DNA from: Verrucomicrobiota bacterium
GTDB taxonomy: Bacteria > Verrucomicrobiota > Verrucomicrobiia > Opitutales > Coraliomargaritaceae
Length of the DNA: 64,000 nt
Reading direction: 5' to 3'
Assembly: GCA_039815375.1 (NCBI GenBank)
Contig: JBCBZJ010000013.1
Span: 1 to 64,000 of the forward strand
A program made the translations under genes and the position numbers. The notes under the pieces were generated by a model. That model searched no databases. It saw only the letters and a program-made list of their open reading frames with translations, and was not told the origin of the DNA. The number at the start of each line of letters is the position of its first letter. The stretch's first letter is position 1. Shown here piece after piece: positions 1 to 64,000 of the stretch.

Positions 1-272
1 CCATGAAGTAGAGATCTGCATCCTGAACCAGTGCACGAGCTAGGAAAACCCTTGGTTGTTGCCCGCCGGACAACTCACTGATCTGGCGGTCGGCAAAAGC
101 CGACATGCCCATTTTCTCCAACGTAAGCATCGAGAGAAAGCGCTGCTTGCGTTGGAGAAAATGGGCATGTCGGCTTTTGCCGACCGCCAGATCAGTGAGT
201 TGTCCGGCGGGCAACAACAAAGGGTTTTCCTAGCTCGTGCACTGGTTCAGGATGCAGATCTCTACTTCATGG
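1..272. repeat. Fold-back inverted duplication at window start (1-123 is the reverse complement of 150-272)
   Basis: Direct base comparison: one mismatch (54/219); the loop 124-149 is itself an imperfect hairpin. Confidence 0.95.
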
Positions 273-553
273 ACGAGCCTTTCGCTGGGATCGACGCAAT
301 TACTGAAAAGGCAATTGTAGCGATACTGAAGGAGCTTCGGGAGTCAGGAAAGACTGTGGTTTGTGTGCATCACGACCTGACAACAGTTAAAGAATATTTC
401 GACGAGGTCTTCCTCCTTAACTTGAGGAAGGTAGCTCACGGTCCGATCAATGAGGTTTTCACAGCGGAGAACCTGAATAAGACTTATGGCGGTAAGCTCT
501 CGCTGCTCGATGAAGTTGCCAGTTCAGTAGCGATTAATTTGGCGGACCGTTAG
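125..553 (+). CDS. Mn/Zn ABC transporter ATP-binding subunit (TroB/MntB-like), 5'-truncated
   Basis: [15 protein letters not shown] signature, YFMDEPF Walker B, VHHDL H-loop; Walker A is missing because the 5' part is replaced by the fold-back. Confidence 0.9.
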
Positions 554-570
554 ATCGGGCCCTGCGTGCC

Positions 571-2121
571 ATGGGGAATTTTTCGAAGTCATTTCCAAGT
601 GCTGTTCAATGCGTGTTCCTGCTCATGATCGGTTTGGTTTTCTCAGTATGTGTAGAAGCATCGGACCGTGACCGGATCCATGATGAAGGGCCCCCGAGGG
701 ATGAAGTACATGAGCGCCTTCATGACTCTTCGCACCAGCAAGGTAACAAGGTATGGAGTTGGCTTCCGCCTGGGGAGAAAGTTCAACGGGTGCTGAGCTT
801 CCGCGATCATAATACACGCGTTGTTTTCCTTGGGCTGGTGCTCCTTGGAGTTGTTTCAGGGATCACCGGCACCTTCCTACTACTGCGAAAGCGCTCGCTG
901 CTCAGCGATTCAGTCAGCCACGCTACACTTCCGGGTCTGGCGATTGCTTTTATTATTTTTGAGCTCGTTACTGGAAAAGGAAATTCTCTGCTTTGGCTCC
1001 TGCTTGGTGGAATTGTCTCTGGGCTGTTGGCGATGGCTTCTGTGATTTACCTGCCGATGGTCAGTAAGATCAAGAGTGATGCAGCACTCGCTCTTAGCCT
1101 CACCTTTTTTTACGGGATCGGTGTCGTCCTACTCTCGGTCATCCAACAAATTCCCACCGCCAATGCATCAGGGCTTGAGTATTTCATCTATGGAAATGCT
1201 GCGACTTTGACCACCGGGGACGTCCGCTTAATTGGGGCAGTTGCTGTGGTTTGTCTCTTGGTCTGCCTTTTTCTGTTCAAGGAGTTTTCGCTACTATGTT
1301 TCGATAGTGGTTACACGCGGACGCAGGGCTACTCCGCAATCGGGTTGGATGCTGGACTGATGAGTCTTATTGTCTTGGTCAGTGTTGTGGGGCTTCAGGC
1401 AGTCGGCTTACTCCTCATCATGGCCCTGCTGATTATTCCTGCCGTGGCTGCGAGGTTTTGGGCGAAACGCTTGTTTTCTGTTCTGCTGGTGAGCGGTTTG
1501 ATTGGTGGTTTGAGCTGTTTTCTCGGAGTGCTCCTCAGTAGTCTCTATCCGAGGCTGCCGACCGGTGCGATTATCGTTCTCACAGCAACCTCATTTTTCG
1601 TATTGAGCCAGTGCTTTGGTAGCTATCGGGGTTTAGCTCATCGCTGGCTCGAACGCCGAAAGACACAAAGACGGCTTTTAATGCAGCAGTTTCTCCGGCG
1701 AATCTTCGACGTGCAGGAAAAGCATTGCGCGAAATCACTTCATCTGGAGTCCGAGCAGAGCTGTTGCGAGAAAGCCGAGCCTCTGGACATCGCGTTCATA
1801 TTTGAGGGCCGCTCCTGGTCGCGTTCCCGGTTTGAACGCGTCGTGCGCCGCGCCGCCCGGGGAGGCTGGATTCGTCTGATCGAAGGCGGTATGCTGATGC
1901 TGACCGATGGAGGTATGCGATTGGCTCGACACTATGCCCGTCAGCACCGGCTCTGGGAAATTTATTTGATCCGTTATGCCGATGTGGCTCCATCGCAAGT
2001 GCACCACGATGTCGAACGAATCGAAGAAGTTGCTGCGCCGGAAATCGTCCGAGAGATCGAAAACCTCTTTGATTCGGAGCTAAAATGTCGCAACATGCCG
2101 GCTGAACCTCACGAAGTTTGA
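571..2121 (+). CDS. Mn/Zn/Fe ABC permease fused to a C-terminal DtxR/MntR-type metal-binding repressor domain
   Basis: SLLSDSVSHATLPG and GLQAVGLLLIMALLIIPA permease motifs; C-terminal LTDGG...RQHRLWEIYL...VHHDVERIE. Confidence 0.85.
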   Translation: MGNFSKSFPSAVQCVFLLMIGLVFSVCVEASDRDRIHDEGPPRDEVHERLHDSSHQQGNKVWSWLPPGEKVQRVLSFRDHNTRVVFLGLVLLGVVSGITGTFLLLRKRSLLSDSVSHATLPGLAIAFIIFELVTGKGNSLLWLLLGGIVSGLLAMASVIYLPMVSKIKSDAALALSLTFFYGIGVVLLSVIQQIPTANASGLEYFIYGNAATLTTGDVRLIGAVAVVCLLVCLFLFKEFSLLCFDSGYTRTQGYSAIGLDAGLMSLIVLVSVVGLQAVGLLLIMALLIIPAVAARFWAKRLFSVLLVSGLIGGLSCFLGVLLSSLYPRLPTGAIIVLTATSFFVLSQCFGSYRGLAHRWLERRKTQRRLLMQQFLRRIFDVQEKHCAKSLHLESEQSCCEKAEPLDIAFIFEGRSWSRSRFERVVRRAARGGWIRLIEGGMLMLTDGGMRLARHYARQHRLWEIYLIRYADVAPSQVHHDVERIEEVAAPEIVREIENLFDSELKCRNMPAEPHEV

Positions 2122-2131
2122 AGAATTCTGT

Positions 2132-3106
2132 ATGGAGTGGACTGGTATTGATACGTGGATTGTGATCACTGCCGCACTGGTAGCGATGGCTTGCGCGATT
2201 CCGGGTGTATTTCTCTTTTTGAGCAAGCAGAGTATGTTTGGTCATGGCGTAGTTCATTCGGTCCTTCCGGGCCTTGTGATTGCATTCCTCATCACCAGCT
2301 CGCGCGATCTGACTGCCGTTTTAATCGGAGCGATGATTGCTGCTATTCTAACGGCAGTCCTGACACAACTGGTTCACGAGACGGGAAAGGTTGAAGAGGG
2401 GGCGTCTCTGGGGGTGGTTTTCACCTCGATGTTTGCTCTCGGGATCTTGCTGATTCGAGCTACCGTGGATACGGTTCACATTGATCCGGATTGCGTGCTT
2501 TTCGGAATATTAGAGACCTCGGTAATTGATGCGGTTCTCTTTGACGAGATTCCGAAAGTTGCAATCAACTCGGCCATCATGCTCGTCGTGAATCTTCTAC
2601 TTGCTGCGCTGTTTATAAAGGAGCTGCGCATTGCGACCTTTGATCCGGCCCTTGCCAGTGCGATGGGCTTACGCCCGCGTTTAGTTAACTATGGAGTCAT
2701 GATCTCGACGGCAGTAACTGCTGTCCTCGCTTTTGAAAGTGTTGGTAGTATCCTCGTTATCGCCATGATGATTGCTCCGGCCGCCACAGCCTATCTCTTG
2801 ACCAGTCGTTTGCTTGGGATGCTTGTTTGTGCACTAGGTATTGCGGTGCTTACAGCCGTCTCCGGGCACCTTTTCAGCCTTTTCGTGCCCTCTGCAATTT
2901 TTCAGATTCTTCCTGGCGGCATCGAAGTGGACTCGACCAATATAGCTGGCGGCATGTCGGTGATGGCAGGGATCTTGTTTATTGCGGCTCTCTTATTTAG
3001 CCCAGGAAAAGGCATCATCTCCAAATACCGTGCCCAAAAAAAGCTCGGAGAATCCGAATCAAAACGGCGCGATCATAGTTCCCTTGCCGAGCCAGCCGAG
3101 GTTTGA
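2132..3106 (+). CDS. Mn/Zn ABC transporter permease (TroD/MntD-like)
   Basis: HSVLPG, VHIDPDCVLFG, AFESVGSILVIAMMIAPAATA; operon context. Confidence 0.9.
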   Translation: MEWTGIDTWIVITAALVAMACAIPGVFLFLSKQSMFGHGVVHSVLPGLVIAFLITSSRDLTAVLIGAMIAAILTAVLTQLVHETGKVEEGASLGVVFTSMFALGILLIRATVDTVHIDPDCVLFGILETSVIDAVLFDEIPKVAINSAIMLVVNLLLAALFIKELRIATFDPALASAMGLRPRLVNYGVMISTAVTAVLAFESVGSILVIAMMIAPAATAYLLTSRLLGMLVCALGIAVLTAVSGHLFSLFVPSAIFQILPGGIEVDSTNIAGGMSVMAGILFIAALLFSPGKGIISKYRAQKKLGESESKRRDHSSLAEPAEV

Positions 3107-3139
3107 TCTGTAGACTAGATGATGAGCGTTCGAGTGCCC

Positions 3140-3667
3140 TTACTCGAAACGTTTCTTATGCTCTCGTGAGACGGTGACGTATTTGTCCGCCATACCCTTA
3201 AGTCCTGCAATCTCTTCATCTGTAAGCGAGCGGACAACTTTGGCGGGGCTGCCAAGGACAAGTGAACGTTCAGGAATTTGAGTGCCCTTGGTCACGAGAG
3301 CTCCGGCACCCACGATCGACTGAGCCCCGATGACTGCTCCGTCCAGAATCGTCGCCTGCATTCCGATCAGGCATTCGTCGTGGATCTCGCAGGCATGGAT
3401 CATAGCTGCATGGCCGATAGTGACAGATTTGCCAACTTTTACGCCATAGTCGTCGGCAAGGTGGACAATCGCGCCATCCTGAATGTTAGACTCTTCGCCG
3501 ATTTCGATAGTGTTGATGTCGGCCCGTAGCACGCAATTGTGCCAGACACTTGAATTTTTGGCTAGAGTGACCGCCCCAATGACAACCGCACCACGGGCAA
3601 CGTATGCGGATGAATCGATCTGAGGAGCTTGGTCCAGATATTTGGCAAGCCGTTCTCCAGTCGTCAT
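3140..3667 (-). CDS. Gamma carbonic anhydrase family (hexapeptide repeat) protein
   Basis: VLRADIN, SNIQDGAIVH, TIGHAAMIHAC, GSPAKVVR motifs. Confidence 0.9.
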   Translation of the reverse strand: MTTGERLAKYLDQAPQIDSSAYVARGAVVIGAVTLAKNSSVWHNCVLRADINTIEIGEESNIQDGAIVHLADDYGVKVGKSVTIGHAAMIHACEIHDECLIGMQATILDGAVIGAQSIVGAGALVTKGTQIPERSLVLGSPAKVVRSLTDEEIAGLKGMADKYVTVSREHKKRFE

Positions 3668-3676
3668 ACGCTCGGA

Positions 3677-4258
3677 CTATACCTTTTCGACAACGCCGTC
3701 GGCCAGACCATATTCGATGGCCTCACTCGCAGTCATATAAAAGTCGCGGTCGGTGTCTTTCTGGATCTTTTCGAGTGGCTGACCGGAACTCTCCGCAAGG
3801 ATGGCGTTGAGCTCGTCGCGCAGACGCTCCATTTCCTTGGCCTGGATGTGGATATCGACTGCAACGGCAACCATTTGGCCAGAGATAAGTGGCTGGTGAA
3901 TCAACACGCGGGAGTGAGGGTAGAGCAGTCGTTTGCCCTTGTCTGCACCACAGAGGAGGATTGAGCCCATACTTGCTGCCATGCCTGTTACGACAACCGT
4001 AATCGGGGAGCTGATAAGCTTCATTGTGTCGTAAATTGCCATTCCGGCTGTGATGGAGCCACCGGGTGTGTTGATGTAAAAAGTAATTTCTTCTCCGGGG
4101 CCTTCTGCCTCCAGATAGAGCAGCTTCTCGGTGACATCGCGGGCGGACTTGTCACTTACTTCGCCCCAAAGAAATACTTTTCGGGCTTTTAGGAAAGTTT
4201 CCTGAATCTTAATGGGATTTTCTTTTTCTTCTTTTGGCTTATCTTCGCTGGACATCAT
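3677..4258 (-). CDS. clpP: ATP-dependent Clp protease proteolytic subunit
   Basis: YINTPGGSITAG, GMAASMG (catalytic Ser), IHQP (His), DTDRDFYM. Confidence 0.95.
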   Translation of the reverse strand: MMSSEDKPKEEKENPIKIQETFLKARKVFLWGEVSDKSARDVTEKLLYLEAEGPGEEITFYINTPGGSITAGMAIYDTMKLISSPITVVVTGMAASMGSILLCGADKGKRLLYPHSRVLIHQPLISGQMVAVAVDIHIQAKEMERLRDELNAILAESSGQPLEKIQKDTDRDFYMTASEAIEYGLADGVVEKV

Positions 4259-4332
4259 TTTACTTGTTAAATGTTTGTGGCATTGAGCAGAGCACAGCTT
4301 GCTGATCTTTCAAGCCGCGACTGCAGGATGGT

Positions 4333-4776
4333 TTAAGCTTCGATCTTGTCGATTCGGCGCTGATGGCGGCCGCCTTCGAATTCGGCGTCGAGCCATGCGG
4401 CAACGATTTTAACTGAGAGTTCTGCAGGCACGGGTCGCGCGCCGATTGAAATACAGTTGGCGTTGTTGTGCTGTTTGGTGAGCTTCGCAGACCATTCGTC
4501 CCAGCAGAGGCCGCAGCGCACCCCTTTGACCTTGTTGGCCACGATGGCTTCGCCGTTGCCCGAGCCTCCGAGGACAATGCCGCAGTCGGCCTGGCCATTT
4601 GCCACGGCTTCGGCAGCAGGGCGGATGAAATCGGGATAATCGCAGGATTCATCGGAATAGCAGCCGCAGTCGATGACCGTGTGGCCACGGCTTTCGAGCA
4701 GCTCGATAATGGGCGCTTTAAGCGGGAAGCCCGCGTGGTCGGTGCCGATGGAGACGGTGAGTGTTTGATTCGTCAT
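4333..4776 (-). CDS. rpiB: Ribose-5-phosphate isomerase B
   Basis: GTDHAG, DYPDF, GGSGNGE, HNNAN, FEGGRHQRRI. Confidence 0.95.
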   Translation of the reverse strand: MTNQTLTVSIGTDHAGFPLKAPIIELLESRGHTVIDCGCYSDESCDYPDFIRPAAEAVANGQADCGIVLGGSGNGEAIVANKVKGVRCGLCWDEWSAKLTKQHNNANCISIGARPVPAELSVKIVAAWLDAEFEGGRHQRRIDKIEA

Positions 4777-4832
4777 TTCGTGATTTGATTCAAAGCGGTT
4801 CCTCGGATGTGGAGCAACACTTCAATCGTGAT

Positions 4833-6041
4833 TTATAGGGCAAGTCGTTCGTGTTTGCGGACGAGTTCGAACAGGATGATTGCTGCAGCGATGAGAGTCA
4901 TGCCGATAAATGCAACTACGGATGGGCTGGACTGGCTCAAAATCCAGTATCCAAGGAAGGGGGCCAGCGTGCCACGAAGCCCGGTTAAGGCCATGTGGAT
5001 GCTCATATAGGAAGAAGCTTTTTCCTCAGATGCGATCTTGGTTACCCAAAGGCTCCAGAAAATCTTGCCGCCTCCCATGGCGAGCCCTTGAAAGGCCATC
5101 GCGATCCCAAGGACGAATAAGTTCTTTGTGAAAAAGAACAGGCCTATACTCAGAAGGAAGAAAATATTGAGCAGGTTTCGAGTCGTAACGAAGTGCAGGC
5201 GGTCAAAGAAATGGCCCCACATTTTTGTGCTCAAAATCCGCGCAACAGATGGAACGACCATCATGAGAATCGCTATGGTCGTGTTGTTGGCATTGATGCC
5301 GTAAGCAGGATCGGCGAGATAGTCGACGCGGACGGGTAGGGCGATCAAGTTTCCGAGGCCCAGCAGCATCCAACTGCCAAGCAAATAGCCGAAGAAGCCA
5401 TCTTTCCAGATTAAGCTAAAATTTTGCCACGGATTTCCCACATGCTCGCACGAAAGTGGGTTGCTGGGCATTTGTGCGCAAATCGATGCCGACGCAAAGG
5501 ATGCGACCATCATAATGATGAAGATCCAGTGATAGGTTTCGATCCGCCAATCGAGTAATTTCCCGCCGAGAATGGCGAAGGCGATGGAGAAGACCCCTGA
5601 CAGAATGAATGGCATAGTCATTCGGCTGCCACGCTCCTTTGCGCTATAATTCTCAGTATAAATCTGCAAAACAAGTGGGCCCTGCTGCACCGCTGCCATC
5701 TGGCTCGTCACTGCAAAAAAAGTGAAAACGACGAGTGTGCTGGCCCAACTGGCTCCCAGGAGGAGAATTCCGGCAAAGCTGAAAACGAATGTACAAGCGA
5801 TACTGGGCCGCGCTTTTAAGGTGGCGGCGATAAAAAGAGTCAATGGTGTCAGGAGGAAGCCGATCGGCCCTGCCCCGGCGATGAAGGCCTTGGCGGTTTC
5901 TTCCGCATGAAAATAGCGAATCGCAATGACCAGTGCAAAGGTCGTCCAGCCGGCTTCAAGAATGCCATAGAACGGGGAGCGGAGTAGATCGTTGCGATAC
6001 GTGGCAGTCGCCTTATTTGTATGCACGGCTACTTGCTCCAC
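4833..6041 (-). CDS. MFS transporter
   Basis: 402 aa with about 12 hydrophobic segments; MFS-like loops (ENYSAKERGSR, WGHFFDR). Confidence 0.75.
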   Translation of the reverse strand: MEQVAVHTNKATATYRNDLLRSPFYGILEAGWTTFALVIAIRYFHAEETAKAFIAGAGPIGFLLTPLTLFIAATLKARPSIACTFVFSFAGILLLGASWASTLVVFTFFAVTSQMAAVQQGPLVLQIYTENYSAKERGSRMTMPFILSGVFSIAFAILGGKLLDWRIETYHWIFIIMMVASFASASICAQMPSNPLSCEHVGNPWQNFSLIWKDGFFGYLLGSWMLLGLGNLIALPVRVDYLADPAYGINANNTTIAILMMVVPSVARILSTKMWGHFFDRLHFVTTRNLLNIFFLLSIGLFFFTKNLFVLGIAMAFQGLAMGGGKIFWSLWVTKIASEEKASSYMSIHMALTGLRGTLAPFLGYWILSQSSPSVVAFIGMTLIAAAIILFELVRKHERLAL

Positions 6042-7015
6042 TCAAGCATGCGCTTGATCGGCCCATAGGCCTTTTCGCGGACTTCTTCCGGCATCTCGAT
6101 CTGTGGCGATACCGTCTTTAAGCAATCGCGCAGCTTCTCGATCGTATTCATCTTCATGAAACGGCAATCGTTGCAGGCACAGGTATCGGTCGGCCCGGCA
6201 ATAAATGTCTTATCCGGCACTTCACGTTGAAGGCGATGAATCATACCCGTCTCGGTAACGACGATAAACTCCTTGGCGTCTGAATCACGACAGAAACCAA
6301 TCATCTTTTCAGTGCTGCAGACTTCATCGGCATTGTCGCGAACCGTTTCAACGCATTCAGGGTGAGCTACGACAAGTGCATGGGGGAACTCCAGTTTTAG
6401 GCGTTCGATTGCTTGTTGAGTAAACAATACGTGCGCGTAACACGATCCTGGCCAGAGTTGCATCGGACGGCCGGTTTGTTTTGAGACCCATTGCCCGAGA
6501 TTTTGATCGGGAACGAAAAGGATGTCACGGTCTGCCGGTACCTGCTCGACGATCTTCATGGCGTTGCCGCTTGTGCAAATAACATCGGAAAGCGCTTTCA
6601 CGGCCGCCGAGCAGTTGATGTAGGCGACAACGTAGACGTTTGGGTTGGCTTCCTTGTAGGCTGCCAGTTTATCAGCCGGGCAGGAGTCCGAAAGCGAGCA
6701 CCCAGCTTCCATTTCAGGCAATAGCACTGGCTTGTGAGGATTCACGATTTTTGCCGTTTCAGCCATGAAATGGACGCCGCAAAAAACAATGCAGTCTGCG
6801 TCGGCCTCTTCTGCGCGATAGGCCAGCCCGAGCGAGTCGCCCACGTAATCGGCGACATCCTGAATCGCTTCGATTTGGTAGTTGTGAGCGAGAATGACGG
6901 CGTTGCGCTCTTTCTTCAAAGCAAGAATCTCCTCCTGCACGGGCGTAAGCGGTGCCCTGCCTTTGCCTCGTGGCGTAAAGACCATGGGTTCGTAGTTTAG
7001 CGTGGGTGCTGCCAT
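6029..7015 (-). CDS. nadA: Quinolinate synthase
   Basis: ILAHNYQ, VGDSLGL, FCGVHFMAETAK, AGCSL, YINCSA, AHPEC; start placed at ATG 7015. Confidence 0.95.
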   Translation of the reverse strand: MAAPTLNYEPMVFTPRGKGRAPLTPVQEEILALKKERNAVILAHNYQIEAIQDVADYVGDSLGLAYRAEEADADCIVFCGVHFMAETAKIVNPHKPVLLPEMEAGCSLSDSCPADKLAAYKEANPNVYVVAYINCSAAVKALSDVICTSGNAMKIVEQVPADRDILFVPDQNLGQWVSKQTGRPMQLWPGSCYAHVLFTQQAIERLKLEFPHALVVAHPECVETVRDNADEVCSTEKMIGFCRDSDAKEFIVVTETGMIHRLQREVPDKTFIAGPTDTCACNDCRFMKMNTIEKLRDCLKTVSPQIEMPEEVREKAYGPIKRMLEWSK

Positions 7016-7178
7016 GTTTGATATCAATTGAATCTCGGAAGCTCGGCGAGCCTGAGGCCAAAGTCAAGCGATGGAGTGGTCACGATAGAAATGGTGCGTG
7101 CTTGCTACAACAATAACACTTAAATTTAATCTTAGATACTTCTTTACTTCGGAAAAAGATTCTGGATTTTTAGAAAAC

Positions 7179-7215
7179 AAAAAAGGACCTAGGCACGCTA
7201 CGTGCGCTAGGTCCT
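7179..7215 (-). terminator. Intrinsic terminator downstream of the PEP-CTERM gene
   Basis: AGGACCTAG-GCACG / CGTGC-G-CTAGGTCCT stem with an adjacent A-run (U-run on the minus strand). Confidence 0.65.
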
Positions 7216-7358
7216 GATAATGAGAAGTTAGACTGAATTCGTTAGAATGCTATCGAATAAGACTGGGATTTCAGACAAGTTCGATCCTAATAAAGGGATG
7301 TGATATTACCATAGTCTCGTTGCTTATAGCAGGGGAGCCTTAAGCTTTCTTGTAGACA

Positions 7359-8099
7359 TTATGCTCTTTTACGGCGGAGCAGAATCGAGACTATTCCACA
7401 CAAGCCAAGGAGGAGAGCAAAACTGCTGGGCTCGGGGACGACTGCTAGGGCAAAATCATTAGAACCATCAAAGTGAATACCAACAAAATTGTTTGCTAAG
7501 CCTAATGTAGATGCTGGGGTCCCGATTGTCCCGGTTGCACCAGTATTCATATTTATAAAGCTTACTGCATCGTTACTATCAATGATATATCCGATATCAT
7601 CGTCAGTAAAGTGATGGCCAATCAGACTACCACTAAATTCTGTTCCGTTTTGCGTGCCACTGGTTCCAAGTGTTTGAAATCCGGCTACTAGGTCAGCATT
7701 TCCTGAATTTACAGAAAGCACACCAACGTTCCCTGCTCCATCATCGAAATAAGCAAAGTCGGATCCATTAAAGAAGTGGCCATACAAACTGCTGCTAAGG
7801 TCAACGCCTGAATTGTTACCCGTGCTTGCAGTCGCAGATCCTATGATAAAAGCTAGGTCCAAGTTTATGTTGAAAGCATAGAGACTTCCAGAGTTTGAGA
7901 AGTAAGCGACATCAGTTGTTCCGTCTCGGAAGTATCCGTAAATACTGCCTGCAATATCAGTGCCTACAAGCGTAGTGCCGTTATCGATTATTGTATCACC
8001 AATGTCTGCTGAGGTGGCATTAGTGAGGTCTACACGTGTGAGGATCGCTGCATTCGCAGAGCATGCCAAAGCGAGGGTAGTTATAATTATTCGTATCAT
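7359..8099 (-). CDS. PEP-CTERM sorting-domain surface protein with internal repeats
   Basis: Signal peptide; C-terminal VPEPSS + TM helix + RRKRA. Confidence 0.9.
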   Translation of the reverse strand: MIRIIITTLALACSANAAILTRVDLTNATSADIGDTIIDNGTTLVGTDIAGSIYGYFRDGTTDVAYFSNSGSLYAFNINLDLAFIIGSATASTGNNSGVDLSSSLYGHFFNGSDFAYFDDGAGNVGVLSVNSGNADLVAGFQTLGTSGTQNGTEFSGSLIGHHFTDDDIGYIIDSNDAVSFINMNTGATGTIGTPASTLGLANNFVGIHFDGSNDFALAVVPEPSSFALLLGLCGIVSILLRRKRA

Positions 8100-8329
8100 A
8101 GTTTTGCCTAAGTTATTTTATTTATACCGAATCAAGCGTTAGGTTCTTACGAATTGCGTTTTTTCAACAGGTAAATACGTTTAAACCTAACCGTGTAGAT
8201 GTTTATAACATTTTTACGTTTCTGAGTTCTTCGTTTTAAGACTTCAAATTTATGGAAGAACACACCATTATTTTACAATCGTTAAGCCTTTTGCTTTTGC
8301 AATTACGTCATTAAATGCGAAGTTCCCTG

Positions 8330-8791
8330 ATGACGACAAATACGACAAGCGAAACAAATCCAGTTGTTAAGTCACTGCGTCAGGTTGTTGCTGATACATA
8401 TGCGGTAATTGGCCAGACACATATTTGCCATTGGAATGTGAGAGGGCCTAACTTCTTTTCTCTTCACACAGCCTTTGAGGCACAATACACGGAATTATTT
8501 ACTGCAGTCGATGAGATAGCAGAGCGTATCCGGGCACTTGGTGCCTTTGCTCCGGGTGGTCTAGGTAATCTTGCTGCAATGGCGGGTATTCGAGAAATAG
8601 AAGAAGACTCAAGCGCTGTGGATATGGTTTCACATTTGGTCCAGACCAACAAAAAGCTCGTCGCTAATTTAGAAAAAACTCGCGATGCGGCTGACGCATC
8701 GGGTGATGCCGAAACTGAGGATTTAATGATCGCTCGGATTCAAGTGCACGAAAAGACGATCTGGATGCTCGAGAGCTTTTTGGCTGCCTAG
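8330..8791 (+). CDS. dps: DNA starvation/stationary phase protection protein (Dps)
   Basis: HWNVRGPNFFSLH, DEIAERIRALG, HEKTIWML. Confidence 0.95.
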   Translation: MTTNTTSETNPVVKSLRQVVADTYAVIGQTHICHWNVRGPNFFSLHTAFEAQYTELFTAVDEIAERIRALGAFAPGGLGNLAAMAGIREIEEDSSAVDMVSHLVQTNKKLVANLEKTRDAADASGDAETEDLMIARIQVHEKTIWMLESFLAA

Positions 8792-8803
8792 GAAACTTTC
8801 AAA

Positions 8804-10237
8804 ATGAGAACCTCAGCTCCAGCACATCGCCCTTTGGTCGCGGTTGCCGGGGCGAGCGGATTCGTAGGTTCGCATTTAATAGCTCATCTTAAACGGGCTT
8901 ACCGATTTCGGGCTCTGAGCCGAAGCGCGAGTGTGGTCGAGCAAAAGGCAGGTATAGAAGGCACCGAGTGGAGAGGCTGCGATCTATATTCACTCCCTCG
9001 TGTGACTGAAGCGCTTGAGGGATGCGAATATGGAATTTATCTGGTTCATTCGATGGCACCGTCCAGCCGTTTAATGCAGGGTAATTTCGCAGATACCGAT
9101 TTGTTGCTTGCGGATAACTTCATCCGGGCAGCTGAATCTGCTGGCCTCAAGCATGTGGTTTACCTCAGCGGATTAATGCCGGAAGAAGGCAAGTCGCTGT
9201 CCCCACATTTGCACAGTCGCATGGAAGTCGAGGAGGTTTTGAGGCACCGTAGCGTCTGTGTCACAGTCTTACGCGCTGGACTGATCTTCGGGCCCGGTGG
9301 TTCGTCTTTTTCCCTATTGATCAACTTGGTCAGGCGATTGCCCATCATGTTGTTGCCAGCGTGGGTGCGTTCGCGGACGCACTCTGTAGACATCGAGAAC
9401 ATCTGTCAGGCAGTCGAGTGTTGCCTTGTTGACAAGAATTTTGCCGGCGGCACTTACGACATGGGTGGGCACGAGCCCATGACCTACCGGGATATGATCT
9501 TTCGCACCGGTGCACTTTTGGGTAAACCGCGTCGCTTTATCGATTTCCCTTTCAATTGTTTCATGCTATCAAAACACTGGGTTTCGCTTTTGGGTGGCGT
9601 GGCGCCAGCATTAGTCGGACCTTTGCAGGAAAGTCTGCAGCATGATTTGGAAGCGCGGCCCAATGCTCTGCTTGATCAACTTAAGCCTGACCTGATTTCG
9701 TTCGAAAAATCCTTTGAGAAGAGTGTTGATGCGACCGGCAACCCGAAGCCGAATCCGCGCGTCAGCACGCAGGCTGCCGACCGGATGCATATTCGTAAAG
9801 CCCGGCGCGTCCGTTCTGTTCAGCGCATGCCTTCTCCGGAAGATTGGACCGCTCAACAAGTGGCGCAGGAATACGGATCGTGGTTGAGTCGTCGTTTCAA
9901 AGGTTTGATCACTGCGGTGACGGACGATCAAGGCGTTGTGCGCTTCATGGCTCTGAGGAAACGACTTTGCCTTCTCGAGATGAATCCCACGCCTCACTCG
10001 CAGGGTAACGAGCGCCGCTGCGCATTCTATATAACCGGTGGTTTATTATCGAGGCGTGTCGATCCGCCGGGGCGGCTGGAATTCCGAATCTTTCCTGAGC
10101 TCAGGTGCCTGATTGCATCAATTCACGGTTTCGCGCCAACGCTCCCTTGGTGGGTTTACGCAAACACCCAGGCTCGGATACATCTACGCGTGATGCGTGC
10201 CTTTGCGAAGCACCTGGGTACGATTACTTCAAAATAA
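8804..10237 (+). CDS. NAD(P)-binding Rossmann (SDR/epimerase-like) protein with a C-terminal extra domain
   Basis: AGASGFVG, YLVHSM, HLHSRMEVE, VLRAGLIFGPGGSSF. Confidence 0.8.
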   Translation: MRTSAPAHRPLVAVAGASGFVGSHLIAHLKRAYRFRALSRSASVVEQKAGIEGTEWRGCDLYSLPRVTEALEGCEYGIYLVHSMAPSSRLMQGNFADTDLLLADNFIRAAESAGLKHVVYLSGLMPEEGKSLSPHLHSRMEVEEVLRHRSVCVTVLRAGLIFGPGGSSFSLLINLVRRLPIMLLPAWVRSRTHSVDIENICQAVECCLVDKNFAGGTYDMGGHEPMTYRDMIFRTGALLGKPRRFIDFPFNCFMLSKHWVSLLGGVAPALVGPLQESLQHDLEARPNALLDQLKPDLISFEKSFEKSVDATGNPKPNPRVSTQAADRMHIRKARRVRSVQRMPSPEDWTAQQVAQEYGSWLSRRFKGLITAVTDDQGVVRFMALRKRLCLLEMNPTPHSQGNERRCAFYITGGLLSRRVDPPGRLEFRIFPELRCLIASIHGFAPTLPWWVYANTQARIHLRVMRAFAKHLGTITSK

Positions 10238-10781
10238 TCAAGTCGGCGCGGCGGTCCTTGAAGGATTCCGATTTGGAGAGGCCGGAGGTCGACTCAAGGC
10301 TGCCTTTGGAAAGCTTATCTATACGTAGTGGATCGATACCTAACGTGCCGAGATAGCTACTTGAGCTCTCAGCGCGGCGGTCACCCAACGCAAGATTGTA
10401 TTCTGCAGTGCCATACCAATCGGCATGGCCTTCGATCAAAAGGCCTGCAGTCGGATTCGCTTCCAGGTAATCGGCAGCCTTCTGGAGCTTGGTGCGCTCG
10501 GATGCAGCAATTGAAGAAGAATCGAATCCAAAATAGATGGGCTCGAGAATACCGAATACCATTTCTCGACCGTTGTAGTAGCCGTTCTGTATGCCTTCGT
10601 TTCCATCACGAAGCTCCAAGCCATAGTTGCCGTCAAATTCGCCATCGGGAATTATATTTCCTCCAAAGTCACGACCACCGGTCACGCCACCTGAAGGAGA
10701 GGGGGCTTGCTTGTTTGTGCAGGCGGGGAGAAAAAGAATGGCGATAAGTAAAGCAGAGAAGAGACGGACCGACTTTTGCAT
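10224..10781 (-). CDS. pal: OmpA/Pal-family peptidoglycan-associated lipoprotein
   Basis: Lipobox LPAC; IYFGFDSS, IEGHAD, EYNLALGDRRA, DRRAD. Confidence 0.85.
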   Translation of the reverse strand: MQKSVRLFSALLIAILFLPACTNKQAPSPSGGVTGGRDFGGNIIPDGEFDGNYGLELRDGNEGIQNGYYNGREMVFGILEPIYFGFDSSSIAASERTKLQKAADYLEANPTAGLLIEGHADWYGTAEYNLALGDRRAESSSSYLGTLGIDPLRIDKLSKGSLESTSGLSKSESFKDRRADLIILK

Positions 10782-10867
10782 AATAGCGGAATCTGGTCGG
10801 ATGATTTGTCTCTCGCAAACTTTTTCCTTTCTTTATCTGCATAAATCTCAGAGCTGGAGAGACTTCA

Positions 10868-11680
10868 ATGCCCTCACATTCAATTTTCCTTGTCGACAAC
10901 GGCTCGCTTCGGCCTGATGCAACGTTTGCATTACGTGCCCTAGCGAGTGCGCTTTCCGGACATTTGGATACGGTAATCGAACCGGTCAGTCTGTTGCACT
11001 CGCACAAGATTGCTGCCAAGGATTTAGCCGGTGAACCGGCAACGATTGTGAAGCGCAGGATGCGCGAGTTGATTGCCGAAGGTCAGATGGACTTTGTTAT
11101 ATTGCCTCTCTTCCTCGGGCCGAGCCTTGCGATCACCGATTATCTTCCAAAAGTTGTTGAAGAGCTTAGGAAGAAATCACCAGAGCTCACGGTTCGTATT
11201 GCTTTGCCCTTGGGGGGTGCGGATGTCGACTTGCCGGACTCTCGGCTTGCCTTGATCTTGAAGGACCATCTGGACCAGCTCTTGAAGGATATTCCTGATG
11301 CTGAGGTGGCTTTGGTCGACCACGGCACGCCCATACGTCCAGTGAATCAACTCCGTGATGCGGTAGCTCTTCAACTCTCCGAAAAAACCGGTCGAGTGGT
11401 TCAACCTTGCTCGATGGAGCGACGTGAAGGTCCCGAGTATGCCTTCAATGAGCCTTTGCTTGAAAATCTTGCATCGAGTGATCCTGTCCGAAAAAGCCTG
11501 GTGCTCCTCATGTTCTTTCTGCTGCCGGGCAGACATGCGGGTGCAGGCGGCGACGTCGCTGAAATCATAGAAGGCCTGCGCGCGCGGGGCAACTATGATG
11601 AAATCAGGGTGAGTCCACTGATGGGTGAGCACCCTTTGTTGTTGGAACTGCTCCGCGAACGTCTCGAGGCGGTGCTCTAG
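10868..11680 (+). CDS. CbiX/SirB-like chelatase domain protein
   Basis: [31 protein letters not shown] repeated-domain pattern. Confidence 0.75.
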
Positions 11681-12321
11681 TTCCCGATCGTAATTAAACC
11701 ATTGTTGATCGCGTAGCGCGTGAGACTGGCTACATCGTGTAGGTCGAGCTTGCGCATCAGATTGGTGCGATGGTTTTCAGCGGTCTTTACGCTGATCTCA
11801 AGTTTCTCGGCGATCTCACGAGTGCTGTTACTCTCTGCGATAAGTTGAAGAATCTCACGCTCACGCTTAGTTAGAATATTTACACCCGACTCGCTGGATT
11901 TTGGATCTGCCATGGCATCGCGCAGGAGCAGGGCCACATCAGGTCCGAAGTAGCTTCCGCCGCTGGAGACAATTTCAATACCTTTGCGAAGCTCGGTAAG
12001 TGGTGCAGATTTTTCAACGAAGCCATGTGCACCAGCCTGGAGAAGCTCACGAATCAGGCCCGGGCTTTGGTAGCCGGAGAAAATGAGCACACGGGTTTCG
12101 GGCATTTCCTTGGCAAAACGGCGCAGAATCTCGGTGCCGTTCAGCTTGGGCAGCATCACGTCGAGGATGACAAAGTCGGGCTTGAGTTCTAAAGACTTGT
12201 CGCAGCCCTCCTGTCCGTCACCGGTCCCAAGGATAACTTCGTATTCATTCGGGTCTAGCACTGCCTGACTGACCATCTCGCGAATAGCGGTTTGATCTTC
12301 AATAATTGCTACGGTTTTCAT
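11677..12321 (-). CDS. NarL/LuxR-family response regulator
   Basis: Receiver IIED...LDVMLP; Lux[13 protein letters not shown]...[17 protein letters not shown]; start at 12321 because the longer ORF runs into the tRNA. Confidence 0.92.
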
Positions 12322-12354
12322 TATTAGAGAGGGTGTCTGATTTATATTTAGGTC

Positions 12355-12443
<89 letters not shown>

Positions 12444-12583
12444 CTAATGTTTCCAATTATTTTTTGGGGCATATACCTCACAGTGCAAGTGCTTATATCA
12501 ACCTGATGCAGCCTTTTACCTCTTTTGAGCAATTCTAAACGCTAATTTTGGGCCAACCAGAAATTAACTATCCACTTTTAGGG

Positions 12584-14131
12584 CTAGTAGAACACACTTC
12601 TGTCGAGACTACGGTATTGAATCGCTTCAAGTAAATGGGGTGTTTCGATTTGATTGGCGCAAGCCAGATCTGCGATCGTGCGTGCGACGCGAAGAATGCG
12701 GTCATAAGCACGCGCAGAAAGTGCAAGCTGTTCCATCGCCTGCTGAAGTAACGCGCCCTGTTCTTTATCGATGTGGCAATGCCGACGAATTTGGGAATGT
12801 GACATCCTTGCGTTACAGCGATTTGAAGGCTCGCGGATCTCCGAGAAGCGTTGCGTCTGGAGTTCACGGGCAGATGCACAGCGGTCGCGGATCGTTGCCG
12901 AGCTCTCACCGGGTGTCTCATTACGTAATTCATTGATCCGCAGGGTGGGGGCTTCGATATGAATATCGATTCGGTCGAGTAGTGGTCCGCTAATCCTGGA
13001 ACGATAGCGCTGTATTTGTGGAACAGTGCAGCGGCACTCACGGGAGGTGTCGCCATTGTAGCCGCAGGGGCAGGGATTCATGGCCGCGACCAGCATCATG
13101 GAACAGGGCAGGGTGATCTTTCCCGCACTCCTGGAAATTGTAACGGTCCCGTCCTCGAGGGGTTGACGCAGCACTTCGAGTGTAGAGCGTTTGAATTCGG
13201 GCAGTTCGTCGAGGAAAAGGACGCCGTTGTGTGCGAGTGAGATTTCGCCCGGGCCGGGGACTGTTCCGCCGCCAAGTAGGCCGACATCACTTATGGTGTG
13301 GTGTGGTGAACGGAACGGCCTCGCGAAATTACGGTTTTCTTGGCGAAGTGTCGATCCGGCGGCGGACTGAATGCTAAGGATTTCCAGGAACTCATCGATC
13401 TGTGGCTCAGGCATGATCGTGGGAATGCGTTTTGCGACCATGGACTTACCGGAGCCCGGCGATCCGATCATGAGCAAGTTATGTGAACCTGCAACCGCGA
13501 CTTCGACGGCGCGGCGCAGGGCTTGCTGGCCCTTTACCTCGGAGAAGTCGATGCTCTGGTTCTGAGGAGAGCTCTGGAAATACGAGCTTTGCTGGCTAGG
13601 TGTGGGCTGAATTTCCAGTTCCCCGTTCAAGAAGCGAACCACCTGATCGAGGCTGTCGGCCGGGTAAACGGATACGCCTTCGACAAGAGCAGCCTCGTCG
13701 GCAGATTCGCGTGGGATGATGATGCCTTTTTTACCTGATTGCCTGGCGAGTATGGCCATAGCCAGACTTCCTTTGATCGGCCGCGTATTGCCAGAGAGGC
13801 TGAGTTCACCGGCGATGAGGAATTGCTCGAGCGGCTCCTTTTCGCACTTTTGCATGGAAGCAAGTATGCCGATTGCAATTGGCAGATCATAGGCTGGGCC
13901 TTCTTTGCGTAGGTCGCCGGGCGCGAGATTGATGGTCGTGCGTGTGGCGGGGGCTCGATACCCACTGTTGGTCAGCGCGGAATAGACCCTGTCCTGCGAT
14001 TCTTTTACCGCAGCGTCCGGCAAGCCGACTACGATAAATTTGAGTTCACCGGCCTCACCCGTGTTTACCTCCACCTGAACAGGGTGGGCCTCGACCCCGA
14101 CGAGGGCTGCTGATTGTGTAGTGCCTAACAT
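12584..14131 (-). CDS. comM: YifB/ComM Mg-chelatase-like AAA+ ATPase
   Basis: [62 protein letters not shown]. Confidence 0.93.
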
Positions 14132-14536
14132 AATTGAAATGATGAATTCCAGAAAATGTGAACATTTATTCAGTTATGTCCATGATTTATGGATTTCTTT
14201 TGACCTGGGGGCCGATTATCCAGTTGAAGGAGATGGATCTGTTCGTCAGTCGGGAGGTTGCCGAGGTCTATGTTTTCAAGACCCATCAATATTGAGCAGA
14301 ATGTTCTGATAAGAAGACAGAATGCTTGATTCGCTTTGGTGCAAAGACTCCGAATGGTCCTGACTGATGGATTCAGTTTCAGATTAGGAGACCACCCTGT
14401 TGTATCGCTTTAAGAGGATCCGGAATCGAAGCTTCGGCGGATACATAATCGGATATGTATTACAATAGAATAACTGTATTAAGTCTTAGTTTTTTCTTGC
14501 TCGTTTTTATTAAATCTAACTATTCATAGATTTTAT

Positions 14537-16648
14537 ATGCGCATCGAAAACAAAAATCAAAATAGTCGTTTGATTCCGCGACGTGACTTTCTTTCTCAAT
14601 CAGCCTTGACGCTTGCCGGTCTTGGTTTGGTGGGGGCGACACGTGCGACGGTTGCAGCACCTGAGAAGGCGAAACTAGCGCCTAAAGGTGCGAAGATTGA
14701 GAGCATCGCGATCTTCCCGGCAATCGGCCTCTGCCGTGTCGGTAACAGCGAAAAGTTTTTCTATGCACCGGAAGTGCCTGGAGTCGCTCCGGATCCGGAG
14801 GGCGGTTTCAAGGATGGGGTGAACAAATATAAGAAGCAGGTGCAGCGCTTCCGGATTTATGGTTTTGATGCTAAAGGCCGGGTTGTGCGTGAAATCAGCA
14901 AGGATGCGGGTGATGACATTGAGTGGAGTGTGCACCTGGCAAATACGAAGGGTGCCTGGTATGAGTTTAACAGCCCGATGGACATGGGGATGGAAACTCC
15001 GGGCCTTACAGGCCAGTTGCGTAACCAGTTTTTCAATGGAAGTGAGCGCGAATCGCTCTTGATCGATCCCGGGCTCAAGCAAATCCGTTCGAATGAGACC
15101 GATGGCGTGGAACTTGTGGGCAGCTTTTGGAAGCAACCGGATCAAGTGAGTGTCAAGTTAGGTGAGTTGAAAGTCGACGAGGCCGGGCGCCTGTTGGTTT
15201 TTCCCGGCGATGGCAAGGGTGCATCGGTGACCCCGGTGAATCCGATTGCCAGTTTCTCGGATAATGACGGCTGGTATGATGATTGGTGCGATGGTCCGGT
15301 GCATGCGGCGGTCACTCTTAAGGGCGGTGAGGAGCTCAAGGCGGAAGGCGCATGGGTCACTTGTTGCGGTCCGAATTTCTCTCCGGAGATTAATGCCTTT
15401 ATCACGCTCTATGATGTGGTCCGTGATGTGATGGTAAACGGTAAGGACTTTGCGGGCAAAGAGCCTTTAGAGCCTCAACTCAAAAGGCGTATCTCTTTCC
15501 TGGAAGAAGTTTACCCACTCTTCCTGCGTTTGGGACAAATGGAGTGGCTGGCCAACGCTGCTCAACTGAGGGAAGGCTGGATTGATGCTCCGAATTTTCT
15601 CGATGAAGCGACGATGCAGAAATTAGCGGATCCGTCTCCTCAGAATGCAGCTTACCGCATGTCTGTGTTTAAAATGTTCCGGGACCCTGCAAGTGAGAAG
15701 ATCGAGCAATACAAGCTACCCTTTATGCTGGGAAGCGGTGCGAATTATGATTTCAGCCCGGCACACTGGTTTCTCATGCCAAAGCTTCAGTATGATGTCC
15801 TGACTAAATGGGCGAAAGGTGAGTTTGAAAATGATTTGGAGCGGGAAGAGAGCAAGATCCGCTCACTCGACGAAGTTGCCCTGGAGCACCAGCCGGATGC
15901 ACTCACACGTGCCGCACTGGAGCCTTGTTCCGGGGGTGCCTTTCATCCGGGTGTCGAGATGACCTGGCCCCTACGCCAGGAAGCCTTGTTCAGGGATGAT
16001 TTGCCGTATCGAATTGCTGAGGGCAATCGGTCTAGTTTGTTGCAGAACGATGTTGTCGGGCGTTTGATGACACCGGTGACTGCCTTTAACTCGGATGATG
16101 CCCTACGCGGTGACCCTGAGCATCGCAGTGGAGAAGCCTTCACCTTTGTGCCTGGGAAAGGCGCTCCCATCGGCCCTCAAATGGCGGGTGATCTCACTCG
16201 ATGGTTGGGGCTTCCATGGTTTGGAGACGCCTTTAGTTGCGGTCTCGCCATTGAATACGCGAATGAGTTTCCGAATGCCATCTGGTGGCCGGCTCTGACG
16301 CCGATCGATGTCTTGCCGGAGCTGTATTATAACCAGATTGCGGCGGATGAGGTTTCGGATGCAGACAAACTGAAGTTTTTTGAAAAACGGGTCCCTTGGG
16401 TTCGCGGCGTTCGCGGTATTGGCCTCCACGTTCAGGCAAGCTACATCGATGGGCTGGCCCGCAATGTGGACTTGTGGAGCCGTTTGGGGATTGTTGTCAA
16501 AAAGAAGCGCCCGGATAATCTGTCGCCTGAATTGAAGAAGATCATTCCCGAGGAAATTTTTGTCGAAATGGAGCGCGGGTCGATGGATTTGATGACGGAC
16601 CAGGCCCCCAATCCGGGTCGCCATGCACCAATCGATTCCGAAAGTTAA
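14537..16648 (+). CDS. LodA/GoxA-family CTQ-dependent amino acid oxidase with Tat signal
   Basis: Tat PRRDFL; IFPAIGLCRVGNS, GWYDDWCDGPV, CSGGAFHPGVEMTW, GDLTRWLGLPWxxDAFSC, WWP. Confidence 0.9.
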   Translation: MRIENKNQNSRLIPRRDFLSQSALTLAGLGLVGATRATVAAPEKAKLAPKGAKIESIAIFPAIGLCRVGNSEKFFYAPEVPGVAPDPEGGFKDGVNKYKKQVQRFRIYGFDAKGRVVREISKDAGDDIEWSVHLANTKGAWYEFNSPMDMGMETPGLTGQLRNQFFNGSERESLLIDPGLKQIRSNETDGVELVGSFWKQPDQVSVKLGELKVDEAGRLLVFPGDGKGASVTPVNPIASFSDNDGWYDDWCDGPVHAAVTLKGGEELKAEGAWVTCCGPNFSPEINAFITLYDVVRDVMVNGKDFAGKEPLEPQLKRRISFLEEVYPLFLRLGQMEWLANAAQLREGWIDAPNFLDEATMQKLADPSPQNAAYRMSVFKMFRDPASEKIEQYKLPFMLGSGANYDFSPAHWFLMPKLQYDVLTKWAKGEFENDLEREESKIRSLDEVALEHQPDALTRAALEPCSGGAFHPGVEMTWPLRQEALFRDDLPYRIAEGNRSSLLQNDVVGRLMTPVTAFNSDDALRGDPEHRSGEAFTFVPGKGAPIGPQMAGDLTRWLGLPWFGDAFSCGLAIEYANEFPNAIWWPALTPIDVLPELYYNQIAADEVSDADKLKFFEKRVPWVRGVRGIGLHVQASYIDGLARNVDLWSRLGIVVKKKRPDNLSPELKKIIPEEIFVEMERGSMDLMTDQAPNPGRHAPIDSES

Positions 16649-16666
16649 CTGGCAAAGAAAGTCGAA

Positions 16667-17818
16667 TTGGCTGAAGTCTATGATTGTATTCTGGTTGGTG
16701 ATGGTGTCGCTGCCAATGCAGTTAAGCTTGAACTAGCCATCCGTGCCCCGGAACTGCGTGTCTTACAAATTGCCGGAGCCCGGAATCCGATTCGATATAA
16801 AGTTGGTGAGCACCTTTCTGCAGCTGCAAATATTCAATTGAAGCATTTTGGCCTTTGGGATGACTTCCTTAGTGCCGGTTTTCTGGAGGTTCGGAGTAGC
16901 TATTCCAGTTGGGGGAGTCCACTTTTGGAGGAACGAAATACCTGGGGAGACTCGCGAGGCAGTGGTTGGAGTCTGGACCGTGTCGCTTTTGAACACTGGT
17001 TTTCTCAATGTGCGAAAGATCGGAGCCGATGTTCTCACTTGAGTGGAAATGTGATCGGGGTGGATTTTTCAGATCACGCACAGGTGTCGATTGCCCTTGC
17101 TGGCGGCGACGTTGCTCAGGCGCGCTTCGTTATTGATGCCTCAGGGCGTGCGTCGGTCGTTGCACGCACACAGACGGTTCGCCGGCGTCTGGATCGATTG
17201 ACGGCGACCTATAACTACCTGGAGCAAGTGGATACTGGTATAGAAGCGACTGCCGGACCCATGGTTGAAGCATGCCCCGGCGGATGGTTTTATTCTGCCT
17301 TACTTCCCCAACGGAAACTAATCGTCGCCTGGTTTACGGATAGCGATCTGGTCGAGAAGGGGAAAGGTAATTTGAGTGGAGGGCAGGCTCGCTCTGCCAT
17401 GTTGAAAGCCCGCATAGAGAAGAGTGACTATACTTTGCGCCGTATTGAGAGCGCAGGATTTTCTTTAGGGCGGTTTTGCTTCGAAGAAGCGATCACTGCC
17501 GATGCAAGCACGCGAGTAAACGACAGCGCCGTGGGGGAGCATTGGGCTGCGGTTGGCGATGCTTCAGCGGCTTTTGATCCTTTGGCATCACATGGTTTGA
17601 CTACAGCGCTCTGGTCCGGCCGACAGGTTGCCGAGGCTATGACGGGTGCACTGCAAGGTCACAAAGATGGCTTGCGCGAATATAATACAAGCTTCCTGGC
17701 AGGCGTTACGAAGTTGCGTAGGGAATTCAGACAACACTACCGGGCGGAGCAGCGTTTCACAGATACTTTTTGGATACGGCGACAGGCAGAAAGTTTGGTT
17801 GCACCTGAAACAGTGTAG
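16667..17818 (+). CDS. LodB/GoxB-like FAD-dependent maturation flavoprotein
   Basis: KVGEHL, SSWGS, GWSLDRVAFE, FVIDASGR, AVGDASAAFDPLASHG; directly after the lodA-like gene. Confidence 0.85.
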   Translation: MAEVYDCILVGDGVAANAVKLELAIRAPELRVLQIAGARNPIRYKVGEHLSAAANIQLKHFGLWDDFLSAGFLEVRSSYSSWGSPLLEERNTWGDSRGSGWSLDRVAFEHWFSQCAKDRSRCSHLSGNVIGVDFSDHAQVSIALAGGDVAQARFVIDASGRASVVARTQTVRRRLDRLTATYNYLEQVDTGIEATAGPMVEACPGGWFYSALLPQRKLIVAWFTDSDLVEKGKGNLSGGQARSAMLKARIEKSDYTLRRIESAGFSLGRFCFEEAITADASTRVNDSAVGEHWAAVGDASAAFDPLASHGLTTALWSGRQVAEAMTGALQGHKDGLREYNTSFLAGVTKLRREFRQHYRAEQRFTDTFWIRRQAESLVAPETV

Positions 17819-18259
17819 GCTTTTGCACCGTCATGAATCGCGAATGCAAAAGGGCTTTTTAGGAGGAGGTAAAAATTCAGGCAACCATGGTCTTTGAAAA
17901 GGTTCTTTAGCACTACAAATCAAATTTAAACGAGTCTATAGTCTCAACAGCAGGTCAGGTAAAAAATGATCTTAAGTTCGCGCCATCAGTACTCAGAAAC
18001 TTGTGCGAAGAAGTTGATTTTCGTGTAGGGAGTTCTGATGTATACAAAAGCATGCGCTTCCAGCATTTGGTTGTATGAGCGCTTTATTTTGTAAAAACTA
18101 ATTAGTATTCATCCGAAAACTAACGTAAAATGGTCTTTTGAGACCATGTTGGCATAACAGTAACGGCGATAGCACAAAAAGTTTTTTAGATCGCAGTATA
18201 TCTTGCTCTCGACCCTATGCACAGTTCGATTTCAAGCTATTGGCTTACCAATACAAGAG

Positions 18260-19096
18260 ATGAGGATTGTTGCCTACCTAATGCCATGCCTTATAGCACC
18301 ACTGCTATTTAGTGAAGAAACGACACCAGCCCTGACTGAGTCAGAGGCGCTTGAAATTGTCTATGCGCAGCGAGAAGCAAAGGCAGCTCTAGAGCTTGAG
18401 CGCAAACAGCGTATTCTTGGGGTTGAGGCCGAGAATGAAACTGTTCTCGATAGAGGCAGCCACAAAATGATCTTACGGCGTGTGGGCTGGCAGCCTCTTG
18501 TTGCTCAGATTGAGACTGAAAGTGCTTCCGCTGGAACGGACACAGACTTTTCCGGTATCGTGCCCGAGCATTCTATGATTTCCATAAGCTCTACCGTTTA
18601 TGATGACACCTTCACGAAGGTGACATGGCGTGAACCGGGTGCTGCCGGAACCAAGCCAATTAATGTCTGGGTCAATCGGAATCTCAAATACTTAAGCCTC
18701 ATTCATCAGTTCACCCAGAATGGAGTTCATTACAGCTATGTCGGTCCAACCCAAAGCATCGATACAGATGCCTATGTGACGCACCCCGTTACCGGCGAAC
18801 AATTCCCACGCTATGATTTGCCGGACTGGATGCCGACCGCTGAAGACTTCCCCTCCGATACGTCTGCCTACCTTGTTGTTCTTGAAGATGAGACGTCTGT
18901 TGTTCCTCAACTTCTCTACCAGCAAATGGATGCGCTCTTAGTGCATTTCACTGAAAACGAGCCCGAGCTACTCGCGTCTTACCAGCGCAAAGAGGCTTTG
19001 AAAAAGGCTAAAGCACAACTCGACGAACAGGAGCCGGAAGCCAAACCTGATGTAGTGATCAACTACTGGCCTATTCAAAGCAACGCAGACCTTTAA
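18260..19096 (+). CDS. Secreted hypothetical protein, first gene of the RHS operon
   Basis: Signal-peptide-like start at ATG 18260; 6 bp gap to the next gene; no recognisable family. Confidence 0.7.
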   Translation: MRIVAYLMPCLIAPLLFSEETTPALTESEALEIVYAQREAKAALELERKQRILGVEAENETVLDRGSHKMILRRVGWQPLVAQIETESASAGTDTDFSGIVPEHSMISISSTVYDDTFTKVTWREPGAAGTKPINVWVNRNLKYLSLIHQFTQNGVHYSYVGPTQSIDTDAYVTHPVTGEQFPRYDLPDWMPTAEDFPSDTSAYLVVLEDETSVVPQLLYQQMDALLVHFTENEPELLASYQRKEALKKAKAQLDEQEPEAKPDVVINYWPIQSNADL

Positions 19097-19102
19097 GACG
19101 AT

Positions 19103-21424
19103 ATGCGAAAACTCCTATTCTGTTTTTCCCTTACTGGGCTGGCTTCGACCAGTGTTTTAACCGGGCAAACTTCGACCGACCTGAATGAAGGCACGCAGGT
19201 TAATACAAGCACGACACCGGATAACTATATCTTTTCATGGTGGGGCAAGACCGGTCGTTTCTACGTAATCGAACACAGTGTAGATTTACTCTCCCCGTGG
19301 AACCACATTCGTGCGATTGAACCCGGGTATGACGAGGCTGCCGAATGGGGCTTTGCGACCAATTCAGATAAGTTCTTCCTCAGACTAAAATATACCGATG
19401 ATGCTCTGATCGGTTCATTCTATGGGGATGACGATCTCGATGGTATTATTAACGGTGTCGAATTATTACTTGGCTATTCTGCAATTACCGCTAACGGCAA
19501 TACAGATGGCGATTTGCTGACAGACCGTCAGGAACTTGCGTTGGGTCTCGATCCAAATAATAATACCGACGCAGTTGACGGTGATGCTGACGGCGTAGTC
19601 GATGCAATCGAAAGACTCTATGGTCTATCCACTTCCGGCACCACCGATTTGGACGGAGATTCGATGCATGATGAGTGGGAGCTACTGAACTACCTTGATC
19701 CAGCGATTAATGATGCATCTGACGACCCGGATGCAGACAACAGGACAAACCTGCAGGAATTTACCGATGGCACCAACCCCTGGGCTTTTGATACCGATGG
19801 CGATACCATCCCCGATGATGTCGAAATCACCAATTCACTTGATCCTACTATCGCCGACCGTATCCGGACGCGAAACAACTACACTTTGCAATTCAGTTCC
19901 GATCTTGAGGATGATGAAAATCAGTTTGTCGACCGCGTTTCTGAAAACGGAGGCTTTACCGTTAATGACGGCTCAGTGATTGCGGCCATAGACAATTCCG
20001 GCTTGGTCTATGCAGTTGGAGATAATTCCCGAGGCCAGTTCGGTTTGGGCAGTGCTGCCGTGGGTAACGTCTACACCACTCCGATTGCGACCGGATTCAG
20101 TGGAATCAAAAGCGTTGCCGTAGGACGGGGAACAATCCACGCAGTTGAAACTGCGGGCACTGTCCGTGCGGCTGGAGCACAGGACCTTGGACGTCTCGGT
20201 AATGGTCTGACCACTTCTGCAGATGTAGATATGCCGGTTACCCTTTCCGGCTTTACCAATGTCAGTTCCATCAATGCCCGATCTGAAGGTGAATACTATG
20301 ATGCGGTTGTTTCAGGAGATATTTACGTATGGGGCACCAATCTCTTGGACGCGTTTTCCAACTATTACGGCGACGGTTCATTCACGACCGCAGAGCCCAC
20401 GCCGTTCGGCCCCTTGAAAGGCATTAGCGATGCCGAGCGTTTGTCTTCCGATTATACAGATGCCCGAAGCAGTCAGGCAGCGACCGTCTTGGAGAATGGC
20501 TCTGTTCTAATGTGGGGGACGAACGCCACTGGTTCCCTAACGGTAAATAGTGATAATCTCTATCTTACTAGCGAGAATAGCTTTGAGACAGTGTCCGGGC
20601 TTCCTGCCATGGAAGAGGTATCGCTATACTACGGTTCAGTGGCAGCTCTGGACCGATCAGGTGGCTTATGGACTTGGGGTGCGTTCAATGGTTTTAGTGG
20701 CAGCGTCAATTATACGGCTCAGAGAACCCCCGCACTTGCCGCAACTGAAGTTCCAGTTCGCGCCTTGTCTGCCGCGAATTATGACGATTTCACTCCTCTG
20801 AATTTTAAAGACAGCTATGGCCTCTTCCTCGGCGACGATGGCCATGTGCGGCGCTTTCAGTGGCTTGAAGATAGTGATGTATATGCGACTGCGGGCGGTG
20901 ATTTGGGTAAATTCTATGTGCGCCCATTGGATCTGCCTTTTCGGGTTATTGCACTGACTTCGACTATAAACGGGGCATTTCTGCTCAGTGAGACGGGCGA
21001 CCTATACAAGTATTCCGAGGTCGTCGGTGTCGCCGAAGTCATCGAATTGGAAGAAATCGCTATTCCGAACTTTTTTGCTTCGACCGATAGCAATGGTGAC
21101 GGGCTTAGTGATGCTCTGGAACGCTTCCTCGGCCTGAATCCTTCAAGTGCAGATACCAATGGCGATGGGATAACCGATTTCATTTCCGTCCAGCTTGGTC
21201 TCGATTCCACAGCATGGGATCTGGATGGCGATGGTATTCCAAATGAGGTGGAAATCGCCAATGGCCTGGATCCGAACGCTCAGGACTCCGATGGAGATGG
21301 GATGCTCGATAACGAAGAGTTCTACCTGAAGGATCGTCTGAACAACTATATTCTAGCCACCGAGCCTAACACCTCCGGCCCCGACATTGTTCTTGTTGAG
21401 CCGAGTTCGGCCACTGCCCTTTGA
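19103..21424 (+). CDS. Secreted protein with TSP3-like Ca-binding DxDxDG repeats and an RCC1-like propeller
   Basis: Signal peptide; many DxDGDG..D..E...G.DP repeats; RCC1-like VYAVGDNSRGQFGLG, VLMWGTN, LWTWG. Confidence 0.8.
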   Translation: MRKLLFCFSLTGLASTSVLTGQTSTDLNEGTQVNTSTTPDNYIFSWWGKTGRFYVIEHSVDLLSPWNHIRAIEPGYDEAAEWGFATNSDKFFLRLKYTDDALIGSFYGDDDLDGIINGVELLLGYSAITANGNTDGDLLTDRQELALGLDPNNNTDAVDGDADGVVDAIERLYGLSTSGTTDLDGDSMHDEWELLNYLDPAINDASDDPDADNRTNLQEFTDGTNPWAFDTDGDTIPDDVEITNSLDPTIADRIRTRNNYTLQFSSDLEDDENQFVDRVSENGGFTVNDGSVIAAIDNSGLVYAVGDNSRGQFGLGSAAVGNVYTTPIATGFSGIKSVAVGRGTIHAVETAGTVRAAGAQDLGRLGNGLTTSADVDMPVTLSGFTNVSSINARSEGEYYDAVVSGDIYVWGTNLLDAFSNYYGDGSFTTAEPTPFGPLKGISDAERLSSDYTDARSSQAATVLENGSVLMWGTNATGSLTVNSDNLYLTSENSFETVSGLPAMEEVSLYYGSVAALDRSGGLWTWGAFNGFSGSVNYTAQRTPALAATEVPVRALSAANYDDFTPLNFKDSYGLFLGDDGHVRRFQWLEDSDVYATAGGDLGKFYVRPLDLPFRVIALTSTINGAFLLSETGDLYKYSEVVGVAEVIELEEIAIPNFFASTDSNGDGLSDALERFLGLNPSSADTNGDGITDFISVQLGLDSTAWDLDGDGIPNEVEIANGLDPNAQDSDGDGMLDNEEFYLKDRLNNYILATEPNTSGPDIVLVEPSSATAL

Positions 21425-24400
21425 TTACGATGCTTAGACATTTACTTCTTGCGATTAGCTTCGCTTCCCTAGTTGTCTTGCCGATGTGGGCCGACTTGCC
21501 CCGACGTGCTGTGATCGCGGCTCCTGCTGAGAGCCAGGAGGCAGTGGCGTCCTCTGCCGATGCAGTTGAGGACGCTTCACCCTTTCGTTTCAGTCCGATT
21601 GCCGATGGCACGGCTACGGATGCCGAAAATAATGAACTCGCCGGTCTCCTGACACAGTATGCGACTTCCGCCAAACCCTATGATTTTACATGGCTGGATG
21701 CATATCTAACAAAGTATCCAGATAGCGCGTGGAAGGGCGTCCTGTGCCTGAACCGTGGCCTTATTGAGCGTTATAACGGATTTATCGGCGCGTCATTCAA
21801 GTCGTTTGAGCAAGCTTGGGTATCACTCAAGGAGTCAGAGGACTTGATGCTTCGGGGATATGCCAACCATGCCCTTGCCGAGCTGATCTCAATCAAAGCT
21901 GGCCTTGGGCGGATGGATGAACTGGAAGTGCTTTTTGCGAAGACCGAAGGAAGGCGTTTTCATGGTAAATCTGCTCAGTTGATTTCCAGCGCCCGTGAAG
22001 GCCTGTCTTCGATGGAAAAATTCCCGGAGCGTTCCTTTAATTGCGGTCCGGCAGCCCTGCTCAATGTGCTGGCAACTTTAGGTGACGAAGCCGCAACTGA
22101 CCCCCGCATCATGTCTAAGGCCGCCACGACGGACGGCTTGAATTTGTGGCAAGTATCCGAATTGGCCCAGGAGGTTGGGTTCAACGAGCACATTCTGGCC
22201 TATCGCGAAAACGGCGGCATCCAACTGCCGGCGATCCTGCATTGGAAAGAAGGGCACTTTTCGGCTTTGTTGAGGCTGGAGAACAGTCGTTATCTCATTA
22301 AAGACCCCACGCTTGGCAATGTCATGTGGGTGCCGGAGGAAGCGGTCGATTCCGAAGCAAGCGGCTACTTCCTGTTGGCCAGAAGTGATGTGCCGGAGGG
22401 TTGGCGTGAAGTGGATTCGGGCGAAGCAGAAGATATCTGGGGTAAGGGTAAGGCCACGACTTATGAATTAGGTTCCACAAGACCTTACGACCTTAAGAAC
22501 TGTGAGGAAAATGGCAATCCCGGTATGCCCGGCCACAGTGTGCACCTGCTCGCTCTCAGCGTCAATGTGACCGATACCCCAATCTGGGTAAACACGCCCT
22601 ATGGCCCTTCAATGCATTTTACCGCGACCTACAACCAGCGTGAAATCAGCATTCCACTGACGGATCAGTTTGGTTTTATGGGCCTTAACTGGACGCATAA
22701 CTGGCAGTCCTGGATTGATGCCAACCCAGGCAACGGCAGCATTATCCCATTGGCCGCCACTCGCATGGTTGCCGGTGGCGGTAAAGAGGATTTTGAAATC
22801 AATAATGGCAGCACGGGCTATAAGCCGCAGCGCGATACGCAGGCTGACTTGGTCGCGCTGTTCGATGGGGGCAACTTGGACGGCTTTGAACTTAATTTTC
22901 CGGATGGCTCTAAATGGGTCTATCAGCATGAGCAGGCATACATGGCCAATTCTAACGCACGGTATTTCCTGACGAGCATTACTGATCCTTACGGTAATGC
23001 CGTTACGATAAATTACGACAGTGACGACCGCATTCAAAGCGTCGATTCCGGTGCAACAACGGCAGTTGATTTGAAATTTGCCTATGAGTTTAACGGCAGC
23101 GGCCAACCTGTTTGGCCCTCCTCCGCTTCATCCGATGTCGAAGATAATTTTATTCGCGCGGTCATTGGCCCGCAGGGGCGTTATGCCGAATTTGACTACA
23201 ACGACGACCTGATGGTGAAGCGTGTCGTAGATATGGCTGGAATGGAATCGACTTTCAGTTACAAGGATGTGAACAGCAACGTTTACATTGGTGCATACGC
23301 TACTCCTTACGGAACGACGGTCTTTGATTATCCAGAAACGAATGGCACGGATGATGTGGTCCGTGGTGTCGTCATCACCGATCCCGAAGGCCAGAAGGAA
23401 CGGCTGGAATACAATCAGGTAGATTTCAACTTTCCGGGAGAATTAGTTCCTTCCGGCACAGCCCTGGGCATTCACTTCTACGACGATCTTAATACCTATC
23501 ATTGGGACAAGCGCGCCATGGAAACTGCGGTGCAGACGGATGGCTCGGTTGATTACGGTGAAGCCACAATTTACCACTGGATGCTGGCGACCAGCCAGCA
23601 GGCCTCCTCTGTGCTCCACAGCATAAAGCGCCCGCTGGAGAACCGCGAGTGGCTGATTTACGATGATTCCCCGGATGGTGGCGCGACGATTGGCGCGACA
23701 AATCGTCCTTCTGCAAACGAGCGCTACGTAAAAGATGAATCCGGTGCCACCGTGCTCCGCACTACCGGGTTCGAATACAACAGCCTCGGGAACATGACCG
23801 GCAGCATCGATCCGAGGGGCCGCGAGCTGGAAATGAACTATGCCGCCAACGGCATCGACCTGCTCAATGTGAAGCAGCGCACCGGGGCCGGAGCCAACGA
23901 CTTTGAGACCCTGAACAGCTTCGATTACGATGAGGATAACGACGGTAACGATGACTTCCCGCGACTGCCTTCCCTGATCGATGGGGCGGATGGCGTTCGT
24001 CTGGACATGACTTACAATAGCGAGGGCCAAGTTACCTCTGCTATACGCAAAGAGCCGGACGGATCGGGCGGTTTCACCGACAAGGGCACGACAGACTACA
24101 CGTATTACACAACTGGCGATCACATCGGCTTTTTGGAGAAGATTGAAGGGCCAAGCGTGGGTGGTTCGCGTGCTACTACGACTTACACTTATGATGATTA
24201 CGGGAGGGTGGAGACAGCGACCGATACCGATGACTTTACGCTCACATATACATATGACGATCTCAACCGGATTGTTAAAATCGATTACCCGGACGGCACG
24301 CATATCGCCAACATCTACGAGCCCTTCAGTGACGGTCTGGATAGGATCGGCTTCCGTGACCGGATGGGCCGCATCTCGCAATTCCGGCACGATGATCTGG

Positions 24401-26991
24401 GCCGCGTCGTGCAGTCCATCGATCCTAAGGGCCAGAGCACCCTTTACCAGTGGTGTGGCTGCGGCTCACTCAATGCGCTGATCGACCCGAAGAGCCAGGC
24501 CACCACCTGGCAGCGCGATGTGCAGGGCCGCCTGACCAAAAAGGAGTATGCGGACGGCACCCGCATCGACTACGCCTACGAGCCTGAATCCGGCTTTATC
24601 AGCAAGGTGACGGACCAACGCGGCTATGAACAGGAGTTCAAATATTTTAAGGACGGCAATATCGAGGAAATCAGCTTCGATGACGGCGGCACTGCTGACC
24701 CCAATTACATCGATGCGCCAACTTTGACTTACGATTATGGTGATTTCACTGACCCTAATGATCCCAATCGCTATTTTAATCGCATCCATTCAGTTACTAC
24801 GGCAGGAGATCCTGACGATTACATCTACCAGTATTATGGCTTCACCGGAGATGGAAATGCCAACCGCCTGCAGAAAGTCACTATTTCCAAGCAGCGCGGT
24901 GCGCAAACGGTCAATAACGACATCGATTACGCTTACGATGATCTCGGACGCCTGCTGACCCGCAGCTTCAGGGGAGATACCGAGACCTACAATTATGACG
25001 ATTTGGACCGCCTAAATAGCTTAAGCGATCCTCTTGGCGACTTTATCTATAGCTATGACGAGCTCACCGCTCGCATCCTCAACGTTCAGCACTCGGTTTC
25101 CTCTGTTAACGGTATCCGCACCGATCTAGCCTATCAGAGTAAGATCGCCGGTGGTGAGGAGCGTAAGGTGCCTTACCTCAGCAGCATTAGCCACAGTAAT
25201 CCCTCCGGCACCGTCAGCGCTCATGCCTACCTGCGTAATGAAAACGGCTGGATTGATCTCTGGCAGCAGTTCGACGGCAGCCAGTGGCAGAGCCACAGTT
25301 ACCGCTATGACCAGCAGGGGCAGCTCCAGCGCGACCGCAAATATGACGGTCTCGATGAGAATAGCCCACTGCTCGAAAGTGAAGAATACCGCTACGACTT
25401 GGCGGGTAATCGGACTTTGTATAAAGACGGTAGTGCCCAGCTCAACGATAGACACAATAACCAGCTCAACCAGCTCAACCAGCTCACCGCACGCAGCAGC
25501 GAGGGTAGCGTGCTCTTCCACGGCACCATCAGCGAACCCGGTAAGGTCTTCGTTCAACAGCTCGACGGCAGCAACAACGTGCTCACCTCTACCGAAGCGC
25601 AGCTCTATGGCGGGAATGAATTTTACGCTTCCTTGGACTTGCCCGTCGGCAGTAACACCGTCCGAATTATCGCCACCGACATCCACGGCGAGAGCACCAC
25701 GCAAGATTACTCGGTTCCCGTGGCCGCAGACATTGGCGATAGCTTCACCCACGATGCAGCAGGAAACTTAACACAGTGGACGAAGGCTGACGGAACTGTC
25801 GTGAAATACAAATGGGATGCTGCGAATAGGCTCCGTGAAATTTTGGTCGATAGCGTCTCGATCAAGACCTTCGAATATGATGGTTCCGGGCGCATGGTCC
25901 GCGCGACCAGCGGAGGTCAGAGCGACGATTACTTCTGGGATGGCTTGGAGCGTTTAGGCCGCGAGAATGTAGATGCGACACCGACGGTCTATCGTCGCTA
26001 CTTAACCCAGGGCTTCACCGTGAGTCTCGACGGAGCCACTGCTTCGAATTACTACGTCCTCCGCGATCACTTAGGCAGCACGCGTGAAGTGCTCGACGGT
26101 ACTTACGCCACCGTCGCCACTTACGATTACTCGGCGTGGGGTGAAGTAAGTAAACTAAGCGGCACCGTCGACGCCGACCAGCTTTACACCGGGCATCTCT
26201 ACTTTGCGGACACCGAAACACCGCTGCACCTCGCGCCGTATCGGAGCTATCAGCCTGAGTTGGGGCGTTGGTTGCAGAGAGACTTTCTAGGAGAAACAGG
26301 ACCGGATGGACCAAACGTTTACGCTTACACCCAGAACAATCCTGTTAACTGGTTCGATGGCACCGGACTTTGGACTTCAGCTCATTCAGCTGTCGCAGTA
26401 GCTGCAGCATGGGGCGCTGGAGCGGGTGCTTTCGAAGGTGCAGTGACCAGCGTAGCTTTTCAGGCAATTGAAAATGCAGGCAATGGCGATTCCTGTGTGA
26501 ACGCTAGTGGTGGTATTGATGGTGGCCGTGTGTTGCAGGACGCTGTAATTGGTGCAGGCATCGGAGCAATCACTGCGGGTGTCGGAACCAAGTTCCAAAT
26601 CTTTGCTAAGATTGCTAATCGACTGAAGGGAGCCACAAACAAGTTTGCTCCGGGAGCATCTCGTCTAGTAAATGCGCCAAATGCTAAGATTGATCCGAGA
26701 AAGTTAACAGATTATGCCCTGAATCCGAATCATCCTGTTGGTGGTAACAAAGCAAAGGTGTTCGAATCAGCTCTTGGCTACAACCAGTCAAATGCACAAG
26801 GCTTACTCAAGCAGCTTCAACAAGGGGTTCTCAATAACACGCCTGTTGCTGGAAAAGTTGATAATTTCGGAAGTCGTTTCACTGTGGATATTCCCGTTAC
26901 AGGTCCTGGTGGAAGTGGAACTGTTCGAACTGGTTGGATATTTAAATCAGGGTCAAATACACCCGAGCTAACAACACTATTCGTAAAGTAA
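21421..26991 (+). CDS. RHS/YD-repeat polymorphic toxin: signal peptide + C39-like peptidase + RHS core + DUF6883-like C-terminal toxin
   Basis: NCGPAAL...LPAILHW..GHF...IKDP (C39); many YD repeats; RDHLGS, YSAWGE, RSYQPELGRWLQRD, PVNWFDGTGL core end; tip IDPRKLTDYALNPNHPVGGNKAKVF. Confidence 0.92.
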   Translation: MITMLRHLLLAISFASLVVLPMWADLPRRAVIAAPAESQEAVASSADAVEDASPFRFSPIADGTATDAENNELAGLLTQYATSAKPYDFTWLDAYLTKYPDSAWKGVLCLNRGLIERYNGFIGASFKSFEQAWVSLKESEDLMLRGYANHALAELISIKAGLGRMDELEVLFAKTEGRRFHGKSAQLISSAREGLSSMEKFPERSFNCGPAALLNVLATLGDEAATDPRIMSKAATTDGLNLWQVSELAQEVGFNEHILAYRENGGIQLPAILHWKEGHFSALLRLENSRYLIKDPTLGNVMWVPEEAVDSEASGYFLLARSDVPEGWREVDSGEAEDIWGKGKATTYELGSTRPYDLKNCEENGNPGMPGHSVHLLALSVNVTDTPIWVNTPYGPSMHFTATYNQREISIPLTDQFGFMGLNWTHNWQSWIDANPGNGSIIPLAATRMVAGGGKEDFEINNGSTGYKPQRDTQADLVALFDGGNLDGFELNFPDGSKWVYQHEQAYMANSNARYFLTSITDPYGNAVTINYDSDDRIQSVDSGATTAVDLKFAYEFNGSGQPVWPSSASSDVEDNFIRAVIGPQGRYAEFDYNDDLMVKRVVDMAGMESTFSYKDVNSNVYIGAYATPYGTTVFDYPETNGTDDVVRGVVITDPEGQKERLEYNQVDFNFPGELVPSGTALGIHFYDDLNTYHWDKRAMETAVQTDGSVDYGEATIYHWMLATSQQASSVLHSIKRPLENREWLIYDDSPDGGATIGATNRPSANERYVKDESGATVLRTTGFEYNSLGNMTGSIDPRGRELEMNYAANGIDLLNVKQRTGAGANDFETLNSFDYDEDNDGNDDFPRLPSLIDGADGVRLDMTYNSEGQVTSAIRKEPDGSGGFTDKGTTDYTYYTTGDHIGFLEKIEGPSVGGSRATTTYTYDDYGRVETATDTDDFTLTYTYDDLNRIVKIDYPDGTHIANIYEPFSDGLDRIGFRDRMGRISQFRHDDLGRVVQSIDPKGQSTLYQWCGCGSLNALIDPKSQATTWQRDVQGRLTKKEYADGTRIDYAYEPESGFISKVTDQRGYEQEFKYFKDGNIEEISFDDGGTADPNYIDAPTLTYDYGDFTDPNDPNRYFNRIHSVTTAGDPDDYIYQYYGFTGDGNANRLQKVTISKQRGAQTVNNDIDYAYDDLGRLLTRSFRGDTETYNYDDLDRLNSLSDPLGDFIYSYDELTARILNVQHSVSSVNGIRTDLAYQSKIAGGEERKVPYLSSISHSNPSGTVSAHAYLRNENGWIDLWQQFDGSQWQSHSYRYDQQGQLQRDRKYDGLDENSPLLESEEYRYDLAGNRTLYKDGSAQLNDRHNNQLNQLNQLTARSSEGSVLFHGTISEPGKVFVQQLDGSNNVLTSTEAQLYGGNEFYASLDLPVGSNTVRIIATDIHGESTTQDYSVPVAADIGDSFTHDAAGNLTQWTKADGTVVKYKWDAANRLREILVDSVSIKTFEYDGSGRMVRATSGGQSDDYFWDGLERLGRENVDATPTVYRRYLTQGFTVSLDGATASNYYVLRDHLGSTREVLDGTYATVATYDYSAWGEVSKLSGTVDADQLYTGHLYFADTETPLHLAPYRSYQPELGRWLQRDFLGETGPDGPNVYAYTQNNPVNWFDGTGLWTSAHSAVAVAAAWGAGAGAFEGAVTSVAFQAIENAGNGDSCVNASGGIDGGRVLQDAVIGAGIGAITAGVGTKFQIFAKIANRLKGATNKFAPGASRLVNAPNAKIDPRKLTDYALNPNHPVGGNKAKVFESALGYNQSNAQGLLKQLQQGVLNNTPVAGKVDNFGSRFTVDIPVTGPGGSGTVRTGWIFKSGSNTPELTTLFVK
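26632..26642 (+). repeat. Toxin-junction core GCCACAAACAA, copy A (inside the RHS gene)
   Basis: Exact 11-mer in frame as GCC ACA AAC AA(G), immediately before the toxin tip. Confidence 0.85.
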
Positions 26992-26996
26992 TTGGC

Positions 26997-27188
26997 ATGA
27001 AAGAGCATGATACAGTTCGACTAAAAACAGACGTAGAAGATTATGGCTTAAAAGCTGGAATGATTGGTGTCATCGTATGCGTTTTCGATGAACCCGAGAT
27101 TGCTTATGAAGTTGAATTTTCAAACGAGAAAGGAGAAACCATATGTGAGCTAGCGCTTTCTGCGGATAGTATTGAGTTCGTGGCATAA
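26997..27188 (+). CDS. DUF4926-like small protein, probable cognate immunity protein
   Basis: EHDTVRL...GLKAGMIGVIV...AYEVEF pattern; 5 bp after the toxin stop. Confidence 0.8.
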   Translation: MKEHDTVRLKTDVEDYGLKAGMIGVIVCVFDEPEIAYEVEFSNEKGETICELALSADSIEFVA

Positions 27189-27545
27189 TTTGTCGCCACA
27201 AACAACGCAATCCCATCAACGCTTGCTCGTGTTGTTCCTGACAATGCAGCGACTAGAGCTTCGGGCACATTAGGCAGATCGAATGCTGATGATGTTTTTG
27301 TTACAGCCGCAGAAGATATAAGAGGCTTAAACTCTGCTCAAATTGCTGAACGACTTACTATACAACCTAGCTCTACTGGTTTTAGGGTTACAGAATTTGC
27401 TACTCCACCTAACGGATTAGCTACGCCGATCAATCGCCTTGACGATGGCTTTATTGGCGGTGGTCGAACCGCTGGAGGAGCACGAGAGTTTGTTATTCCA
27501 AATGGCCCGATTCCACCTGGTGCAACAACGAGGACGATCCCATGA
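27189..27545 (+). pseudogene. Start-less orphan toxin domain, Ntox10-like (not in the ORF track)
   Basis: Own translation: FVATNNAIPSTLARVVP...DVFVTAAEDIRGLNSAQIAERLTI...EFATP...GFIGGGRTAGGAREFVIPNGPIPPGATTRTIP*; open for 118 codons, no start codon. Confidence 0.8.
27195..27205 (+). repeat. Toxin-junction core, copy B
   Basis: AATTTGTC-GCCACAAACAA. Confidence 0.85.
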
Positions 27546-27823
27546 GTAAAATAGAACCGAACGAAAAAGAGATCATTGGTAAGTGGTTATTTGAAGGCTC
27601 AAAAGTAACTGGCGATTCAGCATGTAAGCGAATCGAGGATCTAACTCAGAACTATCTCAAGGAGCTGGCTGCTGACGGAGAAGATTGGTCTATACTTTAT
27701 CAAGATCCAGAAGATCAGAGGTATTGGGAGTTTACTTATCCTCAAAGCCACATGCACGGTGGCGGGCCTCCAGCTTTGACTTTGCTTCAAGATGAGGAAG
27801 CGAAAGCTAAATACAAAATCTAG
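27542..27823 (+). CDS. Immunity protein, Imm27-like
   Basis: GKW...D.ACKRIE.L...W..LYQDP.D.RYWE.TYPQS.MHGGGPP; ATGA overlap with the orphan toxin stop. Confidence 0.8.
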   Translation: MSKIEPNEKEIIGKWLFEGSKVTGDSACKRIEDLTQNYLKELAADGEDWSILYQDPEDQRYWEFTYPQSHMHGGGPPALTLLQDEEAKAKYKI

Positions 27824-27843
27824 CCAACTCCGTTCGCTAAGTC

Positions 27844-28464
27844 ATGATTACGATTCTACGTTTCATTCTCTTCTTTCTGGTGGCACCAGCCTTTGCTATC
27901 GTAGCGCAAGCGGCTGGAAGCCTTCAGGATGATTTCCGCATCTTAGATGTTGATTTTCAGGCTGAGTTGGTCGCTTTAGATCTTACTGACGGTGAAATCT
28001 GCAACTACGACTCAAGCGGTGCACTGTTGCATCAACGCAAGAGCCTCGACGGCGAAGATCGCCTAATCGAATTCGAAGAATTGAAAACATCAGGGGCGGA
28101 ACGGCCCCTTTTTTTGTTTTTGGCCGAATTAGTAGCCACAAACAAGTTGGTCGATACCAATACGATTCGATTTACGCAAGATAGCATCAGTTCCAGATTT
28201 AGGGATGGTAGATCTGTTCAAGGGCTAATTGACGATTTGGGCTCTGGCAGAGTTTCGCCTAATGATCTGCCTCCGATTCGGACATTCCAGCAAGATGGAT
28301 TAACATTCACACTCGACAATCGTAGGCTCTTCGCGGCTGATCAGGCAGGTGTTCCGATCAGAACCGTTCCTGCTACGGCAGCCGAAGTTGCAAAAGAGCT
28401 CCCGAAAAAGTTTACGACGCCAAATCAAGGAACTATAATTGGTATCAGAGGTAAACTGGAATAG
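27844..28464 (+). CDS. Orphan module: signal-peptide-like leader fused at the junction to a ParB-like toxin domain
   Basis: After VATNK: IRFTQDSIS..F.DG....LPPIR....FTLDNRRL, a ParB-like toxin pattern. Confidence 0.7.
   Translation: MITILRFILFFLVAPAFAIVAQAAGSLQDDFRILDVDFQAELVALDLTDGEICNYDSSGALLHQRKSLDGEDRLIEFEELKTSGAERPLFLFLAELVATNKLVDTNTIRFTQDSISSRFRDGRSVQGLIDDLGSGRVSPNDLPPIRTFQQDGLTFTLDNRRLFAADQAGVPIRTVPATAAEVAKELPKKFTTPNQGTIIGIRGKLE
28092..28121 (+). terminator. Intrinsic-terminator-like hairpin just upstream of junction C
   Basis: AGGGGC-GGAACG-GCCCCT followed by TTTTTTGTTTTT. Confidence 0.6.
28135..28145 (+). repeat. Toxin-junction core, copy C
   Basis: GCCGAATTAGTA-GCCACAAACAA. Confidence 0.85.
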
Positions 28465-28475
28465 GAGAGCTAGAA

Positions 28476-28730
28476 ATGGAGCTACATGAAAAAATCGAAT
28501 CTATTGATTCTAAAGATCAACTCGTTGACTTTCTCAGTGCGTTAAAGTCGGATTTTTCTCAAAATAAAGAAGACTGGGAAAACCCGAATCTGGAAAGATA
28601 TTTGGATGCTATGGAAGCATGGACAGGCTCTTGGGAGAATCTCTACAAGAATACTGGTCGGGAGTTCCCGGAGCAACCTACGTGGAGCATGGTAGCTGAG
28701 ATGCTTTATGCCGCCAAGATTTACGAGTAG
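28476..28730 (+). CDS. Small acidic probable immunity protein
   Basis: 84 aa, WENPNLERYLDAMEAW...PTW...L.AAKIYE; AGGAG RBS; follows a toxin domain. Confidence 0.75.
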   Translation: MELHEKIESIDSKDQLVDFLSALKSDFSQNKEDWENPNLERYLDAMEAWTGSWENLYKNTGREFPEQPTWSMVAEMLYAAKIYE

Positions 28731-29034
28731 TATTCTAAGGCTGTTTATTGTGTTGCTGACTCTTTTCGGGAGTCAGACGGTAGCACTTGGGCAAATTGAC
28801 GCCGAATTTGTAGCCACAAACAAGGCGCCGAAAGTATTATTTGGACAACCCAATGTTAAATCGACCTTTGCTAATGGCCCATTCAAAGGGAAGTCGATCA
28901 ACGAAGTTTCTCAGGGGCTTAGGAATGGGACAATAAGTCCAGACCAATTACCTCTAGATGTTATTATTAGTAACCCCACATGCCAACCAATAGCGCGACT
29001 GCCATGTGGTGCCAAAATTGATGAAAAACATTGA
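28708..29034 (+). pseudogene. Third orphan module: short hydrophobic leader + truncated ParB-like toxin
   Basis: After EFVATNK: VLFGQ..V..TF..G.F.GKSI.EV...L..G.ISP..LP..VI, then similarity is lost near 28970 before any DNRR-type motif; no immunity gene follows. Confidence 0.6.
28813..28823 (+). repeat. Toxin-junction core, copy D
   Basis: GCCGAATTTGTA-GCCACAAACAA. Confidence 0.85.
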
Positions 29035-29418
29035 ATGCAGCTTCTCGGATACAACCCCCTCTTGTCAGGTTCGTCTGTTCTTGGCTACCGGCTTGAGCAG
29101 GAGGTTCGTTTTTCGAATGCTCCAACGGCTCTCACTGGACTTGCCCTTTCACAGACAGCCTGTGCTTACGAGCGTAAACCTCTCCTACGCTTTGCACATC
29201 CCAACGGCTTGCCCGCCTCGTACCGCTTTCCCCGTTAACCGATAGAAACCCGCTATTTGTTTCAACCTGAATTTCTGTTTCAAATGATAGGTAGGCATGC
29301 GACTGCTTCAATTATGTCGTATTCCGTGTAAGTGAAAGCGGGTCTGTAGTAAACGATTAAGCGAAATCCATTACTTCGCGGGTTTTCATCTCCGGCAGAT
29401 GCTTCTCTTTCATGTCTC

Positions 29419-30156
29419 TTAATTTAGAGTATGTTCTTTGCGGTAGCGCCCGGGCGACGTATTGAAGACTTTTTGAAATTCGCGCGAGAAATGGCTGTGA
29501 TCATAGAAACCAACCTCTTGGGCAATGTGGCTCAGGGTGGCCTCGGAGTTGATGAGTAATTGGCTGGCTCGGGTCAGGCGATAGCGAATCAGGAAACGTG
29601 ACGGTGTTTGCTGGAAGGCGAGGCGAAAGCGACGTTCAAACTGACTTACGGACAGGCCGGCAACCTGTGCGAGGTCAGTCATCTCAATCGCTTCAGCATA
29701 GTGTTCGCTGATGTAGTCGACCACGGAATTCATCCGGCGGTAGGGCTGCCAGGAAACGTCACTGCGCGCGAAGTCGCGCATACAGCCGATGATGCCGATG
29801 CAGTCGCCGCTCTGATCGTAAAGCGGAAATTTACTGGTGACGTGCCAAGAGATGGAGCCGTCCGCATTGGCCACCAGCTCAATTCTTCGTAGGATAGGTT
29901 CTCTGCTCTTTATGACCTGTTGGTCATCTTTTGCGTAGTGGCTAATCATGTAGCTTGGGAAGAAATCGTAGTCGGTCTTTCCCATGAGCTCTGCTTCCGA
30001 ATCGAGACCGAGTTTCTCGAGCTGGAGTTCGTTGGCGCCGATAAATCGACCTTCGCGGTCTTTCATGAAAAAGTATACGTCCCCGAGAGCAGAGAAGAGG
30101 GCTAGCACGCTGGATGGATCCAGCTTTTGGTGTAGGGAGCGATTAATTGAATTCAT
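29419..30156 (-). CDS. AraC-family regulator with N-terminal PAS domain
   Basis: YFFMKDREGRF...GKTDYDFF PAS; C-terminal IAQEVGFYDHSHFSREF HTH. Confidence 0.9.
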   Translation of the reverse strand: MNSINRSLHQKLDPSSVLALFSALGDVYFFMKDREGRFIGANELQLEKLGLDSEAELMGKTDYDFFPSYMISHYAKDDQQVIKSREPILRRIELVANADGSISWHVTSKFPLYDQSGDCIGIIGCMRDFARSDVSWQPYRRMNSVVDYISEHYAEAIEMTDLAQVAGLSVSQFERRFRLAFQQTPSRFLIRYRLTRASQLLINSEATLSHIAQEVGFYDHSHFSREFQKVFNTSPGRYRKEHTLN

Positions 30157-30243
30157 TTTTAAATGTTACGCCGAAAATATACACAAAAATGCTGGAAATT
30201 TCCAAGTTTTAGGTTGTTTCGATCTGATATTATTTTCTGCCCC

Positions 30244-31119
30244 ATGCGTTTTGGTCTAAATACCTTCTTAGTGAGCCCCGGATTTACCAGTGCAGATCTG
30301 GACATGATCCGGTTGTTCAAATCTTACGGTGCTGATGTGATCGAGCTTGCCTTAGTCGATCCGGAAGCTGTTAACGTCGCGAGCCTCAGAGGCGCGCTTG
30401 AAAAAGCGGAATTGGAGCGGCCTATTATTTGCGGTGCATTTGGCCCCGGGCGTGATTTGCGCGGTTCCCCTGAAGAGGTGAAGCAGTCTTCGGATTACAT
30501 CAACGAACTGATCGATATCGCGGTAGCGCTTGATTCGAAAATAGTCTGTGGCCCGATGTATTCAGAAACTGGTCGTTCCGGTGCACATACACAGCCAGAA
30601 AGAGCGGCGCAACTTGAGCAGATTACTCAAGCTTTGAAGCCTTTATGTGGCAGAGCAGAAGAGTCGGGTGTGATCCTCGCGGTGGAACCCCTGAACCGTT
30701 TTGAGACGGATTGCATCAATACTCTGGAGCAGACCGTAGACCTGATTGAGCAGGTCGGGAGCCCCGCTCTTAAGATTCATGCGGATACTTTCCACATGCA
30801 CATCGAGGAAGAGGACTCAGCAGGAGCAATTCTTAAATACGGCAAGCACATTGCCCACGTGCATGCCAGCGCGAGCCATCGCGGTTTGCTGGGCAAGGAT
30901 CAGGTGGATTGGAATGGCGTCTTAAAAGCTCTATTTGAAATTGGCTACGAAGGAGACATCGTGATCGAGAGTTTTTCGGAAGATAACAAAGTAATCGCGA
31001 AGGCTGCATCGATTTGGCGCAAACTTTACGACAGTCCGGAGCAGCTCGCGACAGAAGGCCTTCAGTTTTTGCACAAAACCTGTAATCAACTGTCTAATGA
31101 ATCTGTTTTGACTTCGTAA
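30244..31119 (+). CDS. Sugar phosphate isomerase/epimerase (D-psicose/tagatose 3-epimerase-like TIM barrel)
   Basis: VEPLNRFET, HADTFHMHIEE, HVHAS.SHRG, VIESF, AASIWR. Confidence 0.85.
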   Translation: MRFGLNTFLVSPGFTSADLDMIRLFKSYGADVIELALVDPEAVNVASLRGALEKAELERPIICGAFGPGRDLRGSPEEVKQSSDYINELIDIAVALDSKIVCGPMYSETGRSGAHTQPERAAQLEQITQALKPLCGRAEESGVILAVEPLNRFETDCINTLEQTVDLIEQVGSPALKIHADTFHMHIEEEDSAGAILKYGKHIAHVHASASHRGLLGKDQVDWNGVLKALFEIGYEGDIVIESFSEDNKVIAKAASIWRKLYDSPEQLATEGLQFLHKTCNQLSNESVLTS

Positions 31120-31128
31120 GCCCTCCCA

Positions 31129-32685
31129 ATGATTCGCTCTACCCCAGTCGAATTGAAAAACTATCTGCTCAGCTCGCTGTTAAGCGTTTGCCTTTCGGTG
31201 TGCTCAGCCTTTGCAGTGGATGGCTTCAAGCCGCTTTTTGATGGAGAGACGCTGAGCGGTTGGGATGGTGATCCGAAGTTCTGGCGTGTAGAAGATGGTG
31301 CGATTGTAGGTCAGACAACTCCTGAAAACCAAACCGAAGGAAACACTTTTTTGATTTGGGAAGGTGGCGAGCTGGAGGACTTTGAACTCAAGGTTGAGTT
31401 CAAGCTCGGTAATCATAACAGCGGCATTCAATACCGAAGCTTTCGGCTGGATGGCCAGCAATGGCGGGTCGGTGGATATCAGGCTGATATTTCAGAGAAG
31501 TCAAAATGGATGGGGGCAGCTTACGGCGAAAAATACAAGAAGTTGTTGGCTGGGCGAGGGGAGAAGACGGTTGTTGGAGCAACTGCAGAGGACAAGCAAG
31601 TCGTGGCTTATGTTGGCGATAGCGAGGAAATCCTCTCCCATATCGATATCAACGGCTGGAACGAATATCATATTATCGCACGCGGCAATCAATGCATTCA
31701 GAAGATAAACGGAGTGATCACTGCGGAGTTTTCCGAGTCAGAAGCGGATCGGCTGAAGTCCGGTTTGATTGCCTTGCAACTGCATTCAGGTCCACCGATG
31801 AAAGTTAGCTTCCGCAACATTGGTTTGCGCCGGTTGGATGATGAGAAGAGCGAAATCCTTTTTTTAGCGGGTAAGAAGAGCCATGGCTACGATGCGCACG
31901 AGCACCACGCCGGTTGCAGTCTGTTGGCCCGTTGCCTGAATGAGAGCAATCTTGATGTCAGTGCTCAGGTTGTGATGGAAGGCGCCTGGCCGGAGCCGTG
32001 GGTCGGCTACGATGAACCCGATGCGGTAGTTATGTATTGTGATGGCTTCAAGAAGCACATGGCAAAAGAGCATCAAGATAAAATACAGTCGCTTGTGGAT
32101 CGAGGTGTAGGTGTTGTCTGTCTACACTTTGCCACCGAGGTCGAGCCGAAGGAGCTGGGTTCGACCTTCCTTGACTGGATTGGCGGCTACTTTGAAATCG
32201 GCTGGTCCGTTAACCCGTATTGGGATGCAACTTTTGATGTTCTGCCTGAGCATCCGATCACCAATGGTGTGCAGCCTTTTACGATTCGTGACGAGTGGTA
32301 TTATCATATGCGTTTCCAACCTGAAATGGAAGGTGTGACGCCGATTCTTTCGGCCTTACCTCCGCTTAGAACCCTTACCTCAAGGTCGAAGAATAAAGAC
32401 CGTGGCAGCAATCCGACAGTAATGGCTGCTGTCGAGGCGGGTGAAAAGCAGCACGTTGCATGGGCTTATGAGCGGCCTAGCGGAGGGCGTGGCTTTGGCT
32501 TTACCGGAGGGCATTTCCATCAAAACTGGAAGCATGATGACTTCCGTAAGCTTATTTTGAATGCGCTCATCTGGACGGCTCAAACCGAAGTGCCTATTGA
32601 TGGAGTTGCTTCCCGCACGCCGAGTAAAATCGATATGGAATTGAATCAGGATTTCCCCGTTCCCGATAGGAAACAGAAGAAGTGA
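31129..32685 (+). CDS. Secreted DUF1080 (3-keto-glycoside hydratase-like) + ThuA-like fusion protein
   Basis: [37 protein letters not shown]-terminal SHGY..HEHHAG, HPITNGV, DEWYY, GFTGGH. Confidence 0.85.
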
Positions 32686-32708
32686 TATCCAGGCCGGACT
32701 CTATTGCT

Positions 32709-33512
32709 ATGAAAATGACATCTATTCACAAACTCTACATCGTAGCAGTTGCATGCCTGTTTGCATGGAACATCACGTCCAGTGCCAACCCACAAGAAGG
32801 AGGGCCTGAACTGAAGGCTTTGCTTATTACCGGAGGTTGCTGCCATGACTATGACGAGCAACGTGAAATCCTGCCGATGGCAGTCGATCTCAAGTCGAAG
32901 CTGAAAGTCGAGTGGACGATTTACCATCAGCGCACGAAGGCGACGGACCGCTTGCTCGAACTCTATCGAAATCCGGATTGGGCAGAAGGCTACGACGTGA
33001 TTGTCCATAATGAGTGCTTTGGGAAGGTCGGAAAAGAAAACGAGGGTTTCATTGAAGGTATTCTAAAGCCCCATCGTGATGGAGTGCCGGCGGTTCTGGT
33101 GCATTGCTCGATGCATTCCTACCGCGGCGGTAAAAATCGTGAAGAGTGGTGGAAGTTCTGTGGGCTCCATACTCAAAAACATGGCCCAAAGCATCCTTTT
33201 GAAGTTCAAATCACAGCACCGAATCACGAAATCTTAAAAGGGATGGAAAATTGGACAACTCCACAAGGAGAGCTTTATTTCATTGATAAGACTTATCCAA
33301 CGATGACTCCGCTTGCCGAATCTAAATCGAACAAAACTGGTGAAATGCATACTAACATATGGGTTAATGCATTTGGCCCGAACAAGACCCGCGTCTTTGC
33401 GACTACTATTGGCCATCACAACGAAACCATGCTCCAAGACCAATATATGGAATTGTTTACCAGAGGCCTACTTTGGGCAGCAGGTAAGCCGGTCGCCGAC
33501 AATATTAACTAG
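32709..33512 (+). CDS. Secreted ThuA-like domain protein
   Basis: [45 protein letters not shown]. Confidence 0.8.
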
Positions 33513-33538
33513 AAACCTAAGTGAGATTACCCAAAATT

Positions 33539-34879
<1,341 letters not shown>

Positions 34880-34954
34880 ATCCGTTCTATCTATTGGTCC
34901 TTTTATCGGGTGGCTCGGTGGTAACACCGAGCCACTCACTGTTTTAGCATCCGG

Positions 34955-36517
34955 ATGTTCTTTCACATGAATTGTAAATATCTAATCGGATTAACTTTGG
35001 CGGTCACAAATACCCTTTGGGCTGCGCCATCGAAGCCAAACGTGGTAATCCTTTACGGTGACGATGTCGGCTTCGCGGATATTGGGGTTAACGGTTCCAA
35101 ATTGATTCCGACACCCTATATCGACCAGCTTGCTGCAGAGGGGATTAATTTCACGGATGGCCATTGCCCGGGTGCGACCTGTTCCGCATCGCGTTATGCG
35201 ATGCTGACCGGACGTCTGGCTGTTCGGAAGAATGTCAGAATCATCAGCCCAACCGGTGGCATGCCGATTACATTGGAGGACTACACCTTGCCGAAGCTTT
35301 TCCGCGATGCTGGCTATGCCACCTCGGTGATTGGCAAATGGCACCTCGGACTTGGTTTCCCGGGTGAGAGCGTAGACTGGAATGGCGAGGTGAAGCCGGG
35401 GCCGCTGGAGATCGGATTTGATTATTCTTTTTTAGTGCCGAGCACGAATGACCGTGTGCCTTGTGTGTATCTGGAAAATCACCGGGTGGTAAACCTCGAT
35501 CCGGCCGACCCTATTTCGCTCGGCCAGCCCATCAGTCCGGACCAGACCGTCTATCCGGATGGACGGAAGAACCCCGAGGCCATGACTTACTACCCCAGCT
35601 CACATGGCCACAACGCCACTGTGATCAATGGTATCGGCCGTATCGGGGTGATGTATGGCGGCAAGAGTGCACTGTGGGATGACGAGACCATGGGGGATGT
35701 CTTTCTTGAGAAAACCGAAGATTGGCTCGATGCGCATCTGGCCAAGAATGCAGATCAGCCCTTTTTCCTTTACCTGCCCTCGCAGATGATCCACGTGCCA
35801 CGCGCACCGCATCCACGCTTTCAGGGCGCGACTAAGCTCGGCTACCGCGGTGATGCGATGGTGGAATACGATCATTCCGTCGGCGCGGTCCGTAAGATGC
35901 TGGAAGCGCGCGGCCTCACCAAGGACACAATCGTCATTTTCTCGTCCGACAACGGGCCGGTCTACGACGATGGCTATCAAGACGGAACGGTCGTGAAAAC
36001 CTCCACAGAAGAGGTCGATCAGGGCCACGATGCCTCGGGGCCATTTCGAGGCGGTAAATACCAGATCTATGAAGGGGGCAACCGTGTGCCGTTTATCGTG
36101 AGCTGGCCCGGCACGATCAAGCCCGGCACTTCCAAGGCTCTGGTCAGTCATACTGATTTTATCCGTTCCTTTGCTGAGCTCCTTGGTCTTGAATTGCCCG
36201 AGGGCGCTGCGCCCGATAGTCTCAACTCGATGGATGCCCTGCTTGGCCAGGGAGAGGGGAATCGTTATCTTATACAGGAACACAGCCACCAACTGGCACT
36301 GCGTGATGGTGATTGGAAGCTGATCCGCCTTTCGAATAAAGGACGCAAAAATAAGGGAAAGATCGAGGTAAGCTATGCTTTGTATAATCTGGCCGAAGAT
36401 ATTGGTGAGCAGAACGATATTCTTAAGCAGCACCCGGAGCGTGCTGATGAGATGAAGGTGCTGCTGGATTCAATCTACGAAGGCCGGGAAGTGAGCAAAG
36501 TCTTCGCTGACCAATAG
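34955..36517 (+). CDS. Formylglycine-dependent (S1) sulfatase
   Basis: PNVVILYGDD, TCSASR.AMLTG, IGKWHLG, SSDNG, RGGK..IYEGG.RVPFI. Confidence 0.92.
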   Translation: MFFHMNCKYLIGLTLAVTNTLWAAPSKPNVVILYGDDVGFADIGVNGSKLIPTPYIDQLAAEGINFTDGHCPGATCSASRYAMLTGRLAVRKNVRIISPTGGMPITLEDYTLPKLFRDAGYATSVIGKWHLGLGFPGESVDWNGEVKPGPLEIGFDYSFLVPSTNDRVPCVYLENHRVVNLDPADPISLGQPISPDQTVYPDGRKNPEAMTYYPSSHGHNATVINGIGRIGVMYGGKSALWDDETMGDVFLEKTEDWLDAHLAKNADQPFFLYLPSQMIHVPRAPHPRFQGATKLGYRGDAMVEYDHSVGAVRKMLEARGLTKDTIVIFSSDNGPVYDDGYQDGTVVKTSTEEVDQGHDASGPFRGGKYQIYEGGNRVPFIVSWPGTIKPGTSKALVSHTDFIRSFAELLGLELPEGAAPDSLNSMDALLGQGEGNRYLIQEHSHQLALRDGDWKLIRLSNKGRKNKGKIEVSYALYNLAEDIGEQNDILKQHPERADEMKVLLDSIYEGREVSKVFADQ

Positions 36518-36832
36518 CTTCAGGTCTCTCGGTGGCCAGCTCAGTTCAAGTGTGTTGCCACCATGTATTTCGCGATACGAGAGAAGTAAATTAACACTTT
36601 TAGCAATTTATTGGCCACACTCTTAGGAAGATAATCTATTACTAAGTGACTTTCAGAACTGGAATTTTTGCTCGCGAGTTCCCTTTGCATGCGCATTCCT
36701 TCTCGAGTCAGCAGACTGTTTCCATCAACGCCTACGATGCCTTGATTCCCGATATGACTAATTCCGATAGCTGCTGTGGTGGAGTGTGCTCTCAATCATG
36801 CGACGATTAAAATCAGTGATGAATAAGCCTGT

Positions 36833-37438
36833 ATGGCGTGTGCTTTTCTTGTGAAAGTAGGGCTCACAGGTGGAATTGGATGCGGGAAGTCGACGGTTGT
36901 TGGCTTATTTCGAAATGCCGGTTGGCAGGCCTTGGAGTCGGATCAGATTGTTAGGGACCTTCTCGCGACAGACCCGGTTATTAAGGAAGCTATTCGAAAA
37001 CGTTGGGGTGGTGAGGTGATTCTGGAAAAAGGTGGGGTGAATCGGCGTGCCGTTGCGGAGCATGTCTTTGCCAATAAAAATGATTTGCTCTGGCTTGAAT
37101 CTCTCCTGCACCCGCTCGTTCGTAGTGCATGGCAGGGGGAGGTCGCATCGCGGCCCGATGTGAATTGGTTGGTGGAGATTCCCTTACTCTTTGAAAAAAG
37201 TCTTGAAACTGTCTTCGATTTAACTGTGTGTGTTTCCAGTCCTCCCGATGTGGTCGAAACCCGAATGGCGGCCCGAGGTTACACGGGAGAGGAAGTCGAT
37301 CGCCGTCGTCAACGGCAGATGCCCCTCGAAGACAAGATGCGACTTGCCGACCACGTAATTACCAATGCTGGCAGCCTAGAATTTCTCGAACAACAAACCA
37401 AGCGCCTGATTGCGCAGATCTCTGGCATACAGTCCTGA
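36833..37438 (+). CDS. coaE: Dephospho-CoA kinase
   Basis: GLTGGIGCGKSTV, LLHPLV, EIPLLFE. Confidence 0.95.
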   Translation: MACAFLVKVGLTGGIGCGKSTVVGLFRNAGWQALESDQIVRDLLATDPVIKEAIRKRWGGEVILEKGGVNRRAVAEHVFANKNDLLWLESLLHPLVRSAWQGEVASRPDVNWLVEIPLLFEKSLETVFDLTVCVSSPPDVVETRMAARGYTGEEVDRRRQRQMPLEDKMRLADHVITNAGSLEFLEQQTKRLIAQISGIQS

Positions 37439-37480
37439 AGAATTCAGGTCGTGTGCGTGTCTTGAGATCACACATCTGCT

Positions 37481-39256
37481 ATGAGCACCGAAGAAGAAAA
37501 TACGACCCAAGTCCCTGAAAACAAGGAGCTTGCTCTAGAGACTCCCCCGAAGAAAGTTGCGGCAAAGAAAGCGGCAAAGAAGGCAGCAAAGAAACGGGCA
37601 CGGAAAGCTGCGAGCGAAGCGCCGGTGCCGGTCGGCTCAAGCGATGACGAAGTCACATTCAGCGCTGATATCGTGGTCGATGAGGGCGAACCTAAAGAGG
37701 CCCCTGCCGCCGCTGAACCTGCGGAAGCACCGCGCAAAAAAGAAGGACAACAAAATGGCCAACAGCATGGCCAGGATCGTCAGAAGGGTAACAAATTTAA
37801 ACACAATAAGAATAACAAGCGAGGCAAGCCGCGCGGAAAGAATAAGAATTGGCAGAATAAGAACCGCCAGCGTAACCGTGAAGAAGAGACGCCGATTGAG
37901 TTTGGCGAGCTGCTGGAATGGGAACTTCTGGAGAAGTTTGAAGAGGTCGAGGCACTTGCCGCAGGGCTAAAGGACGGTGGCGGTGAAGCCCTCGACTACA
38001 ATCACATTTACAACATGGGCTTGACTGAGCTTCGGGGCGAAGCGACTGCGCTTGATGTGGATGTGGGCCATCATGCCCCGAACCGCGACCAGTTGATCAA
38101 CGCTATTGTGAAGCAGGCAGCCGATGCGAAGTCCGCCGTCTATTCGACCGGTGTGCTTGAGTTTCTTGATGATGACGAAGGCGGTCTCCTGGTTTATGAG
38201 CGGGATAGTTACCGTGTGAAATCACTCAGTGCCTATGTGCCGCAGGTTTTCATTGAGCGCTTCGGTTTGAAGCGCGGGCACATTGTCCGGGCGCAACTGC
38301 ACCCCCATCGCGATGGCGAGTCCTGCCCATTTGTTGTCAGCATCCAAAGTGTCATGGATCGCGATCCGGAAACATTGAGCGAGATTGTTCCATTTACCGA
38401 GCGTGTGCCTTACTATCCGACTGAGCGTATTTTGATGGAGTCCGATACGGACGCGAAGTGGGATAATCTTTCCATGCGTGTGGTGGATTGTCTGACACCG
38501 GTTGGTTTTGGCCAGCGTGGGCTGATTGTTGCTCCGCCGCGCACCGGTAAGACTGTTCTCATGCAGGGCATGGCGAACTCGATTCAGAAGAATTACCCTG
38601 AAGCGCACCTTATCATTTTGCTGATCGACGAGCGCCCCGAAGAAGTAACTGACTTTCGTCGCCAGGTTCACGGCGAAGTGATTAGCTCTACTTTTGATGA
38701 GACAGCTGAGAGCCATGTTCATGCTGCGGAAATGGTCATCGAGAAGGCTCGCCGCATGGTCGAGGTAGGTAAAGATGTCGTCATTCTACTGGACTCGATT
38801 ACGCGTCTTGCGCGGGCCTACAACACAACCATGCCGAACAGTGGCAAGATTCTCTCCGGTGGTGTCGAAGCCAACGCTCTGCAAAAACCAAAGCGCTTCT
38901 TCGGTTCCGCGCGTAACATTGAGGACGGAGGTAGTCTCACAATTATCGCAACGGCACTGGTGGAGACTGGGAGTAAGATGGATGAGGTGATTTTCGAGGA
39001 ATTCAAGGGCACCGGCAATATGGAGCTGCACCTCGATCGCGGGCTCTCTGACAAACGTATTTTCCCGGCTCTCAGCATGGATAAGAGTGGCACCCGCAAG
39101 GAGGAATTGCTCTATCATCCGGACGAGATGTTGAAAATTTATTCGTTGCGCAGGGCGATGAAAGGCCTACCTTCCACAGATGCTATGGAAATGCTTATCC
39201 AGCGTATCAAGAAGACGAAGACGAACGCTGAATTTTTGATGAGTGTTGCCCGTTAG
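37481..39256 (+). CDS. rho: Transcription termination factor Rho with a low-complexity N-terminal extension
   Basis: [47 protein letters not shown]. Confidence 0.97.
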
Positions 39257-39298
39257 TTCCATGTGTTCAAACCCACCCCCCGAAATACATAAAATTCT

Positions 39299-41029
<1,731 letters not shown>

Positions 41030-41051
41030 AGATAATTTTTAAAGAAATCCG

Positions 41052-42131
41052 ATGAGCTACGAAATGAACGACCTTCTGGAACTGATGGTAGATCAGGGAG
41101 CATCGGATTTGCATATTCAGGTCAAGCAACCGCCGACCCTACGTATCAGTGGCACGATGGTGCCTGTGCAGGGCCCGCTTCTCAGCGACAAGGATACCGA
41201 GGACCTGATGAAGGCGATCACCTCCAGCTCTAATCAAGAAAAGTTGAAGACGACTGGTGGTGCTGATTTCGGTTTTGCTTTTCAGGAAAAGGCGCGCTTT
41301 CGCGTCAGTGTGCTACGTGCAAAAGGCGCTTACGGTATGGTTTTGCGTCAGATTCCGAACGAGCTCTTTACTCTGAGCAGAATAGGTCTTCCGGATAAGA
41401 TCAAAGAGCTGATTAGTCGGCCACGTGGTCTTATATTGGTGACTGGGCCAACCGGATCTGGAAAATCGACTACACTCGCATCCATGATTAACTGGATTAA
41501 CGAGCACTGCGACGGGCATATCATTACGATCGAGGATCCGATCGAGTATTTCCATGACCATAATAAATGCATCGTCACCCAGCGTGAAGTGGGTAATGAC
41601 GTCGGTTCTTTCTCCGATGCGATTCGAGGTGCATTGCGTCAGGACCCCGATGTTATTCTGGTTGGTGAGATGCGAGATCTGGAAACTATTCAAGCGGCGG
41701 TAGGGGCTGCTGAAACGGGACACCTCGTTTTCGCAACACTTCACACCACCGGTGCGGCTCGCACGGTAGACCGCATTGTGGATGCTTTCCCCGCAGACAT
41801 GAAGGACCAGATGCGCACCCAGCTGGCCTCCTCCATTGTGGCGGTTATCTCGCAAGTACTCTGTAAGAAGAAAAGCGGTGGCCGTATCGCATCTTTCGAG
41901 ATCATGGTGACGACGACTTCGGTTGCACAGCTCATTCGTGAAAATAAGACCTATCGAATCGCGTCTGACATCCAGACCGGTGCCGTGCATGGCATGATCG
42001 GCTTAGATGCTCACTTACTCGGCCTTTTTAACCGCGACCTGATTACTGCAGACGAAGCTCTGTCAAAATCACAAACCCCTGGCCCCATGCGCGACAAACT
42101 GATCGAGTGTGGAGCCGTTTTCGATACCTGA
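41052..42131 (+). CDS. pilT: Type IV pilus retraction ATPase PilT
   Basis: [52 protein letters not shown]. Confidence 0.9.
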
Positions 42132-42165
42132 CCTTTTTAATTCTGGATACCTGGCAAACTCCCCG

Positions 42166-43854
42166 ATGTTCGAAGATCACAACGACACCGTATACGACAT
42201 TATCAAGTCCGCTGACTTGCTTGATCCTGCTCAACTTGAAGAGTTGAATGAATCACACCTGCACACTGGAAAGTCACTGGCCGACGCGGTAGTGGATTCT
42301 GGAGTGGTGGATCGGGGGGCCATTCTCGCCTCCATTGCCAATTTCCTTGGTTACGAGTATCTGCCCGAACCGCCACAGGTCATTGGAGAGGAGATTGCTT
42401 CTTCCGTCCGTTCCAGTGTTGCCCGGATGTATGCGGTCGTTCCCTATAATGTGGACGATACTTCGATTTCTCTGCTCGCGAAGGACCCCTTTAATGCTGC
42501 GGTGATCGACGACCTGACTTTCACCCTCAACAAAGACGTGACGATTGTGGTCTGCAACCCGGACTCTATCGACCAGCTGATCACCGCTACTTACGGAGAG
42601 GAAGACTCTTCAATTGATGATATCCTGGGTGATCTTGGGGAGACTTTCACTGAGTCGGAGGAGGATCTATCAGAAGGAGATTTAGCTGATTTGGCCAATC
42701 AAACGCCTATCATCCGCTTTGTAAATCTCGTCCTTCAGCAGGCGATTAAGGACAAGGCCTCCGATATTCATTTTGAGCCTTTTGAAGATCAATTCCGTAT
42801 CCGTTACCGAATCGATGGTGCGCTCTACGAAATGGCACCACCGCCGCGTAATCTCGCAGTGCCTGTGACCTCTCGTGTTAAGGTGCTCTCCAATATGAAC
42901 ATTTCGGAGACGCGTATCCCTCAGGACGGACGGATTAAGATGACCATCGCCGGTCGCCCTGTAGACCTTCGTGTTTCCACGCTACCGACTCAGTTTGGTG
43001 AGAGTGTGGTGCTTCGTGTTCTTGATAAATCCGTGGTTAATCTCGACCTTGAGGCGCTCAGTTTACCGGATGACATTCTGCACAGTATTCGTGATCTGGT
43101 TGATCGTCCGAACGGCATCTTTATTGTAACGGGCCCGACTGGTTCCGGTAAAACAACGACACTGTACAGCGCGCTTCGCGAAGTGAATCATGTCGAGACC
43201 AAGATTCTGACCGCCGAGGATCCGGTCGAATATGAGATCGACGGGATCATGCAGGTTGCAGTCAACCACCAGGTCGGTCTTGATTTTGCGCGCGCGCTCC
43301 GGGCCTTCCTTCGTCAAGACCCCGATAAGATCATGGTTGGGGAGATTCGTGATCTGGAAACGGCACAAATCGCGGTTCAAGCTTCGCTCACTGGTCACGT
43401 GGTGCTTAGCACGCTTCACACGAACGATGCGCCGGGTGCGGTGACTCGCCTCATCGACATGGGCCTTGAGCCTTTTCTCATTTCAGCTTCTCTCGAAGCG
43501 ATCCTGGCGCAACGTCTCGTGCGCCGGATCTGCCCGGCCTGCCGCACGGCTTATGAGCCGAGCCAAGAGCTTATCGATATGCTTGATGTCGATCCGCTCG
43601 AGATTGCTGACAAGGATTTCTATTATGGAGAAGGCTGTCCAGAGTGTAGCAATACCGGCTATCGCGGACGTATTGGTCTCTTCGAAATGATCGTGGTTTC
43701 CGATGCAATTCGCGAGCTGATCAACCAACGTGCCCCTACGTTGGCAATCAAGCAAAAAGCTCTTGAGCAGGGCATGAGAAGCTTGCGTGACGACGGTCTG
43801 CGCGCCATTTTTGATGGCAATTCTACCATCGAGGAAGTCCTCAAATATACTTAA
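42166..43854 (+). CDS. pilB: PilB/GspE-family assembly ATPase (copy 2)
   Basis: [32 protein letters not shown], Zn-binding Cys pairs. Confidence 0.88.
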
Positions 43855-43867
43855 TTCAGATTCCCCA

Positions 43868-45118
43868 ATGCCAAAATTCAAATATACCGCGATTGACGCT
43901 AACGGCAAACAAAAGAGTGGCACGGTTGAGGCTGAGAGCCAAGACGAGGCCAGTTCGAAATTGAGTGCCACTGGCCTGATGCCGACTAAGATTGCTGCCG
44001 CGGGTGGCAGCAGCAAGGCGGTTAAAAAGACCAAAGCCGTAAGTAAGAGCAAAAAAATCGGAGGATTCGGCAAGGTCATTAAGCCTGAGGAATTGACCAC
44101 CTTCACCCGCCAGTTGGCGACGCTGCTTCAGGCAGGTTTGCCGTTGCTGCGCGCTATTGAGGTCATGATTCGTCAGGAAAAGAATCTACGTTTCCAGGCG
44201 GTGCTGGAACAGATTGCCGATCAAGTGAAGTCGGGAAATTCCTTCTCGGACGGGCTCAGCCAACACCCGAAGATTTTTGACCGTCTTTTTGTGAACATGG
44301 TGCGTGCCGGTGAAGCGGGTGGCGTGCTTGATGTGGTGCTTTCGCGTCTTGCTGGCTTTATGGAAAAGGCCCTGAAGACCAAGAAAAAGGTGAAGTCTGC
44401 AATGGTTTATCCGATTGTTGTCGTCGGTGTGGCAATATCGATTGTGGCACTCCTGATGGTTGTCGTGGTTCCGAAGTTCCAGACCATTTTTGATGACATG
44501 CTTGAGGGTGCCGCGTTGCCTGGACCCACACAATTAGTGATCGGTGTCAGTAACTTCATGCAGCAGAACATTCTGCTGAGTATCGGTATTGTGGTCGCGT
44601 TGTTCTTCGGCTTTAAGTTTTTCCTCAGGACTTCGGTGGGTTCGAAGATTTTCAACTGGTGCTCGATCAACGTGCCTAAGGTTGGGGATCTTGTCCGCAA
44701 AGTGAATATCGCTCGCATCACCCGGACCTTCGGAACACTTCTTTCCAGCGGTGTGCCCATCCTTCAGTCGATCACCATCACAAAGGACATTACGGGTAAC
44801 GCATTCTATGCCAGCGCATTGGATCGTATACACGACAGCGTTCGCGACGGAGAGTCGCTTGCTGCGCCGATGGAGCGCGAGTCGGTTTTTCCAAATATGG
44901 TTACCAGCATGGTCGATGTTGGTGAAGAGACCGGTGAGTTGGCAGAAATGCTCAACCGCATTGCAGATAACTACGACGAAGATGTGGATAATGCTGTGGC
45001 CGGGATCACTTCTATTATTGAGCCGGTCATGATCGTGTTCCTCGCCGTTGTGGTTGGCTTCATCGTCATCGCGCTCTTTCTGCCGATTGTCGAAATCATC
45101 AAACAGCTTACGGGCTGA
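43868..45118 (+). CDS. pilC: Type IV pilus/T2SS inner-membrane platform protein PilC/GspF
   Basis: [39 protein letters not shown]. Confidence 0.92.
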
Positions 45119-45144
45119 TCTTCGATCTTACCTACCCCAATATG

Positions 45145-45182
45145 GAAACGCAGCTTCGGACGAGGCTGCGTTTCTTTATTTC
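45145..45182 (+). terminator. Intrinsic terminator after pilC
   Basis: GAAACGCAGCTTCG / CGAGGCTGCGTTTC followed by TTTATTT. Confidence 0.75.
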
Positions 45183-45215
45183 AATCATCTTATCGACTCT
45201 AGTCATATTGCCTTC

Positions 45216-45460
45216 ATGAAAAACGATTTCCGAAGGTTGGCTGAAAGCTAAGATGCTCGCTCATTTTTGCGAAGTTGAATCGACGGGCGAGCCTTTGATT
45301 GTAACGGACCATGGTCGAGGTGGGCCCGATCCGGCCCAAGCCAACGAAGACATTCGAGGTATTGGAAGCCTACCGTTCCGGTGGAAGAACCGTTGTGAGG
45401 ATTCCGGAGGAAATCGAGCTACTCGAGCCGTTGGAGGCGGATAATTGGGAGGCCCTTCAG
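45216..45460 (+). pseudogene. Frameshifted Phd/YefM-type antitoxin
   Basis: Reconstructed across frameshifts: MK/TISEGWLKAKMLAHFCEVESTGEPLIVTDHG/...LLEPLEADNWEAL. Confidence 0.65.
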
Positions 45461-45464
45461 GAGC

Positions 45465-45709
45465 TGCGTGGGCTTGCTGCCCCTCCTGGTCAGTGAGCGA
45501 TTGGCCGGGATTTCTCGTTCGTCTGCCCTAATTGCAGATTTAGAGCACGAGTCATGAAATCTGGCTTCATTCCGCAGAATTGGAATGGGCCCACCGCGAT
45601 CCTACCGATCGCATCCTCGCTGCCACCGCTTTGCGTTTTGAAGTGCATGTCCTGATGAAAAGACCGCGTCTTTCATCAACCCGACTCCCCGGTCGAGGCG
45701 GTTTGGTAG
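45465..45709 (+). pseudogene. Degraded VapC/PIN toxin (C-terminal part)
   Basis: ...RLP*LQI*STSHEIWLHSAELEWAHRDPTDRILAATA...K/DRVFH...VW*; two in-frame stops, a frameshift, N-terminal DT motif absent. Confidence 0.7.
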
Positions 45710-45715
45710 ATAGAC

Positions 45716-45852
45716 AAAAGAAAGCCCCGCATTGCTGCGGGGCTTAAAAGAAGCACTTTTGATCTGGACGTTCCCGCCTAACGAGAAGCTAGACTGTTAT
45801 TTCAGTAGCCAATTTGATACTTCAAACTTTGTCTTGATTCCAATTAAGACAA
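45716..45852 (-). ncRNA. tracrRNA (5' end approximate)
   Basis: Anti-repeat 45827-45843 matches the repeat at 16/17; on the minus strand it is followed by several short hairpins and a terminator AAGCCCCGC/GCGGGGCTT-TCTTTT; TTGACT (-35-like) at 45885-45880. Confidence 0.85.
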
Positions 45853-45905
45853 GGTAAGTTTTTTTGTTGCAGGCGCCAGAGTCAAGTATTAATTACTAAC
45901 TTAAA

Positions 45906-48900
45906 ATGAGTTTTTTGTTTGGCTTTGATGTCGGACGCTCATCGATTGGTTGGAGTGTCCTTTCTGTAAATAAAAAATTTGATACGAACCCCCAGATTTT
46001 AGGTTGCGGGTCCGTGATCTTCCCTGCGGATGATTGTCTGGCTTCCAGGAGACATGCTTACCGTAGAACGAGGCGCAATATCCGCGCAACTCGCCAGAGA
46101 ATTTCCCGGATCAAGCAACTCTTTGAGCATTTGGGTGTGTTGAAGCGTCAAGAATTGGATGCGATTGGACATCCTGCCCCGCATGCCCTGGCTGCGCGCG
46201 CATTACTTGCCGATAAGCCTGTTCTTGGCTGGTTGGAATTATGGCACGTGCTTCGATGGTATGCCCATAATCGCGGCTATGACGGAAATGCAAGGTGGGC
46301 ACGGCATGAAGCAGACGAGGAGGACACTAAAAAAGAAAAGGCTGCCTATGAGCTCATGCGTAAACATGGCACTGAGGATAAAAGTATGGCTGAAACCATT
46401 TGTGCAGTTCTCGGAATTGATCCTTTGTCCGAGAAGATTTCTTCTGCAAAACCCTATAAGAATCTGAATGTGTCTTTTCCTAGAGGTATTGTTCGCAAAG
46501 AGGTACGCGAAATTCTGGATAAACATATAGGCCACTTGCCGAATTTAAATTCGGCATTTGTGAAGACCTTGGTTGGGGGAAAAGGTGATTCGGAGCATCG
46601 TGCGTGGGAGACGATTCCTGTTCCCAATTTGCACCTTCCAAGGCGATACTATGGCGGTTTGCTTTTTGGTCAGCTGGTGCCGCGTTTCGATAACCGCATA
46701 ATCGGGCGGTGTCCCATTTCTGGCGAAAAGGTTCCGGATAAGGCGACTAGAGAGTTTCTCGATTATCGTTGGGCAATGATTCTGGCGAATCTCCGCATAG
46801 AAGGAAAACCGCTTTCGGCAGAGCAACGCCAGATGCTACACGAGAGAATGAAGAGAGAGGGCATGATGAGCCCTACGGAACTTCGAAAAGTATTGGAGGA
46901 ACTATCGGGCTCAGAAGACAATAATGTGAGTGCGTTCTTTGAGCTGAATCCCTATAGTAAGGAAGCGTTAGTGTATGATCCTGCGCTGGCACTGTACAAT
47001 GGGCATGGTGCCGGGTCGGATAAGATTAAGCCTTATTGGAAATGCCTGCCGGAGGTTGTGCGCAAAAGGGCTCTCGGGCGCTGGAAGAAGGGACGAGTTG
47101 TTCACTTGGCTTGGATGCTGGACCAATGCGAAAAATCAGGTGAGGGTGCTTCGGAACTCCAGAAGGTTATAGATAAGGCGTTTGCCAAGGACCAAAAAAA
47201 GAAGAAAGGGCAATTTTTAACTAAAGAGCATCTACTGAATCTTTCGTTTGCTCCAGAGGATTTGTCCGGTCGAGCACCCTATGCACGTTGGGTTATGCGA
47301 GATGTCTTGGAGTTTGTTCTCTCTACAAATCGGCATCCGTCAGAAGCCGAAACAGAAGAATTGTCTGCGGGGCCAATATACCGGTCTAAAGATATAAAGT
47401 CCGCTGAGCGTGAAGTCGAAATCACTGAGCTGACAAATAACCATCTGATTCGGCAGCGACTCGATATTCTCCTCCGGCTCGTGGATGATATGCTGCTAGA
47501 TTATGCGGCAAGCGATACGCGCGCAGTTTCGGATATAGTTGTTGAGGTTGCGTCGGATTTGCAGACCTACTCGGGTTTGACTTCCAAAGAGATACAGGGA
47601 GAGCTGGCCAAGCGCCTTTCGCATTTCAAGTCGGCGGTCGAAAAATTGACCCGAGATGCGCCTCATCTATCCGTGACCGGTTCATTGATACGCAAATGTC
47701 GTATTGCAATGGATTTAAATTGGACCTGCCCGTTTACACTGAAGACGTATGAGGTGCATCAACTTGAGTGGATGGAACGTGAGCATATTATTCCTTATGC
47801 GGATCGACCGACAAATGCTCTGGATGCGCTGGTGCTTACTTTTCCCGAGGTCAACCGGATGAAAGGGAAGCGCCTGGCTTTTAAATTCGTCGAAGAATTC
47901 CAATCGATGCAGGTTTCCGGCAAACCGGAGTTATCGATATGCAGCTTAAGAAAGTATCTGGATTTTGTAGAAACCCTGAAACTAAGAGTCCCTCGGAAGA
48001 GGACACATCCGGAGGACTATAAAAGGCAGTCGAGTCGCATCAAATTGCTCAAGCTTGAGCAATTTGATTCTCGGGATCAGTCCTTTGCTCCAGGTGCGTT
48101 AACCCAGACTTCGCATTTGAATCGTTTGTCAGCACGACAATTGGAGAAGCGTTTCATTGATACTGAAACAAAAGAGCCAACGGTTAGAATACACTCTGTT
48201 CCGGGTAAAGTAACTGCAGAGACAAGAAAGTCATGGCATTTGCTCGGCACGCTGGCTCGGGCCTGTCCCGAGATTCTTAACGATGACAATAGGCCGAAGA
48301 ATAAAACTGAGATACGTGAGATCACTCATTTACATCATGCCCTCGATGCTGCGGTTTTAGGGCTAACGCATTTTTATTTGCCTGGGACACTTCCCGGACA
48401 AATAGAGAATGAAAAAGGTTCAATTTGGCGTGCCATGCTTAAGCGAAACAAGAATCAGGATGAGCAAAACCTGCTTCTGTCGACCGGCATGTTTAAGTCT
48501 CATTACAGGAAAGATAAGCAGGGTAATGTCGAGTTGAATGAAAAGGGCGAGAAGCAGCTCGACGTGCATCTCTGCGATATTCCCAAAGAGGTGAAGAATA
48601 ACTTGTTTCTGCGTCTGGCCGAGAAGCGGGTTGTCCAGCATATTCCAGCAGATCAGTCCGGCTCCGCTTTGGAAGAAACAACTTGGCGTTATCTCTGCGA
48701 CTTTGAAGGGCAAGCTTTGTTGCTGCAGAAAATCGGTCGTGACAACTTGAAGCAGGATCCCTGTAAATCCGGTTGGGGTTGGGAAGATATTGAGCGTTCT
48801 GGAAGGCAAAATAAAAAGTTAGAGGAGATCCTCGCCGACACGGTAGTCAGTGATTCGCTGAAGCGAAATCAGATAAAGTCTTCTTTGATTCGGCGTGGTC

Positions 48901-49328
48901 TGATCAAGTATTCTTTAGAATTCAAGCACTCACTTGTTGGATTGGAGAGTGGCGTACTAAAGGGCCTCCAGGCGGTTCGTGTTATTGAGTCCAACTACGG
49001 AATCGTTTTAGGAAAAAATCCCAGAATTATTCCATTTCACAAAGTCCCTGAGGAACTGAAGCAAATTCGGAAACAAAATAACGGAAAATTGCCTGATTTG
49101 ATTCGTAAAGGCTCTCTAATCACAGTTTGCGGTGGCACTTGGAAAGGGTATTGGCGGGTGATTTCTGTGAAGCACAGTAAGGCTTATGGGGTATCTGTAG
49201 ACCTAGTCCATCCACATTATGTCAAACTCGGAAAAGGTAATGCTAAAATACCGGACATGATAAGGGAGGGGCTAATCGTCCATAAATGCAAGCTGACCGG
49301 GATGTGCGACATAGCGTCTGATTTGTGA
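45906..49328 (+). CDS. cas9: Type II-C Cas9 (1140 aa)
   Basis: RuvC-I FGFDVGRSSIGW, Arg-rich bridge helix, HNRGY, RuvC-II IVVEV, HNH EHIIP...VNRMKG, RuvC-III HHALDA; adjacent tracrRNA and array. Confidence 0.96.
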   Translation: MSFLFGFDVGRSSIGWSVLSVNKKFDTNPQILGCGSVIFPADDCLASRRHAYRRTRRNIRATRQRISRIKQLFEHLGVLKRQELDAIGHPAPHALAARALLADKPVLGWLELWHVLRWYAHNRGYDGNARWARHEADEEDTKKEKAAYELMRKHGTEDKSMAETICAVLGIDPLSEKISSAKPYKNLNVSFPRGIVRKEVREILDKHIGHLPNLNSAFVKTLVGGKGDSEHRAWETIPVPNLHLPRRYYGGLLFGQLVPRFDNRIIGRCPISGEKVPDKATREFLDYRWAMILANLRIEGKPLSAEQRQMLHERMKREGMMSPTELRKVLEELSGSEDNNVSAFFELNPYSKEALVYDPALALYNGHGAGSDKIKPYWKCLPEVVRKRALGRWKKGRVVHLAWMLDQCEKSGEGASELQKVIDKAFAKDQKKKKGQFLTKEHLLNLSFAPEDLSGRAPYARWVMRDVLEFVLSTNRHPSEAETEELSAGPIYRSKDIKSAEREVEITELTNNHLIRQRLDILLRLVDDMLLDYAASDTRAVSDIVVEVASDLQTYSGLTSKEIQGELAKRLSHFKSAVEKLTRDAPHLSVTGSLIRKCRIAMDLNWTCPFTLKTYEVHQLEWMEREHIIPYADRPTNALDALVLTFPEVNRMKGKRLAFKFVEEFQSMQVSGKPELSICSLRKYLDFVETLKLRVPRKRTHPEDYKRQSSRIKLLKLEQFDSRDQSFAPGALTQTSHLNRLSARQLEKRFIDTETKEPTVRIHSVPGKVTAETRKSWHLLGTLARACPEILNDDNRPKNKTEIREITHLHHALDAAVLGLTHFYLPGTLPGQIENEKGSIWRAMLKRNKNQDEQNLLLSTGMFKSHYRKDKQGNVELNEKGEKQLDVHLCDIPKEVKNNLFLRLAEKRVVQHIPADQSGSALEETTWRYLCDFEGQALLLQKIGRDNLKQDPCKSGWGWEDIERSGRQNKKLEEILADTVVSDSLKRNQIKSSLIRRGLIKYSLEFKHSLVGLESGVLKGLQAVRVIESNYGIVLGKNPRIIPFHKVPEELKQIRKQNNGKLPDLIRKGSLITVCGGTWKGYWRVISVKHSKAYGVSVDLVHPHYVKLGKGNAKIPDMIREGLIVHKCKLTGMCDIASDL

Positions 49329-49344
49329 TCAAGCAGCCATGTAA

Positions 49345-49422
49345 CGCAGCATCGTTATTTATGGAAAGCCGGCACAGGAAATCAAACCCAAGGCCATTCC
49401 CGGACAGATCGAATTCTGGTAG
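49345..49422 (+). pseudogene. Probable 3' remnant of cas2
   Basis: Reads RSIVIYGKPAQEIKPKAIPGQIEFW*, resembling the GK...P.Q(L/I)EF tail of type II Cas2, exactly where cas2 would end. Confidence 0.5.
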
Positions 49423-49450
49423 TTCCCTAAGCCTCAGTGGCTTAGGGAAC
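49422..49450. promoter_or_regulatory. Perfect 12-bp hairpin abutting the array (leader element or terminator for pre-crRNA/cas mRNA)
   Basis: GTTCCCTAAGCC-TCAGT-GGCTTAGGGAAC, 3 bp from repeat 1. Confidence 0.6.
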
Positions 49451-49453
49451 CAG

Positions 49454-49951
49454 ATGCTGCCCGTCTAAGATTTGGAATCAAGGCAAAGCCGGAACGAGGT
49501 TTAAGCCAGGCCACTCGCAATGCTGCCCGTCTAAGATTTGGAATCAAGGCAAAGCTGCTATAGATGTTCTTAGGGCTTCAATTGGATGCTGCCCGTCTAA
49601 GATTTGGAATCAAGGCAAAGCAGTTAGCAAAGCCATGCGAACCTTCAGTAGATGCTGCCCGTCTAAGATTTGGAATCAAGGCAAAGCAGGGTCTTCGCGT
49701 TGGTCGCTTGTAAAGGTATGCTGCCCGTCTAAGATTTGGAATCAAGGCAAAGCTTTTAACTCTGACTATGTCCCTTAGCCTGAGTGCTGTCTGTCTAAGA
49801 TTTGGAATCAAGGCAAAGCCTCACCTTTCCCATTACTGTCCAGAGGAGCGGATCGTCTATTTAAGATTTGGAATTAAGGCAAAGCTTCCTATGTCAACTG
49901 AAGAAAGCGTTTAATAGATTAGCTTTATAAGATTTGAAATCAAGCCAAATC
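49454..49951 (-). CRISPR. Type II-C CRISPR array: 8 x 36-bp repeats, 7 x 30-bp spacers
   Basis: Plus-strand repeat ATGCTGCCCGTCTAAGATTTGGAATCAAGGCAAAGC at 49454, 49520, 49586, 49652, 49718 (identical) and 49784, 49850, 49916 (increasingly degenerate); 66-bp period; minus-strand orientation inferred from tracrRNA complementarity. Confidence 0.97.
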
Positions 49952-49979
49952 TGATTGCTCAAGAGAACGCCCAATCTGC

Positions 49980-51608
<1,629 letters not shown>

Positions 51609-51740
51609 TGAGAAGAAGTCGGAAGTAAGGAGTGAAAATTCAGGAGGCGATGGTGATGTGTTGGTTGTCCAAATCGTAATCGTAGTGGTCGACCTCGTTC
51701 CGAAAGCGGCAGGATTGAAGGGGCTGTTTGACAGATGGCA

Positions 51741-51768
51741 AAGAAAAAGCCCAGCGAAAGGCTGGGCT
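51741..51768 (-). terminator. Intrinsic terminator after the EF-hand gene
   Basis: AGCCCAGC/GCTGGGCT stem with an adjacent A-run. Confidence 0.7.
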
Positions 51769-51792
51769 GATGGAGGCGGAGCTATTAACAGA

Positions 51793-52248
51793 TCAGCTGT
51801 CGGAGGCGCTTTGGCGACGCTGCCCCATTTTCTTTCGCAGTGTTTGTAGCTCTTCGCGATCAAGCTCACCGTCTCCGTTGCCGTCAATGCGTTCGAAGTT
51901 ATCAACCAGTTTGTCGGCACCAGCATCAACTGCTTCGTCGTAGGAAATAGCACCATTGCCATCCGCATCGATGCTTTGGCGCTGGGCGCGGCGATCTTCC
52001 ATACGGCTTTTGTAGTGTTCGCGCAGTTCTTCTTTAGTAAGATCGCTGCTACCGTCAGTGTCGATCTCATTGAAGTTATCAACCAGTTTGTCGGCACCGG
52101 CGTCCTCCGCTTCTTCGAGCGAAATGACTTCGTCGCCGTTGCTGTCGATTTTAGCTAAGCTCATTCCGGGCTTTTTGGGTTTTGCGTGGACAAAAGCCGG
52201 GATGATGAGTGCTGCCAGGAGGCAAGGGAGTATGTTTTTGTATTTCAT
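51793..52248 (-). CDS. Secreted EF-hand Ca-binding protein (internally duplicated)
   Basis: Signal peptide; four DxxGxG-type loops; DAGADKLVDNF occurs twice. Confidence 0.85.
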   Translation of the reverse strand: MKYKNILPCLLAALIIPAFVHAKPKKPGMSLAKIDSNGDEVISLEEAEDAGADKLVDNFNEIDTDGSSDLTKEELREHYKSRMEDRRAQRQSIDADGNGAISYDEAVDAGADKLVDNFERIDGNGDGELDREELQTLRKKMGQRRQSASDS

Positions 52249-52438
52249 GGTTCGATTCGATTTTGAGTGATGCAGCGGATTGATGACTGCTTAATCCTCG
52301 AATCGTCATTGTGAGCAAATAGTTTCACGCTTTGTCGGGTCCTGGTGGTGTTGGCTGATTGAGTAAATTCTTGAGCTTTTCCGATGTGATTGGAGTATTT
52401 CTTTGTTATTCTCACTTTTTCGTCTATCTGTTCGCGAC

Positions 52439-53434
52439 GTGTTAGATCAAGAAACCACTAGTTTTATTAATCGTCTGCCGAAAACGGAGACGCATTTGCA
52501 CATCGAAGGCTCGCTTCCTTATGAATTGTTGCAGCGGCTGGACCCGGTGAAGTTTGCCGAGCCTCAAGCCTGTTGGGCACCCGACTTCAAGTGGGCCTGT
52601 TTTGAGGATTTCGAAAACCACCTTCTGGAGCACGCTCTGCAATGGTTTACTTCTGCAGAAAACTACCATGAAGCCGCGAAGCTAATTTTTCAGAAACACC
52701 TTGAGCAGAACGTTCGCTATGTGGAGACATCATTCCATGCAGGTGTGATTGAGTTTCTCAAGATACCGGGGCCTGTTATTCTGGATGCGATCCGAAGTGC
52801 CGCTCCCGAGGGTCTGGAGGTTCGGGTCTTTATGGGCATGGCGCGTAATTGCTATAATGAGGTGCTTGCACCGGTCGTTGAAGACTGCGTCAACTGGGAA
52901 GGTTTGGCTGGTATCGATCTACACGGTATCGAGTACTTGCAGCTGGAGGAGTGGACGCCGAAGCTCTGGGCCAAAGCTCGGGATGCCGGCCTTGAGACAA
53001 AAGCGCACGCCGGTGAATTTGGGCCCTCCGGGCACGTTCGCGAGGCGATCGAGGTTCTCGGCAGCCGTCGTATTCAACACGGCATCCGTGCGGTGGATGA
53101 TCCCGAAGTACTTCAGCTCGCGATCGATGCCGATGCCACTTTCGATGTTTGTCCGATTAGCAATGTTAAGCTCGATGTGATCGATACGATGGCGGCCCAT
53201 CCGATCCGTGAATTCTTTGACCGTGGTTTACGCTGCACGGTGAGTACGGATGATCCCTTCTCATTCGGCAACACAGTCGAAGATGAGTATCGTGCCCTTG
53301 CGGCCGATCTCGACTTCACATGCGGTGAGCTGGGTCAGATTGCGAAGAATGGCTTTGAGGTGGCTCTCGTCGATGCGGCGACCCGGGCTGAGTGGCTTGC
53401 AGAGGTGGATGCGATTCTTTCTACATCGACATGA
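52439..53434 (+). CDS. add: Adenosine/adenine deaminase family protein
   Basis: [32 protein letters not shown]. Confidence 0.88.
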
Positions 53435-53464
53435 AAAAACCCTTCCGACTATGGAAGGGTTTTT
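53435..53464. terminator. Bidirectional terminator
   Basis: AAAAACCCTTCC-GACTAT-GGAAGGGTTTTT between convergent genes. Confidence 0.8.
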
Positions 53465-53488
53465 GAAAAATTAATATGACCGTGCGGC

Positions 53489-53647
53489 TTATTCTTCCGG
53501 CTTGGTCTTCTTTAGACCAACGACACGGTTGCCTTCTGCCCACTCTCCACGCTTACGGAGAAGGTCAATACGCTCGAAGCGTTTGAGGACTGTGCGGTTT
53601 TTTTTGCCACCGCCACCGGAGGCCTTGAAACTATTGTGTTGGGACAT
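53489..53647 (-). CDS. PVC-superphylum 'small basic protein' (52 aa; below the ORF-track cutoff)
   Basis: Own translation MSQHNSFKASGGGGKKNRTVLKRFERIDLLRKRGEWAEGNRVVGLKKTKPEE; AAGGAG RBS upstream. Confidence 0.85.
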   Translation of the reverse strand: MSQHNSFKASGGGGKKNRTVLKRFERIDLLRKRGEWAEGNRVVGLKKTKPEE

Positions 53648-53780
53648 GCTGTGACTCCTTGTTAAAAGTGAAAGCGGGGGAATAAATGGGGCATATTCGT
53701 AAAGATCAAGGGTTATTTCGGGCTATTGATCCACATTTCGCAGGCTTTACAGGCTTCGGTAGAGCGGGCAATCAAGAGGG

Positions 53781-54167
53781 ATGACATACCTCTTTGTAGC
53801 CTTAGGATGTGCGCTTGGCGGGATTTGTCGCTACTGGAGCGCTATGTTGATGGAGCGTTGGCTGGGCGACGCTTTTCCCTGGGGCACGCTATTGGTCAAT
53901 ATCGTTGGTAGCTTTCTTTTAGGGGCTACTCTGGGCGCTGGTATCAGTTTCGCTGAGGGTGTTCTGAATTTTCAAAGATTACATGCTTTTTTGGTTTTTG
54001 GCTTCTGTGGTGGTCTGACGACGTTCTCAACTTTCAGCCTGCAGAATTTGAGCCTACTCTCACGGCACGCGATTCTCCCGCTCGCTCTGAATATTTGCTT
54101 AAGCGTCGGGTTATGCCTGATTGCGGGGGCCGGAGGCTATTCCCTGATGGAAAGGTGGACCGCTTGA
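53781..54167 (+). CDS. crcB: Fluoride channel Fluc/CrcB (copy 1)
   Basis: GCALGG.CRY, FPWGTLLVN, GFCGGLTTFSTF. Confidence 0.9.
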   Translation: MTYLFVALGCALGGICRYWSAMLMERWLGDAFPWGTLLVNIVGSFLLGATLGAGISFAEGVLNFQRLHAFLVFGFCGGLTTFSTFSLQNLSLLSRHAILPLALNICLSVGLCLIAGAGGYSLMERWTA

Positions 54168-54562
54168 TACAACTGCTTTGGATTGCTCTCGGTAGTGCCC
54201 TTGGTGGCACGCTACGCTTTGTGCTCGATCAGCTCGTTCCGGTTATGGGCGGTTTTCCGGTAGCCACTTTCGCGGTGAATCTGAGTGGTTCACTTCTCAT
54301 CGGCTATCTCGCCGGCCTTTGGACCCGCGGGAAAGCCGCTGCACCGCACCCGTATAAGTGGCATTTTTGGATTACCGGAATCTGCGGCGGCTACACTACT
54401 TTTTCGGCCTTCAGTTGGCAGGTGCTTGAGCTCATCAATCTAGGAGAAGCTCAAGTAGCCGCGGTATACGCTGCCGGCAGTATCATCTCAGGCCTTTGTG
54501 CCGTTGCTATCGGGCTGAGTCTTGCGAGAATGGGTATTAAAGAAAAATCTCATGAATCCTGA
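54164..54562 (+). CDS. crcB: Fluoride channel Fluc/CrcB (copy 2)
   Basis: [34 protein letters not shown] start overlaps the previous stop. Confidence 0.88.
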
Positions 54563-55457
54563 TGCGCCCATAAGTTATTATAACCCCAGCAGTGAAAAGA
54601 TCGAAGTGGAGGCAGTCTACGGTGAGAACTTTCTACGCTGGGCCTATGGTAACACGGTCGGTCTGTTTACAGTTGAGCTGGCCGTCAAGCGGGCATGGTT
54701 CTCTCGTTGGTATGGCTGGAAAATGAGCCAGCGATCGAGTTGCGAGAAGATTGCACCTTTCGTTGAAGACTACGGCTTGGATAGCGCCGAGTTTGCAAGC
54801 CCGGTTGAGAGCTTTCAGAGCTTCAACGCGTTTTTTTATCGAAAACTCAAGCCGGAGGCTCGGCCGATCGACTTGGATCCAGCCACTGCGGTTTTCCCTG
54901 CCGATGGGCGCCATCTGGCAATTCCTGAGATTGATGTGGCCCGCATCTTTTACATCAAAGGCCAGCGCTTCGATTTGAGTTCCTTCCTGGCAGACGACAA
55001 GTTAGCCAGTCAATTTGCCGGCGGTTCGATGCTCATCTCGCGCCTCTGTCCAGTCGACTACCACCGCTATCATTTTCCCGTCTTCGGAGTCGCGGAATCA
55101 CCGACCTTGATCAATGGTCCGCTCTATTCGGTCAATCCGCTTGCTCTGCGGCGCAATCTTTCAATTTTCTGGCAGAATAAGCGCATGCGAACAGTCATTG
55201 AATCACCCGAGTTCGGTAAAGTCGTGATGATGGAAATCGGTGCGACTTGCGTTGGCTCAATATATTCCACTTACCAGCCCGGAGTGGTTCAAAAGGGAGA
55301 GGAGAAAGGTTATTTCGCCTTTGGCGGCTCCTGTGTGGTCACATTGTTTCAGGCAGGCTCTCTTCGATTCAATGGGTTGCTTCTGGAGCATTCAGCTCAA
55401 GCGCGTGAAGTGTATTCACGAATGGGTGAGTCCGCTGGGGTTGCTACTTCGCAATGA
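54552..55457 (+). CDS. psd: Phosphatidylserine decarboxylase proenzyme
   Basis: [38 protein letters not shown] self-cleavage motif. Confidence 0.9.
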
Positions 55458-56316
55458 TACCGGCGCGTGCTGCGGCAAAGAGGTATTGCTGGGCGAGGCC
55501 GGCGGAAGTGCCGAAGTGAGCGTGGGCGAATTCGAGAAGCTGCCCGGTTTTCCAATCGTTCAGACCGTAGGCACGGCTGAGAATTTTCTGCACCCATGTG
55601 TCGATGGGGAAGGCCTCGAGGCGAGCGGCACCGAACAGCAGCACGCAGTCGGCGATCTTCCGACCGACTCCCGGCAGCTGCATGAGCAAATCGCGGGCAT
55701 CTTCTGTCGAAGAGGCCTCGATCTTTTCCAGATAGTTGGGGTGATCTGCCAAAAATAGTGCGGTCTGATGAATGTATTTGGCGCGATAGCCTAGCTTTGC
55801 TGCCCGCAAGCGCGTTTCGCCAACTTCGGCGATTCGCCGCCACGAAGGCAGGGCCTTTGAGCCATCAGCCAGTGTTTCACCGAGATCGTCAGCAATGGCT
55901 TCGCAAATCGCCTTGATTTGAGGGATCTGTTTGGTCGAGCTGCAGAGGAAACAAAAGAGTGTCTCGTCGAGTGGTTGACGAAGAATACGCAGGCCCGGGA
56001 AGGCTTCGATGGCTGTTTTGAGGATGGGATCGCTCCGCCAGGGCAGGGCGTCTGTAAGTGCTTCGAAGTCGGACTCAGTCGCGAGGTAGTGGTTAAGAGC
56101 TTCTACTGCTTGCGCCGATTCGATTTCCTTGGGCGCGGCAAACTCGATAGAGCTTTTATTAATTCGCAGTCGAAGAACGTTCCCGCCCCATCGACCTTCG
56201 AAGAAATCGGTCTTTTCGTTCCAGCGGAAGGTCTGCCCGCCATCGAGTATCTCAGCCAGCGTGCGTTTGTTGAACTTTGGCCCATCCGGCCATGTCTGCC
56301 ATTGTGTAAAGGCCAA
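55444..56316 (-). CDS. 8-oxoguanine DNA glycosylase (OGG1/HhH-GPD family)
   Basis: [50 protein letters not shown]. Confidence 0.88.
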
Positions 56317-56319
56317 GGC

Positions 56320-56802
56320 CTACATGCTCCAGAGATAGCTTTGTTCTTCAGCCAGGATGTTTTCGTTGGCGTCCTTGATCGTGAATCGCCAAGCCGAGGC
56401 TGCACCGCCGTCCTTCGGCCAGTCTGCTCCGGTTAGGCCGACAAAGACTTCCTTTGTTCTTGGGCGCTTGCTGGGCAGGGTGAACTCATAGGTCCGAGCA
56501 TCGGGCGAGAAAGGTGTGTAGAACTCGCCGACAATGACTGTGCCTCGGGGAAGTTTGCGAACTTTCTTGTCGAGAACCAAAGTGAAGTAGTAACCGTCGC
56601 GGACTTGCGGATCGGTGCGAATGACAAGGCGTTTCCCAAGCTTTTCGGTGCCATTCCAATATTCGCTGATGCGCATGAATTGCTCTTCCTCCATGTAGCG
56701 AGGCTTGATCTGCTTTATATCAACGGAGCTGACCGACTCTTTCGGTGATGAAGCACAGCCGAAGAGCGTGAGGCTGAGGAGGGCAAAGAGAAACGTGCGC
56801 AT
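56320..56802 (-). CDS. Hypothetical lipoprotein
   Basis: Lipobox LFGC; operon spacing. Confidence 0.65.
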   Translation of the reverse strand: MRTFLFALLSLTLFGCASSPKESVSSVDIKQIKPRYMEEEQFMRISEYWNGTEKLGKRLVIRTDPQVRDGYYFTLVLDKKVRKLPRGTVIVGEFYTPFSPDARTYEFTLPSKRPRTKEVFVGLTGADWPKDGGAASAWRFTIKDANENILAEEQSYLWSM

Positions 56803-56846
56803 GTTGCTAGATTCGGGAGCCAGCCGACCTTGTCAATAGTCGTGGG

Positions 56847-57401
56847 CTAGGCGTATTGCTTCACCAGTTCGGTGTATGCCCGAAAAGTCGGATGATCGGC
56901 ACTGCCCAGAATGCTATAGAAAATGGTTTCCGATGGCAGTATATGGGCGTCCATAGCGAGCAGCTGCTTGAAAACAGGCTCTCGGTCCTGCACCCGGCGC
57001 TGGCTTACGCAATCGCTAAGTAGAGTGACTCCCATGTCGTCGCCGAGGGCCTGAACTGCGGTCTGATAAATACAGATCGGCACTTCGATACCGATAAGAA
57101 GCAGGTGATCGATTTGATTGGCCTCTATCCATCGACTCAGCCCATCGGCCTCCATAGCTGAGAATGCGTTTTTAGAAAAAACAGGTGTGTCGTCTGTCCA
57201 GAGTTCTGTCAGGGCCTGGGTCGTTCCGCCGAGCTTTTCGGGAAACTGCTCCGTGGCTGCAATGGAAACTCCCAGTGACTCAGCGGCCTCAATCGCGAAG
57301 CCGCAACGCTGAAGAAGCGCTTCCCGGTCGGGTATGACTTTGAGAAAGTTCTCCTGCATGTCGACACAGAGTAGACCGAGGTGTTCGATTGGATTGCTCA
57401 T
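56847..57401 (-). CDS. Isochorismatase-family hydrolase
   Basis: VDMQE, TEQFPEKLG.T, K.AFSA, GIE..ICIYQT. Confidence 0.85.
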   Translation of the reverse strand: MSNPIEHLGLLCVDMQENFLKVIPDREALLQRCGFAIEAAESLGVSIAATEQFPEKLGGTTQALTELWTDDTPVFSKNAFSAMEADGLSRWIEANQIDHLLLIGIEVPICIYQTAVQALGDDMGVTLLSDCVSQRRVQDREPVFKQLLAMDAHILPSETIFYSILGSADHPTFRAYTELVKQYA

Positions 57402-57416
57402 GGGATTGAAAAAGGG

Positions 57417-58097
57417 TCAAACTGGATTAGGAAGACGTTTGCTGTGGGCGTAGGCTTTTTTAGCCCGGACTTGGACGAGGCTTTGATCGTCGGTTATGTA
57501 AGCAGTGAGATGTCCTCCGTAGACGCAACCTGTATCAATGCCAATGGATCCGGGGTGTTTGAGGACGGACGGTCGGGGGGTGTGGCCGTAGATTACGAAG
57601 GGTTTTCCGGGCCAAACGTCTGCCCAGGACGGAGCGTCCGGCGCATCAGAACGTTTGGCGGAAGAGCCGTCTCTATCGATTACCTGTATGGTGGTAATGA
57701 TGTCGATATCCTGTTTTTGCCAGGGTTGGTCTGGTAGGAAGCCACCGTGAACCATGACGGTATCGCTGGTATTGCCGTATTTGAACTTCGACAGGCTGCC
57801 CAGATAGTCCCAGTCCTCATCACTGAGCTGGGCCATGGTTGCATAATCATAGTCCTTAACCAGGTCGAGCCGGCCTTCGCGTTTTATCCGCAGCAGCCTC
57901 AGTTCATGGTTACCAAGGATCGCCTCGACCTTGTATTCGCGGGCGAGGCGAATCACGCGTTGGCTTTCGGGCCCTCGATTCACGAGGTCGCCGAGCTGCA
58001 CAACCCGGTCTTTCGGCTTGAGCTTTAAAGCCTTGAGGAGCTCTTCAAACTCATCCGCGCAGCCGTGGACATCTCCGATGGCAATGGTTCTGGACAT
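57417..58097 (-). CDS. Metallophosphoesterase (PrpE/ApaH-like)
   Basis: IGDVHGC, GDLVNRG, GNHE, VHGG, YGHTP, IDTGCVYGG. Confidence 0.9.
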   Translation of the reverse strand: MSRTIAIGDVHGCADEFEELLKALKLKPKDRVVQLGDLVNRGPESQRVIRLAREYKVEAILGNHELRLLRIKREGRLDLVKDYDYATMAQLSDEDWDYLGSLSKFKYGNTSDTVMVHGGFLPDQPWQKQDIDIITTIQVIDRDGSSAKRSDAPDAPSWADVWPGKPFVIYGHTPRPSVLKHPGSIGIDTGCVYGGHLTAYITDDQSLVQVRAKKAYAHSKRLPNPV

Positions 58098-58263
58098 TTA
58101 CAATAGGTTAGCACTGTGAGGAGTGACCGAGGTTTGTTCCGTCTTCTTTGGCTGCAAGTTTTTTTGAGCCTTTGGGGCATTATTTCAGTGGAGGTGCATC
58201 GACCGACTGGTTTTAGTTGCAACATGATAGTCGCATCTCAGTCTCAAGTGACGGTAATATCTC

Positions 58264-58761
58264 ATGGATTGGCAGATCAAAACCCTCTCTCGTAAGTCCT
58301 CGCATTCGGGCAATGCATTTCAGCCCGGTGACAAGGCGGTATCGCTTGTTTATGTCGACGATGCGGCCGGCGAGCTCGGACGGGCCGATTTGCTGGCATC
58401 GGAATTAGAAGAATACGAACTTCCCGGTCCGATCCTGGGACGCTGGACCCGTGTGATGAAGGATCCGGATGACGAGTCTGCAGGCGCGAGTGATACTCTG
58501 GCCTCAGCAGAGGATTTCTTCTTTTCCCTTTTTGAGAACGAAGCGACTCAACCAAACGAGGAATCAGAGATAATAAAGCATCTACTTGCGCTCTTTTTGG
58601 AGAGGAAACGGGTTTTACGTGCCATCGCTCCAAGACAAACCATTGGCTCTCAGCGTTACCTTCATGTAAAAACCAAACAGGAGATCAATGTTACGGTTTC
58701 TGAAATCTCGCGTGATTTGATGCTTAAGATCGAAGACACCCTCGGCGATATCATGTTTTAA
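58264..58761 (+). CDS. Hypothetical protein
   Basis: 165-aa ORF, first of a co-oriented trio. Confidence 0.65.
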   Translation: MDWQIKTLSRKSSHSGNAFQPGDKAVSLVYVDDAAGELGRADLLASELEEYELPGPILGRWTRVMKDPDDESAGASDTLASAEDFFFSLFENEATQPNEESEIIKHLLALFLERKRVLRAIAPRQTIGSQRYLHVKTKQEINVTVSEISRDLMLKIEDTLGDIMF

Positions 58762-58770
58762 TCGGTAGCT

Positions 58771-59262
58771 ATGAAGAACGGAATTTTTTTGACCATTCTG
58801 GCGCTAGTTCTCCTTTCGGGTTGCAGGAAGGATGATGTAGATTTGGACAATCTGAAGGTGCCGCGGCTGATGATCGAGTCGAGGGGGGTGAATTACGGTA
58901 ACCTCAGTGGCGATATCGTGGGACTGCCCGTCAGTGGAACGCGTATTACTCTTCAGAAGGAGCCTTTGGTTAACGAGTTCGACATTATGAATGTCGAGTT
59001 GGTTAAGGTCGAGATGGGTCTGGCTCTTTTAATACAGATGAATGATAAGGGCTCCAGAGCACTCTATCGCGGCACAGTTACAAATATGGGCGGACGTATC
59101 GTCCTCACGGTCAATGGAAACCCGATCGGGGCCAGACGTATCGACGGAGCGATTCAGGATGGTAATCTCTATACCTTTGTAGAGATTGATGATGATGAGA
59201 TTGGTCAGCTTGTGCTTGATTTGAAAGACAGCATTGAAAAGTTGAAGCTGATAGACGAGTAG
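58771..59262 (+). CDS. Lipoprotein with a SecD/F P1-head-like domain
   Basis: Lipobox LSGC; G..ALY..T..N.G.RIV..VNG...I...I..G pattern. Confidence 0.65.
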   Translation: MKNGIFLTILALVLLSGCRKDDVDLDNLKVPRLMIESRGVNYGNLSGDIVGLPVSGTRITLQKEPLVNEFDIMNVELVKVEMGLALLIQMNDKGSRALYRGTVTNMGGRIVLTVNGNPIGARRIDGAIQDGNLYTFVEIDDDEIGQLVLDLKDSIEKLKLIDE

Positions 59263-59270
59263 CCTCGATC

Positions 59271-60287
59271 ATGCCTGTGCGTATCACCACGCTTTTGTTT
59301 GGCATCATGCTTCCGCTTTGCGCGATTGCTGCCACTGCCGGCTTAACCTGGCCGACTCCGAATCCAGCCTTCCAAAAAGGAGAGCGACTAGAAGCATTTG
59401 TTCAGTCGACCGTTTCCGGCAGGGTCGAATCAGGTCTTTTCGGTTGTGTTCGGAATGGTGGGGCGAAATTTCATGAAGGACTTGATCTCTTTCCCATTAA
59501 ACGTGATGCACGCGGTGAGGCGGCGGACCCGGTTTATGCTATTCTACCGGGTCGGGTGGTTCATGTCAGTCGAACTTCAGGGCATAGCAGTTATGGACGC
59601 TATTTGATCATTGAACATGAGGGCGAGTCGCCGGCTTTTCATTCGCTCTATGCGCACATGGCATCAATCGATCCATTGATTCAGGTTGGCCGTCTTGTTG
59701 ATTCCGGCAGTATAGTTGGCGTCATGGGCAGATCGGCATCCGGCTATTCGATTCCGCGCTCACGGGCACACCTGCATCTGGAAATTGGGTTTCGGCTGAG
59801 TGATGATTTTCAGGCGTGGTATGACAGGCAGAAGTTTAAGAGTAAAAATCGGCATGGGAATTGGAATGGCATGAACCTGATGAGTGTTGATCCGCTGGGG
59901 TTTTATCAGGCAATGCGGGCTGGTGAAGTTCGCAGCTTTCAGGAGTATTTGAAGGGGTTGCCCGTTGCTGCCAGAATTCGTGTGTTTAGCGCTAAAGTGC
60001 CGGATTTTGTGCGTAACTTTCCTGCTTTGACGACTCGGTCTCACGATGCGGGACAGTTGGTTGGTTGGGATATCGCCTTCACTCAGTTTGGCGTGCCTAA
60101 AGAGTGGACCCCGCGGTTCGCCGATGAAGGCCTCAAGGGCAAAGCAGGCGAAGTCCGCTTGCTGACCTATAGCCCGGATCTTTTGGCGGATCAGAGCTGT
60201 AGGCGTGTTGTGAATCTTGGAGGTCGTATACCGTCGATTACGCCGGGAACTGTTACGATTCTGAAAAAGCTCTTTGGGTTCAGATGA
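59271..60287 (+). CDS. M23-family metallopeptidase
   Basis: HEGLD (HxxxD), YAHM, AHLHLE (HxH). Confidence 0.88.
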   Translation: MPVRITTLLFGIMLPLCAIAATAGLTWPTPNPAFQKGERLEAFVQSTVSGRVESGLFGCVRNGGAKFHEGLDLFPIKRDARGEAADPVYAILPGRVVHVSRTSGHSSYGRYLIIEHEGESPAFHSLYAHMASIDPLIQVGRLVDSGSIVGVMGRSASGYSIPRSRAHLHLEIGFRLSDDFQAWYDRQKFKSKNRHGNWNGMNLMSVDPLGFYQAMRAGEVRSFQEYLKGLPVAARIRVFSAKVPDFVRNFPALTTRSHDAGQLVGWDIAFTQFGVPKEWTPRFADEGLKGKAGEVRLLTYSPDLLADQSCRRVVNLGGRIPSITPGTVTILKKLFGFR

Positions 60288-60293
60288 CTTCCT

Positions 60294-60992
60294 TTAGAGC
60301 GCGTAGTCTTCTTTTGCGATGCAGACTACGAATTCTCCTTTCTGGCTGCCTTTGGCGACTTGGTTCAGCACCTCGGCAGCCTGCCCGGAGTAGACGGTTT
60401 CGTGCAGCTTCGTCAGTTCGCGTGATACGCTGATACTTCGATCTGGTCCGAGTGTGTGGACAAGGTCGTCGAGGAACTTTCCGATCCGGTGGCAGGATTC
60501 ATAGAGCACAATGCTGTATTCGAAATTCTGATACTTCTCAAAGAAGCGTATCCGCGCAGCACTTTTGGGAGGCAAGAATCCGGCAAAGAGAAAGCCATCG
60601 GTCGGTAGACCGGAAATCGCAATTGCAGTTGCCGCTGCGGTTGCTCCTGGCATGCAGCTCACCCGTAGATTCCGGCGTTTGCATTCGCGCACCAGGCGAA
60701 AGCCCGGATCACTTATGGCTGGCATTCCGGCGTCGGAGACCAGAGCAATGGATTCGCCTGAGGCAATCCGGTCGGCTAGCTCTGGTGCCATGCGCTTCTC
60801 ATTTTCCTCTCGATAGGAGATGAGGGCTGCAGTTTTTTCGACTCCGAGCTTACTCAGCAGTTTTCCAGTCAAACGAGTATCTTCACAGGCGATAGAATGT
60901 GCGTTCCTGAGTGCTTCAAGTGCTCTGGGAGTGTGGTCGCCAAGGTTACCGATCGGTGTAGCGACGAGAATTAGAAACCCATGGGTTGTCAT
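60294..60992 (-). CDS. rsmI: 16S rRNA C1402 2'-O-methyltransferase
   Basis: VATPIGNLGD, ACEDTR, VSDAGMPAISDPG, RELTKLHE, KGEFV. Confidence 0.95.
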   Translation of the reverse strand: MTTHGFLILVATPIGNLGDHTPRALEALRNAHSIACEDTRLTGKLLSKLGVEKTAALISYREENEKRMAPELADRIASGESIALVSDAGMPAISDPGFRLVRECKRRNLRVSCMPGATAAATAIAISGLPTDGFLFAGFLPPKSAARIRFFEKYQNFEYSIVLYESCHRIGKFLDDLVHTLGPDRSISVSRELTKLHETVYSGQAAEVLNQVAKGSQKGEFVVCIAKEDYAL

Positions 60993-61142
60993 AACTTATT
61001 CACCGATAAGGGACATATTTTTCTGGTGATTGTTTGATAGATGTTTTTATCTCCTTAAGACGATGGAAGTAGTTCATCTGAACTAAGCCCGGCCATTGAA
61101 GTACTCTCATACCCTCGCACCTATTCAGCCTGTTGCCAAGCT

Positions 61143-63176
61143 ATGTCTGATTCTGAAAAGACGATTGCCGACTTAAAGATTAGGCTGGCCGCAAGGGAGG
61201 CCGAGTTGCGGCTTCTCAGATCTCAATTTGAAGAACTTGAGCAAAATGTCGGTTCGACCACTTCCGTGGAGTCGGATCTGATGCATGAAATTCAATTTGA
61301 CGGGGCCAAACTCGCATCCGTCGGTGCCTGGAATCACAATTTGGAGACCGATCGAATCCATTGGACTGAAGAGGTTTTTAAAATCCATGCGATCGAGCCG
61401 GGCTCGGTTCCACCCCATGAGGAGTGTCTAGCGTTCTATTCGAAGAAAGATCGGGCCCGGGTTGCGGCGGCAGTAAAAAAGCTGGCAGAGGAATCAGAAC
61501 CTTATGACATGGAGTGTGACTTCATTGATGCTAAGGGCGCGCATCGGTTTGTTCATATAAAAGGGCAGGTCCACAGTAGCAAAGATGGCAAACCAACCGC
61601 CCTTTCAGGTATAATCCAAGACATTACAAATCAATATGTCATGAAGCGCGGGATGGAAGCATTCTTCACGCTGACACCTGATTTAATTGGTGCGATCGAC
61701 TATGATTCCCGCCCGGTTACGTTGAGTCCTTCTTGGCAGAGTTTGCTTGGATGGACTCAGCATGAAATGATTCACATGGGCGTAGACTGCGTGGTTCATG
61801 AGAAAGACAGACAGCCGATGGGAGTGGTGTTCAAACGCGCGATCGCTTCAGGTAAAATTGAGTCTCTCGAAAACCGTGTCGTCTCAAAGGAAGGAGAAGA
61901 GTATTGGTATTCATGGCGTCTTTTTGCCGATCCGTCGACCGAGCTGGTTTTTATTGCTGCGCGCGATCTCACTCGACAGAAAAATACAGAGAAAGCACTG
62001 AAAGATGCAAAGATTCAGTCGGAGGCGGCGAATCAGGCTAAGTCCGACTTTCTTGCCATCATGAGTCATGAACTGCGCACGCCACTGAATCCGATCCTGG
62101 GCTTTGCAGATCTGTTATTGTCGGAGCTGGAAGACCCCGAGCATCTGGAGATCCTGGACGCAATCAGCTGTGCGGGACAATGTTTGACCACTGTGATCGG
62201 TGACGTGCTTGATTTCGCTAAGATTGAATCGGGCAATGTTCAGCTCTCTGAGGATACCTTCGATCTCCAAGTAATACTCGAAAAGAGTCTGAGGTTAATG
62301 GAAGGGCAGATAAAAGTTAAGCCGGTCAAGCTTTCGATGAATTTCGAAAAGTCAGCGGATATTCCTGACGACTGTCGCTTTATCGGGGACTCCGATAAGA
62401 TTTCACAGGTTCTTTTCAATCTGCTTGATAACGCGATAAAGTTTACTGAGAAGGGTTCGGTGGTGCTTGACAGTTCTCTTGTAACGACGGGCGACGGTCG
62501 GGTGCTCTGCCATGTCGAGGTGCGCGACACCGGCATTGGTATCGCGGAGAGCTCACAAGAGACGATCTTTCAACCTTTCATCATGGGTGATAGTTCTTCG
62601 ACCCGACGCTATGGCGGGACAGGCTTGGGCTTGGCGATTAGCAAAAAGCTGGTCGAACTGATGGGCGGAACGATTAGCGCTAAAAGTGTGCTCAACAAGG
62701 GCACCTGCATGTCTTTCACGCTGCCTTTGAAATTGGAGAGGCTGGCTTCTCAGATACCGAAGTTGAGTGAAGGTGTTTCCGAGATTTTCATTGAAGGTAA
62801 GCATCACGTTTTGTTGGTGGAGGATAATGCCACTAATATTTTTTATATTCGTAGACTGATGGAGCGCATGGGTTGCGAGGTCACGAGTGTAGCAAGTGGA
62901 GAAGAAGCTATGGCCGAGTATAAGCCCGGTCTGTATGATCTGTTACTGTTGGATATTCACATGCCGGGAATGAGCGGTGTAGATGTGTTGCGGGACATAC
63001 GAGAGGATGAAGCTCAATATGGATTCACCAAGTTACCGATTGTGATGCTTACTGCCGACGTTCTTCCTGCAACGCGCCAGCAATGCATGAAGTATGGTGC
63101 CGACGGTTTTCTGATCAAGCCGGTCCGGGCGCAGGAGTTGTTCGATGCGGTCAGTCTAGTGCTTGAGAGCAATTGA
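61143..63176 (+). CDS. Cytoplasmic PAS-PAS hybrid histidine kinase/receiver
   Basis: MSHELRTPL, NLLDNAIKFT, DTGIG, GGTGLGL; C-terminal receiver VEDN...LDIHMP. Confidence 0.93.
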   Translation: MSDSEKTIADLKIRLAAREAELRLLRSQFEELEQNVGSTTSVESDLMHEIQFDGAKLASVGAWNHNLETDRIHWTEEVFKIHAIEPGSVPPHEECLAFYSKKDRARVAAAVKKLAEESEPYDMECDFIDAKGAHRFVHIKGQVHSSKDGKPTALSGIIQDITNQYVMKRGMEAFFTLTPDLIGAIDYDSRPVTLSPSWQSLLGWTQHEMIHMGVDCVVHEKDRQPMGVVFKRAIASGKIESLENRVVSKEGEEYWYSWRLFADPSTELVFIAARDLTRQKNTEKALKDAKIQSEAANQAKSDFLAIMSHELRTPLNPILGFADLLLSELEDPEHLEILDAISCAGQCLTTVIGDVLDFAKIESGNVQLSEDTFDLQVILEKSLRLMEGQIKVKPVKLSMNFEKSADIPDDCRFIGDSDKISQVLFNLLDNAIKFTEKGSVVLDSSLVTTGDGRVLCHVEVRDTGIGIAESSQETIFQPFIMGDSSSTRRYGGTGLGLAISKKLVELMGGTISAKSVLNKGTCMSFTLPLKLERLASQIPKLSEGVSEIFIEGKHHVLLVEDNATNIFYIRRLMERMGCEVTSVASGEEAMAEYKPGLYDLLLLDIHMPGMSGVDVLRDIREDEAQYGFTKLPIVMLTADVLPATRQQCMKYGADGFLIKPVRAQELFDAVSLVLESN

Positions 63177-63224
63177 TGCGCAAGCGTGGTTGTCTTTTGC
63201 TGTTCGGCTATCAATCTTCACCGC

Positions 63225-63599
63225 ATGGAAATTGAGACCTTCCCTAATCCGAGCCCTAAACGAAATTTTACGATTCAGCATATTCAGGAGGAATTTACTT
63301 CTACCTGCCCGATGACGGGGCATCCAGACTATGCGACTGTTGTTTTCAGCTACGCGCCGGATGAGATCTGTATCGAGTTAAAGTCGATGAAGCTCTACCT
63401 TCATAGCTTCCGCAACAAGGGTATTTTCTTCGAGGCTGCAACGAACAAAATTTTTGACGATCTCTACGCGGCAATTCAGCCGCGCTGGGCGCGACTCGAA
63501 ACGATCTGGCGTGGCCGCGGGGGTATTCGCTCCAATGTGGTGGTCGAAAGTCAGCAGGAAGGTTATTCGGGTCCGGTAACGGAGCCCTTCGGCGGCTAG
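63225..63599 (+). CDS. queF: preQ1 synthase (7-cyano-7-deazaguanine reductase)
   Basis: EFTSTCPMTGHPD, ELKSMKLYL.SFRN, RGGI. Confidence 0.92.
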   Translation: MEIETFPNPSPKRNFTIQHIQEEFTSTCPMTGHPDYATVVFSYAPDEICIELKSMKLYLHSFRNKGIFFEAATNKIFDDLYAAIQPRWARLETIWRGRGGIRSNVVVESQQEGYSGPVTEPFGG

Positions 63600-64000
63600 G
63601 CAATTTCGAAGACTGCCTGCAGTTCGACTGTTGTGTCTTTCGGGAGGCCGGTTACTGCAACGGCAGCACGAGTGTGTCTTCCACGTTCACCGAGAACCTC
63701 GACGAGCGTATCAGATGCTCCGTTGATGACTGCAGGGCTGTCGGGGAATCCGGGCACTGCATTGACGAAGCCGTTCAGCTGGGCAACTTGCTTGATCTGG
63801 TCGAGATCGCCGAGATGAGCCTTAGCGACGGCCAGAAGGTTTAGTGCGCAGATCCGGGCTGCAGCTTGGCCATAGGCAATGTCGTGTTCTTCTCCGACTT
63901 TTCCTGTGTGGGTCATTTCGCCAGCCACCAGGCAGATTGCGCCTGAAAGATAGAGAAGCTTTCCGGATTGATAGGCAGGCACATAGTTACCCGCAGGTGC
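63596..64000 (-). CDS. RidA/YjgF family protein (runs off the window end)
   Basis: PAGNYVP, LYLSG, VINGASD, GRHTRAAV, LP. Confidence 0.85.
   Translation of the reverse strand, partial: APAGNYVPAYQSGKLLYLSGAICLVAGEMTHTGKVGEEHDIAYGQAAARICALNLLAVAKAHLGDLDQIKQVAQLNGFVNAVPGFPDSPAVINGASDTLVEVLGERGRHTRAAVAVTGLPKDTTVELQAVFEIA

What the first reader, a model, noticed from the sequence alone, without database searches (positions are those of the whole stretch)
26632..28823. Candidate site-specific toxin-cassette swapping system: four in-frame GCCACAAACAA junctions
Seen: the same 11-mer occurs at 26632, 27195, 28135 and 28813. It is always in direct orientation, always in frame (A-T-N-K/N) and always exactly where a different toxin domain begins; wobble positions are identical too. 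Orphan sites form a short palindrome, TTTGT-CGCC-ACAAA (B), TTAGT-AGCC-ACAAA (C) and TTTGT-AGCC-ACAAA (D). The site in the RHS gene keeps only the right arm (AAGGG-AGCC-ACAAA), like a hybrid att site. Site-to-site units (563, 940, 678 bp) each hold a toxin plus immunity gene. Inference: 11 bp is too short for efficient RecA exchange, so a trans-acting recombinase may insert or excise cassettes integron-style. No recombinase gene lies in this window.
Basis: partly seen in the sequence, partly recalled or inferred. Interest (0 to 1): 0.85.

Follow-up and report, generated by a model that had tools for sequence, protein, structure and literature searches.

The report
Toxin-tip swap site, recombinase-linked
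A 10-letter DNA motif sits in frame exactly where the killing tips of antibacterial toxin genes are joined to unrelated carrier genes, and related loci in three bacterial phyla suggest it is likely the crossover site of a recombinase-bearing mobile element that would load new toxin tips, a swap whose mechanism has been an open question.

Summary
Observation confirmed: GCCACAAACAA occurs at 26632, 27195, 28135 and 28813, in frame at four toxin-tip starts. The core GCC-RCA-ARS-A also marks tip joins in two unrelated Rhs genes of this genome and in relatives (27 joins). Same tips sit on different bodies, and same leaders on different tips, with breakpoints at the core; wobble bases stay fixed while residues change. 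In four Verrucomicrobiota loci such joins lie directly behind a PRK01287-type XerC gene or its remnant, part of an HTH–primase–XerC–toxin/antitoxin element. The same element flanks 10-bp in-frame joins in Janthinobacterium and Pseudomonas. In E. coli it lies in the cdiA VENN codons: an empty and a filled allele differ by 7782-bp units bounded by 12-bp repeats. A GTCGG motif ends 11 bp before the join in 6 of 7 XerC-adjacent leaders. Best reading (0.7): integration at the site supplies a new tip and displaces the old one; this window is an array without the element. Not shown: activity, or rearranged reads. This genome's only intact copy has another sequence at that register, and five site-bearing relatives lack an intact copy. 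Ten paper searches and six look-ups of this scan found no description.

The parts
21421..26991 (+). Rhs/YD-repeat toxin gene, 1856 aa (C39-peptidase-like N-terminal part, RHS repeats, Rhs core, linker, tip A)
26632..26642 (+). Site A, body|tip join (attL-like); no left arm
26632..26991 (+). Tip A, DUF6883
   Evidence: E 6.7e-28
26997..27188 (+). DUF4926, probable immunity gene of tip A
   Evidence: immunity role inferred from position
27189..27194 (+). 6-bp remnant (TTTGTC) like the end of a C-type leader; the same tip is found on a full C-type leader in P0011
27195..27205 (+). Site B
27195..27545 (+). Tip B, Ntox10, no start codon
   Evidence: E 4.7e-43
27542..27823 (+). Imm27 immunity gene
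27844..28134 (+). C-type leader, 97 codons with a signal-peptide-like N-terminus; 27 homologues carry about 22 different tips at this join; dN/dS 0.29-0.46
28135..28145 (+). Site C
28135..28464 (+). Tip C, no Pfam or NCBIfam hit
28476..28730 (+). DUF7660, probable immunity gene of tip C
   Evidence: role inferred from position
28731..28812 (+). D-type leader, 5' end clipped; last 60 bp are 92-95% identical to leaders in two other genera that carry other tips
28813..28823 (+). Site D; imperfect arms around a 6-bp spacer (GCCGAATTTG-TAGCCA-CAAACAAGGC)
28813..29034 (+). Tip D, truncated, weakly like tip C; no immunity gene follows

Best explanation
The four repeats mark in-frame joins between toxin tips and their carrier genes, and they are likely crossover sites of a PRK01287-type XerC tyrosine recombinase carried by a small integrative element that would insert a new toxin tip and immunity gene and push the old tip downstream. 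Inferred steps: the element circle reads leader|site|tip-immunity-HTH-primase/helicase-XerC-(toxin/antitoxin). Recombination with the same in-frame site in a host Rhs, CdiA or TpsA gene gives body|site|new tip ... leader|site|old tip. Repeated rounds and loss of the HTH-primase-XerC part leave arrays like this window. The invariant CAA(A/G) would be a binding half-site, and the lineage-specific triplet before it (GCC, TCG, GGT) the exchanged overlap. Site-to-site units, including those ending in C- or D-type leaders, may be moved in trans as non-autonomous cassettes. Shown: the site, the breakpoints, the linkage to the recombinase gene, and an empty and a filled allele in E. coli. Not shown: enzyme activity, circles, or which enzyme made this window's joins.
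For: (1) DNA-level constraint. Of 47 Rhs tips found by a protein motif, 5 carry A-T-N-K/R 112-123 aa before the end and all 5 use GCCACAAACA; 8 of 136 ATN tripeptides in long genome ORFs use GCCACAAAC. Over 27 joins, positions 1-3 and 5-7 are invariant while position 4 varies A18/G9 (Thr/Ala) and 8-9 vary (Asn/Arg/Lys). GCC is only 12% of Ala codons in the tips, and the leaders next to the site have dS 0.50-0.94. (2) Breakpoints. Same tip on different upstream DNA: upstream identity about 0.5, downstream 0.74-0.86 (3 pairs). Same leader with a different tip: upstream 0.75-0.95, downstream 0.46-0.54 (5 pairs). Contigs of other organisms stop matching the D leader at 28822-28823. Unrelated Rhs bodies share the site (C50, C62, C31). 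(3) Linkage. Site-bearing tips follow a XerC gene or remnant in G067:C100 and G457:C62, L068 and G160:C21, where the Rhs body and two orphans all read GCCGCAAGGA. A Janthinobacterium plasmid has 5 in-frame TCGGCAAACA (Rhs plus 4 orphans) around toprim-XerC, and a Pseudomonas plasmid has 3 GGTGCAAAAG with an 8179-bp repeat starting at the site. (4) Empty versus filled. E. coli C11 has cdiA|GTTGAGAATAAC|tip0 unbroken. ZYB39 has the same body (96%) and the same tip0 plus 3.3 kb (100%), with two 7782-bp element copies between them, bounded by that 12-mer. The same element sits at the VENN codons of another cdiA in C11 and C10, sharing only 12 bp with the leader there. (5) Register. GTCGG ends exactly 11 bp before the join in 6 of 7 XerC-adjacent leaders. 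In G081 the same register gives GGCCCAA, which recurs in frame in the Rhs gene upstream of the element. (6) The noncoding DNA behind the C31 immunity gene is shared with C62 (81% over 197 nt) and matches the spacer before the G160 XerC remnant (E 4e-9).
Against: No element remnant lies in the window. This genome's intact copy (C44:3764-4750, 447.7 bits, cut-off 371) has GACCCATGG, not GCCACAAAC, at the register. None of the five site-bearing genomes G005, G032, G053, G077, G001 has a copy over the cut-off, nor has G160; G005 and G160 have remnants, and all are draft assemblies. Of 21 XerC loci printed, 13 join tips at the Rhs core, 2 at GCCRCAA, 2 at another short site, and 4 are cut by contig ends, so the family is not tied to this core. 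XerCs beside short sites do not form a supported clade. The closest Rhs homologue (G068, 76% nt) changes tip at the same place without the site. Only 5 of 47 tips have it, 3 of them from this genome, and 4 other A-[TA]-[NKR] tripeptides 80-140 aa from a tip end use other codons (not tested as joins). The 27 joins were partly collected by DNA pattern, so their invariance is partly circular. C- and D-type leaders lack GTCGG at the register. A leader-plus-site pattern found no new true locus in 391 and 221 genomes.
Confidence: 0.7

Rival explanations
1. The core is a recombinase-independent microhomology hot spot. Tips arrive by transformation and join by homology-facilitated illegitimate recombination, and the 10-mer is kept because every tip carries it at its 5' end; the XerC element merely hitch-hikes at toxin loci.
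For: No recombinase in the window. Several site-bearing genomes lack an intact copy. Most XerC loci join tips at the Rhs core. This model is proposed for Vibrio T6SS arrays (PMC5361080, passages).
Against: It does not explain element ends falling exactly on a 12-bp repeat in two different cdiA genes, the fixed 11-bp register, or precise joins without an anchor between unrelated bodies.
Confidence: 0.12
2. A-[TA]-[NK] is only a protein processing or linker motif at which tips are released, and identical codons reflect shared ancestry of tips.
For: The equivalent VENN motif of CdiA is a required cleavage site (PMC9424206, abstract and passages). C- and D-type leaders look like signal peptides under purifying selection.
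Against: Wobble positions are fixed while residues change (T/A, N/R/K; first residue A, S or G by lineage). The tips are unrelated families. The core is homogeneous within a locus but differs between lineages. A second role in processing is not excluded.
Confidence: 0.08
3. The site is a true recombination site, but in this lineage it is used by another trans-acting enzyme (host XerCD, the two 195-aa tyrosine recombinases near the C9 Rhs gene, or an integron-like integrase) acting on free tip-immunity-leader cassettes.
For: The C44 copy has a different register sequence. The arm-spacer-arm geometry suits several tyrosine recombinases. Other integrases exist in the genome.
Against: GCCRCAA arrays begin directly behind the PRK01287 subtype in four independent loci; no such linkage was seen for the other enzymes (not searched systematically).
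Confidence: 0.1

Closest known systems
CdiA orphan cdiA-CT/cdiI modules bounded by VENN (Poole et al. 2011, PMC3150448; Ruhe et al. 2016, PMC4927057; passages seen)
   Same: Toxin-immunity modules run from one short in-frame motif to the next, and some share no homology with the main gene beyond the motif. Ruhe et al. suspect site-specific recombination.
   Different: Poole et al. call the mechanism unknown; 'recombinase' does not occur in either main text, and neither names an enzyme. Here a named recombinase subfamily, its element, an empty and a filled allele and a fixed leader register are tied to such joins, and the principle extends to Rhs and small signal-peptide toxins in Verrucomicrobiota.
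Rhs C-terminal displacement (Jackson et al. 2009, PMC2935791; Koskiniemi et al. 2014, PMC3967940; passages)
   Same: An incoming tip displaces the old one downstream, via a proposed circular intermediate.
   Different: Those models need long core homology (522 bp at 95% in Salmonella), limit exchange to one clade, and state that no integrase is known with Rhs. Here unrelated bodies share 10 bp and a recombinase is linked.
Bacteroidales rAID arrays (PMC12247911, passages)
   Same: A tyrosine recombinase followed by co-oriented short genes with conserved motifs; interbacterial conflict cargo.
   Different: rAID collects immunity genes at intergenic motifs. Here the site is inside a reading frame and fuses toxin domains, and the element has a primase/helicase.
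Shufflons (Rci, sfx sites) and integrons (IntI, attI/attC) (recalled, not read)
   Same: Short in-frame crossover that changes a protein's C-terminus, with asymmetric arms (shufflon); stacking of cassettes (integron).
   Different: Direct, not inverted, sites; no attC-like long hairpins were seen; the recombinase travels with the cargo.
Integrative elements whose attP restores or replaces the 3' end of the target gene (recalled)
   Same: Campbell-type insertion leaving direct repeats and a displaced gene end.
   Different: The replaced end is a whole toxin domain with its immunity gene, so insertion would change the host's weapon.

Membership tests
Polymorphic toxin locus with orphan tips (Rhs/CDI type) | Rhs core followed by a variable toxin tip and a small downstream immunity gene | tested here: met
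Polymorphic toxin locus with orphan tips (Rhs/CDI type) | Downstream tip-immunity pairs in the same orientation | tested here: met
   tips B and C with Imm27 and DUF7660; D truncated
Homology-based C-terminal displacement (Jackson/Koskiniemi model) | Orphans retain long homology to the Rhs core; exchange limited to one clade | tested here: not met
   only about 10-15 bp shared; the same tip sits on different bodies
PRK01287-XerC integrative element target/array | In-frame short direct repeats at tip joins | tested here: met
PRK01287-XerC integrative element target/array | HTH-primase-XerC genes or remnant within the array | tested here: not met
   none on C50; present in the analogous arrays G160, L068, G067
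PRK01287-XerC integrative element target/array | Cognate recombinase elsewhere in the genome | tested here: inconclusive
   intact copy on C44, 71% identical to the G067 enzyme, but its own join differs
PRK01287-XerC integrative element target/array | Empty and filled alleles differing by insertion at the site | tested here: inconclusive
   met for the E. coli VENN site; no such pair found for this window
PRK01287-XerC integrative element target/array | Recombinase-dependent excision or integration | not testable with these tools
   only contigs were available; no joint seen
Integron | IntI integrase next to attI | tested here: not met
   no PF00589 match on C50; the linked enzyme scores 126.5 against TIGR02249, cut-off 265
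Integron | attC sites with long imperfect hairpins | tested here: inconclusive
   no long inverted repeat at the sites among the 25 longest of 180; no folding or attC model run
Shufflon | Inverted sfx sites and an adjacent rci gene | tested here: not met
   all four sites are direct; no adjacent recombinase
rAID | Recombinase followed by orphan immunity genes only, with intergenic motifs | tested here: not met
   the units carry toxin tips and the sites are in frame

The most novel reading that the evidence does not exclude
A widespread, undescribed class of mobile elements (HTH, primase/helicase, PRK01287 XerC, toxin/antitoxin) reloads polymorphic toxins by site-specific insertion at the in-frame tip boundary. 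The CdiA VENN codons and the Verrucomicrobiota ATNK codons are versions of one att site that is also a protein motif, and the same enzyme shuffles non-autonomous tip-immunity cassettes between Rhs, CdiA/TpsA and small secreted leaders.
Probability: 0.5. Interest if true: 0.92.

Novelty: new variant of a known kind. Interest (0 to 1): 0.8.

Why it matters
How Rhs and CdiA toxins exchange their C-terminal tips has been described since 2009-2011 with the mechanism left open (PMC2935791, PMC3150448). These data name a candidate enzyme, an element and a 10-12-bp target, and give an empty and a filled allele, so the question becomes directly testable with reporter plasmids. If right, toxin repertoires would move between unrelated delivery systems without homology, which the homology models exclude. 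A recombinase family with varied short in-frame targets would also be of interest for protein-domain fusion.

Tried and rejected
Chance copies: of 7 exact 11-mers in the genome (1.8 expected), C43:5854 lies antisense in a sulfite-reductase-like gene and C51:48257 was not followed up. Most hits of the collection scan (13 loci) and of the 5-genome pattern search (32 matches) were in unrelated genes. The D-leader DNA search at E<=1 over 301 genomes gave one true hit, G032. Reads: no RNA holder listed; only Logan contigs of 3 runs from 1 study, one possibly the source. No A-to-B/C/D joint and no circle joint for C44; contigs cannot show absence. The leader has no Pfam or NCBIfam family and no usable atlas hit. 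The XerC has no match in the phage collection at E<=1e-60. No empty allele for the Pseudomonas locus in plasmids. A blind leader-plus-site pattern returned only the 2 known loci in 391 genomes and 1 chance match in 221. The 29-protein tree leaves short-site XerCs in a weakly supported group (84/98) with G457 outside. In Ralstonia, Caballeronia, Paraburkholderia and Providencia loci I found no repeated short core; joins there are at the Rhs core, at DUF637, or unclear. Serine recombinase: none found. Paper searches found no description of the element-site link; PMC5131962, PMC6831553 and PMC11278526 (passages) did not mention it. Subscription papers and all supplements were not seen; gene maps in the supplements of PMC3150448 and PMC4927057 could bear on novelty.
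Full report
Observation. The 11-mer is present exactly at 26632, 27195, 28135 and 28813, all on the + strand and in frame. It is not chance: 0 of 100 shuffles reach the 6 matches seen with one mismatch, and four copies of any 11-mer arose in 1 of 500 simulations and 1 of 1391 genome tiles. The locus is an 1856-aa Rhs gene ending in DUF6883, then DUF4926; an Ntox10 tip with Imm27; an unnamed tip with DUF7660; and a truncated fourth tip. Tips C and D are fused in frame to leaders with hydrophobic N-termini. Tip B keeps only 6 bp of such a leader; a near-identical tip sits on a full leader in P0011. No tyrosine recombinase lies on this contig, and no serine resolvase was found in the genome. Two genome records with these leaders are titled Puniceicoccaceae.

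The site is a breakpoint used by unrelated genes. Two other Rhs genes of this genome, with different cores and tips, carry the core in frame at their tip start (C62:202103, C31:2950). Relatives add Rhs bodies in G053, G005, G032, G077 and G160, and leader fusions in G005, G032, G077, G001, G160, L061, L068 (four in one array) and L069. The C-type leader has 27 database homologues with about 22 different tips by eye. All join at this position: ATN 12, AAN 10, and AAS, AEK, ATK, AAK and one codon-shorter form once each. Pairs with the same tip share 0.74-0.86 identity after the core and about 0.5 before it; pairs with the same leader show the reverse. Contigs from other organisms stop matching the D leader at the last bases of site D.

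The constraint is on DNA. Of 47 Rhs tips found by a protein motif, 5 have A-T-N-K/R 112-123 residues before the end, and all 5 use GCCACAAACA; 3 of the 5 are from this genome. The background is 8 of 136. Four other A-[TA]-[NKR] tripeptides in the 80-140 band use other codons and were not tested as joins. Across 27 joins from 9 handled genomes and 3 other contigs, G1 C2 C3 C5 A6 A7 are invariant, position 4 is A18/G9 (Thr/Ala), and positions 8-9 give Asn, Arg or Lys. GCC is 12% of Ala codons in the tips themselves. This set was partly gathered by DNA pattern, so the 47-tip test is the fairer one. The adjacent leaders have dS 0.50-0.94 and dN/dS 0.29-0.46 over 5 sequences, so they are probably coding and free at wobble positions while the core is not. 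Body-side flanks are unconserved. Leader-side flanks keep G-12 (16 of 17), A-8 (17 of 17) and GT at -3/-2 (16 and 15 of 17), which may be a binding arm or shared peptide ancestry. The site is not obligatory: the closest Rhs homologue switches tip at the same place without it.

A recombinase is linked. Contig C44 of this genome holds HTH, a 917-aa primase and a XerC of subfamily NF002331/PRK01287 (447.7 bits, cut-off 371), followed by a leader-tip-immunity-like unit. Close homologues occur in 7 of 101 family genomes and 7 of 351 phylum genomes, own genome included. In the 21 loci printed, the gene is followed, often after a toxin/antitoxin pair, by a leader fused to a tip. The join is at the Rhs core in 13, at GCCRCAA in 2, at another short site in 2, and cut off in 4. 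The L068 array starts behind a fragment like the C-terminus of the G067:C100 enzyme. G160 reads Rhs|site|tip, immunity, broken XerC, toxin/antitoxin, leader|site|tip, C-leader|site|tip, with all three sites GCCGCAAGGA. That is the window's layout with the element remnant still in place.

The same element shows the mechanism in other phyla. A Janthinobacterium plasmid has five in-frame TCGGCAAACA, one in the Rhs gene and four at orphans behind toprim-XerC. A Pseudomonas plasmid has three GGTGCAAAAG, and its 8179-bp repeat begins at the site. In E. coli, 4 of 5426 genomes match an Enterobacter copy of the gene. Strain ZYB39 reads cdiA|VENN|tip1, immunity, HTH, primase, XerC, DinJ/RelE, leader|VENN|tip1 again, a second element copy, then leader|VENN|tip0. 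Strain C11 has the same cdiA body (96%) joined directly to tip0 and the next 3.3 kb (100%); the two alleles differ by two 7782-bp units bounded by GTTGAGAATAAC. The same unit sits in a different cdiA of C11 and C10, where body and leader share only those 12 bp, and as an orphan unit in a fourth strain. This is the product expected from insertion of a circle at the VENN codons (inference). In 6 of 7 XerC-adjacent leaders, from Verrucomicrobiota, Pseudomonas and E. coli, GTCGG ends exactly 11 bp before the join; Janthinobacterium has a variant. In G081 that register gives GGCCCAA, which recurs in frame in the Rhs gene upstream of the element.

Mechanism. Shown: site, breakpoints, linkage, and the empty and filled pair in E. 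coli. Inferred: the circle joins leader to tip, recombines with a body site, installs its tip and immunity gene, and leaves the old tip on the leader; loss of the element leaves arrays like this window. CAA(A/G) is shared by the Verrucomicrobiota, Janthinobacterium and Pseudomonas sites while the triplet before it differs by lineage, as a binding arm beside an overlap would; the E. coli site lacks this CA.

Against. The C44 copy has GACCCATGG at the register, so it may not be cognate. G005, G032, G053, G077, G001 and G160 have no copy over the cut-off; remnants exist in G005 and G160, and all are drafts. Short-site enzymes are not a supported clade. A blind pattern search gave no new true locus. 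No rearranged joint or circle was seen, with only contigs available. VENN is a proven cleavage motif (PMC9424206, abstract and passages), so a second, protein-level role of A-T-N-K is possible.

Known work. Jackson 2009 (passages) proposes homology-driven displacement limited to a clade and says no integrase is known with Rhs. Koskiniemi 2014 (passages) shows exchange over 522 bp. Poole 2011 (passages) reports VENN-to-VENN modules and calls the mechanism unknown. Ruhe 2016 (passages) suspects site-specific recombination without naming an enzyme. The Vibrio T6SS array paper PMC5361080 (passages) finds no evidence of an integrase for those arrays. rAID (PMC12247911, passages) is the nearest recombinase-linked array. 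Shufflon, integron and attP comparisons are recalled. Ten searches found no account of the element-site link; subscription papers and supplements were not seen. Six answered look-ups of this scan returned nothing on this system; the three notes concern other att-site arrays and were not used.

Verdict. A real DNA-level swap site, most likely (0.7) the target of a toxin-tip-loading integrative element; a new variant of a known kind that makes a long-open question testable. Interest 0.8.

Noticed in passing
L240 (E. coli NZ_CP098234.1) 6208-21783; L242 4208-12001; L244 6004: A 7782-bp HTH-primase-XerC-DinJ/RelE element carrying a CdiA tip is inserted at the VENN codons, with an empty allele in another strain. 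Many E. coli orphan tips start directly at GTTGAGAATAA with no upstream homology.
   Followed up: yes
L202 (Janthinobacterium plasmid) 1320, 8510, 9470, 10527, 11458; L204 (Pseudomonas plasmid) 676, 7945, 8855: The same architecture with lineage-specific 10-bp in-frame sites beside the same XerC subfamily.
   Followed up: yes
G000:C44 192-6028 (L014): Intact HTH-primase-XerC element with a leader-tip unit; 95% protein identity to the copy in G081, another genus, which suggests recent transfer. Its left end is cut by the contig start.
   Followed up: partly
G000:C62 about 201274-200969 and C31 about 1889-1497 (minus strand): Shared noncoding element behind the immunity genes of the two other site-bearing Rhs loci, with an inverted repeat; parts match spacers in G160, G032 and L069.
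   Followed up: partly
G000:C9 9787-11209 (L013): Two convergent 195-aa tyrosine recombinases just upstream of an Rhs operon, beside a relaxase-bearing island.
   Followed up: no
window 18203-21424: Two secreted-looking genes (one with RCC1-like repeats and acidic calcium-binding-like repeats) precede the Rhs gene; a similar pair precedes the C9 Rhs gene. The Rhs N-terminus has a C39-peptidase-like domain.
   Followed up: no
L198 and L201 (G536): The XerC reading frame runs on into an Rhs core and toxin tip as one fused protein, in two copies with different tips.
   Followed up: no
G000 genome-wide: At least 11 Rhs-type ORFs of several families in a 3.6-Mb genome; several lie at contig ends or next to REP-associated tyrosine transposase genes.
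   Followed up: partly
window 28745-28769: A hairpin (CTGACTC-TTTTCGG-GAGTCAG) inside the D-type leader, kept in the G005 and G032 copies.
   Followed up: no
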